Below, piece after piece: positions 1 to 53,103 of a stretch of 53,103 bases of DNA. How positions within the stretch are numbered: position 1 is the stretch's first letter; each line of letters opens with the position of its first letter. A program made the translations under genes and the position numbers. Source of the DNA: Promethearchaeota archaeon (lineage in GTDB: Archaea > Asgardarchaeota > Lokiarchaeia > Sigyniarchaeales > SOKP01); the NCBI GenBank assembly GCA_019894885.1, contig JAGXNP010000001.1, positions 1-53,103 of the forward strand. The letters run 5' to 3'. The notes under the pieces are model-generated. The model searched no databases. It was not told the origin of the DNA and worked only from the letters and a program-made list of their open reading frames with translations.

Positions 1-1
1 A

Positions 2-214
2 CTTTATGCTTTTACCACGTGGAAATTTTTAAAACAACCTAGTTATGTCACAGCTTTAACAGGAGCTTTTATAATAAATATTGGTATAATAATGATAGAA
101 CTAAACTATCGTTTACATGAAATCACAGGAATTTTTACATTAATATTTTTTCCGCCTGCTGCTGTTTTCCTTTTGCTTATTTATATTAATTATAAAATAT
201 CTCCATACGATTAA
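2..214 (+). CDS. Partial CDS (C-terminal 70 aa) of a hydrophobic membrane protein, unknown function
   Basis: Frame 2 is open from the window edge to TAA at 212-214. It translates to LYAFTTWKFLKQPSYVTALTGAFIINIGIIMIELNYRLHEITGIFTLIFFPPAAVFLLLIYINYKISPYD, which has two TM-like stretches. It is not in the ORF track because no start lies in the window. Confidence 0.45.
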   Translation, partial: LYAFTTWKFLKQPSYVTALTGAFIINIGIIMIELNYRLHEITGIFTLIFFPPAAVFLLLIYINYKISPYD

Positions 215-249
215 TTTAGCTTAAAGAAACTTTTTTTTCTTATATTTTT

Positions 250-552
250 TTATTCTTTTGAGTATCTTTTAAGATATTCAAGAGTTTTTGGAAGATTTCT
301 GCTCGATAAATTTAAAAATAAAGCAATTAAATGGCTACAAAAATTTGAGCGATGGTAGACCAAATGGCAATTACTATGCTTAATCTGATTATTTTCTATA
401 ATTAAATCAAGATTTTCTTCCTCTTCCTGTTTATTTATTCTTAACCTTGCATAACAATTGAGTGGTGGGCCCCAATCAACCTTAACTATATCTACTGGAA
501 TTTTTTTAGCTTCTAAAATTCTAGAATTCTTATTAAAATAAAAAAAATTCAT
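250..552 (-). CDS. Hypothetical 100-aa protein, possibly co-transcribed downstream of lpd
   Basis: ORF track. It starts 10 nt after the lpd stop on the same strand. It contains Cys/His pairs (NCH...FCSH), but I could not match them to a defined zinc-finger family. Confidence 0.4.
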   Translation of the reverse strand: MNFFYFNKNSRILEAKKIPVDIVKVDWGPPLNCYARLRINKQEEEENLDLIIENNQIKHSNCHLVYHRSNFCSHLIALFLNLSSRNLPKTLEYLKRYSKE

Positions 553-562
553 TATTTAAAAT

Positions 563-2152
563 TCATCCTGTAGTTAGCAGTGGTTCTAATGAAATAAGCC
601 CATATTTTTTCAGATTTTCGCTAGAAGCAAATTGTCGAATCATATCCTCTTTAAGATCAATTTTTTGCTTAACTCTCCTTCTTACTCTATGAATTGAAAG
701 CCCATAGACATCTTCTGCAGCCTCTAAAACCATTTCAGACAAAGTAGGATGACTATGAACAGTGTTAGTTATATCATGGATACTTAGCCCGTTCTTCATT
801 GCCAGAGCGATTTCTGCGATTAATTCGGATGCTGAAACACCAATACACGAAGCCCCTAAGATATCATCTGTTTCCTCATCAGTAATAATCATTAAAAAGC
901 CTTCTTCTTCACCCATACATTTCGCTTTTCCTAATGAAGCATATCCAAATCGACCTGTTCTTATTTTAACTCCACGATCTTCGAGATATTTTGATTTGTA
1001 TCCAACAGATCCGATTTCAAATGCAGTAAAGATTGAAGCCGGGATTACCGTATAATCTGTAACTACGGGAAAAGTATCAAACCCTCCAATACTGCTAAGG
1101 GCATTAAATACTGCGATATTTCCCTCATAGCTTGCCACATGCGCTAACAAAATTCCTCCAGTAACATCTCCTACAGCATAAATTCCATTCTCATTAGTTT
1201 CTAAGGTATTTGGGTTCACGACTATTTTTCCTTCATTAAGTTCAATTTTAGTATTTTCTAGCCCTAACCCTTCAATACATGGTTTTCGTCCTATTGACAC
1301 AAGACAAAGATCCGCTTCATGAAAAGATTTCTCAGCAGAATCAATTTGGTCTTTAGGAACCTTTGAATCACAAGTTGTTGCGATAACTTTTGAATTAACC
1401 TTTTCTATTTTTAGTATATTACGATTTTCATAGATTTCAATACCCATGATATTGAATTTCTTTTTTAATTCCCGAACGACCAATTGTTCTTCATTGGCGA
1501 TTATTGAGGGCAGATAGTCAAATATTTTTACTTTCGACCCAAATCTACTGAAGATATTTGCGAATTCACAACCAATCACTCCACCACCTATAATCAATAT
1601 AGATTCCGGGACTTTATTGAAATCTTTAGCTAAGATATCATCACTTGTAAGTATAAATTTATTGTCAATATTAAATGAGGGGACTAAAGTTGGTTTTGCT
1701 CCAGTTGCAATTATTAAACGTTTTCCTTTTATCTGTTTTGTATTCTTACCTTCAATATTAATTGTTATTCCATAATCCAAGGATGCTTCAAGAATCCTGG
1801 CCGCTCCATAATATAAATCAATTTTTCTTTGTTTAATTAAAGTCTCAATGCCACTTATTAATTCACTCACAATTAAGTTCTTACGATTTACGGCATTCTT
1901 AAAGTTAGGTCTAACTTCTCCAATTATATCCACTCCAAAGTCCTTTGCGCTCTTTTCAATTTTTTCAATTAATTTTGCTGAGCTAAAAAGTGCTTTTGTT
2001 GGAATACATCCAATATTTAAGCAAGTTCCCCCAACATTATCTTTTTCAATAAGAGCAACTTTTGCGTCATATTGCGCAGCCCTAACAGCTGCATGATAAC
2101 CTCCTGGTCCCGCACCAATTATTATAAGATCATAGTTCATTTCAAATTTCAC
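563..2152 (-). CDS. lpd: Dihydrolipoyl dehydrogenase (class I pyridine nucleotide-disulfide oxidoreductase) with a C-terminal extension
   Basis: FAD motif IIIGAGPGGY, redox-active disulfide GGTCLNIGCIPTK, NAD motif IIGGGVIGCEF, and C-terminal His-Glu interface motif HSHPTLSE. Confidence 0.9.
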   Translation of the reverse strand: MKFEMNYDLIIIGAGPGGYHAAVRAAQYDAKVALIEKDNVGGTCLNIGCIPTKALFSSAKLIEKIEKSAKDFGVDIIGEVRPNFKNAVNRKNLIVSELISGIETLIKQRKIDLYYGAARILEASLDYGITINIEGKNTKQIKGKRLIIATGAKPTLVPSFNIDNKFILTSDDILAKDFNKVPESILIIGGGVIGCEFANIFSRFGSKVKIFDYLPSIIANEEQLVVRELKKKFNIMGIEIYENRNILKIEKVNSKVIATTCDSKVPKDQIDSAEKSFHEADLCLVSIGRKPCIEGLGLENTKIELNEGKIVVNPNTLETNENGIYAVGDVTGGILLAHVASYEGNIAVFNALSSIGGFDTFPVVTDYTVIPASIFTAFEIGSVGYKSKYLEDRGVKIRTGRFGYASLGKAKCMGEEEGFLMIITDEETDDILGASCIGVSASELIAEIALAMKNGLSIHDITNTVHSHPTLSEMVLEAAEDVYGLSIHRVRRRVKQKIDLKEDMIRQFASSENLKKYGLISLEPLLTTG

Positions 2153-2647
2153 CTAAATTTTTTTTATAATTTATTTAATCAAATATTTTATTTCCATAAA
2201 TTTCATAGGAAGAAGTATAGTTATCATCTTCATCATCTTTAACTCTTCTATCCGTCTTAAATTTTTCTTTTTAACAATTTCCATTTCATAATCTCCATCA
2301 TTCTCATCTCCATAAGCTATCTTGAAAGATTTACCATTAAAGCCATTCTCACACCCGTATCGAGTAAAAGGGCAATACTAGTACCCAAAAGCAGTTACAT
2401 ATTAATAACATCTTTTTTCTATACAGAATAGACAAAATGTATGTTTTTTTTATGACAAATAAGTAATCTTTGTGTTTTAAAATTTCAAAATGGTTAGATT
2501 CTTTACTCCTACCTCAAAAAAGCATGTTAACTATATTACTATGATTTAAAATTCCAGTAGTATATCTTTTTTTAGTTCTATCATTGTTAGATTCTTAAAG
2601 GAGATAAGTCAAAAGTTATTAAATTACGAAAAAATAATATAATAATC

Positions 2648-3412
2648 ATGGTAGATTATAAATTCTGGCTCATTAAAATCGAAGATAACATATTTTGGCT
2701 CTACCTTAATAACCCTAATAAAAAAAACGCATTTGATATCGCTGTTGTTAATGAATTAGAACAAATTTTAAATGATGAGATTAAACAAAACAACGATATC
2801 CGAGTATTAGTAATCACTACTTCTTTAGATGATATTTTTACCGTTGGACTTGATATTAAATGGCTCGTAACTCTAGACGACTCTAAATCAAAAGATATGA
2901 CAAGGAAATTACAGAAAATCTTTAGTAAATTCGAGGATTTACCGATTCCTGTCATCGCTGCAGTAAAGGGATTGAATCTTACAGCGGGATTTGAGCTGAT
3001 GCTATGTGCTGACATCATAATTGCTGCTGATAACGCGAGATTTGGACAAGTCGAGACTAAGTGGGGGATGACTCCTGCTGCAGGAGCTACTCAAAGATTA
3101 ATTCGTTTAATAGGTCCTTTGAAAGCAAAAGAACTCATATATACTTCACGGATAATTAATGCTCAAGAAGCTGTAAAAATTGGTTTAATTAATGAACTCG
3201 TTCCACTGGCAGAACTTGAAGTTCGAGTTAAAGATTTAGCAAAACTCATCGTTAAAAATTCAGGTAGAGCAATTGAATTATCCAAACAGTTAATACAAAT
3301 GGGAATCTATAACAATGCGGAAGGTTTTCAAATGGAAGGAGAAGCATTTCAAGAACTTTTTTCTTCGGGAGAACCAAAAAGAAAATTAAAAGAATTCTTA
3401 GAAAGATCGTAA
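2648..3412 (+). CDS. Enoyl-CoA hydratase/isomerase (crotonase) family protein
   Basis: Crotonase core VIAAVKGLNLTAGFELMLCADIIIAA and GQVETKWGMTPAAGATQRL. Confidence 0.85.
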   Translation: MVDYKFWLIKIEDNIFWLYLNNPNKKNAFDIAVVNELEQILNDEIKQNNDIRVLVITTSLDDIFTVGLDIKWLVTLDDSKSKDMTRKLQKIFSKFEDLPIPVIAAVKGLNLTAGFELMLCADIIIAADNARFGQVETKWGMTPAAGATQRLIRLIGPLKAKELIYTSRIINAQEAVKIGLINELVPLAELEVRVKDLAKLIVKNSGRAIELSKQLIQMGIYNNAEGFQMEGEAFQELFSSGEPKRKLKEFLERS

Positions 3413-3570
3413 ATATTTGTTAGAGAAAGTATTACTAATACTCTAAAACACGATAACATCAGAAAAATAAGGAATCAAAATTATAATCAAGATGAATCTA
3501 ATATAGAAATAAATAGCTTTTAGGATTATTATTAATATTATTTGAGTATTAAGCGTTCAAAATATTAGAG

Positions 3571-4752
3571 TTGATGAATATTTTTAATGAAGAAACATGC
3601 CAGAGGTGCGGTACATGTCTCGAACAGTGTTCATTTTTGCGATTACCTATCGAAAGTGCGAAAGAAGAGATTTCTAAAATGATTGAGACGAGAGACTCAC
3701 GAAAGATAATCAAAAATTGTGCCGGTTGTTCTTACTGCAATATAGTATGCCCAACAGGGTCAAGTCCATATGAACTAATAAGAGAAATACGATTAAGAAC
3801 ATATCGTGAGAAAGGTGTAAGAAGTTTATCGCTCATAACAGAAGAAATGCCTTATAATTTAATGTCAATCGGATTAGAAATTGACACCGAGGAAAAAAAG
3901 CGAGATTTAATTCAATATGAAAACCCTCCAAAAAGCGACAAAATGTTCTACATAGGCTGTGGCATTCCCTATTGTTTTCCAGAGCTTACCAAGACCAAAT
4001 TATTAGAGGAGCTACCCATTTTAGGAGGAATGAAGTATTGTTGCGGCGGGTATGTGCATTCCAGTTTCGGTGAAAATGAAGCAATGATAAAGGGATTAGA
4101 ATTATATGAGAAATTCAAAAGCCTTAAAGTAGAGAAGCTCATTACATTCTGTCCTGGATGTGATATTATGATTAAAGGCGTGTATCCTTCAATTATCGAA
4201 GGGTTTAACATAGAAGGGCAAACCATCATTGAGTATTTGATAGAAAAGTACCATAAAGGCGCATTACACATTAAAAACAAGATCACCCAAAGAATAACCT
4301 TTCAGGACCCTTGTCCGTGGAGAAAGTTAGACAAGAAAATATACGAAGGTCCAAGGGAATTCCTTGAAATTATTGGTGCGGAAGTGGTAGAAATGAAACA
4401 CAACAAGGAAACATCTCTGTGTTGCGGAGCGCCTCTTTCCATATCAAATAGATCATTAGCAACCAAAATCGCAAAAGAAAGAATATCTGAAGCTGAAAGT
4501 ATAAATACGGATATAATAGCTCATATCTGCACGGGCTGCCTTGCTGTGTTATCAAAGCATGCCACTGAAAGGAACATTAAATCGTACTATATTACAGAAT
4601 TAGCCCAAATGGCAACGGGGGAAAAACCATCACTTAAAATTCTTGAAAATGCAGAGAAACTTCAAAAGCATGTTATTAAAACAATTAGCAAGAATCCGAA
4701 CATAATACTGGGGCAATACATCATAAAAGATGGAAAAATATGTCGTTTATGA
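3571..4752 (+). CDS. HdrD/GlpC/GlcF-like iron-sulfur protein (2x[4Fe-4S] ferredoxin domain plus two CCG domains)
   Basis: CQRCGTCLEQC and CAGCSYCNIVCP cluster motifs. There are two CCG modules (C...CCGG...CPGC and C...CCGA...CTGC). The track start is TTG at 3571, and ATG at 3574 is the more likely start. Confidence 0.8.
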   Translation: MMNIFNEETCQRCGTCLEQCSFLRLPIESAKEEISKMIETRDSRKIIKNCAGCSYCNIVCPTGSSPYELIREIRLRTYREKGVRSLSLITEEMPYNLMSIGLEIDTEEKKRDLIQYENPPKSDKMFYIGCGIPYCFPELTKTKLLEELPILGGMKYCCGGYVHSSFGENEAMIKGLELYEKFKSLKVEKLITFCPGCDIMIKGVYPSIIEGFNIEGQTIIEYLIEKYHKGALHIKNKITQRITFQDPCPWRKLDKKIYEGPREFLEIIGAEVVEMKHNKETSLCCGAPLSISNRSLATKIAKERISEAESINTDIIAHICTGCLAVLSKHATERNIKSYYITELAQMATGEKPSLKILENAEKLQKHVIKTISKNPNIILGQYIIKDGKICRL

Positions 4753-4895
4753 TTTATAGTTCCATAAGATAAGTCAATTATGTTTCAATATTCACTGTAG
4801 TCATAGAAATAGGGAATTTGATATTCTCTTTAATAAAACTGAGTTCTAAAGTGCATGGAGTAAAAAATATATATTCCTTATATTCAGCAAATATA

Positions 4896-4915
4896 ATGCT
4901 TCTTATATGAAGCAT
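4896..4915. promoter_or_regulatory. Palindrome ATGCTTC-N6-GAAGCAT about 105 nt upstream of the acyl-CoA dehydrogenase start (candidate operator)
   Basis: Perfect 7-bp inverted arms read directly from the sequence. There is no other support. Confidence 0.2.
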
Positions 4916-5020
4916 AAGCTTAAATACTACTCTATAACACGGATGAATTTATCTTATAGGATAATTTAAATTATAGTATATATTTAAAAAATAAAAAGAA
5001 AAAGACTTAGTAGTGATTTT

Positions 5021-6175
5021 ATGGAATTTTCGCTTACTGAAAAACAAAAAATGTTAAAAAAAATTACTAGACAGTTTGCTGAAGAGTATATTGTACCTAT
5101 CGCTCGAGAGAGCGATGAAAAGCAAGAATTGGACGATAAAGTCTTTCAAAAAATGAAAGAAATGAATTATTTTGGTGGTTGTATACCAGAAGAATATGGA
5201 GGAGCAGGACTTCATAACGATACAATAGGTTTTAGCATCATTATAGAGGAAATCTCGCGCGCAGACGCTGCTTGGGGAATTACAACCGCGGTACACAATG
5301 GTGTTGCTGCATATCCTATTTATAAATATGGTACTGAAGAACAAAAACAAAAATTTTTAATTGATCTCGCTAAAGGTAATAAGATTGGAGCTTTCTGTTT
5401 AACTGAAGCAAATGCAGGTTCAGATGCAGGTGGCGTTCAATTAACAGCTGTCAAGGATGGAGATGAATACATTCTAAATGGTACTAAAATTTTTGCAACA
5501 TCCGGAGGTATTGCGGGGACTCTACTTGTAGTAGCTAAAACTGGTGAAAAAGAAAGTAGGAAACAAATGACTGTTTTTATAGTAGATAATAAAACTCCAG
5601 GTTATTCTGTTGGCGTTAAGGAGGATAAAATGGGAGTTCGCGCTTCGAATACATCTGAGCTTGTGTTTCAAGACGTTAGGGTGCCCCAAGAGAACATTTT
5701 AGGTAATCCTGGTGAGGGGTTCAAAATGGCCATGAAAATTTTAGACTTTGGAAGAATAGGTATTGCCGCGCAATGTGTAGGATTAGGGCAAGCAGCTTTA
5801 GAAGCTTCAATTAAATATGCAAATGAAAGAGTCCAGTTCAACCAACCTATTGGAAGATTTCAAGCAATCCAATGGAAAATCGCCGATATGTCTTGTGCTA
5901 TTGAATCGGCTCGGTTATTTACATTTAAAGCTGCTTATCTGCATGATATAGGTTCGGAATTCGGTATAGCAAGTTCTATGGCGAAATTAGTTGCATCTGA
6001 AGCGGCTATGCAAGCTGCTCATGGTGCTGTTCAAATTCACGGCGGTTATGGATTGATGAAAGCATACCCAGTAGAAAGGTATTTCAGAGATGCTAAAATG
6101 GGTGAGATTTACGAAGGAACTAGTGAAATTCAAAGATTAGTAATTGCAGCTAATTTACTTAAAAAAGGAGCCTAG
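5021..6175 (+). CDS. Acyl-CoA dehydrogenase (short/medium-chain, butyryl-CoA dehydrogenase-like)
   Basis: GAFCLTEANAGSDAGG, the FAD/substrate motifs, and the C-terminal catalytic-Glu region GEIYEGTSEIQRLVIA. Confidence 0.92.
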   Translation: MEFSLTEKQKMLKKITRQFAEEYIVPIARESDEKQELDDKVFQKMKEMNYFGGCIPEEYGGAGLHNDTIGFSIIIEEISRADAAWGITTAVHNGVAAYPIYKYGTEEQKQKFLIDLAKGNKIGAFCLTEANAGSDAGGVQLTAVKDGDEYILNGTKIFATSGGIAGTLLVVAKTGEKESRKQMTVFIVDNKTPGYSVGVKEDKMGVRASNTSELVFQDVRVPQENILGNPGEGFKMAMKILDFGRIGIAAQCVGLGQAALEASIKYANERVQFNQPIGRFQAIQWKIADMSCAIESARLFTFKAAYLHDIGSEFGIASSMAKLVASEAAMQAAHGAVQIHGGYGLMKAYPVERYFRDAKMGEIYEGTSEIQRLVIAANLLKKGA

Positions 6176-6333
6176 CTGATTTAAATGAGATTCATTATTA
6201 TTAAATAACTAATTTTTCTTTCATATTTTTGTTCCATTATCGGAAAATTTATTTTTCTTAAATAAATTATTCGTTTTAACAAAAAATTGTATGTATTAAA
6301 TTAAGATAGGGCTATAGAAGGTGTGATTTAGAT

Positions 6334-7137
6334 ATGAAGATATTTGTTTGTGTAAAGCAAGTTCCGGGAGTGTCAGAGGTCAAAATCGATCCTAAAACCA
6401 ATACGCTGGTAAGAGAGGGAATTTTGTCTATACTCAATCCCAACGATCGAAATGCAATTGAATTGGCTCTTACTTTAAAAGAAAAGTATACTACTGAAGT
6501 TATAGCGTTAAGTATGGGACCTCCTCAAGCAGAAGAAATTTTACGAGAGGCTTTAGCGATGGGCGTAGATAAAGCTTTTTTATTAACGGATAGAGCCTTT
6601 GCTGGAGCAGACACGCTAGCTACTTCATATACACTAGCTTTAGCTATCAAAAAAATATTAAAAGAATCAAATCCTGAAGAAAAATATCTTATTATATGCG
6701 GTGCTCAAGCCGTTGATGGAGATACTGGTCAAGTTCCACCAGAATTAGCTGAAGAGTTAAAAATACCGCAAGTTGCATACGTATTAAATGTGGAATTAAC
6801 GGAAAAAAAAATAATTGCTGAGAGGAAATTTAGAGCAGTAGAAATTGTAGTGATTGAAACAACTTTACCAGCTTTAATTTCCGTGTTAAATGATATCAAC
6901 GAACCTAGATATCCTAGCATAGCCGGAATTATGAAGGCACACAATTTAGAAATTGTGCATCTAGATGCTGTTGCTTTAAATGCCGATACATCGAAAATTG
7001 GGTTAAATGGTTCAAGTACCGAAGTTTGGAAAATCTTCATCCCCGAACGGAAGGGAGATCGAGTTATTTTAAGAGGAACTATCGAAGAAGTTATTCAAAA
7101 TTTATGTCAGAATTTAAAGGATGATAAAGTTTTATAA
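6334..7137 (+). CDS. etfB: Electron transfer flavoprotein beta subunit
   Basis: MKIFVCVKQVPG N-terminus and the AVDGDTGQVPPELAEEL motif. It lies directly upstream of etfA. Confidence 0.9.
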   Translation: MKIFVCVKQVPGVSEVKIDPKTNTLVREGILSILNPNDRNAIELALTLKEKYTTEVIALSMGPPQAEEILREALAMGVDKAFLLTDRAFAGADTLATSYTLALAIKKILKESNPEEKYLIICGAQAVDGDTGQVPPELAEELKIPQVAYVLNVELTEKKIIAERKFRAVEIVVIETTLPALISVLNDINEPRYPSIAGIMKAHNLEIVHLDAVALNADTSKIGLNGSSTEVWKIFIPERKGDRVILRGTIEEVIQNLCQNLKDDKVL

Positions 7138-7149
7138 GAGGAATTATAG

Positions 7150-8352
7150 TTGAGCGTTATTATTGACGAAGAACAATGCACAGGGTGCGGGAACTGTGTT
7201 GATAGTTGCCCATATGGAGCAATTGAATTAGAAAACAATAAAGCAACAGTGTTACCAAATTGTAATCTTTGTGGAGTATGCATAGACAATTGTCCTCTGA
7301 AGGCAATAAGTCTAGAGCGAGATAAAGAGTCAGGGGAAAAAATAGATTTATCTCAGTATAAAGGTGTTTGGGTTATAGCAGAACACTACAAACAGATAGT
7401 TCACAAAGTAGCATTCCAATTGTTAGGAAAAGGACGAGAATTGTCAAATCTATTAGATTCAACATTAACATTCGTAATTTTAGGAGCAAATTTCGACGAA
7501 AAACTAGGAGATTTTAGTGAATATGGAATGGATGAGATAATCTACGTCAAATCACCTATTTTAAAAGATTATTATTCAGATTTATATGTAAAAGTAATTT
7601 CAGAACTTATCGAAGAGCATAAACCTGAGATAATTCTTATTGGAGCTACTCCAACGGGAAGGGACTTTGCGCCTAGAGTAGCTAAAAGACTACACGCAGG
7701 GTTGACAGCAGACTGTACGGGTTTGGATATAAATCCCGAGACTAAAAATCTTCTTCAAACTCGTCCAACATTTGGTGGAAATATCATGGCCACTATTAGA
7801 ACTCCTTTTAGTAGGCCTCAAATGGCTACAGTAAGACCAGGGGTTTTTAAAGCACTTAAAAAGATTAAAAAAGAGGTACCAGTTAAGGTAATTGATTACA
7901 AATTTACAGCAAAAGATACAGTTTCAAAAATAATAAAAATAATAAATACCAGTAAATCTACAGTAAATTTGGAAGATGCGAAAATTATCGTAGCTGGCGG
8001 ACGAGGTGTAGGTTCTAAAGAGAACTTTAAACTTATAGAAGATTTAGCAAAAGCTTTAGGAGCTGAGATAGGAGGGTCTAGAATTACAGTTGAGTTAAAT
8101 TGGGTTGATCCAGATAGACAAATAGGTCAAACAGGCAAAACAGTTTCTCCTAAACTATATATAGCTTGTGGTATTTCCGGAGCCGTTCAACATATCGTTG
8201 GTATGGAAAACTCAGATGTTATTGTAGCAATTAATAAAGATCCAAATGCTCCTATTTTTGGATTTGCTCACTATGGAATTGTGGGTAATTTAAATGATAT
8301 TATTCCCCTTTTAATAGAGGAAATAAATAAATTAAATTTAAATAAAGAGTAA
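7150..8352 (+). CDS. etfA: Electron transfer flavoprotein alpha subunit with a fused N-terminal 2x[4Fe-4S] ferredoxin domain
   Basis: CTGCGNCVDSCP and CNLCGVCIDNCP precede a canonical EtfA body (IVAGGRGVGS, YIACGISGAVQHIVGM). TTG start, with GAGG 9 nt upstream. Confidence 0.9.
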   Translation: MSVIIDEEQCTGCGNCVDSCPYGAIELENNKATVLPNCNLCGVCIDNCPLKAISLERDKESGEKIDLSQYKGVWVIAEHYKQIVHKVAFQLLGKGRELSNLLDSTLTFVILGANFDEKLGDFSEYGMDEIIYVKSPILKDYYSDLYVKVISELIEEHKPEIILIGATPTGRDFAPRVAKRLHAGLTADCTGLDINPETKNLLQTRPTFGGNIMATIRTPFSRPQMATVRPGVFKALKKIKKEVPVKVIDYKFTAKDTVSKIIKIINTSKSTVNLEDAKIIVAGGRGVGSKENFKLIEDLAKALGAEIGGSRITVELNWVDPDRQIGQTGKTVSPKLYIACGISGAVQHIVGMENSDVIVAINKDPNAPIFGFAHYGIVGNLNDIIPLLIEEINKLNLNKE

Positions 8353-9474
8353 TAAGTTGGTAAAACTATTTGAGCTTTAAATTTTATCGAGCTTACCACC
8401 ATTTTAATTTTAAAATTTAATAATATTTTAAAATTGTTTAAAATTTAGTTTTAACTTCAAAATAAGATAATATTTTAAAAATGAGTTAAGAAATTAATAA
8501 ATAGTAATTCATTTTTTGACCAAGCATACAATGCCTTATATCTAATCTATTACTCCAAAATTTTGAAAAACCACGAAAAAAACTTAAATAACGATTTTTA
8601 AAGGCTCTACTTTCGTTAAGTAAAACTTGAAATGAAAATTATAGTAATATAAATAAAAAAAAAAGTAATGGAATGCAATTACTTTTAGCGGGAAAAACTC
8701 ATTCGTGGAGGAATAAATTATGGGCTAAAATCGAAACATTCCACTACAAGATAGAAAATCGAAATTTTCTAAACATAATATAGATTCATAATAATTTAAA
8801 GTTATCGATATATTGGTTAAATTTACAAACGCTCTGTTTGAATATTCAATAAATTAAAATGATATTAGCACAATTGAAATATCATATCTCTTGTTTTAAC
8901 TATATAATCTTAGGATTAAAAATAAATATTAGCAAAACTCACGATTTTTATTTAAAAAAAAAATTTTTCTCGAATCTCTTCGAATATATTTTAATTTATT
9001 TGAAATTTATTATCCAAATTTGTGTGTGAAATTTTTAATCTAGGTGCAAAAACAAGTTCAAAATCTATTTTTATTAAAAACTTAATAAGCAAAAAGTCTA
9101 CATCTAATGACATATACAGTGCTAATCTTCACGAAATAGAACTTAATTTAAAATTTCATAGCTTATCTTAAATAATACTATGCAGATCTAAATGTATTTT
9201 CGCAGATTTTTGTAATTTCTTTTTTTTATTTGCTTCTCTGCACCAATCATAATTTAGATATGGATAAATTACATACTTTTGAACGAATTTCACTTAGAAG
9301 TAATCCTAAGTTCAGAAAATTTTCTTTTTCAAATGTTTTCAACCCATCCTTAAATTCGAAAGGTTTGCCCATTCATTTCCCATTATCCAACTTAATAAAT
9401 AATTTAATTATATTAAAGTTACTAATTAAAAATAAAAAGGATAGAAAACGCCTAATTTTAAATACGAGCTAATT

Positions 9475-10095
9475 ATGGAAGTAAAGAGCTATAATTTATT
9501 GAATGTAGGGGTAGGAGGTCAAGGCGTAATTAGAGCAGCACAAATACTTTCATATGCTGCGCTGTTAGATGATTATAAGGTTAGAACTGCTGAAACTCAT
9601 GGTATGGCACAAAGGGGCGGTTCAGTTGCATCATATCTTCGATTTGGAACTGAAGTAGAAGGTCCATTAATTCCTCGGGGGAAAACAAACACAATTTTAG
9701 CTTTTGAAGCTAGCGAAGCTGTTAGAATTTTTAATTATGCTGGGCCAGAAACTGTGTTTCTGATAAATGAAAGCATAATAGTTCCACCAATGATTCATCA
9801 AATGGGAATGGACTACCCAAAGTTAACAGAGATACGCACTTTCTTGAAAGAAGTGTCAGTACATCTCTATTTTATTGAAGGTGTAGAGATTGCTACAAGT
9901 GTGGGGAATGTTCGAACTATGAATGTTGTAATGTTGGGAGCCTTAATAGGATTAGATGTAATACCGCTTAAAAAAGAAACTCTTGAGAAAGCTATCTTAA
10001 GTTATCTACCTTCAAAGTTGCATGATATAAACAAGAAAGCATTTGAAATTGGAATTGAAAAAGGTATAGAATTAAGGGGGGGTTCCATTGATTAG
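9475..10095 (+). CDS. iorB: Indolepyruvate:ferredoxin oxidoreductase beta subunit
   Basis: VGGQGVIRAAQIL...ETHGMAQRGGSV, typical of the 2-oxoacid:ferredoxin oxidoreductase gamma/IorB fold. It lies directly upstream of iorA. Confidence 0.85.
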   Translation: MEVKSYNLLNVGVGGQGVIRAAQILSYAALLDDYKVRTAETHGMAQRGGSVASYLRFGTEVEGPLIPRGKTNTILAFEASEAVRIFNYAGPETVFLINESIIVPPMIHQMGMDYPKLTEIRTFLKEVSVHLYFIEGVEIATSVGNVRTMNVVMLGALIGLDVIPLKKETLEKAILSYLPSKLHDINKKAFEIGIEKGIELRGGSID

Positions 10096-11992
10096 ACCAG
10101 AATTTGCTGAGGAGAATCCAGGAAAAAAAATAATAATGTTGGGAAATGAGGCAATCGCCAGAGGAATTCTAGAAGCGGGAGTTGTAATTGGTGCGGGTTA
10201 TCCAGGCACGCCTTCATCAGAAATATTACTAACATTAGCGGAAATGCAAAAGTTTTATCCCCACCTCAAATTAGAATGGAGCGTAAATGAAAAAGTAGGT
10301 TTTGAGGTTGCATACGGCGGTTCGATGTCGAACGTACGTTCAGTTGCAGTTATGAAGCATGTTGGAGTCAATGTTGCATCAGATGCCTTCATGACAGCAT
10401 GTTATGCAGGAGCGAGAGGTGGAATGGTTTTGATCTCGGCAGACGATCCTAATTGTTATTCCTCTCAAAATGAACAAGATAACAGATACTTTGGATTACA
10501 TGCTCTTGTGCCTGTCTTTGAACCTTCAACTCCACAGGAAGCAAAAGACATGATAAAGTACGCATTTGATTTTTCAGAAGAATACCAGTCCTTAGTGTTG
10601 TTCCGCACTACAACTAGGTTAAATCACGGGAGAGCAGATGTAATACTTGGAGAAGTGAAAGTTATAGATCGTGATTATGGGTTTGATTGGGACCGCTCCA
10701 GATGGGTTTGTTTGCCTTCTCACTCACGAGTATTACGTTTGAGGTTGTTGGAAAGATTAGAAGAGATTTCCAATTATGCTGATGAGTTTCCGTTTAATTC
10801 ACTAAAATTATCGGGGAAAAAAATTAACGGTATAAAATATGGATTTGTTGCAGCAGGAGTACCATATTCTCAGTTGTTAGATGCCCTTAATTACTACGGT
10901 ATTGCTGATAAAGTTTCAATTTTAAAACTTGGATTAGTTTTTCCTCCACCTAAGGAGTTAATAAAGAAATTATTTGCTTACTCAGACGAAATCGTAGTAG
11001 TGGAGGAACTCGAACCTTTCCTTGAAAATATCATGAAGCAAATTGCGTTTGAAGAAGGCTACTCAAAAGAGTTAACTATTCATGGTAAAGATATTTTTCC
11101 CCAAAATGGAGAATTTTCTGGAGAAATCTACTTAGAAAATATTGCTCGGTTGATTGGTTTATCTTATAAGAAAGTTTCTGTTCCTGAAAACATATTAATT
11201 ATCCCTCCAAGGCTTCCCATCTTATGTCCGGGCTGTGGACATCGATCGACATTCTATGCGATTAATCAAGTAGAAAAGATGATGAAGACTAAATTTGTGA
11301 ACTCATCTGACATTGGTTGTTATACTCTCGCAGTTTACAAACCATTAGAGGGAATAGACACAGAAGTGTGCATGGGAGGCTCAATTGGTTTAGCAAACGG
11401 AATTGCGAAAGTTCAAAGTTTAGATAATCCCGTCTTGGCAATTTTAGGTGATTCTACATTTTTCCATTCTGGGATTCCAGCTTTGATCAATGCTGTATTT
11501 AACAAAAATAATATGCTAGTCGTTATTTTGGATAACAGATCAACAAGTATGACGGGTTTTCAAGATAACCCAGGTACAGGTATTACCATCACTAACGAAC
11601 CCGGTACACACATTGTTCTAGAAGATCTTGTGAAAGGTTGTGGCGTCTCTCCCGAGAAGATCTGGGTTGAAGATGCTTATAAATTGAACGAGACAATTGA
11701 AAAGCTTGAAGAAGCAGTCAAGACAGAGGGAGTTCGAGTTTTCATTTCTCGACATTTATGTTCCTTAGTAGAGTCTAACCAATTTCGGGCTCAACAAATT
11801 ATAACACCCTCCATATTGGTAGATCAAGAAAAATGCAATGGTTGTTTGATATGTGTTAATAAATTTGGGTGTCAAGCATTAAATTTTAATGAGGTTTATA
11901 AAAACGTTACAATTGAGAGTTCTGAATGTAGGGGGTGCAAAGTGTGTATAGATGTTTGTCCCCAACATGCGATATATGAGGAGATTGAATAA
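10088..11992 (+). CDS. iorA: Indolepyruvate:ferredoxin oxidoreductase alpha subunit
   Basis: LGNEAIARGILEAGV...GYPGTPSSE N-terminus, TPP motif GDSTFFHSG, and a C-terminal 2x[4Fe-4S] region (CNGCLICV..., CRGCKVCIDVCP). The TTG start overlaps iorB by 8 nt. An alternative ATG lies at 10136. Confidence 0.9.
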   Translation: MIRPEFAEENPGKKIIMLGNEAIARGILEAGVVIGAGYPGTPSSEILLTLAEMQKFYPHLKLEWSVNEKVGFEVAYGGSMSNVRSVAVMKHVGVNVASDAFMTACYAGARGGMVLISADDPNCYSSQNEQDNRYFGLHALVPVFEPSTPQEAKDMIKYAFDFSEEYQSLVLFRTTTRLNHGRADVILGEVKVIDRDYGFDWDRSRWVCLPSHSRVLRLRLLERLEEISNYADEFPFNSLKLSGKKINGIKYGFVAAGVPYSQLLDALNYYGIADKVSILKLGLVFPPPKELIKKLFAYSDEIVVVEELEPFLENIMKQIAFEEGYSKELTIHGKDIFPQNGEFSGEIYLENIARLIGLSYKKVSVPENILIIPPRLPILCPGCGHRSTFYAINQVEKMMKTKFVNSSDIGCYTLAVYKPLEGIDTEVCMGGSIGLANGIAKVQSLDNPVLAILGDSTFFHSGIPALINAVFNKNNMLVVILDNRSTSMTGFQDNPGTGITITNEPGTHIVLEDLVKGCGVSPEKIWVEDAYKLNETIEKLEEAVKTEGVRVFISRHLCSLVESNQFRAQQIITPSILVDQEKCNGCLICVNKFGCQALNFNEVYKNVTIESSECRGCKVCIDVCPQHAIYEEIE

Positions 11993-11995
11993 AAC

Positions 11996-13363
11996 ATGAT
12001 TTCTCTTTTTTTTTTCCCCAAAACTATTGCTATCATCGGTGCGACTGCTAATCCAAAAAAGTTTGGAAATGCTGTTACCATAAATATTCTTCAAAACAAA
12101 GACCTTGCTAGTGAATTATATCTTATAACTCAAAATAATAAGGAAATTCTTGGAATTAAATGTTATAAAAGCATTTTAGATATTCATAAAGACATCGATC
12201 TAGCAATAATTTTAGTTCCTGCTAAAGCAGTAATCAGTGTAATTGATGAATGTATTGAAAAGCATGTAAAATGTGTAATAATTATAACTGCTGGGTTTGG
12301 AGAAATTAATCAAGAAGGTAAAAAAGCTGAAGAATTAATTGCACAAAAATGTAAAATAGCGAGAATTCGAGTTATGGGACCAAATTGCGTTGGAATACAA
12401 AATCTTGATATCGGCCTTAACGCTTCTTTTATACAAGCAGCTCCATGTGGGAATATTAGCATGATTAGTCAATCAGGTTCATTTAGCTGTGCTAGTTTTT
12501 ATGCTATGGATCGAGAAAATATCGGTTGCTCTAAATTTGCGAATATCGGGAATAGTATTGATGTTTCATTTGATGAAATTCTTAAATTTTATAAAGAGGA
12601 TGCGAACACAAAAATAATATGTATCTACATGGAAACAGTTGAGGGAGGAAGGATACTATTAAATACGCTAAAAACAATTGTTCCTATTAAACCAGTTATC
12701 ATTTTAAAGGGAGGTCGAACTCCATCGGGGATGAAAGCTGCAAGTAGTCACACAGGTTCAATAGCCACAAACTATAAAATGTTGAAAACTTCTATGCAAC
12801 AAGCAGGAGCAACATTATGTGAAAATGCTACTGATTTTATTACCGCTTTAAAAGCATTTTCATTTTTACCCAACGCTAAGGGTGAAAGAATAGGAGTTTT
12901 GACGAATAGTGGTGGAAGTTCTGTTTTGTTTAGCGATAAGGTAGAAGAGTTTAATCTAAGATTAGCTGAGTTTTCCGATGCTCTCATAGAAAAAATTCAA
13001 CCCTATTTGATTTCGCTTGTTAAAATTCAGAATCCTCTTGACATGATAGGCGTAGCTGCTGAGCAACAGTATTACGAGATAACAAAAGCTATGTTGGAAG
13101 ATTCAGGTATAGATATAGTTGTCCCATGTTTGGTTATTCCCCCATTCTTAGAAATGAAATCTGATGAACACTTTAGGGGAATGATAAGAGCTTGGAATGA
13201 AACGGGAAGATTAAAACCATTGGTGCCTTTAGTTTTTTTTGGAGAAAATTTCATTGATCTAAAGGAACTTGCTAAAAAAGAGGAAGCACCCGTGTTTTAT
13301 ACTCCAACGGAGGCAGCTTATGCGATAAAAGTGCTGTTAGATCGCATGAAATTAAAAATATAG
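11996..13363 (+). CDS. acdA: ADP-forming acyl-CoA synthetase, alpha (CoA-binding/phosphohistidine) subunit-like
   Basis: FFPKTIAIIGAT CoA-binding N-terminus, MGPNCVGI, and the phosphohistidine loop AASSHTGSIA. It starts 4 nt after the iorA stop. Confidence 0.8.
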   Translation: MISLFFFPKTIAIIGATANPKKFGNAVTINILQNKDLASELYLITQNNKEILGIKCYKSILDIHKDIDLAIILVPAKAVISVIDECIEKHVKCVIIITAGFGEINQEGKKAEELIAQKCKIARIRVMGPNCVGIQNLDIGLNASFIQAAPCGNISMISQSGSFSCASFYAMDRENIGCSKFANIGNSIDVSFDEILKFYKEDANTKIICIYMETVEGGRILLNTLKTIVPIKPVIILKGGRTPSGMKAASSHTGSIATNYKMLKTSMQQAGATLCENATDFITALKAFSFLPNAKGERIGVLTNSGGSSVLFSDKVEEFNLRLAEFSDALIEKIQPYLISLVKIQNPLDMIGVAAEQQYYEITKAMLEDSGIDIVVPCLVIPPFLEMKSDEHFRGMIRAWNETGRLKPLVPLVFFGENFIDLKELAKKEEAPVFYTPTEAAYAIKVLLDRMKLKI

Positions 13364-13401
13364 GATCTAAATTTAAAAAATGGTAATTTTAGAATTTTAA
13401 C

Positions 13402-13824
13402 TTATTTGAAATCTTCCATCACTTCAAAACCATGCTCTTTTAAAACATTTATTCCTTTTTCGTTATCATCTAGTCTCAGAACTGTCATTGTACTTATTTC
13501 TGACGACTTTTCTGCAAAAGTATACATATATTCGATATTTATATTGTGATTTCCAAGGGTTTTAGCGATATTATACAATTGAGTGATGTTATCTGATAAC
13601 TTTACAGCGATAACTTCCGTTACTGAATGTAAATAATCTTTATCTTCTAATAATTCAATACATTTCTCATAGGGGTTGACCAGGAGTAATAGTAATCCAT
13701 AATCTTCTGTTTCAGCAACAGTTAAAGATCTTATGTATATTTTATTGCTCATTAGAAATTCAAAGAAATTAGCTAATTGCCCTGGTTTATTTGGGAGGAA
13801 CACAGATATTTGTTTTAACGGCAT
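13402..13824 (-). CDS. ACT-domain (small-ligand binding) protein
   Basis: Two beta-alpha-beta-beta-alpha-beta-like halves. The N-terminus ISVFLPNKPGQLANFFEFL is typical of ACT domains. Confidence 0.6.
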   Translation of the reverse strand: MPLKQISVFLPNKPGQLANFFEFLMSNKIYIRSLTVAETEDYGLLLLLVNPYEKCIELLEDKDYLHSVTEVIAVKLSDNITQLYNIAKTLGNHNINIEYMYTFAEKSSEISTMTVLRLDDNEKGINVLKEHGFEVMEDFK

Positions 13825-14141
13825 TTTTTTTGTTCACATGGAATCTATTTTATTTAGTAATTTCATCTTAAAATGATATTTTTACTTAAATTATTTGAAA
13901 TTTAGATTGTTTAAAAATGATTCTGAATGAAAATATAAAAAAATAGGATAGTTTATTGCTTAATTTTTAATCCAGTTAAAAAACAGATATCCCTTTATAA
14001 TGCTAAAACCATAATCTATTATTTGAAATGTTTTGGAATATTTTTACAAAATTGTGTTCGAGATTAATAAAAATAGATGCAAATTATATTCCACCCTAGA
14101 TTAAAAAATATCGGTTTTGTTTTTATTATAAAAGAAGTTAG

Positions 14142-14546
14142 CTATTTATCTGCATACTCTTTTTTCATTTCTTCAAAAAGCTTCTTATATTCTTCGATAT
14201 ACTTTTCTTCGTTAGTTTCTTCTATCTTCTTGAGGAGTTCGACAGATTTATTTAATGTGGTAGAAGTTTTCTTAATTTTATCGAAGTAGATTTGTTTAAT
14301 TTGTTGAGATTTAGCACCTCTCAATGAATTTTTGTACCCCTTAATAGAACTTTCAATTTCTTTTTGAGATTCTTTAACTGAGTCTGTCAGTTGCCTTTTT
14401 CGCTGTTCTAACCTAATACAGTTATCACATACCAAATTATCGGATGATTTTTGTCCCTTCTTTATCATAAAAGCATTTCCACACCGAGAGCATACTACGA
14501 GAGCAACAATCAGTTTATCTTCGTTAGAGTCAGGCATAAATGACAA
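14142..14546 (-). CDS. Hypothetical zinc-ribbon plus coiled-coil protein
   Basis: CSRCGN...CDNC four-Cys ribbon followed by a K/E-rich heptad-like tail. Confidence 0.5.
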   Translation of the reverse strand: MSFMPDSNEDKLIVALVVCSRCGNAFMIKKGQKSSDNLVCDNCIRLEQRKRQLTDSVKESQKEIESSIKGYKNSLRGAKSQQIKQIYFDKIKKTSTTLNKSVELLKKIEETNEEKYIEEYKKLFEEMKKEYADK

Positions 14547-14681
14547 CTATTTTATTTTAAAATAATATAATTACTAATCTAATAACTTTTTTATAATTTA
14601 ATTATTGATTTTTCTTTCATTTTTGTTATAAAGATTCTCTTTCTCATTTTTAAAAAAATTTATGATGAATGAGTAATTTAC

Positions 14682-15491
14682 TTGCCTATGGAATTATCTT
14701 TCTCACTAATTTCTTTATTACTGATACTGGGACTACTATCTGGTGCTATTTCTGCTATTGCGGGTATAGGAGGAGGAGTCTTTTTTGTATCAATATTGAC
14801 TCTTCTTTTTTTTATCCCTATTAACATCGCTGTCGATACGAGTACTTTTATAATTCTTTTTTCTTCTTTAGCAGGCTTTATAACCTATTTACGACAAAAG
14901 AGGACGGCTTTTAAACTTTCGTTAATTTTTAGCAGTTTCTCCATATTGGGCAGTGTATTAGCCTCTGTTATCTTTTCTATTATAAATATCGATAATTCCA
15001 TCTTAAAACTTTTATTTGCAGCAACACTACTTATTGCTGGATTAAACATGATATACAAGGCTAGAAAATCAAAGAATCATAACAATAAACAGGAAATTAA
15101 CCATGCCGAGTTTTCCTTAAATAATCAAGATGATAAATTAAATTTTAAGAAATCTATACCGCTTTTCATCTCAGCGGGATTTACAGCAAATTTATTAGGT
15201 ATTGGTGGCGGAATCATAAACACACCATCGCTAAACATAGTTCTAAATTTTCCTATTCATAATTCTACGGCTATCTCGACATCTATAATATTTTTTACTG
15301 CAATTTACAATACATTGATAAAAAGCGTTATTGGTCAGATTGATTACTCAATTGGGTTAATTATTGCTATCGGTGCTATACTTGGTTCAATCCTAGGGGC
15401 TAAAATTTCCAAAAAGATACCTAAAGTTTTATTACAATTTTTCGTGGCCGCTGTGCTTATAGCTTTAGCTTTAAGAATGTTCTTCTATTAG
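14682..15491 (+). CDS. TauE/SafE (TSUP) family anion permease
   Basis: Polytopic protein with an internal duplication. Each half carries GIGGG (IAGIGGGVFF, LGIGGGIINTP). Confidence 0.8.
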   Translation: MPMELSFSLISLLLILGLLSGAISAIAGIGGGVFFVSILTLLFFIPINIAVDTSTFIILFSSLAGFITYLRQKRTAFKLSLIFSSFSILGSVLASVIFSIINIDNSILKLLFAATLLIAGLNMIYKARKSKNHNNKQEINHAEFSLNNQDDKLNFKKSIPLFISAGFTANLLGIGGGIINTPSLNIVLNFPIHNSTAISTSIIFFTAIYNTLIKSVIGQIDYSIGLIIAIGAILGSILGAKISKKIPKVLLQFFVAAVLIALALRMFFY

Positions 15492-15582
15492 AATTTAATA
15501 AATTTTTAGTATTTTACAAAATTGATATAATATTAAGAAATTTATTTATTAATTAAAGAAGAAAAATATTTGGAGATATATA

Positions 15583-16374
15583 ATGGAAAGTACAGTGTTG
15601 TTAGATATAAAAGATGATATCGCAATCGTAACTCTACATAATCCTGAGAATTTTAATCCTTTAAATAAATCGACAGGAGAAAAGTTATTAGAAACTATTG
15701 AATCTTTAAAGGATAATGAGGATGTCAGATGTGTGATAATAACGGGATCTGGAAAAGCGTTTTCTGCGGGAGGTGATATAAAACAGTTTAAATCTAGCAT
15801 TGAAAACGGAACCTCAGGTCAAGTTATGGACGATTTAACGAAGGATCTTTATAAAATTGCGATAATTTTACGCGTTTATCCTAAACCGGTGATAGCGGCT
15901 GTAAATGGATGGGCAGTAGGGGCAGGAATGAATCTTGCTCTGTCCTGTGATTTAATAATTGCTTCAGAAAAAGCGAGGTTTAGACAATCTTTTAGTAAGC
16001 TTGCTTTAATTCCTGGGTTCGCTGGAACTATTTTGCTTAGCCGTCAGCTCACCTGGCAGCAAGCCTGTCAAATGGCGTTTTTTGGAGATACATATTCTGC
16101 TGAAGAAATGAAAATGCTCGGTTTAGTTAATAAAATCGTACCTCCCGAAAAATTAAAGGAAGTTTCTATTGAATGGGCTCAAATTCTTGCTAGCGGACCC
16201 ACATTGACTTTTGCGAGAACCAAGAAACTATTCTTTGACGCTCTTAGTACTCCCTTAGAAGAACATTTAGAGAATGAGCGACAAATGCAAGTTAAATCGG
16301 CAGAATCCGAAGATTATAAAATTGGTGTATTTGCTCTAAACGAAAAAAAGGAACCGAAATTTGTTGGAAATTAG
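15583..16374 (+). CDS. Enoyl-CoA hydratase/isomerase family protein (divergent active site)
   Basis: KAFSAGGDI and VIAAVNGWAVGAGMNLALSCDLIIAS. The first catalytic Glu position is Asn, so it may not be a hydratase. Confidence 0.85.
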   Translation: MESTVLLDIKDDIAIVTLHNPENFNPLNKSTGEKLLETIESLKDNEDVRCVIITGSGKAFSAGGDIKQFKSSIENGTSGQVMDDLTKDLYKIAIILRVYPKPVIAAVNGWAVGAGMNLALSCDLIIASEKARFRQSFSKLALIPGFAGTILLSRQLTWQQACQMAFFGDTYSAEEMKMLGLVNKIVPPEKLKEVSIEWAQILASGPTLTFARTKKLFFDALSTPLEEHLENERQMQVKSAESEDYKIGVFALNEKKEPKFVGN

Positions 16375-16431
16375 GAAAATCCTAAATTTTTTTACTTTAT
16401 TAATTATTAATTCATTATAATATATCTTAAC

Positions 16432-17259
16432 GTGATTCTTTCTATGAGTAACGGATTTAGATTATTAAGAATTGAATACATTTTTAGCGTACTAGTACCC
16501 TGTTTACTAAGTATTTATCTAAATAATTACGAGGTCATTAATCACATATGGATATTGGCGGGATTTGCCTTTTATGCTATTACTGGGAATGCTCTGAACG
16601 ATGTTATAGATATGAAAGATCCAAACGAAAAAGAAACGCTCAAAAGAGTCCAAGGTTATAATCGTAAAGAAATTTTAACAATTTCGTTAGCAACTTTCTT
16701 AATAGGGACTCTTTGCTTTATGAATAGTATTATAGTATATCCAATTTTAGGTATTTATTTAGTAATCATAGTTATTATGGTAATTTTTTACTGTCTGTTC
16801 AAATCACTTGTTATCGTTAACCATATCATTTTAGGCATTTCGCACATCGTTTTACCATGGTGGATGATCAAAATAAATGCTGGCGATATAATTTTAGGTT
16901 TTTTCCCCGTTCTATCTGTTTTTGAGTTATTAATACTACTCTCAGTGGCATCCGTAGGTTATACGGGTCAAATGCTGCACGAGTTAATTGATGGAGATTC
17001 CTTATCAAAGTTATCTCCAAAGGCTTCTCAATTGGTAATTTGGATTGCTTCCGTTGTATCGCTAACAATAGCGATAATCTCGTTGATCATTACACAATTC
17101 ATTATATTTCTACCAATAATTTTCTTTCCTTTTGGAATCATGTATATATTCAGGAAACCTCGTAAAGATTTATTAGGCCGAACCTCGCTAAAGAATGTAG
17201 GTATTATACTAGGAAATCTGATACTTGTTTATATCGTCGTTTTAATTATAGCACCATAG
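16432..17259 (+). CDS. UbiA-family integral membrane prenyltransferase
   Basis: NALNDVIDMKD (NxxxDxxxD) after TM2, with about 8 TM segments. GTG start, with an alternative ATG at 16444. Confidence 0.75.
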   Translation: MILSMSNGFRLLRIEYIFSVLVPCLLSIYLNNYEVINHIWILAGFAFYAITGNALNDVIDMKDPNEKETLKRVQGYNRKEILTISLATFLIGTLCFMNSIIVYPILGIYLVIIVIMVIFYCLFKSLVIVNHIILGISHIVLPWWMIKINAGDIILGFFPVLSVFELLILLSVASVGYTGQMLHELIDGDSLSKLSPKASQLVIWIASVVSLTIAIISLIITQFIIFLPIIFFPFGIMYIFRKPRKDLLGRTSLKNVGIILGNLILVYIVVLIIAP

Positions 17260-17299
17260 TAATGCTTTAAAAGTAAATGTTCGAAGAAATTAAGATATT

Positions 17300-18658
17300 A
17301 TGAGTAGTAAGAGAATTCCAGCATTTAGAGAAGATTTATGTGATTTATGTGGGCTTTGTTTTAACTTGTGCCCCGTTCTGAAACTTTCTTTGGAAGAAGC
17401 AAAAGAGGAAATTCATAACTTAATCAAAGGTCAAAAATCGAAATATGTTCTTAGTAAATGCAACACCTGTTTATCATGTAATCTATATTGTCCACAGAAC
17501 GCTAATCCATATCAATTGATACTTGAACGATGGAACGATCTTTATATAAAAAGAGGAGCGCCTCCTCTTTACTGTTTTGTCTGTCCTACCGAAGATAGAA
17601 ATATCTGGCAGCTATTGAATTTGTTTTTATCTAATCAAGAAAGAAGATGGATTCATAGATGGATGAATTACACACCTAAAAGCGAAGATACATTGCTATT
17701 AATCGGAAATTATACTCATTTATTACCGTTTATTATCGGAGGGAGTAGATTGCTAGACTACTTCAAACCCATAGATCGCATAGATCAATGGGAAGGTGGT
17801 GCTTATCTTTATCAAGGGGGGTATTTAGATGTAGTGCAGAAGATAGCTGAAAGAACTAAAAGAGAGTTTGATAGTTGGGGCGCAAAAAATATTGTTGCTT
17901 CTTTAGACGCTCTTGATCACCTATTCAATGAAGTCCATCCAAAGGAAATGGGAGTAAGGCATGAACAGAATTTTACTAATTTTCATCGATGGATTTCAGA
18001 CAATATTAACTCTGGAGAAATTTCTCTAACAAATAAACTTAATTTAACAGTAACAGTACACGATAACTGCTATTCTAAAGCAAATGGAATTGTATACTGG
18101 GAGCATCCTAGAAAAATTTTGAATAAATGCGGATGTTCCATAATTGAGATGAAGCATATTAAACAAGATTCATTATGTTGTGGATTTGGAGCAGGAGCCT
18201 CATGGGTAAAAAATATATCTCTACCTTTTGATATGATCTCTGAGGGCGCAAAAAAATTTAAAGAAGCTGAAGAAACTGGAGCAAAAGTACTGGTTTCTTA
18301 CTGTAGCGGATGCCTTTATTTAATGTGGGCTACAAAAGAATTATTTAGAAGTAAAATAGATTTGCTCCATATCGTAGAAGTTGTTAGAATGGCAATGGGT
18401 GAAAAATTGAATTACCCTAAAGATCATATTAAACGAGCTTGGGATATCATAGCAATTATAACTTATTCTTTGATGTTATCAACTTTTAAGAAAAACTTTT
18501 ATATAAGAAACATAACGTACGACAATGATTTTATCACATACAAACCAAAAAAGCATTTAATATTAAAACTGATAAGATATCTATTTGATTTTAAATTAAT
18601 TAGAATAGTCTATGCTAAACTGTTTCGACTAATGATGCCAATAATGAAGACTCAATAA
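17300..18658 (+). CDS. HdrD-like iron-sulfur protein with one intact CCG domain and a hydrophobic/basic C-terminal tail
   Basis: CDLCGLCFNLCP and CNTCLSCNLYCP, then DNC...CCGFGAG...YCSGC. The C-terminus WDIIAIITYSLMLSTF is followed by a K/R-rich segment. Confidence 0.75.
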   Translation: MSSKRIPAFREDLCDLCGLCFNLCPVLKLSLEEAKEEIHNLIKGQKSKYVLSKCNTCLSCNLYCPQNANPYQLILERWNDLYIKRGAPPLYCFVCPTEDRNIWQLLNLFLSNQERRWIHRWMNYTPKSEDTLLLIGNYTHLLPFIIGGSRLLDYFKPIDRIDQWEGGAYLYQGGYLDVVQKIAERTKREFDSWGAKNIVASLDALDHLFNEVHPKEMGVRHEQNFTNFHRWISDNINSGEISLTNKLNLTVTVHDNCYSKANGIVYWEHPRKILNKCGCSIIEMKHIKQDSLCCGFGAGASWVKNISLPFDMISEGAKKFKEAEETGAKVLVSYCSGCLYLMWATKELFRSKIDLLHIVEVVRMAMGEKLNYPKDHIKRAWDIIAIITYSLMLSTFKKNFYIRNITYDNDFITYKPKKHLILKLIRYLFDFKLIRIVYAKLFRLMMPIMKTQ

Positions 18659-18925
18659 ATTATAATTTTTTATTTTCCATATTGTTTAGTTATTAATAAA
18701 CTATTACTAAAAATTTATTAAAAGTAATAAATGAGTGAAAAAATTTTAATAATTTATGTAATTTTTTGAAATTTTTGTATTTATTTTAATTATAAGAGTA
18801 AAAATGATTTGTTAAAGACTTAAACCAAGTTTAAATAGATGAGTTCCCAATAATATCTTAATCCAATTTTTTAAACTAAAAAAATTGATGTACTTTATAT
18901 AAAAAAGTTACTGAACAAAGAAAGG

Positions 18926-21900
18926 GTGAAAATTATAAAAAATAAAAAAAAAATAACACCATTAATAGCAATTAGTTTATTCATATTGCTTAGCGCATTT
19001 AATATAAGTTCTGGTATAGCAATTCATATGCAAGGTGACGGAGCAACCTTTAACCTTGATAAAGCGGATCCGGTAGGATACGGTGTTTATATTCCAGCAC
19101 CAAATATGTATACTACTATGTCGATAAGTGGGTCAAATCAGGGAGAATTTGTTGCGATGGATTGGCTCGGAGGAATATTACATACAGAAACCGTAAATTA
19201 TCCAGGAGATGATGTAAGCTATATATATCCGAGGTACTTTGAAAATTATGTAATTGATAGTACGACTGACAATGACTATATTAACCCTTGGTCAGCTGAA
19301 TGGCTGAATGTAAGTGCATATGATGCAGAAAGTGATACTTTATCACCTTATACTTTGAATAGTGTGTTTGACTATCATGTCATGGCTGAAGGAAGCGAAT
19401 TAATTGTGCCATTAAATAATTCTTTACCAATGCAAATTGACATAATGATTGATAGTACAGGACCTAAAATATTAAAATTTGATTGGTTAACTGATAATCC
19501 CGCGGGCGTAATGTATGGTTATGAATTAATATCCCCATCAGGAAAAATAGTGATGACAGATTTTCAAACTGCTCAGACTGCAGTTATGGCTTCAATTAGT
19601 GTGTTTAATTATATTGCATTTGTAGCTAATAACATTGGTACATATAGATTATTGGTAACTGCTTCTTATACTCAACCTGCTTATTTAAATTTGAAATTTT
19701 TACAGACTTCCATAACTACCTTGCCTTTAGAAAAATTGACCTTTGGAGGAAATAGTGATGAAAATCCTACTGCACAAGAGATGTGGGATATAGAATGGCA
19801 ATCCAACTGGTTCAAGATTAATGGGAAAAAAGGAGATCTCTATAGATTAGATTTAGGATTAGATTTTAGCGCTATTGCTCCCATGATAGATGCATGGTTG
19901 CCATGTGAAAATAACTATATTTTAGATTCTAGTATTACACCGGGAGTTTACGATCTTTACTTCCCTAACAGTGGTGCTGCATATATTTCTTTCAACGACG
20001 CGACATATGGTATATGGTATAGATATTCGTTATACTTGAGTGAAATTGAAGTTTTAAATTATGATATTGGGGATAGTACAACCAATATAAGAATATCAAG
20101 GGACCAAAGGAAAGCTATAGATTTTACAATAGAGCAGGATTCGTTTGTAAGATTCAACTATACTGAATGGGGCGATGGAAATGCTCAAGTATCTTCAATG
20201 GGAACAACTAACGGTTTTATTTTTAAAGATGCTAAAAAACTTGCCTGTTATGAAGTTTTAAGTCCTCTTGAAACTAAATCAGAAGGTACTATGAATTTCT
20301 ACTACTATTATTTCCCTGCGGGGGAATATGAAGCAAAAATTATCAATGGAAATCCACTTTATGACAGTGTACTACAAATTAGTTCTGAATATGTATCTGA
20401 CGCGAACTCAACAATTCCAATAACTAGTTTATCATATCCTTTAACTAATCCAACATCATCTGTAACTGCTCAATTTGAACCTGATGAATTCTATACTAGT
20501 CTTAAACAGGGTCAATGGTTTGATATTAATATCGCAGAAACCGGTCAATATAGATTTAATTGGTCAATATTTGCTTCTGATAATTTAGCACAAATTCCCA
20601 CTATAGCAAACCCATCGGTTGTTCTTGTGTATAATGGTTCCACAGGAGAATATTACGATTATACTACAAGGTCACATACTTATCTTCAATCGTTCCCTGC
20701 TCTTGATACTCCAAATGATTTTCTCTACATTGCATATCCAAGTAAATGGCATGATATGCACTTTAATATAACCCAATTAGGGACACTTGGTGGCGTAGAT
20801 TCTGGAGTAGATGTCTGGGATGGCGATAGTTGGGATGAATTAGCACAAACATCTGATACTACTGGTGAATTTCAAACTGCTAATGGATCATGGGTTATGA
20901 ATATTTATGGTGACGCTGATTTTGGAGATTGGACAAAAGGCGTAGGAACTACATTCGATCGCAACGGTATTGATGAGGAAATGTATTATTGGTTGAGATT
21001 TGACTGCGATAATGCTTATTCGACTATACCTTATATTGATTTAATAAGTTTATCAAATATAACGATGCGCGGAGATGTAAATTTTGCTCTAGTGAGGGAT
21101 AGCGGGTATGAATATTGTGATTTCTGGACGCCAACTGCTCCATCTAGTATTACGGATATTCTTATAAACCAAGAATCGGGATGGGACTTATTTAGTAATG
21201 AACAATGGCTTTTTGGCGCTACAAGTGATCCCTACATTATAGGATTAGAAGAAGGTAACTATAAGTTATTGGTAATTCCTGAACAATGGTCACATCCAGG
21301 ATCATTAAATATTAGATTTGCTATTGAGGACTATTGGGGATATCATGTTGAGCAATCCCATACAATCGATCAGAATCCTGTTGCCCATTCATGGCAAATC
21401 GGAAATATGGTCAATGTAGGTGATTCAATTTTATATAACTACTCAACTTATCCTTATGATTTAAGTCTTACTTATAACGACACTGAAGTAAGTTGGACAC
21501 TGGGAGGTGAAGCATATATTGCTGTTAAATGCTCTGGAACGCCATATAGTTGGACACAATTAGTCGTTGAAAGTGTAAATATTACTAACTATGAACTTTA
21601 TATATTGCAAGACCTTCCATGGATTAATAATAACGGTCCATACTTAGAAACAAGGTTGATAGATAGTAATATAGGGGATAATAATACTATTGAATTTGGC
21701 GTAATAAGAGACAATTTTACTTTACTCTTTGAAATTCTAGGTGACGGAAGTCCAAACGAAATGGTTACATTAAATATAGGGATAAGACAATATAACACCA
21801 CAGCATTGTATGCCAGTGAAATCACTGCAACATCCACTCCTCCTGGACCAGATCTAGGTCCACTTATATTAACTTTATTGATTGCAATACCCGCAGGTGC

Positions 21901-21967
21901 AGGAGCCGTCGTTGTTGTTTATGTCTTGAAGAAGAAGGGAAAAATTTTAACAAAACATCCAACTTAA
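18926..21967 (+). CDS. Large secreted/surface protein (1013 aa) with an N-terminal signal anchor and a C-terminal TM anchor
   Basis: N-terminus KKKITPLIAISLFILLSAF. The C-terminus is PPGPDLGPLILTLLIAIPAGAGAVVVVYVLKKKGK. It has many N-x-S/T sequons, and I recognised no enzymatic motif. GTG start. Confidence 0.7.
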   Translation: MKIIKNKKKITPLIAISLFILLSAFNISSGIAIHMQGDGATFNLDKADPVGYGVYIPAPNMYTTMSISGSNQGEFVAMDWLGGILHTETVNYPGDDVSYIYPRYFENYVIDSTTDNDYINPWSAEWLNVSAYDAESDTLSPYTLNSVFDYHVMAEGSELIVPLNNSLPMQIDIMIDSTGPKILKFDWLTDNPAGVMYGYELISPSGKIVMTDFQTAQTAVMASISVFNYIAFVANNIGTYRLLVTASYTQPAYLNLKFLQTSITTLPLEKLTFGGNSDENPTAQEMWDIEWQSNWFKINGKKGDLYRLDLGLDFSAIAPMIDAWLPCENNYILDSSITPGVYDLYFPNSGAAYISFNDATYGIWYRYSLYLSEIEVLNYDIGDSTTNIRISRDQRKAIDFTIEQDSFVRFNYTEWGDGNAQVSSMGTTNGFIFKDAKKLACYEVLSPLETKSEGTMNFYYYYFPAGEYEAKIINGNPLYDSVLQISSEYVSDANSTIPITSLSYPLTNPTSSVTAQFEPDEFYTSLKQGQWFDINIAETGQYRFNWSIFASDNLAQIPTIANPSVVLVYNGSTGEYYDYTTRSHTYLQSFPALDTPNDFLYIAYPSKWHDMHFNITQLGTLGGVDSGVDVWDGDSWDELAQTSDTTGEFQTANGSWVMNIYGDADFGDWTKGVGTTFDRNGIDEEMYYWLRFDCDNAYSTIPYIDLISLSNITMRGDVNFALVRDSGYEYCDFWTPTAPSSITDILINQESGWDLFSNEQWLFGATSDPYIIGLEEGNYKLLVIPEQWSHPGSLNIRFAIEDYWGYHVEQSHTIDQNPVAHSWQIGNMVNVGDSILYNYSTYPYDLSLTYNDTEVSWTLGGEAYIAVKCSGTPYSWTQLVVESVNITNYELYILQDLPWINNNGPYLETRLIDSNIGDNNTIEFGVIRDNFTLLFEILGDGSPNEMVTLNIGIRQYNTTALYASEITATSTPPGPDLGPLILTLLIAIPAGAGAVVVVYVLKKKGKILTKHPT

Positions 21968-21980
21968 ATTAATTAATTAA

Positions 21981-21992
21981 TTTTTTTTTTTT
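21981..21992 (+). terminator. Oligo-T (T12) tract, a likely archaeal intrinsic terminator for the surface-protein gene
   Basis: A run of 12 T starts 14 nt after the stop codon. Archaeal RNA polymerase terminates at oligo-T. Confidence 0.4.
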
Positions 21993-22106
21993 GTTTTATA
22001 AAAAACTGAGCTTATTTCCACAAGAATAGTGTTAAACAATTTTAAAATACTAAAACTAGCTGCCCCGAAGATAATTAGAGCAAGAGCAAAGAGTTAACTT
22101 GTTTTT

Positions 22107-22877
22107 TCAAAAATAATTTTTCAACCAATTTACAGTTTCTCTAATAAAAATCTCAAGATGTTTCTCTTTAAAATCGTGAGTTGCGCCTTGAACTTCTACT
22201 AACTTATGATTATCATCCTGGGGCATCAAATTAAATGCTTTCTTAGTCAATTCTAAAGGAACACTTTCGTCCAAAGTACCTTGGATTATAAGTGTTGGGA
22301 GATTTAGTTTCTTCAAAGCAGTTCTTACTCGAAATTTAGCAACCTCCATCATAAAACTCATATCAATTATAATAGGTTCATAATCTCCGGATGTTGGAAT
22401 TTCTACGGGACCCTTAGCTATATCCTTAAACCAATCAGCGTGGTCTTCTGTTGTGTGAAGCAAGAAAAAGGGAGCCCAAAATACATAAGTTATGATTCCA
22501 GATAACCTTGCTTTTAATAGGGTCTGACCGCCAAAAGAAAGGCCCAATACAGCAATTCTTGAATATTTTTGATTTTTGACCCAATCACAGACATTTTCTA
22601 GATCATTGGCTTGTTTAGTTAAATTTATCGGTTCTCTTTTATTTTCTCCAGAACCAGAAAAATCAAAAATAAGGACATCATAGCCTTCTTTATTTAAAGC
22701 TTTAGCTGTTTCAGGAAAGCGCCCCCACTCGTACTTATCACCACTAAAACCATGACACATGATTAAAATTGGAGGTTTATGTAAAATATTATCTTCTGAA
22801 GCGATATATAAAACTCCATGAAGTTTATTACCAGTAGCAGAAGAGATTATAACTCTTTTTTCTTCCATTTTTCTCAC
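22107..22877 (-). CDS. Alpha/beta-fold hydrolase (dienelactone hydrolase / BAAT-like)
   Basis: Nucleophile elbow GLSFGG, and C-terminal GTLDESVP and GATHDF (Asp/His). Confidence 0.8.
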   Translation of the reverse strand: MRKMEEKRVIISSATGNKLHGVLYIASEDNILHKPPILIMCHGFSGDKYEWGRFPETAKALNKEGYDVLIFDFSGSGENKREPINLTKQANDLENVCDWVKNQKYSRIAVLGLSFGGQTLLKARLSGIITYVFWAPFFLLHTTEDHADWFKDIAKGPVEIPTSGDYEPIIIDMSFMMEVAKFRVRTALKKLNLPTLIIQGTLDESVPLELTKKAFNLMPQDDNHKLVEVQGATHDFKEKHLEIFIRETVNWLKNYF

Positions 22878-23036
22878 TTACTTTAGTATTTAACATATTA
22901 GAAGTAAGATTTCTAAAGTAGAATTGTTTTTAAAATTTTTTTATCAAGATTAATTAAATTATGTTTTCTAATTTTGGTGAAGAAGAAATCTTAAATAAAA
23001 CTGAATCCTTGTTAAACTAAATAAATAATAAGTATA

Positions 23037-23885
23037 ATGTGTTTAGAAATGACAGAACAATATGCTGATGTTAATGGAGTCAAATTATGCTATGAAGTCT
23101 TTGGAGAGGGCTACCCCTTATTTTTAATTCATGGATTTGGAGCGAAAAAAGAAAATTGGATTGCTCAAGTACCCGATTTATCAAAACATTTTAAAGTCAT
23201 AAGATTTGATAATCGTGGATCAGGAAAGTCAGATAGACCTGATGGAAAATATACAATGGAAGTTTTTGCAGATGATATCAACAGTCTTATGGAGCATCTT
23301 GGAATTGAAAAAGCAAATATAGCAGGTTGGAGCCTCGGTGGAATGATCGTGCAGAATTTCGTTTTGAAGTATCCTGAAAGAGTAAATAAAATAATATTAA
23401 TTAACACTAATCATGGCTTCCCTGACGAGAGTGGCCCAGAAGTATATAAAAATATGCGACTAAATGAATTAGAAATGAAAAAAGAGGATTTTGCTAAAGC
23501 ATGGTGGTCGGGAACCCGTACAAGCTTTCATCTGAAATTTAGGAAACAGATGGAAGCAGCCCCTTCAAAAATGTGGTATGGTGTATGGTCCGCAGAAGAA
23601 TTAATAAAAGAGAGTGCAATCAACCCCCCTACAGCTAAAGACATTAATATGCAAGCTGAAGCATTAAAAACCCACAACACATTTGATAGATTAGATACCA
23701 TAAAAAATCCAACGCTAATACTTACTGCTTCTCACGATAGGTTAATTCCAAAAATATCAATGGAACAGATTCACGAAAAATTACCTAATAGTACAATAGT
23801 GGTTATGGAAAAAGCGGGTCATAGCAGCCCTCTCTCGAAAGCCCCTGAAGTAAATCAGACAATAATTAATTTCCTAAACGATTAA
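23037..23885 (+). CDS. Alpha/beta-fold hydrolase
   Basis: HGFGA oxyanion region, nucleophile elbow GWSLGG, and C-terminal AGHSSPL. Confidence 0.85.
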   Translation: MCLEMTEQYADVNGVKLCYEVFGEGYPLFLIHGFGAKKENWIAQVPDLSKHFKVIRFDNRGSGKSDRPDGKYTMEVFADDINSLMEHLGIEKANIAGWSLGGMIVQNFVLKYPERVNKIILINTNHGFPDESGPEVYKNMRLNELEMKKEDFAKAWWSGTRTSFHLKFRKQMEAAPSKMWYGVWSAEELIKESAINPPTAKDINMQAEALKTHNTFDRLDTIKNPTLILTASHDRLIPKISMEQIHEKLPNSTIVVMEKAGHSSPLSKAPEVNQTIINFLND

Positions 23886-23909
23886 AACCCATACTTCTTC
23901 TTATTTTTT

Positions 23910-25130
23910 TTAAGAATGATTTAATGTATTCTTTGAATGATTATATTTCTTTTTCTCTATTTTCCTCATAGACATAAGAAGTGCTGGTAATGCGATTAAT
24001 GAAACTACTATCCCTAACCAGTACGGTGGGAGTGTATCAAGTATAAAGGGTCCAATAAGGGGTCCTAATATCTGAGCTACGCTATCCAATGCAGAAGAAA
24101 GTCCATTAATTTTGCCTTGTTCTTGAGGAGATGCTGTTTGAGTAATTTTACTATTCATAGGACCCCGGGTTAAGGAGGCTGCAAAGCTAATAAACATAAA
24201 AATTATTATGACGGTGACTACATCTGTAGAAAACCCTATTAGAAAAAAGCTTACGAAAAATATAGCTAATCCTAATCGAATAGCATTACTTTCCCCAAGC
24301 TTCTTTATTGTGGGCTTAAAAAGTGTAAATCTCACTCCAGCCCGAAATATGCCAGAAATCATAAATAAAAAGGACAATTCAAGTGGTTGGAGATGCAGAA
24401 CGCTAGCGCTAAAAAAGGATATAGAAGTCATAATGATTGTGAATGAAATTGTGTGAAAAGCCCAGAGAACTAACATGAAAAGAGCGTTTTTATTTTGTGT
24501 TATTTTAAGTGAAATCTCAAGTTTTTCTTTATGGCTTTGAGCTCTATCTTCTTTAGTCCAGGTTTCCTCCAACATGATTAAAGTAACTATAATCGTTATA
24601 ACTGTTAATCCCGCTGCAAATAAACCAGGTCCTAAAAGCCCGAAAAATGTGAAGAAAAATCCACCGATGGCTGGGCCGATTAATGAAGCTAAAACATGCG
24701 CAATTCCTACATTAGCCATTTGAATACCCCGATCTTTTGGTGGGACTTTATCGCTAATAATAGCTTTGGCAATAGGAAAATTACCTCCAAACATACCGTC
24801 AATCATACGTGCAATAACTAACATCCATAAATTACCTGAAAAAGCGGTTAAAATAAAAGCAAAAAGGGTTCCTAATTGAGAAATTAATAAAAGTGGCTTT
24901 CTTCCATATTTATCACTGAGTTTTGCTAAAATAGGACCAAACACAAAACCAAACATAGCATTAACAGAAAAGATTAAACCAATAATTGTTTGCGAAGTAT
25001 TGAAAACCTCGCTAAAATATCCTACCATTGGAAAAAGGATTGTGAAACCTAAAACATCTATAAAAATCGCAATCCATAAAGGTGCTAACATTCGGTATTT
25101 GAATACTTTTCTGTTGTTGTTCTCATTCAT
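23910..25130 (-). CDS. MFS transporter (DHA1-like)
   Basis: About 12 TM segments. MFS motif A is LSDKYGRKPLLL. Confidence 0.85.
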   Translation of the reverse strand: MNENNNRKVFKYRMLAPLWIAIFIDVLGFTILFPMVGYFSEVFNTSQTIIGLIFSVNAMFGFVFGPILAKLSDKYGRKPLLLISQLGTLFAFILTAFSGNLWMLVIARMIDGMFGGNFPIAKAIISDKVPPKDRGIQMANVGIAHVLASLIGPAIGGFFFTFFGLLGPGLFAAGLTVITIIVTLIMLEETWTKEDRAQSHKEKLEISLKITQNKNALFMLVLWAFHTISFTIIMTSISFFSASVLHLQPLELSFLFMISGIFRAGVRFTLFKPTIKKLGESNAIRLGLAIFFVSFFLIGFSTDVVTVIIIFMFISFAASLTRGPMNSKITQTASPQEQGKINGLSSALDSVAQILGPLIGPFILDTLPPYWLGIVVSLIALPALLMSMRKIEKKKYNHSKNTLNHS

Positions 25131-25450
25131 AAAATAATAACCCTAAACAATTTACGAGAAGAATAAGATAAGATTAAACTAAAATTCCCTAAACTTAACG
25201 AATAAAATAAATTAAGACTATTAAACTATACTAAAAAACAGTTTGAGCATGATTTGTATAGAAATAATTTTACTTGACGTGTTTATACATATGCGAATAT
25301 TCAATTTCAATAATTTTATATGTTAATACCAGATGTTCTATTTAGAAATTTTAAAATTATAATACTATTATTTTGATTAGCAAAGAGAATGGATTTTCAT
25401 AATTCGTAAGAGTTGTCTTATTTTTAAATTAATAAAAAAAATCGTAATTA

Positions 25451-26581
25451 ATGATGTCTGAAACTTTTGAGAACTTTATGATCTTCGGACTAGAAAGTAC
25501 CGGAGAAAAAGTAAGGTTAGATATTTCTGAAGATACCTTTCGGTTGAATAACGGTCAAAAGGTATTAGATTCTAACCAAGTGTTAATAATTGTCAAGGAG
25601 GGGATAAGGAGAATCTACATCTGGAAAGGCGTTAATTCACATGTCAGGAAAAAATTTATAGCCTCTCGGATTGCTGCTGAATTACAAAACGATTTGGTTG
25701 TTGCTGGGCATTTTCATCGGTGCAAAATTATCTCAGTAGACCAAGGAGACGAACCTAACGATTTCTTAAGGGCTTTCGGTTTTACGACAGTTGAATTACC
25801 CGGGCTTCTTGATCGTAATTCACAAGAGTTCAAACAAATTCATTCTATATCTGAAAAAACGGCACCAGAATTAGATGGAAAGAAAGTTCATAGTTGGAAC
25901 GGCCCTCCTCCTTCTTTAAAAGGAAATATAGCTTCTCCAACCATTACTCAACCTACGACGAAAATAAAAAAAGAAGAACTTAAAAAGTCAATTAAACCCT
26001 TCAAAACTGACGAAATGGAAATAATTGAGAAAATAGTTAAAAATAATGTTCCAGTCGATCTAAAAAGACAAAACTTAATCTTAGGTAACTTTCAGATTTT
26101 TGGTGCTGCGATTAAAAAGGCTAAAATATTTGGCAAAGAAGTAGAAGAAGTCAAATGGGAACCAGTGAACTCGCTACCAGAAGGAATAATTGAACTGACT
26201 GATCGCACTCTAAGAATATATATCGATGATACCTCTAAAACTATTGAAGGAATAGAAATTCTCCAAAAACTCGATACTCCTCCAGTTATAGAACCATTGG
26301 TTGAAAAGGACGAAGAAGTAGACTACAATGCTTGGACTGTTAAACAACTAAAAATTTATTGCCAAGAGAACAATATAATAGTGCCTGCATCTTACAGAAA
26401 AGCACAAATTGTAAGTCTCATTAAAAACGGTCCATCCCAAGAATCTATTGAACCAGAATCTAATTATAAGACTTGGACAGTAACGCAACTGAAAGAATAC
26501 TGTAAAAAAAACGATATCAAAGTGATTTCTACATACAGAAAAGCAGATCTACTTAAATTGGTAGAAGAACATCAAAAATAG
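25451..26581 (+). CDS. Gelsolin-fold domain protein with a Pro-rich linker, an uncharacterised middle domain and two C-terminal HeH/SAP-like repeats
   Basis: Residues about 35-110 (VLIIVKEGIRRIYIWKGVNSHVRKKFIASRIAAEL...VDQGDEPNDFLRAFG) follow the gelsolin repeat core pattern. There are two 36-aa repeats, YNAWTVKQLKIYCQENNIIVPASYRKAQIVSLIKNG and YKTWTVTQLKEYCKKNDIKVISTYRKADLLKLVEEH. Confidence 0.7.
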   Translation: MMSETFENFMIFGLESTGEKVRLDISEDTFRLNNGQKVLDSNQVLIIVKEGIRRIYIWKGVNSHVRKKFIASRIAAELQNDLVVAGHFHRCKIISVDQGDEPNDFLRAFGFTTVELPGLLDRNSQEFKQIHSISEKTAPELDGKKVHSWNGPPPSLKGNIASPTITQPTTKIKKEELKKSIKPFKTDEMEIIEKIVKNNVPVDLKRQNLILGNFQIFGAAIKKAKIFGKEVEEVKWEPVNSLPEGIIELTDRTLRIYIDDTSKTIEGIEILQKLDTPPVIEPLVEKDEEVDYNAWTVKQLKIYCQENNIIVPASYRKAQIVSLIKNGPSQESIEPESNYKTWTVTQLKEYCKKNDIKVISTYRKADLLKLVEEHQK

Positions 26582-26620
26582 AAAGAAGTAATAAATAAAA
26601 AAATACTAAATAACATTTAC

Positions 26621-29587
26621 TTAATCCTGAGAAGCGTAGAAATCGTCGAAATTCTCTTGTAATTGATCTATGTATAGTTTTCTCTTTCCAGGAATAACTT
26701 TTTTTGTAAGTATTTTTGCTTTCGTGTAGCAGGTGATTGCTTCTTCGAGCATTCCTAAGTGTTTATAGGACAGAGCTAATTTTAGAAAGGTGTGAAAGGC
26801 GAACCAACCTCTTGGGTTGGCTTCTAAAGCTTGGTTAAATTTCTCGATAGCACCTTTATAATTTTTTGAGTTCATCAATACTTCTCCGTATGTATCATAC
26901 AGGTTAGCGTCGAGAGGATCGAGTTCGATGGCTTTTTCAATTGTCTCAAACGCTTCATCGTATTTTCCGATATTACTCAATGAAATTGATCTATTGTTTA
27001 ATAACCCTGGAGAATCCGGATAAAGGTCTAAGGCTTCGTTAAGAGTCTTGAGCACTTCTAAATCTTTACCCATTTTACAATATGTAAATCCTTTCAGTTG
27101 ATATAACGACTTACGCACCTGTGGAAATTTTTTCATCATCTCATCGATTAAGGCCATTACTTCGCTTCTCATATTATCGTTCGTGAGATATAAGTGAATT
27201 TTTGTAGCATAGTAATCGAAGTGGTCAGGGCTTAATTCAATTGCTTTTTCAATTTCAATTAAAGCCGCTTCAGTTCCATCTGTCTCATTTAAAATATAAC
27301 TATACAGTTGATAATACCTAGACAATTGTTTTTCACTCAGCCCCATTGATATCGCCTTCTCAAATTCCTCAACAAAGAGCTCTTTGTCTACTTTACTCGC
27401 ATCAAAATTATATACAATGTTAAATCCGTGAACTAATCCAGTAATAATATGAGAAATTGGGTGATTTGCGTAATGAAATTTTACTTTGTTGACGATGTCT
27501 AAGGCTTTCTCGAATTTTCCTTGTGCTAAATACGAGAAAGATAGTACCAAATACGCTGCCGTATCAACGCGTGGGTTATGTTTGAGTAAATTGAATTCCA
27601 CTACTTGTTTAATCCAATTTTTACCCTCTTTATAATCATTTGTGATCGAGTATAATAGAGCTTTCATTACAGAGAGTTCTAAGTCCTTAGGATTTGTTTC
27701 AATTAGAGAATTAATAAGTTCCATTGGTTCGTCAATTTTTTTTACACAGCACTCTTTATCTGTTAGGATGCACAGGAATTTAGTTCGTTGGAGCAAAAAA
27801 TGATCAGGATATTCAGCTAATGCTTCTTCAACAACGCCTAAAGCTTTATCGTGATCCAGATTGATTAGTATTTGTGCTTTTTGAGCAATAAGCGACACAT
27901 CGTAAGTCTTGCTTAACCCTGATTCGATGACTTCTAACGCTCTATTGAGTTTGCCCATATAGAAATAGGTTATTGATTGAAATAAATAACCAATATATTC
28001 ATTAGGGTGTTTTTTGATAATTTCTTCTGTAAGTTCTAGCGAATCCTCTAATTCCCCGTTGTAAGTGTAAAATAAATCTTTTAGAAGCAATAACTCGATA
28101 TCGCTTAAATTCTTTAGATGCTCTGTAAGCAAGTCGTTTACTTTAGATAGTTTACCTTTCGCTAATTTACGTTCAATGTTCGTTAAGAATTCTAAATTCA
28201 TAGGAAAATATGTCTTTTTGAACTGAGATGTTCTAATAAAGTTAATTTTAGTAAAATAGAATATGTCCAAGGTATCGAAAATTCTGTTGTGTAAGAAATA
28301 ATACGCCTCGCTATCGGCTGATTTATTCATCGTACTTGCCGTTTCAGAGGTATCAAAACTTTGAATTACTTCGAATACATTTTGAAAGGCGATCCCCTTT
28401 ATTTTATCTGTATGGTTGATCAAACTCTTCTCGCTCTCAAATTTATATGCCAAATGCTCGATATACTCAGGAATGAACTTTCTTAGAGCTGGTTTCAAAT
28501 CATCGTGAAACAAATTACTACACATATCGCTCGTTATATCTTCAAGTAACTCGTTGATATCTGGTATGTGATATTGAACGCCACTCGCTTTCTGGAATTT
28601 ACTCAAATAAGTAAACTTCCTAATGTAATCCTCGATAATTACATTGAGCATTTTCTCTAAACGCTCTTCTGCCTGAATATAGTAGGTGTATTTATCGCTT
28701 GCATTTAATTTAAAGAAATGTATCGGATATATGTTATCCTCAACGATCTTCTCGATAAAGAAGTTAAGTGTAGTTAGCTTTATATCATATTCTAAAGCAA
28801 AATCTTTAGCAGTAATGTATTTAGGGTATTGATCCGGGTGATTAATAGCGAGATAAAGCAAAATTTTATCAAAATCCACCTCGTCGGATAAGGTGCTTTC
28901 AACTTTAGTATAATCCAACCTAAGCACAATGTTCAAAAATCTGTATTTAATCCCATCATCATCGATATTATAATCGTTAAAAAACTTCGATACTTTGTCT
29001 GTTATTACCTCAACCCTTTTACTCTCTTCGTCTAATATCGACTGGCGGTCCAAATCGTATTTTTTTAATATATTGAAATATTCTAATTCACCTGAATTAG
29101 TAATTTGATATTCACGGTTATCTTTTTCAACGAAATTTTTATCTAACAAAAGATTCAAATTTTTTGATAATGAAGATTGATTGATATTAAGTGGATCCTC
29201 AAGAAAATCGGACCATTTACAATGGTGGTTATTATATAACATCCAAAGAATCCAATCATCGTAATTTCTCTTATTTGTAATCGTCTCAGGTGGGTAGTTC
29301 AATGTTTTTTCTAGCGCATCTTTAACTTGAATTTCAGCATACTGTTGACGACCTTCAGGAGTAATTTTGTATTCGCCCTTCTTCTCCTTCTCAATAAATC
29401 CATTACTAATTAAGAGGGTAAGATATTTCGACAAAGTTGCGTTACTTATGTTTACAGGATCCGAATTAAAATCAGACCATGAACAATGGTTGTTATTATA
29501 GAGCATCCAGAGTATAATATGCTCAAAATCTTTGTTGATTTTCATAGGGGTAATTATACCTTCAGGTGGAAATTTTACTATACTCAT
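26621..29587 (-). CDS. 988-aa protein with two tandem N-terminal winged-helix-like modules, an unknown central region and a long C-terminal TPR array
   Basis: Duplicated module ILWMLYNN(N/H)HC(S/K)WSDF...LSK(Y/N)L.LL....F(I/V)EK...Y.IT..G at about 29072-29518. The C-terminal half is full of 34-aa TPR-like units (for example YDEAFETIEKAIELDPLDANLYDTYGEVLMNSKNYKGAIEKFNQALEANP). No Walker A motif was seen. Confidence 0.8.
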   Translation of the reverse strand: MSIVKFPPEGIITPMKINKDFEHIILWMLYNNNHCSWSDFNSDPVNISNATLSKYLTLLISNGFIEKEKKGEYKITPEGRQQYAEIQVKDALEKTLNYPPETITNKRNYDDWILWMLYNNHHCKWSDFLEDPLNINQSSLSKNLNLLLDKNFVEKDNREYQITNSGELEYFNILKKYDLDRQSILDEESKRVEVITDKVSKFFNDYNIDDDGIKYRFLNIVLRLDYTKVESTLSDEVDFDKILLYLAINHPDQYPKYITAKDFALEYDIKLTTLNFFIEKIVEDNIYPIHFFKLNASDKYTYYIQAEERLEKMLNVIIEDYIRKFTYLSKFQKASGVQYHIPDINELLEDITSDMCSNLFHDDLKPALRKFIPEYIEHLAYKFESEKSLINHTDKIKGIAFQNVFEVIQSFDTSETASTMNKSADSEAYYFLHNRIFDTLDIFYFTKINFIRTSQFKKTYFPMNLEFLTNIERKLAKGKLSKVNDLLTEHLKNLSDIELLLLKDLFYTYNGELEDSLELTEEIIKKHPNEYIGYLFQSITYFYMGKLNRALEVIESGLSKTYDVSLIAQKAQILINLDHDKALGVVEEALAEYPDHFLLQRTKFLCILTDKECCVKKIDEPMELINSLIETNPKDLELSVMKALLYSITNDYKEGKNWIKQVVEFNLLKHNPRVDTAAYLVLSFSYLAQGKFEKALDIVNKVKFHYANHPISHIITGLVHGFNIVYNFDASKVDKELFVEEFEKAISMGLSEKQLSRYYQLYSYILNETDGTEAALIEIEKAIELSPDHFDYYATKIHLYLTNDNMRSEVMALIDEMMKKFPQVRKSLYQLKGFTYCKMGKDLEVLKTLNEALDLYPDSPGLLNNRSISLSNIGKYDEAFETIEKAIELDPLDANLYDTYGEVLMNSKNYKGAIEKFNQALEANPRGWFAFHTFLKLALSYKHLGMLEEAITCYTKAKILTKKVIPGKRKLYIDQLQENFDDFYASQD

Positions 29588-29639
29588 AGTTAAATGATAT
29601 TCGAAAAACTTTATAAATCTTATGTTCGCACTATACTTC

Positions 29640-29657
29640 GAAGTTCGTTCGAACTTC
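29640..29657. promoter_or_regulatory. Perfect palindrome GAAGTTCG-TT-CGAACTTC in the divergent intergenic region (candidate operator)
   Basis: 8-bp inverted arms with a 2-nt spacer, about 55 nt upstream of the wHTH-TPR start codon and about 90 nt upstream of the first small ORF. Confidence 0.25.
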
Positions 29658-29747
29658 CTAAAGTTAAACTATATAAGAACTGCGAATTTACTAAAATTAA
29701 CAATAAAAAAAAGAACCTAAAAAAAAAAAGGAAAGAAGTGAAAAAAA

Positions 29748-30035
29748 ATGGCACAAGCGGCAGAAAAAAAAACCATTTGCAAAAAACACTTGAAGTGCGA
29801 CCTTCCAGCTTTAACCCAGAATCTAGCACCTGAGGGAATTCAATCTCAGGTGCTGGTTCTAACCACCGAAGGAGAGCGGGTTGAATCAAGTTTACGAACA
29901 AACAAGCTTTTGAGAGAGTTCAATAAAATTAGATATAACGCGAGGATTTCGGAAGAGAAAGTCTTGATAAGCAAGTATAAGTGGCAAGTAGACGCAAAGC
30001 TTCTTGGAGTTCGCAATTCCATGTTAATTTTCTAA
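29748..30035 (+). CDS. Candidate 95-codon ORF of unknown function (may instead be non-coding RNA)
   Basis: ORF track. It is preceded by a ~55-nt A-rich tract. It contains a 10-bp GC-rich hairpin and is locally richer in G+C than its surroundings. I recognised no family. Confidence 0.3.
   Translation: MAQAAEKKTICKKHLKCDLPALTQNLAPEGIQSQVLVLTTEGERVESSLRTNKLLREFNKIRYNARISEEKVLISKYKWQVDAKLLGVRNSMLIF
29825..29854 (+). other. Perfect 10-bp stem-loop AGCACCTGAG-N10-CTCAGGTGCT
   Basis: Read directly from the sequence. The stem is GC-rich in an AT-rich context, and it is followed by GGTTCTAACCACCGAAGGAGAGCGGGTTGAATC, which can also fold. Confidence 0.5.
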
Positions 30036-30119
30036 TCAAAAAAAAATTAAATTTTAAAACCAGGAAAAGAAAAAAGAAAGAATAAAAAACCAAAAATAAC
30101 AGAAAAGAGGTATAGCAAA

Positions 30120-30191
30120 ATGAGAAGAGAAGAAGAAGATGTAAGAGTAGTTGAAGGATTTAATCCGTCAAACTTAGTTTTTAGATTTTAA
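30120..30191 (+). CDS. Candidate 23-codon ORF (MRREEEDVRVVEGFNPSNLVFRF)
   Basis: ATG is preceded by GAGGT 11 nt upstream and an ~85-nt A-rich tract. It is too short for any homology judgement. Confidence 0.2.
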   Translation: MRREEEDVRVVEGFNPSNLVFRF

Positions 30192-30281
30192 TAACAATTT
30201 TTTTAAATTTTTGAATAAAACGCGCCAAAAATAAACTAAAAAAAGAACAAAAATAAACCAAAAAAAACGAGGTAAAAAAGT

Positions 30282-30359
30282 ATGGAAGCACACGAGAAAA
30301 GAACGATAATAATATTAAACGCGGGCTGTATTCCTGACCGTTTTGAAGTGTATTTGTAA
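30282..30359 (+). CDS. Candidate 25-codon ORF (MEAHEKRTIIILNAGCIPDRFEVYL)
   Basis: ATG is preceded by GAGGT 10 nt upstream and a ~65-nt A-rich tract. It is followed by a hairpin and a T7 run. Confidence 0.2.
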   Translation: MEAHEKRTIIILNAGCIPDRFEVYL

Positions 30360-30374
30360 ATACTGCATTTTTTT
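30350..30374 (+). terminator. Short hairpin (GTATTT-GT-AAATAC) followed by a T7 run, a candidate terminator for the small-ORF unit
   Basis: Read directly from the sequence. It overlaps the stop codon of the third small ORF. Confidence 0.3.
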
Positions 30375-30451
30375 ATTAATTATAATCATTAAACATTTGC
30401 GATTTAACGATAAATAATAAACATTCTTATATTAAAGAGAGGAATAATACT

Positions 30452-31021
30452 ATGAAAGAAGTATTATGTTTTATATATGATGGATTTGCTGATTTTGAAA
30501 CCGTGCTAACTTGTTCAGCCTTAAATGAACATGATAATTACAGAGTAACTTATATAGCATATGAGAAAACACCTGTTTATAGTTCTGGAGGATTAAAAAT
30601 TAATCCAGATAAAACAGTTTCGGAAATTGATGGTATAAAAGACGTTGAAGGTCTAATAATACCTGGGGGAGGCACAAGAATACTTAAACCAGAACTTGAA
30701 AAATTAATTAAACGATTAAATGAAGAAAAAAAATTGTTAGCTGCAATTTGTGCAGGACCAGAATTTCTTGCCAAAACTGGTATTTTAAACGGTAAAAAAT
30801 ATACAGCCTCTGCAGAACCCCAATCATATGAAGAGAAAAATGAGACAGATCCTTTTCCAAGAGACTCTTATGTAGAAACAAGAGTAATTCAAGATGGAAA
30901 TATAATCACTGCTAAGGGTCACGCATTCACAGACTTTGCTCTTAAAATTTGGGATTGGTATAATTTGTATGATAACGAGAAAGAAAAAGAAGATTTAAGA
31001 AAGGATTTTACTCCAGAGTAA
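30452..31021 (+). CDS. DJ-1/PfpI family protein (class I glutamine amidotransferase-like fold)
   Basis: Nucleophile-elbow context LLAAICAGPEFLAKTGILNGKKYT. Confidence 0.85.
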   Translation: MKEVLCFIYDGFADFETVLTCSALNEHDNYRVTYIAYEKTPVYSSGGLKINPDKTVSEIDGIKDVEGLIIPGGGTRILKPELEKLIKRLNEEKKLLAAICAGPEFLAKTGILNGKKYTASAEPQSYEEKNETDPFPRDSYVETRVIQDGNIITAKGHAFTDFALKIWDWYNLYDNEKEKEDLRKDFTPE

Positions 31022-31389
31022 GAGAAAAATACAGAGGATTCTTTAAAATTTAATTTTTATTTTTTATTTTTTACTCTCTATTTTTAGAGCAATTGCTGAT
31101 TTTGTAAACTCTTTATTTCATAACGCTTTAGAAAGACCCTCCAAACTCCCTACTATTTTTAAACTAACTCGAACACGTGAGTGGGTATGCTTAATTCCGC
31201 AGGAGGGTCAAATCGCGAGTAATCTAAGAATTGGGCATAATCGAACTATTCTTCGGGAGATTCTGTAATTATGATCTTTTCTTTTGTGATGACGATAGTT
31301 ATTTCACCTCTTCATACAATTTATAACCAGAACCATCGTTTGTATTTAAAAGAAAAATAGGAATTAATTAAAAAAGAGTGATTATATTC

Positions 31390-31722
31390 TTATAATGGTT
31401 CTGGTGCTTTCAAGCCAATCATTCCCAACGCTTCAGTAATCTTTAAGCGAACGACTATCTTGTATTTAAAACCCTCAATTCTTTGATATGGTACCATAGA
31501 TTCATATTGCACCATTAAAAACTTTTCTAAGTTTCCTTCTTTAACGTCTTGAACACCTATAACATCCATTCCTTCTGGTGTTGACAACACAGCATTAGGG
31601 ATAATTTCTTTTGCCAAACCTCTCGAAGCAACTCTAAATTTTTTATCCTCCTCAAGATATACTTTAGAAATTTCCTCTGCTTTATGTCCCGGAAAATATG
31701 AATGAATAAACACATATGGCAT
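31390..31722 (-). CDS. Hypothetical 110-aa protein
   Basis: ORF track. It is a clean ORF with normal composition and no recognised motif. Confidence 0.5.
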   Translation of the reverse strand: MPYVFIHSYFPGHKAEEISKVYLEEDKKFRVASRGLAKEIIPNAVLSTPEGMDVIGVQDVKEGNLEKFLMVQYESMVPYQRIEGFKYKIVVRLKITEALGMIGLKAPEPL

Positions 31723-32074
31723 TGTAGTTACCTCCTTGTTTTATTAATTATAAATTGGATAACAGTAATTAATTGGATATTTTACATTTAAGTTTTTACA
31801 ATTTTGTCGAGATAATCTGATCTTTGATCCAAAGGGTCTTTCCTTTTTCTTTTAAATTTCTTCAAACAAAAGAAAAACACCACAACAATATTTATTAGGT
31901 AACGAAGAAGAATTTTAAGCAAAGCATCACCATGAGATTAAGATTATGCTCAAAGGGCAATTCTTTCTGTATCTAACATATAATTGCGTAAAATATAATA
32001 TTAAGTGATTAAAAATACCAGCCACACCGCTACATTATCCAGTCGCATGGGGGATCTCAAAGTTAGACAAACGA

Positions 32075-32578
32075 TTGAATCTACCGGGTTTAATTGTTGG
32101 TTCATTTATACCCGATATTGAGGTCCCAATTTTAATCATTTTTTTTAATGGAGTTCTCCCAGATCATTTCATCTTGCATACTTTGATTGGCGCACTTACT
32201 TTAGGAACTCTTATTTCAACTTTGGTTACCATCATGCTGTATCCGATTTTAACTTCGTGGTTCTTTCGCCTCGATAAAGTTAAGGTAAAGGAAATATGTA
32301 GGTTAACCCTGGCTCTCGTGTTATCCTGTATGCTCGGAAATGTGTTCCATATTCTATTAGACATTCCAATGCATCCATTTAATCTTGTCCTGTGGCCCTT
32401 TGTAGATCCATATAGTATTGTTGGAATTTTAGTCCTTATCTTCGCCGTAGATGGGAATATAAGTTTGGGATTTTTAATTGCGAGGATTCTGAATTATGTG
32501 ATAATGGGGCTATCTATGCTTGCCATAGTAATCAAAAGCAGGAAAAATTTATGGGAGCTACTTCTGGTAGGAAAATAG
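32075..32578 (+). CDS. DUF4184/YdjM-like membrane-embedded putative metal-dependent hydrolase, apparently lacking a canonical start for its conserved N-terminus
   Basis: GSFIPDIEVP, HTLIGAL and HILLDIPMH motifs in a polytopic protein. The frame stays open upstream to 32009 and encodes IPATPLHYPVAW. Confidence 0.6.
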   Translation: MNLPGLIVGSFIPDIEVPILIIFFNGVLPDHFILHTLIGALTLGTLISTLVTIMLYPILTSWFFRLDKVKVKEICRLTLALVLSCMLGNVFHILLDIPMHPFNLVLWPFVDPYSIVGILVLIFAVDGNISLGFLIARILNYVIMGLSMLAIVIKSRKNLWELLLVGK

Positions 32579-32657
32579 GGTTTTAGTCTAGTTTTTTCGA
32601 TTAATTTATTAAAAAAAAAATGAAATTAAGTTTAGTTATTAAAATAACGCTCTTAAC

Positions 32658-33134
32658 TTACCAACAGCTTGGATCAAAAAATTCATTATACTTTTTCAAC
32701 CAATTAAAAATCGTGTATTTTGAGTAATCTTCAGTTATTTCTTCTCCGATTTGAATATCTCGTTGAGCTACTGAGCGTAAGCCAGTTCCATCTTCAGGTA
32801 ATCCCGAGTTAGGTTTAAACGAATGGTTAACATATCTATTATTGTCCAAAATGAAAATTAAAGCGTCGATATCACGCTCACAATATGAATAGTTGAGTAA
32901 TATAATCATAAAATTTTCGATTTGCGGCGATTTAATGGAGGTATCAAGTATAATGAATTGATCTTTAGTAATAATCATCACATCTTGCTCACGAGCATGC
33001 CACCAAACTGTTCCCTTAGGAATTAATTTTTTTGCAAACAATCCGAACCCATGAATTTTACTTGGTTTTACTACTGCATATTCTTCAATAGGATTAATTG
33101 AACTAGGATTGTATCGTATTACTATATCGGTCAT
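32658..33134 (-). CDS. SET-domain protein (putative protein lysine methyltransferase)
   Basis: HGFGLFA (GxG), RYVNHSFKPN (NHSxxPN) and GEEITEDY (ELxxDY) motifs in the canonical order. Confidence 0.8.
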   Translation of the reverse strand: MTDIVIRYNPSSINPIEEYAVVKPSKIHGFGLFAKKLIPKGTVWWHAREQDVMIITKDQFIILDTSIKSPQIENFMIILLNYSYCERDIDALIFILDNNRYVNHSFKPNSGLPEDGTGLRSVAQRDIQIGEEITEDYSKYTIFNWLKKYNEFFDPSCW

Positions 33135-33265
33135 TAAATTGTGTTAAGGTAAAAAGGTATTAATAGTTTGTATTTTACATTATTTCCGTTCTTATTATAT
33201 TCATAACATTTATATAATCTATTTAGGTATAATAGAGTGAATAACGGAACAAGGGGGGAATTAAA

Positions 33266-33438
33266 ATGGATTTCACAAAAATATATACGATGTTTCTAAC
33301 AATCGTAGGGCTTACGGCTCTGTTTGCGGTAGGGTACGTATTAGTAAGTTTTGGAAGTCTATTTTTTTAGCTCTTGGTATTACACTTTTGATTCCCGGGA
33401 TTGTCGGAATAGTTAAATCCCGAGCAGATAAGGAATAG
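33266..33438 (+). pseudogene. Small two-TM membrane protein split by a frameshift in a T7 homopolymer
   Basis: A GGGGGG SD-like run lies 8 nt before ATG. A 34-codon ORF ends in TTTTTTTAG. A one-T insertion would join it to LALGITLLIPGIVGIVKSRADKE*, giving a 57-aa hairpin membrane protein. Confidence 0.3.
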
Positions 33439-34002
33439 CTATTCTTTCTTCTGAATTATTCGCTCTCCAAGCTTATAGAAGTTATAATCGCCACCGGTGA
33501 CCCAAAGAATCGGATGTACTTTCCTCCAGTCAAGTTTGCCCTCAGTTAGGCATTGTGGGTCAGCATACGATTTAATAACCCGACCTATTATTCCTTCGTT
33601 AGGATTATAGTCAAGGATTTCGGTTACTTCGCACTCAATATTGATGGGACACTGAAAAATCATTGGAGCAGTTTTGAGTTCCCCATAAAATGTATCAAAG
33701 AGAGCACTCTTATCGATATCTCGCCCAGATTTCGTTCCACACAATTCAGTTTCTTTAATTAAATTTTCGGATGGAATATTGACGCTAAAAGTCATGTTCT
33801 CGTGAATTCCCTCTCTTGTATAACGCTTATTATACAAGCTGAAGAAAATATGTTTTCCAAAATTAAATGGACATATATATCCAATTACGAGATAATTTGG
33901 TTTTTTATTTACTTGAGCCCCTACTAAAGCGATGGGTAGTGGACTTAATATGTTACCTTGAACTTCCTTTTTGGTTAATTTATTTGCAGTCGTATCAACC
34001 AT
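33439..34002 (-). CDS. Flavin reductase-like (FMN-binding split-barrel) protein
   Basis: PIALVGAQVNKKPNYLVIGYICPFNF... pattern typical of the Flavin_Reduct domain. Confidence 0.8.
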   Translation of the reverse strand: MVDTTANKLTKKEVQGNILSPLPIALVGAQVNKKPNYLVIGYICPFNFGKHIFFSLYNKRYTREGIHENMTFSVNIPSENLIKETELCGTKSGRDIDKSALFDTFYGELKTAPMIFQCPINIECEVTEILDYNPNEGIIGRVIKSYADPQCLTEGKLDWRKVHPILWVTGGDYNFYKLGERIIQKKE

Positions 34003-34267
34003 CTTAAAATATAGAAAATATTTGATTCTTTAATTTATTTTTAAAGCAATTGGAAAGATTAACTTTTCGATATATATTTCTTTTTATTAAAGTAGAATAA
34101 ACAGGTTTATATTGAAAAATCTTGATTTTAAGACCGATTCTGTTTTTTTTTAGTTCGAACTATGCGTGAACTTCATGATTCGAAACTATTTATTGAATCT
34201 ATGGTATCAAATATTAAAGAAATAGACTTTAACTTATAAGAATATAAATTTCAAGGTTTTTTGAAGT

Positions 34268-35557
34268 ATGGAAGAATTACCAACAAAAAAATCGTTTAGG
34301 CATTACATTTATTTTATGGCTGGACAACAATTTTCGCTATTGGGTTCAGGAATTATTAGTTTTGTTATTACTTGGTGGATTACGATAGAAACGCAGAGCG
34401 TTCTTTATCTATCGTTAGCAACATTTCTAATATTTCTTCCTCAAGTAATTGTTTCTCCGTTTGCGGGAGTATTATCTGATCGTTTAAATCGTAAAACGAT
34501 AATTTTCACTGTAGATTCTTTGCAGGCGTTGCTAACATTTGGGTTATTTATAATCTTTTTTACTGGATTCACTCATATTTGGATGATATTGATAATTCAT
34601 ACATTTCGGAATGTGTTATATGCCTTTCAGGTGCCTACAGTTTACGCCATCCTTCCTTCTATGGTTTCGAAAGAAAAGATAAGTCGTATCAACGGAGCAG
34701 GTTTTGTATTCTCTGGCTTAATATTCATGATTGGTCCAGTACTATCCGCTCTACTATTGGAACTATTCCCTATAACCTATATTTTTTTAATCGATGTTGT
34801 AACATTCCTAATAGCAACGATTCCCTTGTTCTTAATTACAATCCCTTTCCAAGCTAAAGAAACAAAAGAAGATAAAGAAAAATCGTTTATGAGAGAATTT
34901 AAGGAGGGTTTCGTTGTTGTAAAGGCGATTCCAGGTCTTTTTAGTATGATCGTTTTTGCAATGATTTTTAACTTTGTCATTAGGCCTTTCGGAGTGCTCT
35001 GGCCCTACTTTATAAATGTATTACACGATGGTTCTGCGTTTCATCTTGCTTTCCTGTTTGGCTCAATCCAAGTAGGGAATGTGATTGGCTCTTTAATTAC
35101 ATCGATAAAGAAAGAGTGGAAGAACAAGATAAAGATTAATTTAATCGGAGAGATGGTCTTTTTTACGTTTTACTTACTGATCATCTTAGCGCCTTATCAA
35201 AATTTCTACCTAATGATGTTTGGCGCGTTTCTCGGAGCGATTATCTTTCCTATTACGATAGCTACTTACTTAACAATTTTACAGACCGTCGTCCCATCCG
35301 ATAAAATAGGGCGCGTTATGTCAATTGATCACACAGTATCTATGGCAATTGCTCCTATTGGTGCGTTATTAGTTGGACCGTTAGTAGGTTTAATGGGCGT
35401 TGTGAATCTCCTATTAGCCAGCGCAATTATTGGTATTATAAATCCGATTTTCCTATGGCTTTTTACAAAGATAAGATATTTGGATCGTCCGCAAGAACCA
35501 GAGTTAGAAGCTCCAGCGACACCAGAACTAATTGAATTAGAAACTAAAGAAATCTAA
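34268..35557 (+). CDS. MFS transporter (EntS/MFS_3-like)
   Basis: About 12 TM segments. Motif A is LSDRLNRKTIIF. Confidence 0.85.
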   Translation: MEELPTKKSFRHYIYFMAGQQFSLLGSGIISFVITWWITIETQSVLYLSLATFLIFLPQVIVSPFAGVLSDRLNRKTIIFTVDSLQALLTFGLFIIFFTGFTHIWMILIIHTFRNVLYAFQVPTVYAILPSMVSKEKISRINGAGFVFSGLIFMIGPVLSALLLELFPITYIFLIDVVTFLIATIPLFLITIPFQAKETKEDKEKSFMREFKEGFVVVKAIPGLFSMIVFAMIFNFVIRPFGVLWPYFINVLHDGSAFHLAFLFGSIQVGNVIGSLITSIKKEWKNKIKINLIGEMVFFTFYLLIILAPYQNFYLMMFGAFLGAIIFPITIATYLTILQTVVPSDKIGRVMSIDHTVSMAIAPIGALLVGPLVGLMGVVNLLLASAIIGIINPIFLWLFTKIRYLDRPQEPELEAPATPELIELETKEI

Positions 35558-35656
35558 TTTATTTTTCTATTTTTCTTATTCAAACAATATTTTTACTATT
35601 AAATTAACTCTTACGGTGTAAATAATTTTTTATAAGATTTTAGTAATAATAATATT

Positions 35657-36457
35657 ATGTTCGATGAGAAAGAATTAGGAAAAATAAATTCTGAATTTGA
35701 ACAGAAAAAGGATAGAGTTGTAGAGCTTCCCATTTTGGACTTTTTTAAAATAAATATCATAAGTTTCTTAGTCCCTCTCTACATCTGCTTAGGATTTTTT
35801 TTATTATTCGAGTATGGTTTTATAATTCCGCTTTCAATCCCTTTAGATATTCATCTATTAATACTCCCTGGATTTCTTTTAATTCTTTATTTCGTTTACC
35901 TTATTCTCTTAATTGAGTTTACAGCATTATGGACTCATAGATGGAATAAAAAATTTCCTCCTGTTGAAGGCGTGTTTAAAAGAGTTTTAGAAGATAAAGA
36001 TAGTAAGGAGAGTAAAATGATGAAATACTATCATAAACGAGGATTTATTATAAAATTTCCAATGTGGTTAACTTCGAAATCTCCGTTCCCATGGCTCGTT
36101 AATAGAGCTTTGCGGAGAATAAGCCACAATAAACTCGGGAAAAATGTTATTTATTGCGATGCTTACGTAGGATTAGAATTTACTGAATTAGGAGATAATG
36201 TGTTTATATACCCTACATCTGCGCTATCAAGCCATGCTGTAAATACAATATTTGGAAAAATTAGTATGATGAAAATAATAATGGGAAAAAATACGACGTT
36301 GTACCCTGGAATTATTATGGGTCCAAATGCTTTAACTACGGATAACAATGTGATTTTCCCAAACACGGTACTGCATAAAAATTGGCGAGGAAAGCCAGAT
36401 AAATTCTATTATCAAGGTAGTCCCGGGCGTCCTATAGATGTAGACCACATTAAATAG
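35657..36457 (+). CDS. Membrane protein with a C-terminal hexapeptide-repeat-like (left-handed beta-helix) region
   Basis: Two or three N-terminal TM helices. The C-terminal half has imperfect [LIV]-G-x4 periodicity (GKNVIY..VGLEFT..GDNVFI..GKNTTL..GPNALT). The functional call is weak. Confidence 0.45.
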   Translation: MFDEKELGKINSEFEQKKDRVVELPILDFFKINIISFLVPLYICLGFFLLFEYGFIIPLSIPLDIHLLILPGFLLILYFVYLILLIEFTALWTHRWNKKFPPVEGVFKRVLEDKDSKESKMMKYYHKRGFIIKFPMWLTSKSPFPWLVNRALRRISHNKLGKNVIYCDAYVGLEFTELGDNVFIYPTSALSSHAVNTIFGKISMMKIIMGKNTTLYPGIIMGPNALTTDNNVIFPNTVLHKNWRGKPDKFYYQGSPGRPIDVDHIK

Positions 36458-36630
36458 CTCTTGGCCTGTTCAATTTTAATTGTTGTAGAAATAATTACTT
36501 TCATTGTTTAGCCCCTTTTTTTAACATTATTGTAAAATAGATATATTAAGAAAACTTAATTTATATTGAAATCGATTAAAAATCGTAATAGACCACTATC
36601 CAATAAAATTAAGATATTAAGTAATTCTAA

Positions 36631-37344
36631 ATGTATCATATTCCAACTCCAGAAGCTCGTTCTTGTTTCGAGAAAGCAAGAGAGCTTAGTAAAATTAAAC
36701 AGTTCGATGAAGCACTATACTTTCTTGATGAAGCATTAAAATTCTACCCATCCTAAATTAATGTGTGGAATCATAAAGGTGTTGTCCTCTGTAAACTTGG
36801 AAAACCTAAAGAAGCACTTAGTTGTTTTGATAGAGCGATAGAAATAAAATCGAAATATATTTGAGCGTGGAATAATAAGGGTCAAGCATTTATTAAGCTT
36901 GGTAACCTTATGGAAGCTTTAGATTGCTTTAACTTTGTACTTAATATCAAACCAGAGAATGATACTAGTTGGAAGAATAAAGGGATGGTACTCGCTAAAC
37001 TAAGTAAATTTGATGAAGCTCTAGAATGTTTCAATACTGTTTTAACTCTTAGACGAAACTATGCTCAAATTTGGGAAAATAAGGGAAGTAATTTCTTGAA
37101 AAATAATGAAACTTGAAAAGCGAAATTATGCTTAGACAATGTAAAAAGAATTCTATGTAAAGATATTGATGTCATGCTCAATAAGAGTAATTTATTATGT
37201 GAGATGGGAAAGACAGAAGAATCGATTGAGTGTATTAATATTGCTTTAAAATTAATTCCAAATGACATCAATATATTAAATAAAAAGGAAGAAATTCTAG
37301 AAAAGCTTGGTAAAACGAAAATTAGACCTTCTGAATGCTATTAG
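36631..37344 (+). pseudogene. TPR-repeat gene interrupted by three in-frame stop codons with no frameshift
   Basis: A single frame from ATG 36631 to TAG 37342-37344 encodes about 6 TPR units (...AWNNKGQAFIKLGNLMEALDCFNFVLNIKPEN...). It carries TAA at 36754-36756, TGA at 36862-36864 and TGA at 37114-37116. The ORF track reports only the 36910-37116 piece. Confidence 0.6.
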
Positions 37345-37374
37345 TATGCTAAGTTCTTATTTTTTTTCTTATTA

Positions 37375-38862
37375 TTAATCTTTAGTTTTTGGATATCTTT
37401 CATGCTTTTGTAAAAATTCACGATACGAGTTTAATTTATCCAATACTGTTCCTGCGAGATCTAAAGATTCAAATACTGGAACGTTTCGATTAAGTAATTT
37501 AAGCTTGAACTTGTATCTACTTTTATACTCTTCAAATCCCTCATTGATTTTCAGCATGACGCAATACATCGGTTTTGTACATACATTCTTCGCTTTTGAT
37601 ATGTATCGAATAAATTCTTTATTTAGATCTAATCCTCCGTATCCTAATTCTTCCAATAAGTCAGCAAATCCTCCAAATCTCTCGGGATCCTTAATAAAAA
37701 TAATAGATGAAATGTTGGGATCTTTATCAAGTGCTAAAATTGTACGATAGTAGATATTGGGTTGGATTCCCATCCCACCTAAATCTATGGGGTTTGACAA
37801 GTTAGTATTTACATCGGGTACGAATCTTTTCATTTTATCGATACTTCTCTCTGATAATTGGGGAATCGTCAGATTATACTTTTCCAAAATATCTATTGCT
37901 TCTATTGTTGAACCCCCACCAATCCCAATCACACCAACGTTTCGCGAATTAGGTAGATGAGTTAAATTAAAAGCAGATGCCAACGCAGCAAGTTCATTTG
38001 AATTACTTGTTATGCAACTCCCACTTTGTTTACCTACAGCCTTCCAAATTTCATTGTTACCTGCTAAACCTCCTGTGTGAGATAATATCGCTTTTTTAGT
38101 TGCTTCTCCGTATCCCGCCCGCCAAAGAATAACAGGTTTGCGATTTAAATTACACTCTTTAACAATATCCATAAATTTTCTTCCTTGTTCAATACTCCTT
38201 AGATTCTCAATGTATAAACCAATAATTTTTGTATGCTCGTCATTTAAGAAATATTCTAAAAATTCAACTGGAGATAGATCGAGGGAGTTCCCTATGGAGA
38301 TTAATTTAGATGCATACAAGCCATAAGATACTATGAGTTGGGAAATATTTTGAGCTATTCCTCCAGATTGAAAAATTCCTCCAAAATTACCATACTTACG
38401 GGATTGCTCGTAAGCAAAAAATAGACCACCTTTAGGATTATAAACACCAATACAATTTGGACCGATGATTCGAATACTATGTTTACGAGCTGTTTCAATA
38501 GTTCGATTTTCTAAATCCTCGTTACCAACTTCACGGAATCCTGAAGAGAAAATTGTGCAAAAGGGAATAGACTTTTGACCTACTTCATCTAAGACCTTTG
38601 GAACTAAGCGTGCTGGAACCGCAATAATAACATAATCTATTGGTTCAGAAATTTCCAAAATTGATGCATAAACTTTCTGTCCATATAATGTTTTTCCAGC
38701 TAACCTTGGATTAAATAAATAGGTTTTTCCTTTAAATTTACCCCTCATAACTCGAACGAAAAAACCTCCACCTGCAGGATCATTGCTTGCTCCTATAATC
38801 CCAATAGCTCTTGGAAAGAATAATCTATTAAAATCTAATGATGATTTTTGTAATGAAGACAT
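37375..38862 (-). CDS. Second ADP-forming acyl-CoA synthetase alpha-subunit-like protein
   Basis: FFPRAIGIIGAS, IGPNCIGV and the phosphohistidine loop AILSHTGGLAG. Confidence 0.8.
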   Translation of the reverse strand: MSSLQKSSLDFNRLFFPRAIGIIGASNDPAGGGFFVRVMRGKFKGKTYLFNPRLAGKTLYGQKVYASILEISEPIDYVIIAVPARLVPKVLDEVGQKSIPFCTIFSSGFREVGNEDLENRTIETARKHSIRIIGPNCIGVYNPKGGLFFAYEQSRKYGNFGGIFQSGGIAQNISQLIVSYGLYASKLISIGNSLDLSPVEFLEYFLNDEHTKIIGLYIENLRSIEQGRKFMDIVKECNLNRKPVILWRAGYGEATKKAILSHTGGLAGNNEIWKAVGKQSGSCITSNSNELAALASAFNLTHLPNSRNVGVIGIGGGSTIEAIDILEKYNLTIPQLSERSIDKMKRFVPDVNTNLSNPIDLGGMGIQPNIYYRTILALDKDPNISSIIFIKDPERFGGFADLLEELGYGGLDLNKEFIRYISKAKNVCTKPMYCVMLKINEGFEEYKSRYKFKLKLLNRNVPVFESLDLAGTVLDKLNSYREFLQKHERYPKTKD

Positions 38863-38925
38863 TGCTAGACTAAGAAAATTTCGTTTAAATTAATAAAAAA
38901 TATAATAGAACTTGACTAAAATATT

Positions 38926-39477
38926 TTATTGATAAGTTCTTCCTAAAGTTCTATTTAATAAAGCAATATCGTCAGTAAAAATTCCGTCAACATCTAAATT
39001 AATTAGTTTTCTCATCATGTCTTCCTCATTTACTGTAAAAACATTAACTTTAAGATCGTTACTATGAGCTAAATCTACAAACTCTTTATCAACTATTGGA
39101 TAATAAGGGTGGATAGCATAAAATTCATTATCTATTGCTCTTTGAACATATCGTTTTACCATTCGAATTTTTGTTAAAGCTCTAGGAATTAAATAGCCTA
39201 TTTTTAATCCAGGCTCAATTTCCTTAACTTTTAAAAGTTCCCCAATCTCGAAACTACTAACGATTGAAGTGGTAATTAGGTTTTCTTCTCTTAAAATGTT
39301 AATTAAATCATTAATAATTCCTGGAGCTATAATTTCGGGTTGGAGTTTTATTTTTCCTTTAGTGATTGCTATTAATTCATTTAATGTAGGTATTCGTTCC
39401 CCCTCCCCAATATCTATTTTCTTAATTTCTTCAATTGACATATCTCGTAAGCTTTTTAGTATACCAGCAGATCTCAA
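38926..39477 (-). CDS. Glycerophosphodiester phosphodiesterase (GDPD) paralog 1. The track ORF is N-terminally truncated, and the catalytic N-terminus lies upstream in-frame without a canonical start.
   Basis: The ORF body matches the two neighbouring GDPDs. In-frame upstream codons read FLVIGHRGASSEAPENTLKAFERTIELNADYIEFDLQKTLDNEIVISHD. Confidence 0.75.
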   Translation of the reverse strand: MRSAGILKSLRDMSIEEIKKIDIGEGERIPTLNELIAITKGKIKLQPEIIAPGIINDLINILREENLITTSIVSSFEIGELLKVKEIEPGLKIGYLIPRALTKIRMVKRYVQRAIDNEFYAIHPYYPIVDKEFVDLAHSNDLKVNVFTVNEEDMMRKLINLDVDGIFTDDIALLNRTLGRTYQ

Positions 39478-39710
39478 AAGATCGGAATCATGGCTTATAA
39501 CAATTTCATTATCGAGAGTCTTCTGAAGATCAAATTCAATATAGTCTGCATTTAACTCAATTGTTCTTTCAAAAGCTTTTAAAGTGTTTTCAGGTGCTTC
39601 TGAACTAGCTCCTCTATGACCTATTACTAAAAAGTCATTTTTTTTTCTACTAAAAATAATATCCCCTAATATTGATCTGTAATTGAATTAAATTAATTAG
39701 ATTAATTATA

Positions 39711-40442
39711 TTAGACATTACGGTTCAAAACTTCTTTAAGACGAGATATATCATTGGTTATAATTCCATCTGTGCCCATATTTATTAATTTCCTCATAGC
39801 AATTCCAGAATTAACAGTCCAGGGAAAAACTTTTATATTTTTTTCATGGGCATATTCAATAAATTGTTTATCAGCTAGTTTATATAGCGGATTAATTGCA
39901 TAGTAATTATTTTCAGAGTTGTAATCAATTATTTTCTTTTTATAATTCCAATCTGAGAATTTTCCTGCCTCAGTAGGAACAAGGGTTGCTAATTTTAATT
40001 GTGGTTCAATTTTTTGTATCTTAATCAATTCTTCATGTAAAAATGAACTAGTTATTGTAGAATCAAGAATATCAGCATCTTGGAAAATTTGAATAATTTT
40101 TTTAGCGATACCTTCCACTTTAATTTCGCAATTGAGAGATATTTTATCCTTTGCTAACTCAATTAATTCCAATAGTGTAGGAATTTGTTCACCATCTCCA
40201 AAATTTAATTTTTTTAATTCTTTAAGTGTCATATGATTTACAATGCCCTCGGTTCCTGCTGTTCTAAGGGTATTGTAATCATGGATGACAACAATTTCAC
40301 CATCTAATGTTTCTTGGACATCAAATTCAACAGAGTCTGCTTTTAAGCGAATTGCTTCTTTAAATGCTTTTAATGTATTCTCGGGGGCTATTTTACTTGC
40401 GCCTCGATGACCCATGATGATAATCCTGTTATTTGCATTCAT
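39711..40442 (-). CDS. Glycerophosphodiester phosphodiesterase paralog 2
   Basis: IIMGHRGASKIAPENTLKAF...VEFDVQETLDGEIVVIHD (HR..E.D...HD catalytic pattern). Confidence 0.9.
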   Translation of the reverse strand: MNANNRIIIMGHRGASKIAPENTLKAFKEAIRLKADSVEFDVQETLDGEIVVIHDYNTLRTAGTEGIVNHMTLKELKKLNFGDGEQIPTLLELIELAKDKISLNCEIKVEGIAKKIIQIFQDADILDSTITSSFLHEELIKIQKIEPQLKLATLVPTEAGKFSDWNYKKKIIDYNSENNYYAINPLYKLADKQFIEYAHEKNIKVFPWTVNSGIAMRKLINMGTDGIITNDISRLKEVLNRNV

Positions 40443-40563
40443 ATTGATATTCTCTTATAGAAAAATTAATTATTACTTTAAAATTTAGCATCTATTTTTC
40501 TTAATTAATGAGAACACATACGATAAGTTTAAATGTAAGATAAACTAAATTCAATATTAATTC

Positions 40564-41325
40564 ATGAGCATACATAAAAGTCTAGATGTTGTCCTATATA
40601 AGGGACAAAAATTTAATGTAGAAAATCATGCCTTATACTTAACCAATAAAGGCATAAAAGATATTGATAAAATACAAGGTCTCGAAAAATTATCTAATTT
40701 GCACATTTTAGATTTATCAAACAACCAGATATCTCAAATTAATGGCTTAGACAAACTTAAAGAATTAGAGATTTTATGCTTAAATAATAATCAAATTACT
40801 GAAATAAAAGGTCTTGATAATCTAGAAAACTTAAGGGTATTATGGCTGAAAAAAAACCTAATTTCTGAAATCAAAGGCTTAAATTCTCTTCATAACCTAG
40901 AAGAACTTTGGTTAAAAAAAAATAAGATTTCTAGAATCAGGAATTTAAATAAACTTAAAAAATTAAAATATCTGTGTTTATGTGATAATCTGATTTCTGA
41001 GATTAAGGGACTTGATTCCCTTATTAATTTAAGGAGTTTAAATCTAATAAAAAACAAAATTTCCTCCATAACTAATCTCCAACACTTAATTAATTTAGAA
41101 GATTTAGATTTGAGTTATAATAGAATAAGCGATATTGAAGGATTAGCAAATCTTTCAAATTTATATTTCTTTGGTTGTACGCACAATAAAATAGTTCAAA
41201 TAAAGGAATTAGAAAACTTAAAAAAAATAAGTACAATTTGTTTAGAAGAGAATCCAATAGATCTACAAAAATTAAGAAACAATTATGAAAAAACTTTAAC
41301 CCAAAAAGATAACATCCAAACTTAA
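40564..41325 (+). CDS. Leucine-rich repeat protein (22-residue SDS22-like repeats)
   Basis: About 9 consecutive LxxLxxLxLxxNxIxxIxGLxx units. Confidence 0.9.
   Translation: MSIHKSLDVVLYKGQKFNVENHALYLTNKGIKDIDKIQGLEKLSNLHILDLSNNQISQINGLDKLKELEILCLNNNQITEIKGLDNLENLRVLWLKKNLISEIKGLNSLHNLEELWLKKNKISRIRNLNKLKKLKYLCLCDNLISEIKGLDSLINLRSLNLIKNKISSITNLQHLINLEDLDLSYNRISDIEGLANLSNLYFFGCTHNKIVQIKELENLKKISTICLEENPIDLQKLRNNYEKTLTQKDNIQT
40633..41259 (+). repeat. Tandem 66-nt coding repeats (LRR units)
   Basis: The 22-codon periodicity is visible in the translation from about residue 24 to 232. Confidence 0.7.
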
Positions 41326-41329
41326 CATT

Positions 41330-42097
41330 TTACTTAATCTTATTAATTACTTCTTTTGCTGCGATGATATCATTAGTCATTATTCCGTCAATACCCTTAT
41401 TAATCAATCTCTTTATGACGGGCTTAACATCAACAGTATAAACATTTACCTTAAGATTTTGGTGATGCGAATAATCTATAAGTTGTTTATCTACTATCAC
41501 ATAATGAGGATGGATAAATGAGAAGTTATTTTTAGCAGCTCTATCAATCGCTTTTTTTTTTGTCTTCCATTTTGTCCATTTTGGATTATTAACCACACGT
41601 ACGTTATAGGGTATTAACGATGCAAATTTAAAGTTTGGCTCTAATTTTTGAATCTTTTTAAGTTCTTTAAAATTAAATGAGCTAATGATTGTATTTTCAA
41701 CCAAATCTGATTCTCTTAACAATTGTACTAGTTTTTTCCCAATATTTGTAGATATAACTTCTACACATAATCCAATCTTACCCTTGGTGAGATAAATTAC
41801 ATCTTCTAAAGTAGGTATTTTCTCACCCTCCCCAAAATCAAGAGTTTTCAATTCCTCTAAAGTTAAATCTTCTACAAACCCGGAATGTCCTGTAAGTCTT
41901 GATAATTCAGGATCATGAGTAACTACAAGTACACCATCTTTTGACTTAAAAAGATCAAATTCGATGTAATTAGCTTTATACTCTATTGCTTTTTGAAACG
42001 CTTTTAGCGTATTTTCGGGTGAATCCGAACTTGCTCCACGATGTCCTATAATTAAAATACGGTTTTTCGGATCGCTCATTGTACAATACTCACTCAA
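41330..42097 (-). CDS. Glycerophosphodiester phosphodiesterase paralog 3
   Basis: ILIIGHRGASSDSPENTLKAF...IEFDLFKSKDGVLVVTHD. Confidence 0.9.
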   Translation of the reverse strand: MSEYCTMSDPKNRILIIGHRGASSDSPENTLKAFQKAIEYKANYIEFDLFKSKDGVLVVTHDPELSRLTGHSGFVEDLTLEELKTLDFGEGEKIPTLEDVIYLTKGKIGLCVEVISTNIGKKLVQLLRESDLVENTIISSFNFKELKKIQKLEPNFKFASLIPYNVRVVNNPKWTKWKTKKKAIDRAAKNNFSFIHPHYVIVDKQLIDYSHHQNLKVNVYTVDVKPVIKRLINKGIDGIMTNDIIAAKEVINKIK

Positions 42098-42413
42098 AAA
42101 TTACTTTTGCTGAGGAAAATTATTTTTTTTAAGTAGATAGATATTTTACTAAATTTAAATAGATTGAAATATAAATGTATGGCTTCTCATATCTTTTATT
42201 TGCTTAAACTAATTTCTCATAACCTTTTTATTAGTTATACAATAATAATGTAAAAGAAAAATTTAAATATCTAAACTCAAATCCTCTCATTGGACGCCGT
42301 TAAGTTTATAAATGTTAAGTATTTTAAATATTAATTGACGAAAAGAATATTATACAAGACACCTAAGGAATAATAAACTTAAAATAGAAAAAAAATTAGT
42401 GATAATCGAAACC

Positions 42414-42665
42414 ATGAAGTTTTGCCCAGATTGTGATAATATAATTTTTCCAAAAAACAAAAGATTATATTGCAAGGCGTGCGATAAAGAATTCGATTTA
42501 GATGCCGAAGCAGAAGATTTCAAAATAGTTAAAAAGATCAAACACGACGAGAAGGAGTCAGCTCCTATCGTTGTGAAAGATACTATGAATAGCGCCAAAA
42601 TTTCTGATCAAGATAGAAAAGCATTTGAAGAATTCTTTGATCTTGGTAGTGCTGAGGGGTTTTAA
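42414..42665 (+). CDS. Small zinc-ribbon protein resembling the N-terminal ribbon of RNA polymerase subunit M / TFS, with an acidic tail
   Basis: MKFCPDCDNIIFPKNKRLYCKACDKEF (CxxC...CxxC). No second (TFIIS-type) ribbon is present. The track ORF starts at GTG 42399, but ATG 42414 fits the family N-terminus. Confidence 0.45.
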   Translation: MKFCPDCDNIIFPKNKRLYCKACDKEFDLDAEAEDFKIVKKIKHDEKESAPIVVKDTMNSAKISDQDRKAFEEFFDLGSAEGF

Positions 42666-42819
42666 CCTCACGGAGCGATAACATTTCTTAGATATAGAAT
42701 CATTCTTCTTCTTAGTTCTAAACTTTAAAAAAGACAATTTTAAAGATATTTTATTATTATTAGATTTAAATTAATAGGAAATTATAGGATCGCTATTTTA
42801 TTTTAATAAATGATTAACC

Positions 42820-43218
42820 ATGACTGAAGAAAAAAAGAAGCGGTTAAAAGGATTTGCCAAGGTTGTGGCTAAGGAAGTAGAAGTTTTAAACACAATCGAG
42901 CAATTCAAAGAAGATTTTAAAGATTCTTTAATCAAAATTCTTTTAAACGCTAAAGATGGAAAATATGCTGCACTTTTAGTGATAGAAAAGGGTAGTGTTT
43001 ATGTTGAGGGCATTGAAAACACCCCAAAATCGAACATATCGAAAAAAGTTCTTGGCTGGGATGGCTTGCTGCAAACAAAAACTGAAGTGTTTGTAGACAT
43101 CTTGGGCGGGGGTGATATTTCAATGGGGTCTATTATTTGGAAAATCATCACTTTTCGAATAAAAATAAAAGGTATTAAAAACGTTCTAATTTTGATGAAA
43201 CTGTTTGAATATGAATAA
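42820..43218 (+). CDS. Hypothetical 132-aa protein, possibly SCP2-like fold
   Basis: The C-terminal ...DILGGGDISMGSIIWKIITFRIKIKGIKNVLILMKLF loosely resembles the SCP2 C-terminal pattern. The call is weak. Confidence 0.35.
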   Translation: MTEEKKKRLKGFAKVVAKEVEVLNTIEQFKEDFKDSLIKILLNAKDGKYAALLVIEKGSVYVEGIENTPKSNISKKVLGWDGLLQTKTEVFVDILGGGDISMGSIIWKIITFRIKIKGIKNVLILMKLFEYE

Positions 43219-43279
43219 GATAAGTTCAAATTTGATTAAGTAATTAAATTCGAGAACGTATAAAATCTATTTTTTCTAT

Positions 43280-43711
43280 TCATCCTTCCAATTTGAATAC
43301 TTTTAAAATTGATAATATTTTTTCTTTTAATCCTTTAGAATCTTCATCCTTTATAGACTGGATAACAACATTTTTATCTTGATCAGAAATATCTCGAAAT
43401 CTTTCAAGGAATAACCGCAGATAGAGCACTTTTTTGGAAGGACTTTTTTGAATATTTGAAATGAGATTATCTATTAATGAATTTATTGAAGAGCTCTCTT
43501 GATTTGAAGATTCTGGATCACAGATTTTTTCTTTAGCAAATCCATGTTCTTTAATAATACTATTCTGTTCAATGATATCTCGCGTAATTTCCTGAAGAAG
43601 TTCAATACGAGAGGATATTGGCAAATTTGAAAGAATTTCATCTATCTCTACATTTTTTTGCTCGAAGTCTTCTATAAGTGAAAGAGCTTTTAATATATTT
43701 TTTCGCTCCAT
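43280..43711 (-). CDS. Hypothetical 143-aa helical protein
   Basis: ORF track. No motif recognised. Confidence 0.5.
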   Translation of the reverse strand: MERKNILKALSLIEDFEQKNVEIDEILSNLPISSRIELLQEITRDIIEQNSIIKEHGFAKEKICDPESSNQESSSINSLIDNLISNIQKSPSKKVLYLRLFLERFRDISDQDKNVVIQSIKDEDSKGLKEKILSILKVFKLEG

Positions 43712-43765
43712 ATACTAACTAACTTTATTTAAATTTTTAAATTTATCCTTACATTTTATATAAGT

Positions 43766-44488
43766 ATGGATAAGGTTACAGAAAAGATACTAGATCAATT
43801 CCAAGATTTTATAAATTATCGTTTTAATAAACCAACAATGTTGCTTCAAGCCTTAACTACTCCCCAATTTGCTAACGAAAAAAGTGTTCTTCACTATCAA
43901 ATCCTCGAAACGCTTGGAGATGCTGTAATCAAATTAATCTTTAGTTTAAAACTCTATATTAAAGGTGAAGTCGATCCTGGCAAATTAACTATATCAAAAC
44001 AACACTTAGAGGATAATCAAACTTTTCAAAAAGTAGCGACGGAAATGCAATTATGGAAATACATTTTTTCCTCTAAAAAGCAAAGAGTAAAAGACACTTC
44101 GATACTTGCTGATGTATTCGAAGCGATATGCGGGGCGATTTTTATCGATTCAAAGAATAATCTACAAGTTGTTGAAAAAAAAATAATTGATAGATTTATA
44201 ACTGATTGGGAATCATTAATAAAAGAATCACCTCACTTATATAAAAATCAGCTTCTAGAATATTTACAAAATAAATTCAAGATAACACCCACGATGAAGT
44301 GTGATTATGAAAAGCTAGGTCCAGATAATGATACTCGTTGGATTGCGAAAAATCCAGAAATAGTTGATAACAATCAGAAAGAGCTAATTAGAGTACCTAA
44401 TTACTTGAAATCGGATAAATTTAAAACACAAAAAGATGCAGAGAAAAATATTAGTCTGAAAATTTTAAAATATTTACAAGGAAAATGA
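43766..44488 (+). CDS. rnc: Ribonuclease III (class 1: catalytic domain plus dsRBD)
   Basis: FNKPTMLLQALTTPQFANE, signature ILETLGDAVIKL, second catalytic pair ILADVFEAICGAIFIDS, and a C-terminal dsRBD-like YKNQLLEYLQ...KTQKDAEKNISLKILKYL. Confidence 0.85.
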   Translation: MDKVTEKILDQFQDFINYRFNKPTMLLQALTTPQFANEKSVLHYQILETLGDAVIKLIFSLKLYIKGEVDPGKLTISKQHLEDNQTFQKVATEMQLWKYIFSSKKQRVKDTSILADVFEAICGAIFIDSKNNLQVVEKKIIDRFITDWESLIKESPHLYKNQLLEYLQNKFKITPTMKCDYEKLGPDNDTRWIAKNPEIVDNNQKELIRVPNYLKSDKFKTQKDAEKNISLKILKYLQGK

Positions 44489-44663
44489 AATTTACTCCTA
44501 TTTCAATCGTTTTATATCTCGTATTATTTTTATTAAATGTTCGAATAAAATAGAATCTTAAGGTTTAAAACTTTCCTAATACTTCTAAACCTATTGCAGT
44601 AATGATTATCTTAGTATTAGTTCTACAATTTATAGTTCTAAACTCAAAAAAGGGTTAATCTTA

Positions 44664-45842
44664 ATGTCTGAAGGAAGAATTGTTAAAAAAACTCTGGAAA
44701 TGGATGAATACGAAAACGAAACTGGAAAACTTGCGATATGGAAAGGAAGTGAAAGTAAAGAATTTCGAAAATGGCAAATGAAAAAACAAAAAAATTCTAT
44801 AAAAAAGCAGAAATTGGATTCACTTACCCTCTCTCGTGAAGAAAGAAAGAAAATCAAAATAGAATTAAAACAAGAAAAAGAAGTGGGAAGAGATTATGAT
44901 CATTTAATTGTTGTTGAGAACTTACATAAAACTTATTTGCTTGGAACAACAGCCGTGGCAGCTCTACGCGGCGTTGATTTAACGATTGATAAAGGTAATT
45001 TCATAGATATAATGGGTCCTTCAGGAAGTGGTAAAACAACACTTTTAAATCTAATAGGAGGATTGGATACTCCTACGAGAGGGAAAATTTTCTTGGAAGG
45101 TCGTAATATATCTATGCTTAATGACAACAACTTAGCAGAAATAAGAAGAGAAAGAATTGGCTTTGTATTTCAATTCTATAATTTACTACCGCAAATGACA
45201 GCTTTAGAAAATGTGATGGTCCCTTTACATTTTTCCGGAAAGTTAAGTAGGAGAGGTAAGAGAAAAAAAGCAATGGATTTACTAAGTCTTGTAGGATTGG
45301 ATGAGCGCTCTCACCATGCACCATCAGAATTAAGCGGAGGAGAACAACAGAGAGTTGCCATTGCTCGGGCTTTTGCAAATAATCCCGCTATATGTGTTTT
45401 AGATGAACCAACTGGAGATTTAGATTCAAAAACGGGGGTAATGATTTTAAATCTTCTTAGAGATTTAAATAAGAGAGGTGCAACTTTTATTTCTGTTTCT
45501 CACGATGCGGCTGTATCTGAATTCGCTACAAAGGTGTATCATATGAAAGATGGAAAATTAAGCCACGAGGGGAAAATTGGAGGTTTAAAAGAAACAGAAA
45601 TAATGCAGTTACGAAGAAAACAGGACGCTGAAATTAATAAAGAAAAATGTAAGAATATGATATTCAGATATCTCTTTGCGAATCAAGGTAAAACCAAAAT
45701 AAAAGTGAGTGATATTAAAAATACCGTCCCAATTCCGATCGTTTCAAACCTACCAGAACATTTTAATGATATTTTGATTGAGCTTATAGAAGAAAACAAT
45801 ATTAGTGGACAAATCTTGGAAGATGAATTAATTTTAGATTGA
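44664..45842 (+). CDS. ABC transporter ATP-binding protein (MacB/LolD/FtsE-like) with N- and C-terminal extensions
   Basis: Walker A GPSGSGKTT, Q-loop, signature LSGGEQQRVAIARA, and Walker B ICVLDEPTGDLD. There are about 75 extra residues at the N-terminus and about 90 at the C-terminus. Confidence 0.9.
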   Translation: MSEGRIVKKTLEMDEYENETGKLAIWKGSESKEFRKWQMKKQKNSIKKQKLDSLTLSREERKKIKIELKQEKEVGRDYDHLIVVENLHKTYLLGTTAVAALRGVDLTIDKGNFIDIMGPSGSGKTTLLNLIGGLDTPTRGKIFLEGRNISMLNDNNLAEIRRERIGFVFQFYNLLPQMTALENVMVPLHFSGKLSRRGKRKKAMDLLSLVGLDERSHHAPSELSGGEQQRVAIARAFANNPAICVLDEPTGDLDSKTGVMILNLLRDLNKRGATFISVSHDAAVSEFATKVYHMKDGKLSHEGKIGGLKETEIMQLRRKQDAEINKEKCKNMIFRYLFANQGKTKIKVSDIKNTVPIPIVSNLPEHFNDILIELIEENNISGQILEDELILD

Positions 45843-45895
45843 AATAATTCATCTTTTTAATTATAAAAGTACGTTTTAAAATCGTTATAATTCGA

Positions 45896-48895
45896 ATGTC
45901 TAGCATAAAAATAGTATTTAAATACGCCTTAAAAGATCTCGTCCGTCACAAGACCAGGACCTTTATTGGAGTATTAGGAATTACAATTTCTATTGGACTT
46001 CTAGCGTTAATTCTATTTTTATCAGATTCTATAGCAGTTACTTTCATAGATTATCTAAGTATTGATGCCGGTCAACAAGATTTTAATGTTTCCGTAAGGC
46101 ATTATAATGGCGAACCCGATAATCGGTCGAATTATTTCAGTTATCAGCCTATAGTAGAAACAATTCGTAATGATATAGACGAAGTTGAAGCCTTTATTCC
46201 TAGGATGAGCCTATGGGGAGATGTTAACTATTCTAAGGGTTTTGAAACCCAAGAATTAACAAACAGACGGAGAGGAGTAATTATTTCGGGTATAGATTTT
46301 GAATTAGAAAAACAACTTCAATTTGGGAGTTTTATAAAGCCTGGTTCCAACGAATTATTAGAGATACCTAGTTTAACTTTGAATCAATGTGCTATATTTT
46401 ATGGGTTAACCGACGAAATTAAATATACTGAGAACGACACAATTGAAATTAGAATGGAATTATGGCACGGAGATATATACTATTACAAAGTGAAAACATT
46501 TACCATAAATCGGATTTTTGATTTTCAATTGAAATGGCCTATAAATTATGCGAACCAACCTTTGATTGTCGTTGATATTAATACCATTTACGATACCTTT
46601 GGAAACGCGACAATCAATGGAAAATGTAACGAATTAATTTTAACATTGAAAGAAGAAGAAAATTTGTATGACTCAAGGGATATCGAAGGTTCGGAAGATC
46701 GAGTCAAAAAATTAGCGGGGAAAGTTCAACTTTTAATCGGATTAAACGAGTATAACATAGATTTACCCAAATTAGACATTTTAGGTTATTCTGAAATGTT
46801 TAGCGTTGGGTTGACGATAATTTTTGTATTTGTAACAATGATCTCTATGCTAATATCTGGCGTTTTAATTAACGGTATCCTAAAAACTTCTGTTGAGGAA
46901 CGTATAAGAGAATTTGGAATTTTTAGAACGCTTGGAGCAACTAAGCGTTACAATTTGATAATTGTTTTAGCACAAGGATTGTTGCTATGTAATTTTGGAA
47001 CGATATTAGGTATGATATTGGCTCAACTCGCAACGCAATATATTGTACTTCCGATTGCAGGAGCTGTAGTAGCGGAGTCAATACCAGGTTTAGCGGGAAA
47101 TATAATTTTCTCGTCAACTTTTTGGTCTTTTTTAATTGCTTATTTAGTTGGATTAAGTGTAGGGCTTATTGTCAGTATCTCCCCTGCTGTTAAAGTTATG
47201 CAACTCCAATTAATAGAATCTATCCATCCTTATCGTAAGGAGGATGTGTTATATAAACTACAAAAAAAAGCTTCGGTGAACTACAAGCTTCTAATCGTTG
47301 GTGTTATTTTGGCCGCGAATGGAGTGTTTGTGATGTTTGTTATCCCAAGGATATTAAATACTGGAGATGCTGCGTTAATGTCAGGAACACTAATAGTTTT
47401 ACTATTGATATTCTTGATTGGAATGACATTAGCAGGATTGGGAATATTACCTTTAATTTTAAGAACTTTCATCAGATTTTTTCAAGCGTTTACTAAAAAA
47501 TTAGCACCAGTATATAGAATCTTCATATTTAGATATGTCAGAAGGAACTCAAGCACGATATTAACTTTTGCATTTACATTTTCTTTTGTAATATTTACTG
47601 CGAGCGTATTTAGTTTCTTAGGGAACGAAAGTGTGGTGAGTGCCAACTTGAATTATGGCGCAGACTTAGTGATTGAAACAGAGGGGTGGTTCACGCCCGA
47701 AGAAACAGAAAGTTTTAGCTTATTTGGGGATGAAGGTGGTGATTTTCTTAGCACTTCTGTTAATGGACTTAAGACAAGTCAAGATGACGGCTTTTCAGTA
47801 AATCCGAATAGAATCCTCACAAGTGATTTCGAGGAGGAATTATTAAAAATTGATGGTATCGAGAGGATTTCCTCGGTAATCGCCAGCCCTTTCCACTTAA
47901 CACAAATTTACTCAGAAGAAAGTAAAGAATTTACAGCGAAGATTGGGGATTATGCGGGTTTGACTACACAAGAAATAAGCCTTATAGGCGTCGACGAAGT
48001 TTATCCCTCTACAATCAACAATGAATACATGGAATTTACACAAGGGGAAATGAAATTATCTTTCGAACAATTATTTATCGAACAGAATTTCTATACATGT
48101 ATCATATCAGAGGGAATTTCTTTAAGTATGGATATGTATCTCGGAGATATTATTCGAATGGTAATACAGAGGGGGGACGAGTCTGAGATTTATACATTTA
48201 AAATAGTTGGAGTAGCAGCAGCTATGCCAGGCTTTTTTGGGAAATTTGGAAGATCGGCCGCAACGGCTTATATGGGTGGAGTTATGATTTCTCAAGAAAC
48301 TTATATGAGTATTATGGATATTCCCCCAATTCCATACTTAGATAAAATATTTATTAAACTCAATCTCAATGCCAAAAGTTCTTTTAATTTTATCATGAAT
48401 AAAATAGAAATAGAAAATGAGAACTCTTTTGATTTTGAGGTAATAAGTTTGCAACAGAGGATTACGCAACAACAATTATTTTTCACAATTATTAGCGTGT
48501 TTTTCTCTATGACCTTGAATGCGACTGTAATCATCTGTTTATTTGGATTACTATCATCATCTTATTCATCAATTATTGAAAGAAAAAAAGAAATAGCGAT
48601 AATTAGAACCTTGGGTTTAAAAGGGAAAGAAATCGGAAGAATGTTTACTATAGAATCGTTAATTATTATGTTAAGTAGTGGAACAATAGGTATCCTCGTA
48701 GGTTGGGTTACTAGTTTACTTCTAAGTGTGTCTATGAATTTAACTAGCGACTTACCCAATATACCAGCTTTTCCATTAACAGATATGATTGTGATTTTTA
48801 CAATATCGATAATTTTTACTCTAATTGGAATGAAAGTATTACTGAATAAATCTCGAAAAAAGAAAATTGTAGATATTTATCGAGAAACAATGTAG
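45896..48895 (+). CDS. Duplicated FtsX/MacB-type ABC permease (999 aa) with two large extracytoplasmic domains
   Basis: The N-terminal TM FIGVLGITISIGLLALILFL is followed by a ~250-aa loop and an FtsX-type 3-TM bundle (EFGIFRTLGATKRY). The same architecture repeats once (EIAIIRTLGLKGKE). Confidence 0.85.
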   Translation: MSSIKIVFKYALKDLVRHKTRTFIGVLGITISIGLLALILFLSDSIAVTFIDYLSIDAGQQDFNVSVRHYNGEPDNRSNYFSYQPIVETIRNDIDEVEAFIPRMSLWGDVNYSKGFETQELTNRRRGVIISGIDFELEKQLQFGSFIKPGSNELLEIPSLTLNQCAIFYGLTDEIKYTENDTIEIRMELWHGDIYYYKVKTFTINRIFDFQLKWPINYANQPLIVVDINTIYDTFGNATINGKCNELILTLKEEENLYDSRDIEGSEDRVKKLAGKVQLLIGLNEYNIDLPKLDILGYSEMFSVGLTIIFVFVTMISMLISGVLINGILKTSVEERIREFGIFRTLGATKRYNLIIVLAQGLLLCNFGTILGMILAQLATQYIVLPIAGAVVAESIPGLAGNIIFSSTFWSFLIAYLVGLSVGLIVSISPAVKVMQLQLIESIHPYRKEDVLYKLQKKASVNYKLLIVGVILAANGVFVMFVIPRILNTGDAALMSGTLIVLLLIFLIGMTLAGLGILPLILRTFIRFFQAFTKKLAPVYRIFIFRYVRRNSSTILTFAFTFSFVIFTASVFSFLGNESVVSANLNYGADLVIETEGWFTPEETESFSLFGDEGGDFLSTSVNGLKTSQDDGFSVNPNRILTSDFEEELLKIDGIERISSVIASPFHLTQIYSEESKEFTAKIGDYAGLTTQEISLIGVDEVYPSTINNEYMEFTQGEMKLSFEQLFIEQNFYTCIISEGISLSMDMYLGDIIRMVIQRGDESEIYTFKIVGVAAAMPGFFGKFGRSAATAYMGGVMISQETYMSIMDIPPIPYLDKIFIKLNLNAKSSFNFIMNKIEIENENSFDFEVISLQQRITQQQLFFTIISVFFSMTLNATVIICLFGLLSSSYSSIIERKKEIAIIRTLGLKGKEIGRMFTIESLIIMLSSGTIGILVGWVTSLLLSVSMNLTSDLPNIPAFPLTDMIVIFTISIIFTLIGMKVLLNKSRKKKIVDIYRETM

Positions 48896-48911
48896 GAGGA
48901 GATGAAAAACT

Positions 48912-51900
48912 ATGAAATATTCTGAAGAAATTTTAATAGCTTTATTCTTCCTTAGTTTTATTTTTTTCCCGATTTATTACAATTTTAGCAGTCAAGAGTT
49001 TGTAGTTGATAATGAAGAACAATCCAAATTTCAAGAAAAATTTCTAAAATCATCTGATATAGCGGGAACAGATCTCTATGCAGAACAAATTAATGCCTTA
49101 GTGGCAGGGAATAAATCTGTTATTAAACAATCGCTTTTCACCAACGATACAAGTATTCTTCCCAAGTTTGATACGAGAGATCCCGCGTTTGATAAATGTA
49201 ATGTGCTTTTTAGTGTATCAAATGGGATTACGCCAGAATTATTCCCTCGCGTTCTGAATGAGGATGATTATAGGATGCAATATGAAACGAGTTTTAACAG
49301 TTTTTCGGGATTTCTTTATTACGATGAAGAAATGAGAGAAGAAGATATATTGGTTAGGGCAAATCGAGCTCTAGATATCTTAAAAAAGAAATTTGAGATA
49401 GATTTAATAATGATAAACTCATCGAACTCTTATTTCTTTCCATTTATAGGACACCATCCAAATTGGGAGATTTATTTTGATGAGATTACGAAAAATCTAC
49501 CTACGGATGGTTATTGGAAAGCTTTAAATGTTGAGCGTTTAACCTCCGAAGAATATATTAATACTCAACATTTATCTTCAACATTTCTATTGGTAAACTC
49601 CTTGGATTTCTTAGACTATGATGTGTATAGGTCTGTAGATCAGGTGAATTTTAATATTAATTCACTGGATTTAGGGTATTTAGAAAATCTTGAAGTCGAT
49701 AATATATTTGAACAATTTTCTGATATTATCGTTGACTACAATTCCCTTTTCGGAAATTTTTCAGATGTGTTAACCTCCAATCAAACATCGACCCAGAATG
49801 ATTTTAGTGATTTTAGTGATTTATTTAGTTCCCTCACGCTTTCTAATGAATCACATTACACGAGCTTAATGATACAATATGAAGGTTTAGCTCTTGGAAT
49901 TACTGAAGTCAGTGAAGATGAATATCGTTTTAATTTATGGGACGCACTAGGATATCAAGGAGAGTCGCTTAAACCTAGTGAAAAGACATATATTTCTTTA
50001 ATAGGCGCTTTTATGAGTGAAATTAATGTAAATATTTTTTGTACTGATATAAGCGATGCAACACCCTCCTACTTCACACTTTATGACTTTCTATTAGAGC
50101 AAATCGGCTTATTACTTTATTATGCTGAAATAGAGTTCGATATCCAGACATTAAAAGATTATTCGTTTGAATTGTTCTGGGTTAACGACAAAGGATTTAA
50201 GCAAAGTTATATTAAACCAGTAAATCTGAACGACCAAGCAGATGTTATAAATTTCTTGCACCAATACGGAATTCAAGGGTTACCAGGAATACCTACAGGA
50301 ATTTTTAATCCGATTGGCGAGCTAGTTATCACATATAAAATTTCAAATTCTGAACCCAATTTATTAATTACAAAAGATTTAATTGGTGGCAATGCCTCAA
50401 ATGGAGTTTTTAAAGTATTTTCATTTAATATTACAGCCTTAAATGTAGGTAACGAAACAGCTTGGGGGGTTCCAACCTCAATACCCGTAGAACTCGATGA
50501 TATTTTTCCGATAATTTTAGGACCGATCGGAGTGCTTTTAGGACTTGATGAGGATCTAAAAGATTCAATATGGGAAGTTGTTAGAATTGAGTATGCTGGT
50601 CAATACACTTCTTTGGAGGATTTTTTCAACTTTGATGAGAATCCGCGAATTTTTTATTTTGATACAACAGGAGCAGGGATAGTAGATACTTATTTTCCAG
50701 ATCTTAATAATCTTAGTAATTATTTACCCTATAATGAAAATATGGACCATGTAATAGATTTAATTGCAATAGGTAACCCACAATTAATTTCTTCATTAGA
50801 AGCAATAGGTCAATCTTCAGAATCGCTAAAAGATACTTTTACAAATGAAGAGAGTATTTGGAATAGTGAAAATTGGAAGTTAGAGCCAAATGAAGCGTTT
50901 TCTTATACCTATGATAATTTTTCGATTGAAGGGTTTGATACATTTTCTTCTTTTTACAGCTACAATTTTACTCTTAAAGAAGATTTTCCGCAAATACCCT
51001 CGATAATTTCGGGGATATCAGTTGACGGAACTTCTCCTCAAATGGCATTAAACAACGATAACCAAGAATGGATCATCGAATCAGAGCAGAAATATATCGA
51101 TCAACACGAGATCGAGGTACAATTTCTTTTTATGAACGAAACTGTCATTGATCTAGCAAACAATTCTTTAGATAGAATTTCAATTGTTGTTAATTACACA
51201 GACATTAATGATGTGTTGAATTTTGAAATTTTTAATTTTTCCACGGAGGTTTTTCAGGATATTTCCCCGTATTTGACTACCACAATCAATAATACATCGA
51301 CCTACACATTTATTAAAGACCAGGGGACACTTGAATGGATTTTTGATCCTGCCGCCAGAAACAACCATTCAGTTATTTTAAGAATAAAGGGAATGAATTC
51401 TAACAAATTTAATATTTCTATAAATGATTTAGATATAGAATTTTATTACAGAGATGTAAACGAATATACTGTTTTAGGCTCTAGAGTTATTTATACCTCT
51501 TTAAGTGGTAAAGTTGAATACATTAGAGTATCAAATACGATCTCTTTAAGTACTTACAATATGGCTTCTATTACCTCATATGCTTATTTATCTAGCTATA
51601 GTTCAAGTACGGGAGAGATAAATAACTATACGTTAGTTTTTAGCAATATAGGTTCAAATATCGCAAGAAATATTAATATATCAATTATGGTACCTGGAAT
51701 TATTCATAATCCTTCCAACTTTACAATCGAAAAAAACTATTTAATATATAATATATCTGAACTTGCTCCCTCTGAGAAAAAACAAATTTCTTTTTCTTTT
51801 TATGTTCCTAATACAGCTACAATTAGCAATACAACAATTAGCTATAGCAATCTAGAATTTATTCAAAATTTAAATTCTACAACGCTGCAGTCTCAACCAA

Positions 51901-52877
51901 ACGATGTGTATTTTTCTGCTCCAATCGATTATTTATCCCGTAAACCTTATATAAGAACGGTCGAGATATATTGTAATTCCACAATTTTAGCTCCTAAGAT
52001 CGATGAAAAATTTAACATATCAATTTATATTAAAAATACTGGATTTGATGGATTAACGATTCCAAATTTATCCCTTTCGTTTAATGAGCAATACGGAGAT
52101 TTGTTACCTATTGGTAAGAAGAATTTGCTCACACCAGAAATTGCGTATAATGAGACAATAAGTTTCAACATTTCTGTAAAAAAAGATGGATGGAAAGGAT
52201 ACTACTATCCTTCAGTTAATTATTTCAATTGTTTAGAGGAAGAAACGATTCAAATTGCTTCTTCAACGCCATTAATTCTTGGCTTTATCAATTTTTCAAT
52301 ATTAAAATCAGTTAATAGAGATCAAATAGAAATTGGGGATTTTATTATTGTAAACATAACGGTTACTAACACCGGAAATATTTGTGCGAAAAATATTACC
52401 ATTAGTGACGCAATTGGCTTTACAAATATTGAATTTGAATTAATTAGCGGAAATCTTATTTATACTACTACGAGTTTGCTACCAGATGAGAAAATTTCAT
52501 TTTCCTATAAAATTCAAGCAACTAAACAAGCTTTAATCAGTCTGAAACCCGCGAGTATTGAATATTTTTACCTACAAAAAATAATAGAAACATCGAATTC
52601 TATAGAAGTTAAAGTTATAATCCCAGAAGAAATAAATGTTTTGTTTGTACTAGGTCCATCCCTAGCAGCGCTTACTACTTTAACGATTTTTATATGGAAA
52701 ACTAAAAGATACAAAATTAAAAAGTATGAACTTCAGAGAAACGAATTGACACTCTTTAAGGTATCACACAGTGAATCTGTTCTAAAAGTTGAAAATACCT
52801 TAAGAGACCGACTTAATTCACTTTCCAAAGAAGAGAGTATTAATAACAATGGCAACGAAGATGGAGGTGAATCTTGA
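48912..52877 (+). CDS. Giant (1321 aa) membrane-anchored envelope protein with C-terminal DUF11/CARDB-like beta-sandwich repeats
   Basis: A GGAGGAG SD lies 9 nt upstream. It has an N-terminal TM and several units of the type GDFIIVNITVTNTGNICAKNITISD / YTLVFSNIGSNIARNINISI. A C-terminal TM (VLFVLGPSLAALTTLTIFIW) is followed by a ~65-aa charged tail. It has many N-x-S/T sequons. Confidence 0.75.
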   Translation: MKYSEEILIALFFLSFIFFPIYYNFSSQEFVVDNEEQSKFQEKFLKSSDIAGTDLYAEQINALVAGNKSVIKQSLFTNDTSILPKFDTRDPAFDKCNVLFSVSNGITPELFPRVLNEDDYRMQYETSFNSFSGFLYYDEEMREEDILVRANRALDILKKKFEIDLIMINSSNSYFFPFIGHHPNWEIYFDEITKNLPTDGYWKALNVERLTSEEYINTQHLSSTFLLVNSLDFLDYDVYRSVDQVNFNINSLDLGYLENLEVDNIFEQFSDIIVDYNSLFGNFSDVLTSNQTSTQNDFSDFSDLFSSLTLSNESHYTSLMIQYEGLALGITEVSEDEYRFNLWDALGYQGESLKPSEKTYISLIGAFMSEINVNIFCTDISDATPSYFTLYDFLLEQIGLLLYYAEIEFDIQTLKDYSFELFWVNDKGFKQSYIKPVNLNDQADVINFLHQYGIQGLPGIPTGIFNPIGELVITYKISNSEPNLLITKDLIGGNASNGVFKVFSFNITALNVGNETAWGVPTSIPVELDDIFPIILGPIGVLLGLDEDLKDSIWEVVRIEYAGQYTSLEDFFNFDENPRIFYFDTTGAGIVDTYFPDLNNLSNYLPYNENMDHVIDLIAIGNPQLISSLEAIGQSSESLKDTFTNEESIWNSENWKLEPNEAFSYTYDNFSIEGFDTFSSFYSYNFTLKEDFPQIPSIISGISVDGTSPQMALNNDNQEWIIESEQKYIDQHEIEVQFLFMNETVIDLANNSLDRISIVVNYTDINDVLNFEIFNFSTEVFQDISPYLTTTINNTSTYTFIKDQGTLEWIFDPAARNNHSVILRIKGMNSNKFNISINDLDIEFYYRDVNEYTVLGSRVIYTSLSGKVEYIRVSNTISLSTYNMASITSYAYLSSYSSSTGEINNYTLVFSNIGSNIARNINISIMVPGIIHNPSNFTIEKNYLIYNISELAPSEKKQISFSFYVPNTATISNTTISYSNLEFIQNLNSTTLQSQPNDVYFSAPIDYLSRKPYIRTVEIYCNSTILAPKIDEKFNISIYIKNTGFDGLTIPNLSLSFNEQYGDLLPIGKKNLLTPEIAYNETISFNISVKKDGWKGYYYPSVNYFNCLEEETIQIASSTPLILGFINFSILKSVNRDQIEIGDFIIVNITVTNTGNICAKNITISDAIGFTNIEFELISGNLIYTTTSLLPDEKISFSYKIQATKQALISLKPASIEYFYLQKIIETSNSIEVKVIIPEEINVLFVLGPSLAALTTLTIFIWKTKRYKIKKYELQRNELTLFKVSHSESVLKVENTLRDRLNSLSKEESINNNGNEDGGES

Positions 52878-53103
52878 ACCTGAAAAAAGTATCAAAATCT
52901 CTTGTTGTCTTACTTCTCATCCTCGGCTTAAATATCGGTGTTAATCTTCTTTTGGAATTTCAAACTCTAGATTTAAACGGTGTGAATCCTGTGAAACAAA
53001 AAGAATTCTCAGATACTTTACATTTATCAAACAGTGGTAACAAAAATGTAATAGTTTTTTTTAATAATTCAAATTATGATGTAAATGCAAAAAATAGTTT
53101 TGT
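52874..53103 (+). CDS. Partial CDS (N-terminus) of another signal-peptide-bearing protein
   Basis: The TTG start overlaps the upstream stop (TTGA). It translates to LNLKKVSKSLVVLLLILGLNIGVNLLLEFQ..., and the frame is open to the window end. Confidence 0.5.
   Translation, partial: MNLKKVSKSLVVLLLILGLNIGVNLLLEFQTLDLNGVNPVKQKEFSDTLHLSNSGNKNVIVFFNNSNYDVNAKNSF

Follow-up and report, generated by a model that had tools for sequence, protein, structure and literature searches.

The gene analysed here, taken from a 53,103-nucleotide stretch of Promethearchaeota DNA (the window), fits as a Lokiarchaeial (Promethearchaeia) member of an Asgard-specific family of 1DGelX type, the class described from all Asgard phyla as one gelsolin domain joined to an unknown domain X (Akıl et al. 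2020, PNAS 117:19904; PMC7444086). The novelty lies in the content of domain X, namely a new β domain followed by HeH motifs, and not in the existence of this class of proteins. An earlier sequence-only reading of the same DNA had considered the architecture to be uncharacterised; it fits, instead, the 1DGelX type which that reading had itself listed, and of which a Thor member is biochemically characterised. On balance, and with restrained confidence, we favour the view that the protein is an actin-filament regulator whose basic HeH motifs would attach or direct it to nucleic acid (probably the nucleoid), and which would bind both actin and DNA.

The features of the gene and of its product are collected in table 1. 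The ATG start matches that of >100 full-length orthologues, and a homology search with the whole protein returned 412 homologues, mostly full length; an NCBIfam scan of the protein gave no meaningful match. Upstream lies an AT-rich spacer of 320 nt followed by a divergent MFS transporter gene, while a gene for a wHTH-TPR protein converges on the ORF 39 nt downstream; judged from the sequence, the gelsolin-HeH gene looks monocistronic. A scan for sigma-70 promoters and terminators remained at background level, the sigma-70 model being unsuited to archaea. The neighbouring genes (MFS transporter, α/β-hydrolases, wHTH-TPR protein) show synteny confined to a close clade (L001-L012), which we read as shared ancestry and not as linkage. 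The rest of the 53-kb window has metabolic content, and no genes for actin, profilin or Arp proteins were found within it. Gene neighbourhood was consequently rejected as a clue to function.

Table 1. Features of the gelsolin-HeH gene and of its protein product, with nucleotide positions in the window
Feature	Positions	Strand	Residues	Remarks
Complete ORF	25451..26581	+	376 aa	ATG start; stop codon included
Gelsolin/ProGel-type domain	25472..25786	+	~8-112	Pfam, family profile, Foldseek
Basic linker, predicted disordered	25787..26005	+	113-185	
Linear motif KKVHxWxGPPP	25880..25912	+	144-154	Inside the linker; conservation
Family-specific middle domain	26006..26269	+	186-273	88 aa; AF2, conservation
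HeH/SAP-type motif 1	26321..26428	+	291-326	Net charge +3
HeH/SAP-type motif 2	26462..26569	+	338-373	Net charge +4, counted to the C-terminus

The whole gene has a dN/dS of 0.18-0.25, with values of 0.07-0.31 across the three globular parts (0.11-0.13 in the middle domain, 0.10-0.31 in the HeH repeats) vs 0.30-0.63 in the linker, which is the least conserved region of the protein and the one with the highest dN/dS. The gelsolin, middle and HeH parts are all under purifying selection, with a signal far beyond chance.

The N-terminal part is predicted to have a gelsolin fold, in which one long and one short helix flank a central mixed β-sheet. Its topology in AF2 is β-β-α-β-β-long α (67-84)-β-α, with pLDDT values of only ~65-79. 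The Pfam profile PF00626 matches a single stretch of the whole protein below the cutoff (E=8e-4, 19.6 bits vs 21), but residues 1-120 alone reach 22.3 bits, a borderline score that is nonetheless above it; a precomputed match to the same profile exists in 7 among the orthologues listed. Searches of the PDB point to the Asgard gelsolins: phmmer finds the Thor ProGel 7c2f_B as the best match (E=1.8e-5), and the family profile matches ProGel at 3.7e-9, 2DGel3 at 2e-8 and Loki 2DGel at 6e-7 (2DGel proteins ranging from 2e-8 to 3e-4), followed by adseverin at 2e-5 and gelsolin at 6e-4. Foldseek with the AF2 model places 7c2f_B at the top (E=3.6e-5, TM 0.79, rmsd 2.5 Å), and its next ~35 matches are gelsolin, adseverin, CapG and Sec23 gelsolin-like domains. 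The sequence-only reading was therefore right about the N-terminal fold, including in the structural comparison that it had proposed, even if the human segment quoted there as gelsolin G1 lies at residues ~160-190 of mature gelsolin and belongs to G2.

Invariant positions in this domain are W58, G60, R66, F69, I70, S72, A75, Q79, H89 and K92, together with D97, G99, E101, P102 and F105. W58-K-G60 and D97 remain invariant across 61 diverse members; the DWG signature, an Asp hydrogen-bonded to a Trp that a Gly then follows, distinguishes gelsolin from cofilin folds. In all subtypes conservation is highest in the long helix 67-84 (VRKKFIASRxAxELQ), which accords with a conserved partner, for instance actin. 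We infer from the homologous Thor proteins already characterised that the window protein would bind and sever actin.

Behind the gelsolin domain comes a linker whose residues 130-186 have pLDDT <50 in AF2 and which carries a net charge of +6 across residues 155-185, with a short helix predicted at residues 125-130. Embedded within it is the motif KKVHxWxGPPP. Across 57 orthologues its residues W149 and P154 do not vary, while K144, G151 and P153 reach a conservation of 90% or more; the column identity of the motif is 0.79 vs 0.5-0.6 in the linker on either side. The motif may be WH2-like or a proline ligand, the former by analogy with the WH2-like LRRV motif that similarly follows domain 1 in 2DGel proteins.

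The sequence-only reading had also recognised, without placing it, a domain of ~110 residues beyond the linker. This domain is real, although smaller than supposed. AF2 with a diverse alignment predicts a single helix at the N-terminus and then five long β-strands that run antiparallel (pLDDT 89, pTM 0.75). R206, G212, W236, R255 and E269 are invariant in an alignment of 61 sequences derived from the loci and at least 90% conserved in a more diverse one. An exhaustive search of 1.84 billion proteins found the domain in 79 representative clusters, always behind a gelsolin domain, and in some family members it is tandemly duplicated. Its profile has no match among PDB sequences (E>0.1), and Foldseek with the model finds no relative in the PDB (best E=0.4, TM≤0.32) or in BFVD (best E=0.25). 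As modelled, the middle domain thus appears structurally new relative to PDB and BFVD, which is short of proof of a new fold. That it might be a cryptic second gelsolin repeat, as in 2DGel, was rejected: hhalign against the gelsolin-domain profile gives a probability of 0.6%, and no gelsolin domain is among the Foldseek matches. The coiled coil that the 2020 paper considered for domain X finds no support in this protein, the AF2 prediction being a β-meander plus a disordered linker.

The C-terminal end carries two 36-aa repeats, which the sequence-only reading had positioned exactly. They constitute the sole internal self-match of the protein (17-18 of 36 residues vs at most 12 of 36 in unrelated registers). 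With 17 of 36 amino acids and 66 of 108 nucleotides in common (61% nucleotide identity), their duplication is detectable at the protein level only; direct repeats in the DNA of the ORF are short chance matches. Four profiles of the HeH/SAP clan, HeH (PF12949), SAP (PF02037), Ish1 (PF10281) and Rho_N (PF07498), score above their Pfam cutoffs in the whole protein: Ish1 with 39.5 vs 26.6 bits, HeH with 35.8 vs 28.9, SAP with 31.4 vs 23.9 and Rho_N with 27.5 vs 24.9. Ish1, HeH and SAP match two stretches each. Among the three profiles earlier suggested as a check, SAP and Rho_N thus exceed their cutoffs directly, and PF00626 does so only with the isolated N-terminal part. When taken alone, repeat 1 is below cutoff (HeH E=2.9e-4, Ish1 3.2e-4; 20.9-21.4 bits) and repeat 2 passes for SAP (26.6 vs 23.9 bits) and for Ish1 (26.8 vs 26.6). 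AF2 predicts helices at residues 297-306 and 317-326 in the first repeat and at 344-353 and 364-375 in the second, with pLDDT of ~78-87 over the helix-loop-helix units (85-87 in the helices of repeat 2). The original proposal had been staked on two points, a gelsolin match within residues 1-115 and C-terminal repeats predicted to be ordered and of HeH type; both were looked for and both were found.

Motif 1 is the copy nearer to the single HeH of relatives (54% vs 50% for motif 2 in type b, 41% vs 31% in type c), and motif 2 is restricted to the window protein and L001-L012. From membership of the HeH clan, charge and the substitution by an HhH domain in one relative, we infer that these motifs bind nucleic acid. 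DNA is not the only ligand within this clan: the partner of LEM is a protein, BAF, and Rho_N takes part in the binding of RNA. The match to the N-terminal domain of Rho (PF07498) does not make the protein a Rho transcription termination factor: there are no Pfam matches to an OB/CSD fold or a RecA-type ATPase, and the chain stops after the second HeH.

The gelsolin and middle domains form an obligate pair that is found only in Asgard MAGs, as a survey of the kind which the sequence-only reading had envisaged now documents; all named matches come from MAGs of Promethearchaeota/Lokiarchaeota, Thor-, Hermod-, Hod- and Odinarchaeota. What follows this pair is variable: the C-termini have zero, one or two copies of HeH, often an LPxIP tail, and once HhH in place of HeH. 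At least one HeH copy is present in 68 of 69 species-level proteins. Of the 80 species-level loci that the scan retained, only 12 show the variant with two, to which the window gene belongs. Thorarchaeal members with the same succession of gelsolin, middle and HeH domains exist as well (L050, L062 and P0258). Conversely, ~20 divergent representative clusters are without HeH and end in the LPxIP tail only, implying that HeH is not essential to the core function of the family. The HhH domain (PF14520, 27.0 bits, at cutoff) occupies the C-terminal position of HeH in P0158, a single sequence from one assembly. HhH is a module unrelated to HeH that is likewise a non-specific DNA binder.

A paralogous subtype with the LPxIP tail adjoins, in ~20-26 species-level MAGs, a gene for a protein with a Zn-ribbon and a LOR/scramblase (tubby-like) domain, with a CDP-alcohol phosphatidyltransferase gene also in its neighbourhood; this lipid-gene context is absent around the window gene. 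The automated annotation of NCBI calls some relatives 'HeH/LEM domain-containing protein' and several 'Rho termination factor N-terminal domain-containing protein', and our literature search found no prior recognition of HeH/SAP motifs in Asgard gelsolins beyond these pipeline names.

The assignment to 1DGelX is indirect, drawn from definition, size, taxonomy and copy number. Like the window protein, Thor 1DGelX has a single N-terminal gelsolin domain and a C-terminal domain X that is not gelsolin, and it shares with the present family an exclusive presence in Asgard and several copies per genome. Single MAGs contain two to three family members (for example L029, L055 and L064 in DZ3M.289), matching the published numbers of 1DGelX copies, two in MKD1 and three in GC14_75. 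Thor-type relatives have 362-390 residues compared with the 376 of the window protein, all about the size of actin. ProGel is the best PDB match for the gelsolin domain, just as the gelsolin domain of 1DGelX is related to ProGel with ~35% identity (Akıl et al. 2020). The Thor-type subtype ends in an RRxLPKIP tail, whereas the window protein has two HeH motifs and no such tail; the characterised 1DGelX protein of Thor SMTZ1-83 is not among the best 120 matches of the Thor-type search. Akıl et al. (2020) left domain X, two thirds of 1DGelX, unassigned as 'predicted coiled coil, no homology' and were unable to produce it, in contrast with the β-rich domain and HeH motifs that we recognise in the window protein.

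Biochemically, ProGel, 2DGel and 1DGelX all bind rabbit actin, the Thor 1DGelX with a Kd of 7.7 µM; this protein severs filaments independently of calcium, nucleates at low ratios, inhibits at equimolar ones and is the most active severing protein of the published set, whereas ProGel by itself has no severing activity (Akıl et al. 2020). GFP-1DGelX expressed in human cells lies outside the nucleus and concentrates at regions resembling the nuclear membrane or ER (Akıl et al. 2020). This fusion of ~70 kDa lacks an NLS and may simply not enter the nucleus. The Thor ProGel (7c2f_B) is a prototype single-domain gelsolin free of calcium sites that binds actin at the G1/cofilin site; it differs from the window protein in being the domain alone (~90 aa), with weak actin binding, while the latter has 260 residues more. 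The Asgard 2DGel proteins (7c2g/7c2h, 7whg, 7whf) also have a homologous gelsolin domain, but they add a second one with calcium sites where the window protein has a domain that is not gelsolin-like.

For the C-terminal motifs the comparison must turn to eukaryotes. The SAP motif was reportedly described by Aravind and Koonin in 2000. The same ~35-aa helix-extended loop-helix occurs in HeH/LEM-like and SAP proteins such as Heh1/Src1, MAN1, LAP2 (LEM-like), SAF-A, Ku70, PIAS and Ish1, which differ from the window protein in being nuclear or resident in the inner nuclear membrane and in having no known gelsolin domain. SAP and LEM-like/HeH motifs attach larger structures to the DNA or chromatin that they bind; to our knowledge, archaea have no BAF, the ligand of the LEM domain proper. 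A eukaryotic precedent for an actin-binding module and a SAP motif in one chain is offered by the MRTF/myocardin family, which couples the state of actin to a DNA-associated function. These proteins use RPEL repeats, sensors of G-actin, are transcription co-activators and have no homology with the window protein outside the SAP motif.

According to the explanation that we favour, the ProGel-like domain would occupy the actin cleft that separates subdomains 1 and 3, the arrangement seen in the crystals of ProGel and 2DGel, and would sever, cap or nucleate lokiactin filaments without calcium, by analogy with Thor 1DGelX. The flexible basic linker with its KKVHxWxGPPP motif would join this domain to the middle one, the probable source of the second contact proposed for domain X by Akıl et al. 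(2020), either with the filament side or with another fixed partner. The two tandem basic HeH motifs would most likely bind double-stranded DNA with no sequence specificity, their duplication raising avidity in the clade of the window protein. Actin remodelling would then be placed on the nucleoid, or filaments would be tethered to it. The HhH in the position of HeH in P0158 counts for nucleic-acid binding. Against tethering to the nucleoid we count the dispensability of HeH, the sub-threshold score of the first motif alone, the single case of HhH and the uninformative gene context; the nuclear exclusion of Thor GFP-1DGelX, moreover, does not suggest a strong affinity for DNA.

Domain X could alternatively act, HeH motifs included, as a second actin-binding region that would contact the filament side, position the gelsolin domain for severing and bundle filaments, with no part for nucleic acid. 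We consider this unlikely, even if the contrast between a ProGel that does not sever and a 1DGelX that does would suit it, two HeH motifs or two middle domains could give bivalent filament binding or bundling, and the acidic F-actin would attract the basic linker and HeH. We know of no HeH, SAP, LEM or Rho_N domain that binds actin, and the replacement of HeH by HhH in P0158 is easier to explain by nucleic-acid binding. Members free of HeH, furthermore, retain the pair of gelsolin and middle domains, making the latter a better candidate for side binding and leaving HeH free for another ligand.

It is decidedly improbable that the protein regulates actin near membranes, with the middle domain and basic linker of domain X targeting a membrane or membrane protein and HeH serving as a protein or lipid module. 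Such a role would accord with the LOR/scramblase and CDP-alcohol phosphatidyltransferase genes next to the LPxIP subtype, as well as with the Pfam descriptions of eukaryotic Ish1 and HeH/LEM families as nuclear-envelope proteins. In those envelope proteins, though, HeH is the part turned towards chromatin or DNA and does not anchor them in the membrane. The lipid-gene context is that of the other subtype, neither a transmembrane segment nor an evident amphipathic or lipidation motif occurs in the window protein, and localisation in human cells is weak evidence for an archaeal protein.

That the HeH motifs bind RNA, as Rho_N and SAP of the Tho1 type do, and link actin to the positioning of mRNA or ribosomes rather than of the chromosome, seems to us very unlikely. 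It draws on the Rho_N score above threshold, the automated Rho N-terminal names of relatives and the spatial separation of ribosomes and DNA that has reportedly been seen in Asgard cells; yet Ish1, HeH and SAP outscore Rho_N, the OB/CSD fold that is the partner of HeH in Rho is missing, and the HhH of the one relative is typically a binder of the duplex-DNA backbone. Least credible of all is a gelsolin-fold domain that, like that of Sec23/24, does not act on actin, in a factor that would associate with the nucleoid or a partner and serve some unrelated function: Sec23a chains among the weaker Foldseek matches, the borderline Pfam score of the full-length protein and a window without actin, profilin or Arp genes speak for it, but its nearest relatives by sequence and structure are the Asgard ProGel and 2DGel, actin regulators co-crystallised with actin, the 1DGelX class has demonstrated actin activities, and the gelsolin hallmarks W58-x-G60 and D97 are invariant.

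A wider reading, which we regard as doubtful, extends the nucleoid-tethered regulator to the whole 1DGelX family as an Asgard system for coupling actin to the nucleoid, with a severing/capping gelsolin head, a β domain as filament-side or partner module, HeH as anchor on chromosomal DNA and, in sister subtypes, an LPxIP tail recruiting a further partner, possibly ESCRT/Vps4 through a MIM2-like contact. Were this coupling true, it would represent a prokaryotic forerunner of the way in which HeH/LEM proteins tether chromatin to cytoskeleton-linked structures at the eukaryotic nuclear periphery.

The analysis offers a testable domain map for domain X of 1DGelX, in which a compact β domain, the hallmark of the family, is combined with one or two HeH/SAP motifs, and the construct boundaries 1-115, 186-275 and 285-376 should ease work on the protein. 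Should DNA not be a ligand of the motifs, the gene merely adds a member to an Asgard family that is already known. HeH/SAP is the motif that eukaryotes use for holding chromatin at the nuclear periphery. If it does bind DNA here, this family would form a physical connection between the chromosome and actin dynamics in cells that have no nucleus, with a bearing on the positioning and segregation of Asgard chromosomes and on the origin of nuclear-envelope tethers.

The gene is a complete open reading frame with an ATG start, encoding 376 residues and lying exactly where the sequence-only reading had placed it. On the strength of sequence and predicted structure, which agree, we consider the assignment of its N-terminal part to the gelsolin fold sound. 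Pfam PF00626 scores 19.6 bits against the whole protein, slightly below the 21-bit cutoff, and 22.3 bits against residues 1-120 by themselves. In phmmer searches of PDB sequences the top match is the Thorarchaeota ProGel (7c2f_B, E=1.8e-5), with 2DGel3, adseverin, villin and the 2DGels of Loki and Heimdall next in rank; a profile of 61 diverse family members retrieves ProGel at 3.7e-9, 2DGel3 at 2e-8, Loki 2DGel at 6e-7, adseverin at 2e-5 and gelsolin at 6e-4. In the AlphaFold2 (AF2) model of the full protein, residues 9-108 follow the topology β-β-α-β-β-long α-β-α, for which Foldseek again returns 7c2f_B as the best match (E=3.6e-5, TM 0.79, rmsd 2.5 Å), with about thirty chains of gelsolin, adseverin and CapG behind it. 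Neither the W58-x-G60 pair nor D97 varies within the family, and the long helix 67-84 is the best-conserved stretch. The gelsolin repeat initially recognized from sequence alone is thus confirmed, even if the human segment used for comparison, labeled G1, really belongs to domain G2, a harmless slip.

The C-terminal repeats have the boundaries previously proposed and constitute the sole internal self-match of the protein (17-18 of 36 positions against a background of at most 12), with 17/36 residues (47%) and 66/108 bases identical between them. Searched with the whole protein, Pfam gives Ish1 at 39.5, HeH at 35.8, SAP at 31.4 and Rho_N at 27.5 bits, each above its curated cutoff, the first three with two matching stretches apiece; scanned alone, repeat 2 passes the SAP and Ish1 cutoffs and repeat 1 is sub-threshold (E~3e-4). 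Both are predicted by AF2 as helix-loop-helix units (pLDDT 78-87), and their net charges are +3 and +4. Given these scores and the ordered prediction, the repeats are predicted to be neither disordered nor of a non-HeH kind, in keeping with the original call.

Between these parts lie a linker (residues 130-186), disordered in the AF2 prediction and poorly conserved outside a KKVHxWxGPPP block, with a charge of +6 across residues 155-185, and a middle domain that the sequence-only reading could not place. The position of the block recalls, by analogy only, the WH2-like LRRV motif after domain 1 of 2DGel; other subtypes of the family have, after the gelsolin domain, another conserved motif of aromatic-Ser-Pro type (E-Y-[FWY]-S-P-x-L) as well as a conserved helix, SMEVTERLEDMRYVRNIERE. 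The middle domain is real and confidently modeled, but it spans residues ~186-273 rather than the ~110 residues first estimated. Its AF2 model, from an alignment of 54 diverse sequences (pLDDT 89, pTM 0.75), comprises a single helix plus five long strands in antiparallel arrangement. No relatives emerged from the family profile against PDB sequences (E>0.1) or from Foldseek against PDB (best E=0.4, TM≤0.32) and BFVD (best E=0.25), and a degenerate gelsolin repeat was ruled out (hhalign probability 0.6%). When 1.84 billion representative proteins were searched exhaustively with HMMER, no more than 79 clusters were retrieved for this domain, two of them spurious repeat proteins. Since all full-length members carry the same gelsolin domain ahead of it, the two form an obligate pair, the true core of the family. 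Three representative proteins (P0124, P0125 and P0129) have the middle domain in two tandem copies and no HeH (gelsolin-mid-mid-tail); the domain is therefore duplicable, like a binding module.

Homologues of the window protein number 412 at E≤1e-3; among the best 120, nearly every one is full length, and identities range from 58 to 99%. Scanning a single genome for each species gave 210 loci; the 80 that were retained are labeled Promethearchaeota or Thor-, Hermod-, Hod- and Odinarchaeota. Among 69 proteins (68 at species level plus that of the window), 29 have the order gelsolin-middle-HeH (~310 aa), 26 add to it a conserved C-terminal RRxLPKIP tail (~360-390 aa), 13 have two HeH motifs, these being the window protein and its close clade L001-L012 only, and a single one is gelsolin-middle-tail. 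About twenty divergent clusters also bear the tail and lack HeH, and individual MAGs hold two or three subtypes. In P0158 a helix-hairpin-helix domain (PF14520, residues 283-343, 27.0 bits, equal to the cutoff) occupies the usual place of HeH, a case known from one sequence in one Logan assembly that needs confirmation. Most other subtypes, with or without HeH (L039, L042, L062, L063 and others, and P0124-P0187), terminate in the tail peptide, whose pattern is R-[RK]-x-L-P-[KE]-I-P-x-x-[DE] and which is absent from the window protein; its LPxIP-type core presumably resembles the MIM2 consensus, (L/V)Px(V/L)P, a ligand of Vps4 MIT domains. All globular parts are under purifying selection, which is weaker in the linker: dN/dS is 0.07-0.20 for the gelsolin domain, 0.11-0.13 for the middle domain, 0.10-0.31 for the HeH motifs and 0.30-0.63 for the linker.

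The tail-bearing subtype (L039-L080) has a neighborhood conserved in ~20-26 species-level MAGs, spread over several lineages of Asgard archaea (for example L071:1705-5771, L053:7179-7832 and L044:7758-8825). Directly upstream on the same strand is a Zn-ribbon and LOR/scramblase (tubby-like) protein, preceded by a CDP-alcohol phosphatidyltransferase and a ~700-aa protein without Pfam matches; downstream are a Zn-ribbon and HEAT-repeat protein, a DeoC aldolase and a DUF711 protein. These neighbors hint that this subtype may be connected with membranes or lipids.

The window gene itself, in a window of ~32% G+C whose nearest relatives are MAGs labeled Promethearchaeota, Promethearchaeia or Lokiarchaeota, is separated by a 320-nt AT-rich spacer from a divergent MFS transporter gene. 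Those labels point to an Asgard archaeon of Lokiarchaeon type as the origin of the window. Two α/β-hydrolases and a wHTH-TPR protein complete its surroundings; the gene for the latter converges on it from 39 nt downstream and is its convergent neighbor in 12 of 12 close orthologous loci as well (60-88% identity). Synteny of all these neighbors is limited to the same 12 loci, and we draw no functional inference from them. Elsewhere, the SET-domain protein is possibly a lysine methyltransferase acting on chromatin proteins, and a row of three genes may form a surface-protein export module. The remainder consists of β-oxidation/ETF, POR, acetyl-CoA synthetase-type and transporter genes, including a cluster with content typical of fermentation or β-oxidation: pyridine-nucleotide disulfide oxidoreductase, enoyl-CoA hydratase, CCG-domain protein, acyl-CoA dehydrogenase, ETF beta/alpha (with ferredoxin domain), POR gamma and TPP subunits, and ADP-forming acyl-CoA synthetase-like proteins.

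Features of the gelsolin-HeH gene and of its surroundings in the window
Feature	Position (nt)	Strand	Remarks
Gelsolin-middle-HeH-HeH gene	25451-26581	+	376 aa
KKVHxWxGPPP block	25880-25912	+	residues 144-154; W149 and P154 invariant among 57 orthologues
HeH repeat 1	26321-26428	+	residues 291-326
HeH repeat 2	26462-26569	+	residues 338-373
wHTH-TPR protein	26621-29587	-	988 aa; two N-terminal winged-helix domains (HTH_45, HTH_34, MarR-like), long TPR array
1013-aa ORF	18926-21967	+	no Pfam family at E≤1e-3; sole partial match in one related locus, L002
SET-domain protein	32658-33134	-	157 aa; syntenic also in L001 and L006
Leucine-rich-repeat protein	40564-41325	+	253 aa; LRR_4 ×7
ABC ATPase, 999-aa FtsX/MacB-like permease, 1321-aa protein with TRAP-beta-like/DUF11 domain	44664-52877	+	consecutive
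Metabolic cluster, part 1	563-13824
Metabolic cluster, part 2	37375-38862

Of the three architectures that Akıl et al. (2020; PMC7444086) distinguished among Asgard gelsolins, namely ProGel, 2DGel and 1DGelX, our family fits the definition of the last by its domain layout, taxonomy and size and by its number of copies, and is probably identical with it. For comparison, MKD1 has two 1DGelX genes and GC14_75 three, according to a later paper. The architecture, once thought uncharacterized, hence falls in a known class, and what is new is its two-HeH variant. We found no paper linking Asgard gelsolins to HeH or SAP motifs. In databases most family members are entered as "hypothetical protein", and PGAP has called a few of them either "HeH/LEM domain-containing protein" or "Rho termination factor N-terminal domain-containing protein"; annotation pipelines have therefore caught the HeH motif and missed the gelsolin domain. 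Thor 1DGelX, which migrates at about the size of actin, binds rabbit actin with a Kd of 7.7 µM, nucleates at low ratios and inhibits at equimolar ones, and severs filaments robustly and independently of calcium (PMC7444086).

Domain identities, predicted folds, pairing rules and selection are results of this analysis; actin activity is deduced from homology, and nucleic-acid binding and tethering are proposals. In the best-supported reading the gelsolin head would bind actin in the manner of ProGel and 2DGel domain 1, with the middle domain providing a second, family-defining contact, most plausibly at the filament side as the 1DGelX authors guessed for domain X (PMC7444086), that would convert a weak binder such as ProGel into a severing protein. 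A gelsolin fold with a non-actin role is the rival at this step. The HeH motifs would bind nucleic acid non-specifically, most likely duplex DNA, as suggested by the clan they belong to, their positive charge, how strongly they are conserved, and the single HhH replacement; binding of RNA, or a purely second actin-binding site, are competing roles for them. The net effect would be to place actin remodeling at the nucleoid or to tether filaments to it, the two HeH copies of the window clade conferring higher avidity. Three points speak against this reading and keep targeting to membranes alive as a rival: the GFP-tagged Thor protein is kept out of the nucleus of human cells and enriched at nuclear-membrane/ER-like regions (PMC7444086), members without HeH exist, and lipid-related genes adjoin the tail-bearing subtype. 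A link between actin and nucleic acid through gelsolin plus HeH is plausible, and would be of high interest were the protein shown to bind DNA and to couple actin to the nucleoid. A useful by-product is the domain map of "domain X", with a β domain for which no relative turned up in the structure libraries searched.

Follow-up and report, generated by a model that had tools for sequence, protein, structure and literature searches.

RRNPPA regulators are known from Bacillota and the mobile elements of these bacteria (PMC12700828). In these families (Rap, NprR, PlcR, PrgX, AimR), a cytoplasmic DNA-binding domain is combined with a TPR sensor and encoded beside very short peptide genes, and several paralogous pairs may be present in one genome. 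In streptococci, the Rgg/SHP systems and the leaderless communication peptides comprise peptide genes of 20-30 codons divergent from the regulator gene, and these systems have an inverted-repeat operator in the shared promoter region and peptides devoid of a Sec signal. SHPs are hydrophobic; PptAB exports them, and Opp/Ami takes them up again. A winged helix and a helical-repeat or TPR region are also combined in single proteins such as SARP/AfsR and HilA-type regulators, but these carry an OmpR-type wHTH and a BTAD, and in AfsR also a NOD ATPase, and have no associated peptide genes. AfsR is a single transcription factor that unites a winged-helix DNA-binding domain at its N-terminus with a helical-repeat/TPR domain (PMC10936776).

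The window analyzed here, a 53,103-nt stretch of DNA from a Loki-type Asgard archaeon, contains a gene for a 988-residue winged-helix/TPR protein divergent from a 95-codon gene and from two peptide genes of about 24 codons. The large gene (26621..29587, minus strand, 988 aa) encodes a putative DNA-binding receptor or regulator. On the plus strand lie ORF1 (29748..30035, 95 aa), a member of an Asgard-only small-protein family, ORF2 (30120..30191), encoding the 23-aa peptide MRREEEDVRVVEGFNPSNLVFRF, and ORF3 (30282..30359), encoding the 25-aa peptide MEAHEKRTIIILNAGCIPDRFEVYL; their starts are 161, 533, and 695 nt from the start of the large gene. A sequence-only reading had placed the four genes in the same way, and the ORF call agrees with it. 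The ORFs, Shine-Dalgarno (SD) spacing, and palindrome of the locus exceed chance, since all of them recur in dozens of independent loci. The sequencing runs containing the locus sequence were DNA metagenome runs only. We consider it somewhat more probable than an even chance (about 55%) that the module is an autoregulated transcription factor with its small proteins serving as ligands of the TPR domain, analogous to RRNPP/Rgg systems and independently evolved. Such a receptor-plus-small-protein module of Asgard archaea is apparently undescribed so far.

Domain architecture of the large protein

Pfam detected two N-terminal wHTH stretches (HTH_45 1.6e-12, HTH_34, MarR, HVO_A0261_N) and, from about aa 500 to 960, matches to many TPR families; the AlphaFold model of the protein has a pLDDT of 82.7. 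Winged-helix domain 1 (wH1, aa 21-90; 29318..29527, minus strand) was delimited from the HTH_45, HTH_34, and MarR matches and from the secondary structure of the model. Its NCBIfam matches (Sso10a_fam 2e-13, Sta1, Lrs14, ArsR) all fall under the curated cut-offs, and AspA, MarR, and the PhiH1 repressor were matched at wH1 by Foldseek. Domain 2 (wH2, aa 109-175; 29063..29263, minus strand), matched by HVO_A0261_N and HTH_45, is the best-conserved part of the family, with a mean pairwise identity of 0.67 among 49 homologues and invariant residues at W115, N119, N120, W125, S126, F128, I135, N136, L140, and S141. PDB profile and fold matches of the winged helices comprise AspA, MarR, the PhiH1 repressor, Sso10a, and IdeR. 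Judged from their sequences, wH1 and wH2 look like DNA-binding-type winged helices of the Sso10a/Sta1/MarR-like kind, the named-family matches being sub-cut-off. The archaeal DNA binders Sso10a, Sta1, Lrs14, and AspA, to which the two domains are most similar in sequence and fold, are single-domain proteins of 90-130 aa with no TPR and no peptide-gene partners.

The sequence-only reading had recognized the two Pfam-supported modules as a tandem pair; a third one appeared at aa 236-305 in the AlphaFold model. This winged-helix-like domain (wH3, annotated at aa 236-308; 28664..28882, minus strand) is arranged as H-H-H-E-E in both AlphaFold models (pLDDT about 85-92). Since the model shows this third winged helix and long helices, the region of ~350 aa previously left unassigned corresponds to wH3 plus helical linkers. 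The reported absence of a Walker A motif was confirmed, as neither Walker A nor Walker B was found in the large protein by a motif check. Likewise, no NTPase or enzyme fold was found in the AlphaFold model and fold searches.

The C-terminal region is a TPR/helical-repeat superhelix (aa about 431-988; 26624..28297, minus strand; Pfam TPR_2 3.3e-28 and others) with about 15 or more TPR-like repeats, and it is the putative ligand-binding domain. Helices pair from aa 434 to 987 in the model, so that the superhelix begins near aa 430; more than 400 aa of TPR repeats had been noticed initially. Its Foldseek matches are TTC7B, APC/C TPR subunits, OGT, LbcA, and Tom71. The TPR part is less conserved than the winged-helix part (0.38-0.53 versus 0.57-0.67). 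The homologue search returned 830 proteins of about 985-990 aa, all source-named ones being from Asgard archaea, to which the family is confined.

Membership of the large protein in the RRNPP or Rgg families was rejected: three archaeal-type winged helices replace the XRE-type HTH, only generic TPR fold matches were obtained, and neither sequence nor fold relates the protein to RRNPPA members. The repeat region extends over about 560 aa, versus 5-9 TPRs in RRNPPA proteins, and the protein has about 988 aa versus 300-450 aa. The protein also differs from SARP/AfsR and HilA-type regulators by the absence of a Walker motif and by its Sso10a/Sta1/MarR-like type of winged helix.

The short ORFs and their recurrence in Asgard archaea

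Related loci with at least 500 nt upstream of the regulator were counted in Loki/Promethearchaeota, Hermod-, Hod-, Thor-, and Odinarchaeota MAGs. In 59 of these 85 loci (62 with starts corrected), an ORF1-family gene lies 80-400 nt from the regulator start and is encoded by the opposite strand. Short ORFs thus occur repeatedly beside the wHTH-TPR gene, both in orthologues and in distant paralogues, a point that the sequence-only reading had suggested checking. Outcomes that it had named as speaking against its proposal, such as a TPR family usually found without adjacent short ORFs, did not appear in the checks as run. Conversely, a family HMM gave 68 matches in 895 kb, and 59 of them (62 with starts corrected) are divergent from and adjoin the large gene. 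Two of three ORF1 homologues retrieved from a database also adjoin a 978- or 987-aa HTH+TPR gene, and the third retains the operator and a peptide gene. Peptide-like ORFs were present in at least 44 of 67 ORF1 regions; when preceded by an SD motif, they reached 2.0 per kb downstream of ORF1 versus 0.012 per kb elsewhere, with a motif defined post hoc, and most of those found elsewhere likewise adjoin a regulator gene. About one quarter of the loci have no ORF1 and about one third no recognizable peptide; Zn-ribbon mini-proteins or a small membrane protein stand in at some loci, and one cassette (L108) has no adjacent regulator gene.

The ORF1 family consists of Asgard-only hypothetical proteins of 67-95 aa in which M[AV]Q[AV]xEK is followed by a hydrophobic strand, then by a K/E-rich linker, and finally by a C-terminal AKxHEExIxIxKxK..D..YG..F. 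All 80 matches in a large database are hypothetical proteins, the source-named ones belong to Asgard lineages, and no Pfam domain was found in any of them. An SD-like GAAGTG (29735..29740, plus strand) lies 7 nt before the ORF1 ATG, and GAAGTGA, GAGTGA, or AGGTTA is found at other loci. ORF2 and ORF3 belong to a class of recurrent 21-29-aa peptides with a charged N-terminus, an I/L/V strand, an Asn, and an aromatic C-terminal tail. The ORF2 clade ends in ..(E/G)FNPxxL(V/I)x(R/K)(F/Y)-stop; the ORF3 clade motif, ME..EKRxIIIxNxGYIPDRFDM, fits the family-wide peptide pattern, and ORF3-like peptides adjoin paralogues of the large gene that are only 35-45% identical. Both peptide genes are preceded by GAGGT on the plus strand (30107..30111 for ORF2, with the same motif and spacing in relatives, and 30269..30273 for ORF3). 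The motif had been reported 10-11 nt before the ATG; it is present, and the spacer is 8 nt, the ATG starting 13 nt from the first G.

The short ORFs had been regarded as possibly non-coding, a reservation against which frame integrity, indel counts, dN/dS, and SD spacing all speak. Relatives preserve the reading frame along with the start, stop, and SD, and dN/dS ranges from 0.40 to 0.60, values that indicate moderate constraint only. ORF1 shows 0 indels at 73% nucleotide identity (dN/dS 0.58), ORF2 is kept intact as a 23-29-aa ORF in 15 variants (dN/dS 0.60), and ORF3 has 0 indels in 14 variants (dN/dS 0.40), with a diversity of 0.34 at the third codon position versus 0.16-0.18 at positions 1 and 2. 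Taken together, ORF1 and ORF3 have 0 indels in 363 nt, whereas the spacers show 32 indel events over 334 nt. On this comparative evidence, we regard all three short ORFs as real, conserved coding genes.

Alternatively, both ~24-codon ORFs could be untranslated, the conserved intergenic sequence serving only as a non-coding RNA or a promoter/terminator signal. The spacers are conserved (72-81%) about as well as the ORFs, and a strong hairpin with a 13-bp stem is located within ORF1 (29823..29856, plus strand; -22.6 kcal/mol, z -5.95), 97% of its cells being paired in 14 relatives, with one-sided, G-U-preserving changes only. We nevertheless find this explanation highly unlikely: no Rfam match was obtained, the RNA fold of the whole ORF1 region is unremarkable (z -1.44), length changes are in-frame among the 14-15 variants, and the ORFs are intact again in the 35-45%-identical paralogues, in which the nucleotides are no longer alignable. 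The fixed SD spacing, the third-position bias of ORF3, and amino-acid motifs common to several clades also argue against it.

The short ORFs might instead encode precursors of a RiPP-like system, in which the winged helices would be RiPP recognition elements binding the I/L/V strand of a leader. RRE domains are winged helices, and peptide size, C-terminal aromatics, and a beta-strand-forming core recall precursors of the PqqA or MftA type. The large protein, however, has no enzyme fold, its winged helices match DNA-binding families and not PqqD, and no radical-SAM, YcaO, cyclase, protease, or transporter gene is conserved beside the module, which makes this hypothesis hardly plausible.

The shared promoter region

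An operator-like array, ACTTC-GAAGT-tcgttcga-ACTTC (29635..29657), sits between two divergent TATA boxes. It contains the palindrome pointed out at 29640-29657 (GAAGTTCGTTCGAACTTC), which indeed exists and is identical in most close relatives, with one change in L030 and a shorter form in L036. GAAGT/ACTTC inverted arrays were found in 43 of the 59 TPR-ORF1 intergenic regions, at a density of 5.67 per kb versus 0.057 per kb in the background, and 3-4 pentamers were observed per intergenic region versus 0.52 expected. The GAAGT half-site is common to all paralogues and so does not account for DNA specificity between them, a point against the reading as an autoregulated transcription factor.

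The putative TATA-like box of the large gene, TTTATAAA (29610..29617, minus strand), is kept at its position in relatives and lies only 23-30 nt upstream of the ATG; the mRNA would therefore be leaderless or have a very short leader. The presumptive TATA box of the ORF1 unit, CTATATAAG (29669..29677, plus strand), is located 12 nt downstream of the operator and is conserved in close relatives; ctatatat or ctataaat occupies this position in distant clades. A T7 run directly after ORF2 (30198..30204, plus strand), within a T-rich block conserved in relatives, is likely to act in archaeal termination and may in addition belong to the promoter region of the next unit. The ORF3 unit had been described as closed by a hairpin plus a T7 run at 30350-30374. 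The T7 run is present (30368..30374, plus strand) and a T-run is kept here in relatives, but the hairpin, at -3.5 kcal/mol, is at chance level (z -0.67), and scoring gave no terminator-like site.

Winged helices can also serve protein-protein contacts, as in ESCRT-II, cullins, and Pol III C82. The large protein could thus be a scaffold or adaptor, with ORF1 and the peptides as its subunits, clients, or substrates and another factor binding the GAAGT array. Fold matches to the eukaryote-type TPR scaffolds TTC7B, APC/C subunits, OGT, Ski3, and Ctr9, as well as N-terminal matches to the multi-winged-helix protein binders UFL1/DDRGK1, Pol III C82, and SelB-C, are consistent with such a role, and in one clade the large gene is followed by a gene for an unknown 216-220-aa protein and a Roadblock/LC7 gene, with small GTPases nearby. 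We consider this role rather unlikely. By sequence, wH1 and wH2 match best to archaeal regulators or chromatin proteins that bind DNA, the operator motif tracks the gene family across clades exactly in its divergent promoter, and the winged-helix part is the most conserved region of the protein, in parallel with a half-site that is just as conserved.

Proposed mechanism and comparison with exported signals

Under the autoregulation model, the cytoplasmic three-winged-helix/TPR protein would function with the divergent 70-95-aa ORF1 protein and 1-3 separately initiated peptide genes of 21-29 codons. Its near-invariant N-terminal winged helices would bind the GAAGT/ACTTC array, which is flanked by the divergent TATA boxes and adjoins the BRE/TATA of the ORF1 unit, and binding would set the transcription of the small-protein genes and probably that of the regulator gene. 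The small proteins, presumably translated from the strong GAGGT sites, would dock through their beta-strand and aromatic C-terminal tail on the more variable TPR superhelix, and docking may alter the oligomeric state or DNA affinity of the regulator, closing a feedback loop. The superhelix can be likened to peptide- or tail-binding scaffolds on the basis of its matches to APC/C TPR subunits, Tom71, and OGT. TPR tail clamps (Hop/CHIP-EEVD, PEX5-SKL, APC3-IR tail, Tom70/71-Hsp70 tail) offer a mechanistic analogy only: the fold matches include APC/C TPR subunits and Tom71 bound to the Hsp70 tail, and the Asgard small proteins end in conserved aromatic tails right before the stop codon.

In agreement with the sequence-only reading, no signal peptide or hydrophobic export segment was found in the ORF2 and ORF3 peptides. 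Because an export signal is absent, we prefer a role of the peptides inside the cell over one as exported signals. True cell-cell signalling of the RRNPP or Rgg/SHP style would imply that the ORF2 and ORF3 peptides, perhaps together with a fragment of the ORF1 protein, leave the cell without Sec, are taken up again, and are then recognized by the TPR domain, so that each paralogue forms a private channel. The layout resembles that of Rgg/SHP in that genes for peptides of 20-30 aa diverge from the gene of a DNA-binding TPR receptor and several paralogous pairs occur per genome, and bacterial SHPs and leaderless communication peptides have no Sec signal either (class: PMC12700828). The Asgard peptides, however, are charged and not hydrophobic, with an I/L/V-Asn-aromatic core, their regulator is unrelated to Rgg, and RRNPP proteins are absent from its best 50 fold matches. 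No linked transporter and no conserved exporter, processing protease, or oligopeptide importer was found near the module, the neighbours of which differ from locus to locus. In addition, no copies were found on viral contigs, and the family looks vertically inherited, length-conserved, and not fast-evolving. These observations make intercellular signalling improbable.

The proposal of an archaeal analogue of RRNPP therefore holds in part. The recurrent layout, the coding ORFs, and the shared operator support it, whereas the receptor is not an RRNPP/Rgg homologue, the module is found only in Asgard archaea, and it adds the conserved 70-95-aa partner ORF1 to peptides without signal sequences. 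The layout analogy with RRNPP/Rgg stands; a signalling role is an inference only. Lastly, paralogues of the same genome carry different peptides (L055 versus L081, L040 versus L077), and this coexistence of regulator/peptide pairs in one genome suggests pair-specific recognition.

Small genes divergent from the regulator gene

An ORF scan recovered the regulator gene (26621–29587, minus strand), a 988-aa ORF encoding a winged-helix (wH) and TPR protein, and the opposite-strand ORFs of 95, 23 and 25 codons, all present as the sequence-only reading had claimed. ORF1 starts at 29748, on the regulator side of the peptide genes ORF2 and ORF3, which start at 30120 and 30282, respectively (all plus strand); the G+C content of the window was computed as ~31%. 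The GAGGT motif previously noticed upstream of ORF2 and of ORF3 was found as an SD motif, with its spacing corrected to a spacer of 8 nt, and ORF1 is preceded by an SD-like GAAGTG motif. T7 runs follow both ORF2 and ORF3. The unit had been described as ending with a hairpin and a T7 run; the T7 run was observed, but the hairpin preceding this run, the second of the two, scored no better than shuffled sequence. A bacterial-type intrinsic terminator after ORF3 was rejected, as no terminator-like site was scored and the T-runs alone were conserved. Each small gene seems, from its sequence, to form its own unit, in which a T-run and a TATA-like A/T block precede an A-rich leader with an SD motif, and the ORF is followed by another T-run. 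The leaders of the three small genes (29690–29747, 30040–30119, and 30205–30281) are extremely A-rich, with runs of 8–11 A, and have the pattern AACCA(A/G)AAAA...GAGGT in common.

Other content of the intergenic region was rejected. Rfam searches for a non-coding RNA in the 864-nt gap, performed on the whole window at the gathering threshold and on 29400–30600 at E ≤ 10, returned nothing relevant, and a tRNA scan found none. Two overlapping ORFs, of 79 aa (29594–29833, plus strand) and 93 aa (29620–29901, minus strand), were rejected as spurious translations of A-rich/T-rich leader sequence, and no relatives of them appeared in ORF scans of related loci. Taken as a whole, the ORF1 region had an unremarkable fold (z −1.44). 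A 13-bp hairpin lies inside ORF1 (29823–29856, plus strand; −22.6 kcal/mol, z −5.95), and 97% of its alignment cells were paired in 14 clade members. Four of its pairs were altered one-sidedly, always to G-U, several of these changes being non-synonymous (Ala>Val, Pro>Leu, and Pro>Ser). No double compensatory changes were found, and RNA-structure and protein constraint are thus inseparable in this hairpin.

A rival explanation of the locus is that the short ORFs are not translated, in line with the earlier caveat that they may be non-coding. We analyzed 24 metagenome loci with orthologues 76–90% identical to the regulator, the intergenic region being aligned where the upstream sequence was long enough; loci retaining this region showed 72–83% identity. 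No indel was found in the 363 nt of ORF1 and ORF3, as compared to 32 events in the 334 nt of the three spacers. ORF2 varied in length from 23 to 29 codons among close relatives and was intact in every case, and the pooled Nei-Gojobori dN/dS was 0.40 for ORF3, 0.58 for ORF1, and 0.60 for ORF2. The indel counts, the intact frames, and the dN/dS values favour coding and argue that all three short ORFs are genes. The sequencing runs closest to the window were permafrost metagenomes; when expression evidence was sought, the runs matching the sequence were DNA metagenomes only, from permafrost and other sources, and four runs of unlabelled kind were DNA-like, multi-strain assemblies.

The close relatives L004, L010, L012, L015, and L022 carry a fourth peptide gene, of the MKRKEKNAKTILNPTGYHISALRF type, located 3′ of ORF3. 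This position is occupied in the window by a DJ-1/PfpI gene (30452–31021), and no ORF4-like sequence was left anywhere in the window. In L002, L003, and L034 (88% orthologues), and in L027, a deletion of ~500 nt, equivalent to ~29738–30237 of the window, takes out ORF1 and ORF2. The operator stays, with peptide genes of the ORF3 and ORF4 types coming immediately after it, and ORF1 is therefore dispensable in some strains.

The same layout was found in a set of 79 more distant loci from species-representative genomes. An ORF1 HMM gave 68 matches in 895 kb, 59 of which were divergent and located 80–400 nt from the regulator start. The match starts of L013, L035, L020, and L027 were 0.9–1.2 kb too early, and their real starts gave the normal divergent layout; with three loci added after this correction, ORF1 was divergent from and adjoining the regulator gene in 62 of 85 loci. 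Orthologues of the wH-TPR gene are thus recurrently flanked by short ORFs. Members of the ORF1 family carry no Pfam domain and are annotated only as hypothetical proteins; those with a named source come from Asgard MAGs. These proteins begin with M[AV]Q[AV]xEK and a strand of hydrophobic residues (IIIIP or, for the window clade, PQVLV) and end with a Lys/Glu-rich linker followed by AKxHEExIxIxKxK..D..YG..F. ORFs of 21–29 codons preceded by an SD motif recur 3′ of ORF1, such as MNKNERIRVFDIIIIQNPAYRAY, MRVKRMKKKTRLIIITNEGGRYHSRYITY, MYKKSLERRELIIIKNMIYRIW, and MKTNRRNKEKQVKNIKNYPTGYNPQYFRY, which adjoin regulators just 35–45% identical to that of the window. Equivalents of ORF2/ORF3 were present in at least 44 of 67 ORF1-linked regions. 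The density of the peptide motif, a descriptive one set after inspecting the data, was 2.0 per kb 3′ of ORF1 versus 0.012 per kb elsewhere, and most of the cases elsewhere likewise adjoin a regulator gene. In the reverse direction, three ORF1 homologues were sampled from the database; two of them adjoined a 978- or 987-aa HTH+TPR gene, and the third belonged to a locus, L108, with an operator, a peptide, two Zn-ribbon genes, and LRR proteins alongside.

Architecture of the regulator and its candidate operator

In the regulator, Pfam recognised winged-helix stretches at two places near the N-terminus, along with many TPR families. In an AlphaFold model of the whole protein (49 sequences, pLDDT 82.7), wH1 covers aa 21–75, wH2 aa 109–162, followed by a long helix, and wH3 aa 236–305, followed by further helices, and an uninterrupted helical-repeat superhelix extends over ~aa 430–988. 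The two N-terminal modules of the sequence-only reading were thus retained, but the model brings the number of winged helices to three; the long TPR region was borne out by the Pfam families and by the superhelix. The absence of a Walker A motif was also confirmed, as neither a Walker A/B motif nor an NTPase Pfam match was found in the regulator. For the central region, a STAND NTPase and an enzyme were both rejected: it has no Walker motifs and models as wH3 plus helices, and is therefore predicted to be neither.

A Foldseek search of the whole model against the PDB placed generic TPR scaffolds on top (TTC7B, APC/C TPR subunits, OGT, LbcA, and Tom71), and a separate model of aa 1–440 gave weak matches to DNA-binding winged helices (the MarR family, AspA, the PhiH1 repressor, Sso10a, PadR, and IdeR) and to multi-wH proteins. 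Sequence profiles matching the wH part (Sso10a_fam, Sta1, Lrs14, and ArsR) were all under the NCBIfam cut-off, with 50.1 bits vs. a cut-off of 60 for Sso10a_fam, 37 vs. 80 for Sta1, and 31.6 vs. 90 for Lrs14, and PDB sequence-profile matches were to AspA, SloR, and HxlR. These profiles point to folds related to Sso10a, Sta1, and Lrs14, but not to membership of these families.

Homologues of the regulator numbered 830 at E ≤ 1e-5 in the database searched; the full-length ones among those listed were mostly 980–1,015 aa, and all source-named ones were from Asgard lineages, with names including Promethearchaeota and Lokiarchaeia. They form two nested groups, a close clade of 60–90% identity and a broad set of 41–45% that includes Loki-, Hermod-, Hod-, Thor-, and Odin-type MAGs. 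Gene content, too, points to a Loki/Promethearchaeota-type Asgard archaeon as the source of the window, one such gene encoding the gelsolin and SAP/HeH protein next to the locus. At least 13 genomes carry two or more regulator paralogues. With a profile built from the N-terminal 440 aa, only 221 clusters were matched among 1.84 billion representatives, and the family appears from these searches to be small and lineage-restricted. Mean pairwise identity was 0.57–0.67 in the wH half vs. 0.38–0.53 in the TPR half. In a subgroup of family members (P0278–P0320, ~770–1000 aa), the N-terminal profile match begins only at about position 100; these proteins therefore lack wH1 and begin with wH2. A viral or mobile-element origin was rejected, as no relatives were found on viral contigs.

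An operator-like array, ACTTC-GAAGT-tcgttcga-ACTTC, was located at 29635–29657 and includes the palindrome noticed earlier (29640–29657). It is flanked by a TTTATAAA box, 23–30 nt upstream of the regulator ATG, and on the other side by the CTATATAAG box of the ORF1 unit. Inverted half-site arrays were present in 43 of 59 intergenic regions (5.67 per kb vs. 0.057 per kb), with 3–4 pentamer half-sites per intergenic region vs. 0.52 expected, and the layout in distant clades was ACTTC-N14-ACTTC-N4-GAAGT-N2-GAAGT-N6-TATA of ORF1. Alternatively, the regulator could be a protein scaffold and the operator could be bound by an unrelated DNA-binding factor. The main argument for the regulator being the factor that binds the operator is that the almost invariant half-site parallels the almost invariant wH1/wH2, and we infer from this pattern that the regulator probably binds the GAAGT/ACTTC array.

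Relation to known systems and proposed mode of action

The locus had been proposed to be an archaeal analogue of the RRNPP receptors and their peptide genes. These receptors combine an XRE-type HTH (or a phosphatase 3-helix bundle) with 5–9 TPRs, which the fold of the regulator does not match, and no RRNPP chain (Rap, NprR, PlcR, PrgX, or AimR) was among the best 50 Foldseek matches to the PDB. Pfam, NCBIfam, and PADLOC returned generic TPR and wHTH families only for the regulator. RRNPPA has been described as a Bacillota family (PMC12700828). It is found in Bacillota and their mobile elements, whereas the named homologues of the regulator are from Asgard genomes. What is shared with RRNPP systems is a short peptide gene adjoining the receptor gene (ORF2 and ORF3 in the window). 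The conserved receptor-plus-small-protein layout across Asgard genomes was thus upheld, but receptor fold, HTH type, and taxonomic range all speak against homology to RRNPP, which is rejected, and the likeness would be one of layout. The same holds in part for Rgg/SHP systems, with which the locus shares a divergent 20–30-codon peptide gene and a promoter region common with the regulator. Here, however, ORF1 separates the regulator from the peptide genes, and Rgg regulators consist of HTH_XRE and an Rgg C-terminal repeat domain, for which the regulator had no Pfam or NCBIfam match. STAND/NOD-TPR regulators of the AfsR and MalT type carry a P-loop NTPase (Walker A/B, NB-ARC/NACHT) between their DNA-binding and TPR domains, which the regulator lacks. 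It is also unlike SARP/AfsR-type wHTH-TPR regulators in that BTAD and NOD domains are both absent. There is a fair chance that the module is more distinct than a variation on a known kind of system.

A RiPP-like system was also considered. RRE-dependent RiPP loci combine a PqqD-like RRE with a linked radical SAM, YcaO, or cyclase gene, which the module lacks: no PqqD match was found with Pfam, and no enzyme is a conserved neighbour across the loci, a radical-SAM gene being found near L106/L107 only. A defence or toxin-antitoxin system was rejected, as PADLOC gave weak generic WH and TPR models and no match for the small ORFs. A link to ESCRT-II wH/TPR proteins was rejected as well, since the Asgard ESCRT survey concerns other architectures. 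The literature searched contained no description of the regulator architecture or of an archaeal RRNPP-like system; its coverage is incomplete, and an earlier description is possible.

The best-supported reading, to which we assign a probability of roughly 0.55, is a feedback module made of a transcription factor and small proteins and acting inside the cell. The operator would be the target of the wH domains, and the small proteins would be ligands of the TPR superhelix; they have in common an I/L/V run of beta-strand-forming type and, just before the stop, an aromatic tail at the C-terminus. The clamping of tails or extended peptides is a known binding mode of TPR proteins. Intracellular action is favoured because an export signal is missing from the peptides and the genes have no linked transporter. 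True cell–cell signalling by the peptides is improbable. In RRNPP systems, pro-peptides leave the cell by way of a signal peptide or a dedicated exporter, are processed, and return through an oligopeptide permease, and the mature peptide then binds in the TPR groove and switches receptor activity. The N-termini of ORF2 and ORF3 are charged and without a hydrophobic h-region, in agreement with the earlier remark on signal peptides, and no exporter or Opp genes were conserved in the neighbourhoods of the window and its relatives. More tentatively than the intracellular feedback module, the family could be an ancient, independently evolved Asgard set of orthogonal receptor/ribosomal-peptide pairs, in which each three-wH TPR factor would sense its own 21–29-aa peptide and its 70–95-aa partner protein.

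To our knowledge, TPR transcription factors that sense peptides are known only from Bacillota and mobile elements, and we know of no archaeal ribosomal-peptide ligand/receptor regulatory system, nor was one described in the literature searched. If the receptor/peptide pairs exist, they would give Archaea their first described system of regulation by genetically encoded peptide ligands, possibly one for cell–cell communication, found in the lineage closest to eukaryotes and with a TPR-tail recognition resembling eukaryotic TPR scaffolds. If the peptides act inside the cell only, the module would represent an archaeal transcription factor of a new type, one under small-protein control. Its conservation extends over Loki-, Thor-, Odin-, Hod-, and Hermod-type genomes. 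Two gene classes that lack annotation are defined by the module, namely the ORF1 family and peptides of fewer than 30 codons, mostly missed by gene callers, as well as a simple operator motif. The module thereby offers a concrete, testable starting point for studying gene regulation, and perhaps signalling, among the prokaryotes most closely related to eukaryotes.

Variant loci and neighbouring genes

Several distant clades depart from the arrangement of the window. Zn-ribbon mini-proteins of 32–46 aa, such as MKKRIRINCMKCGKEIKLNFIDSRAVCKTCGR, some of them with ..NFDF at the C-terminus, occur 3′ of ORF1 alongside the peptides or instead of them (L037, L038, L042, L044, L045, L050, L052, L056, L057, L067, L072, L074, and L108), and a 110–122-aa membrane protein stands in place of the peptides in L040, L059, L069, L070, and L075. 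Tandem regulator copies, one of them partial, have ORF1-family genes in between in L084 and L102. The L108 cassette (GCA_019058425.1), with its ACTTCACGTGAAGT operator, has no adjacent regulator gene; a regulator copy of the same assembly is on another contig (L048), and its upstream flank has no ORF1-family gene. This arrangement could be due to a rearrangement, with regulation in trans.

In a clade of 43–44% identity (L104, L106/L107, and L109–L111), genes for a 216–220-aa protein and a Roadblock/LC7 protein come after the regulator gene in the same orientation, a synteny that the window copy does not have. Small Ras/Arf-like GTPases are encoded near L089, L097, L103, and L109.

Regulator paralogues elsewhere in the window were rejected. 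Its other large ORFs, which are unrelated, encode an FtsX/MacB permease and a CARDB/DUF11 surface protein, and one of 1013 aa (18926–21967, plus strand) had zero Pfam matches. A 158-aa SET-domain protein is encoded at 32658–33134 (minus strand). The convergent neighbour of the regulator gene (25451–26581, plus strand) encodes a 376-aa protein. Its N-terminus has a weak gelsolin-repeat match, just under the Pfam cut-off, while its C-terminus carries two motifs of the SAP/HeH/Ish1 type, a domain combination that is eukaryote-like.
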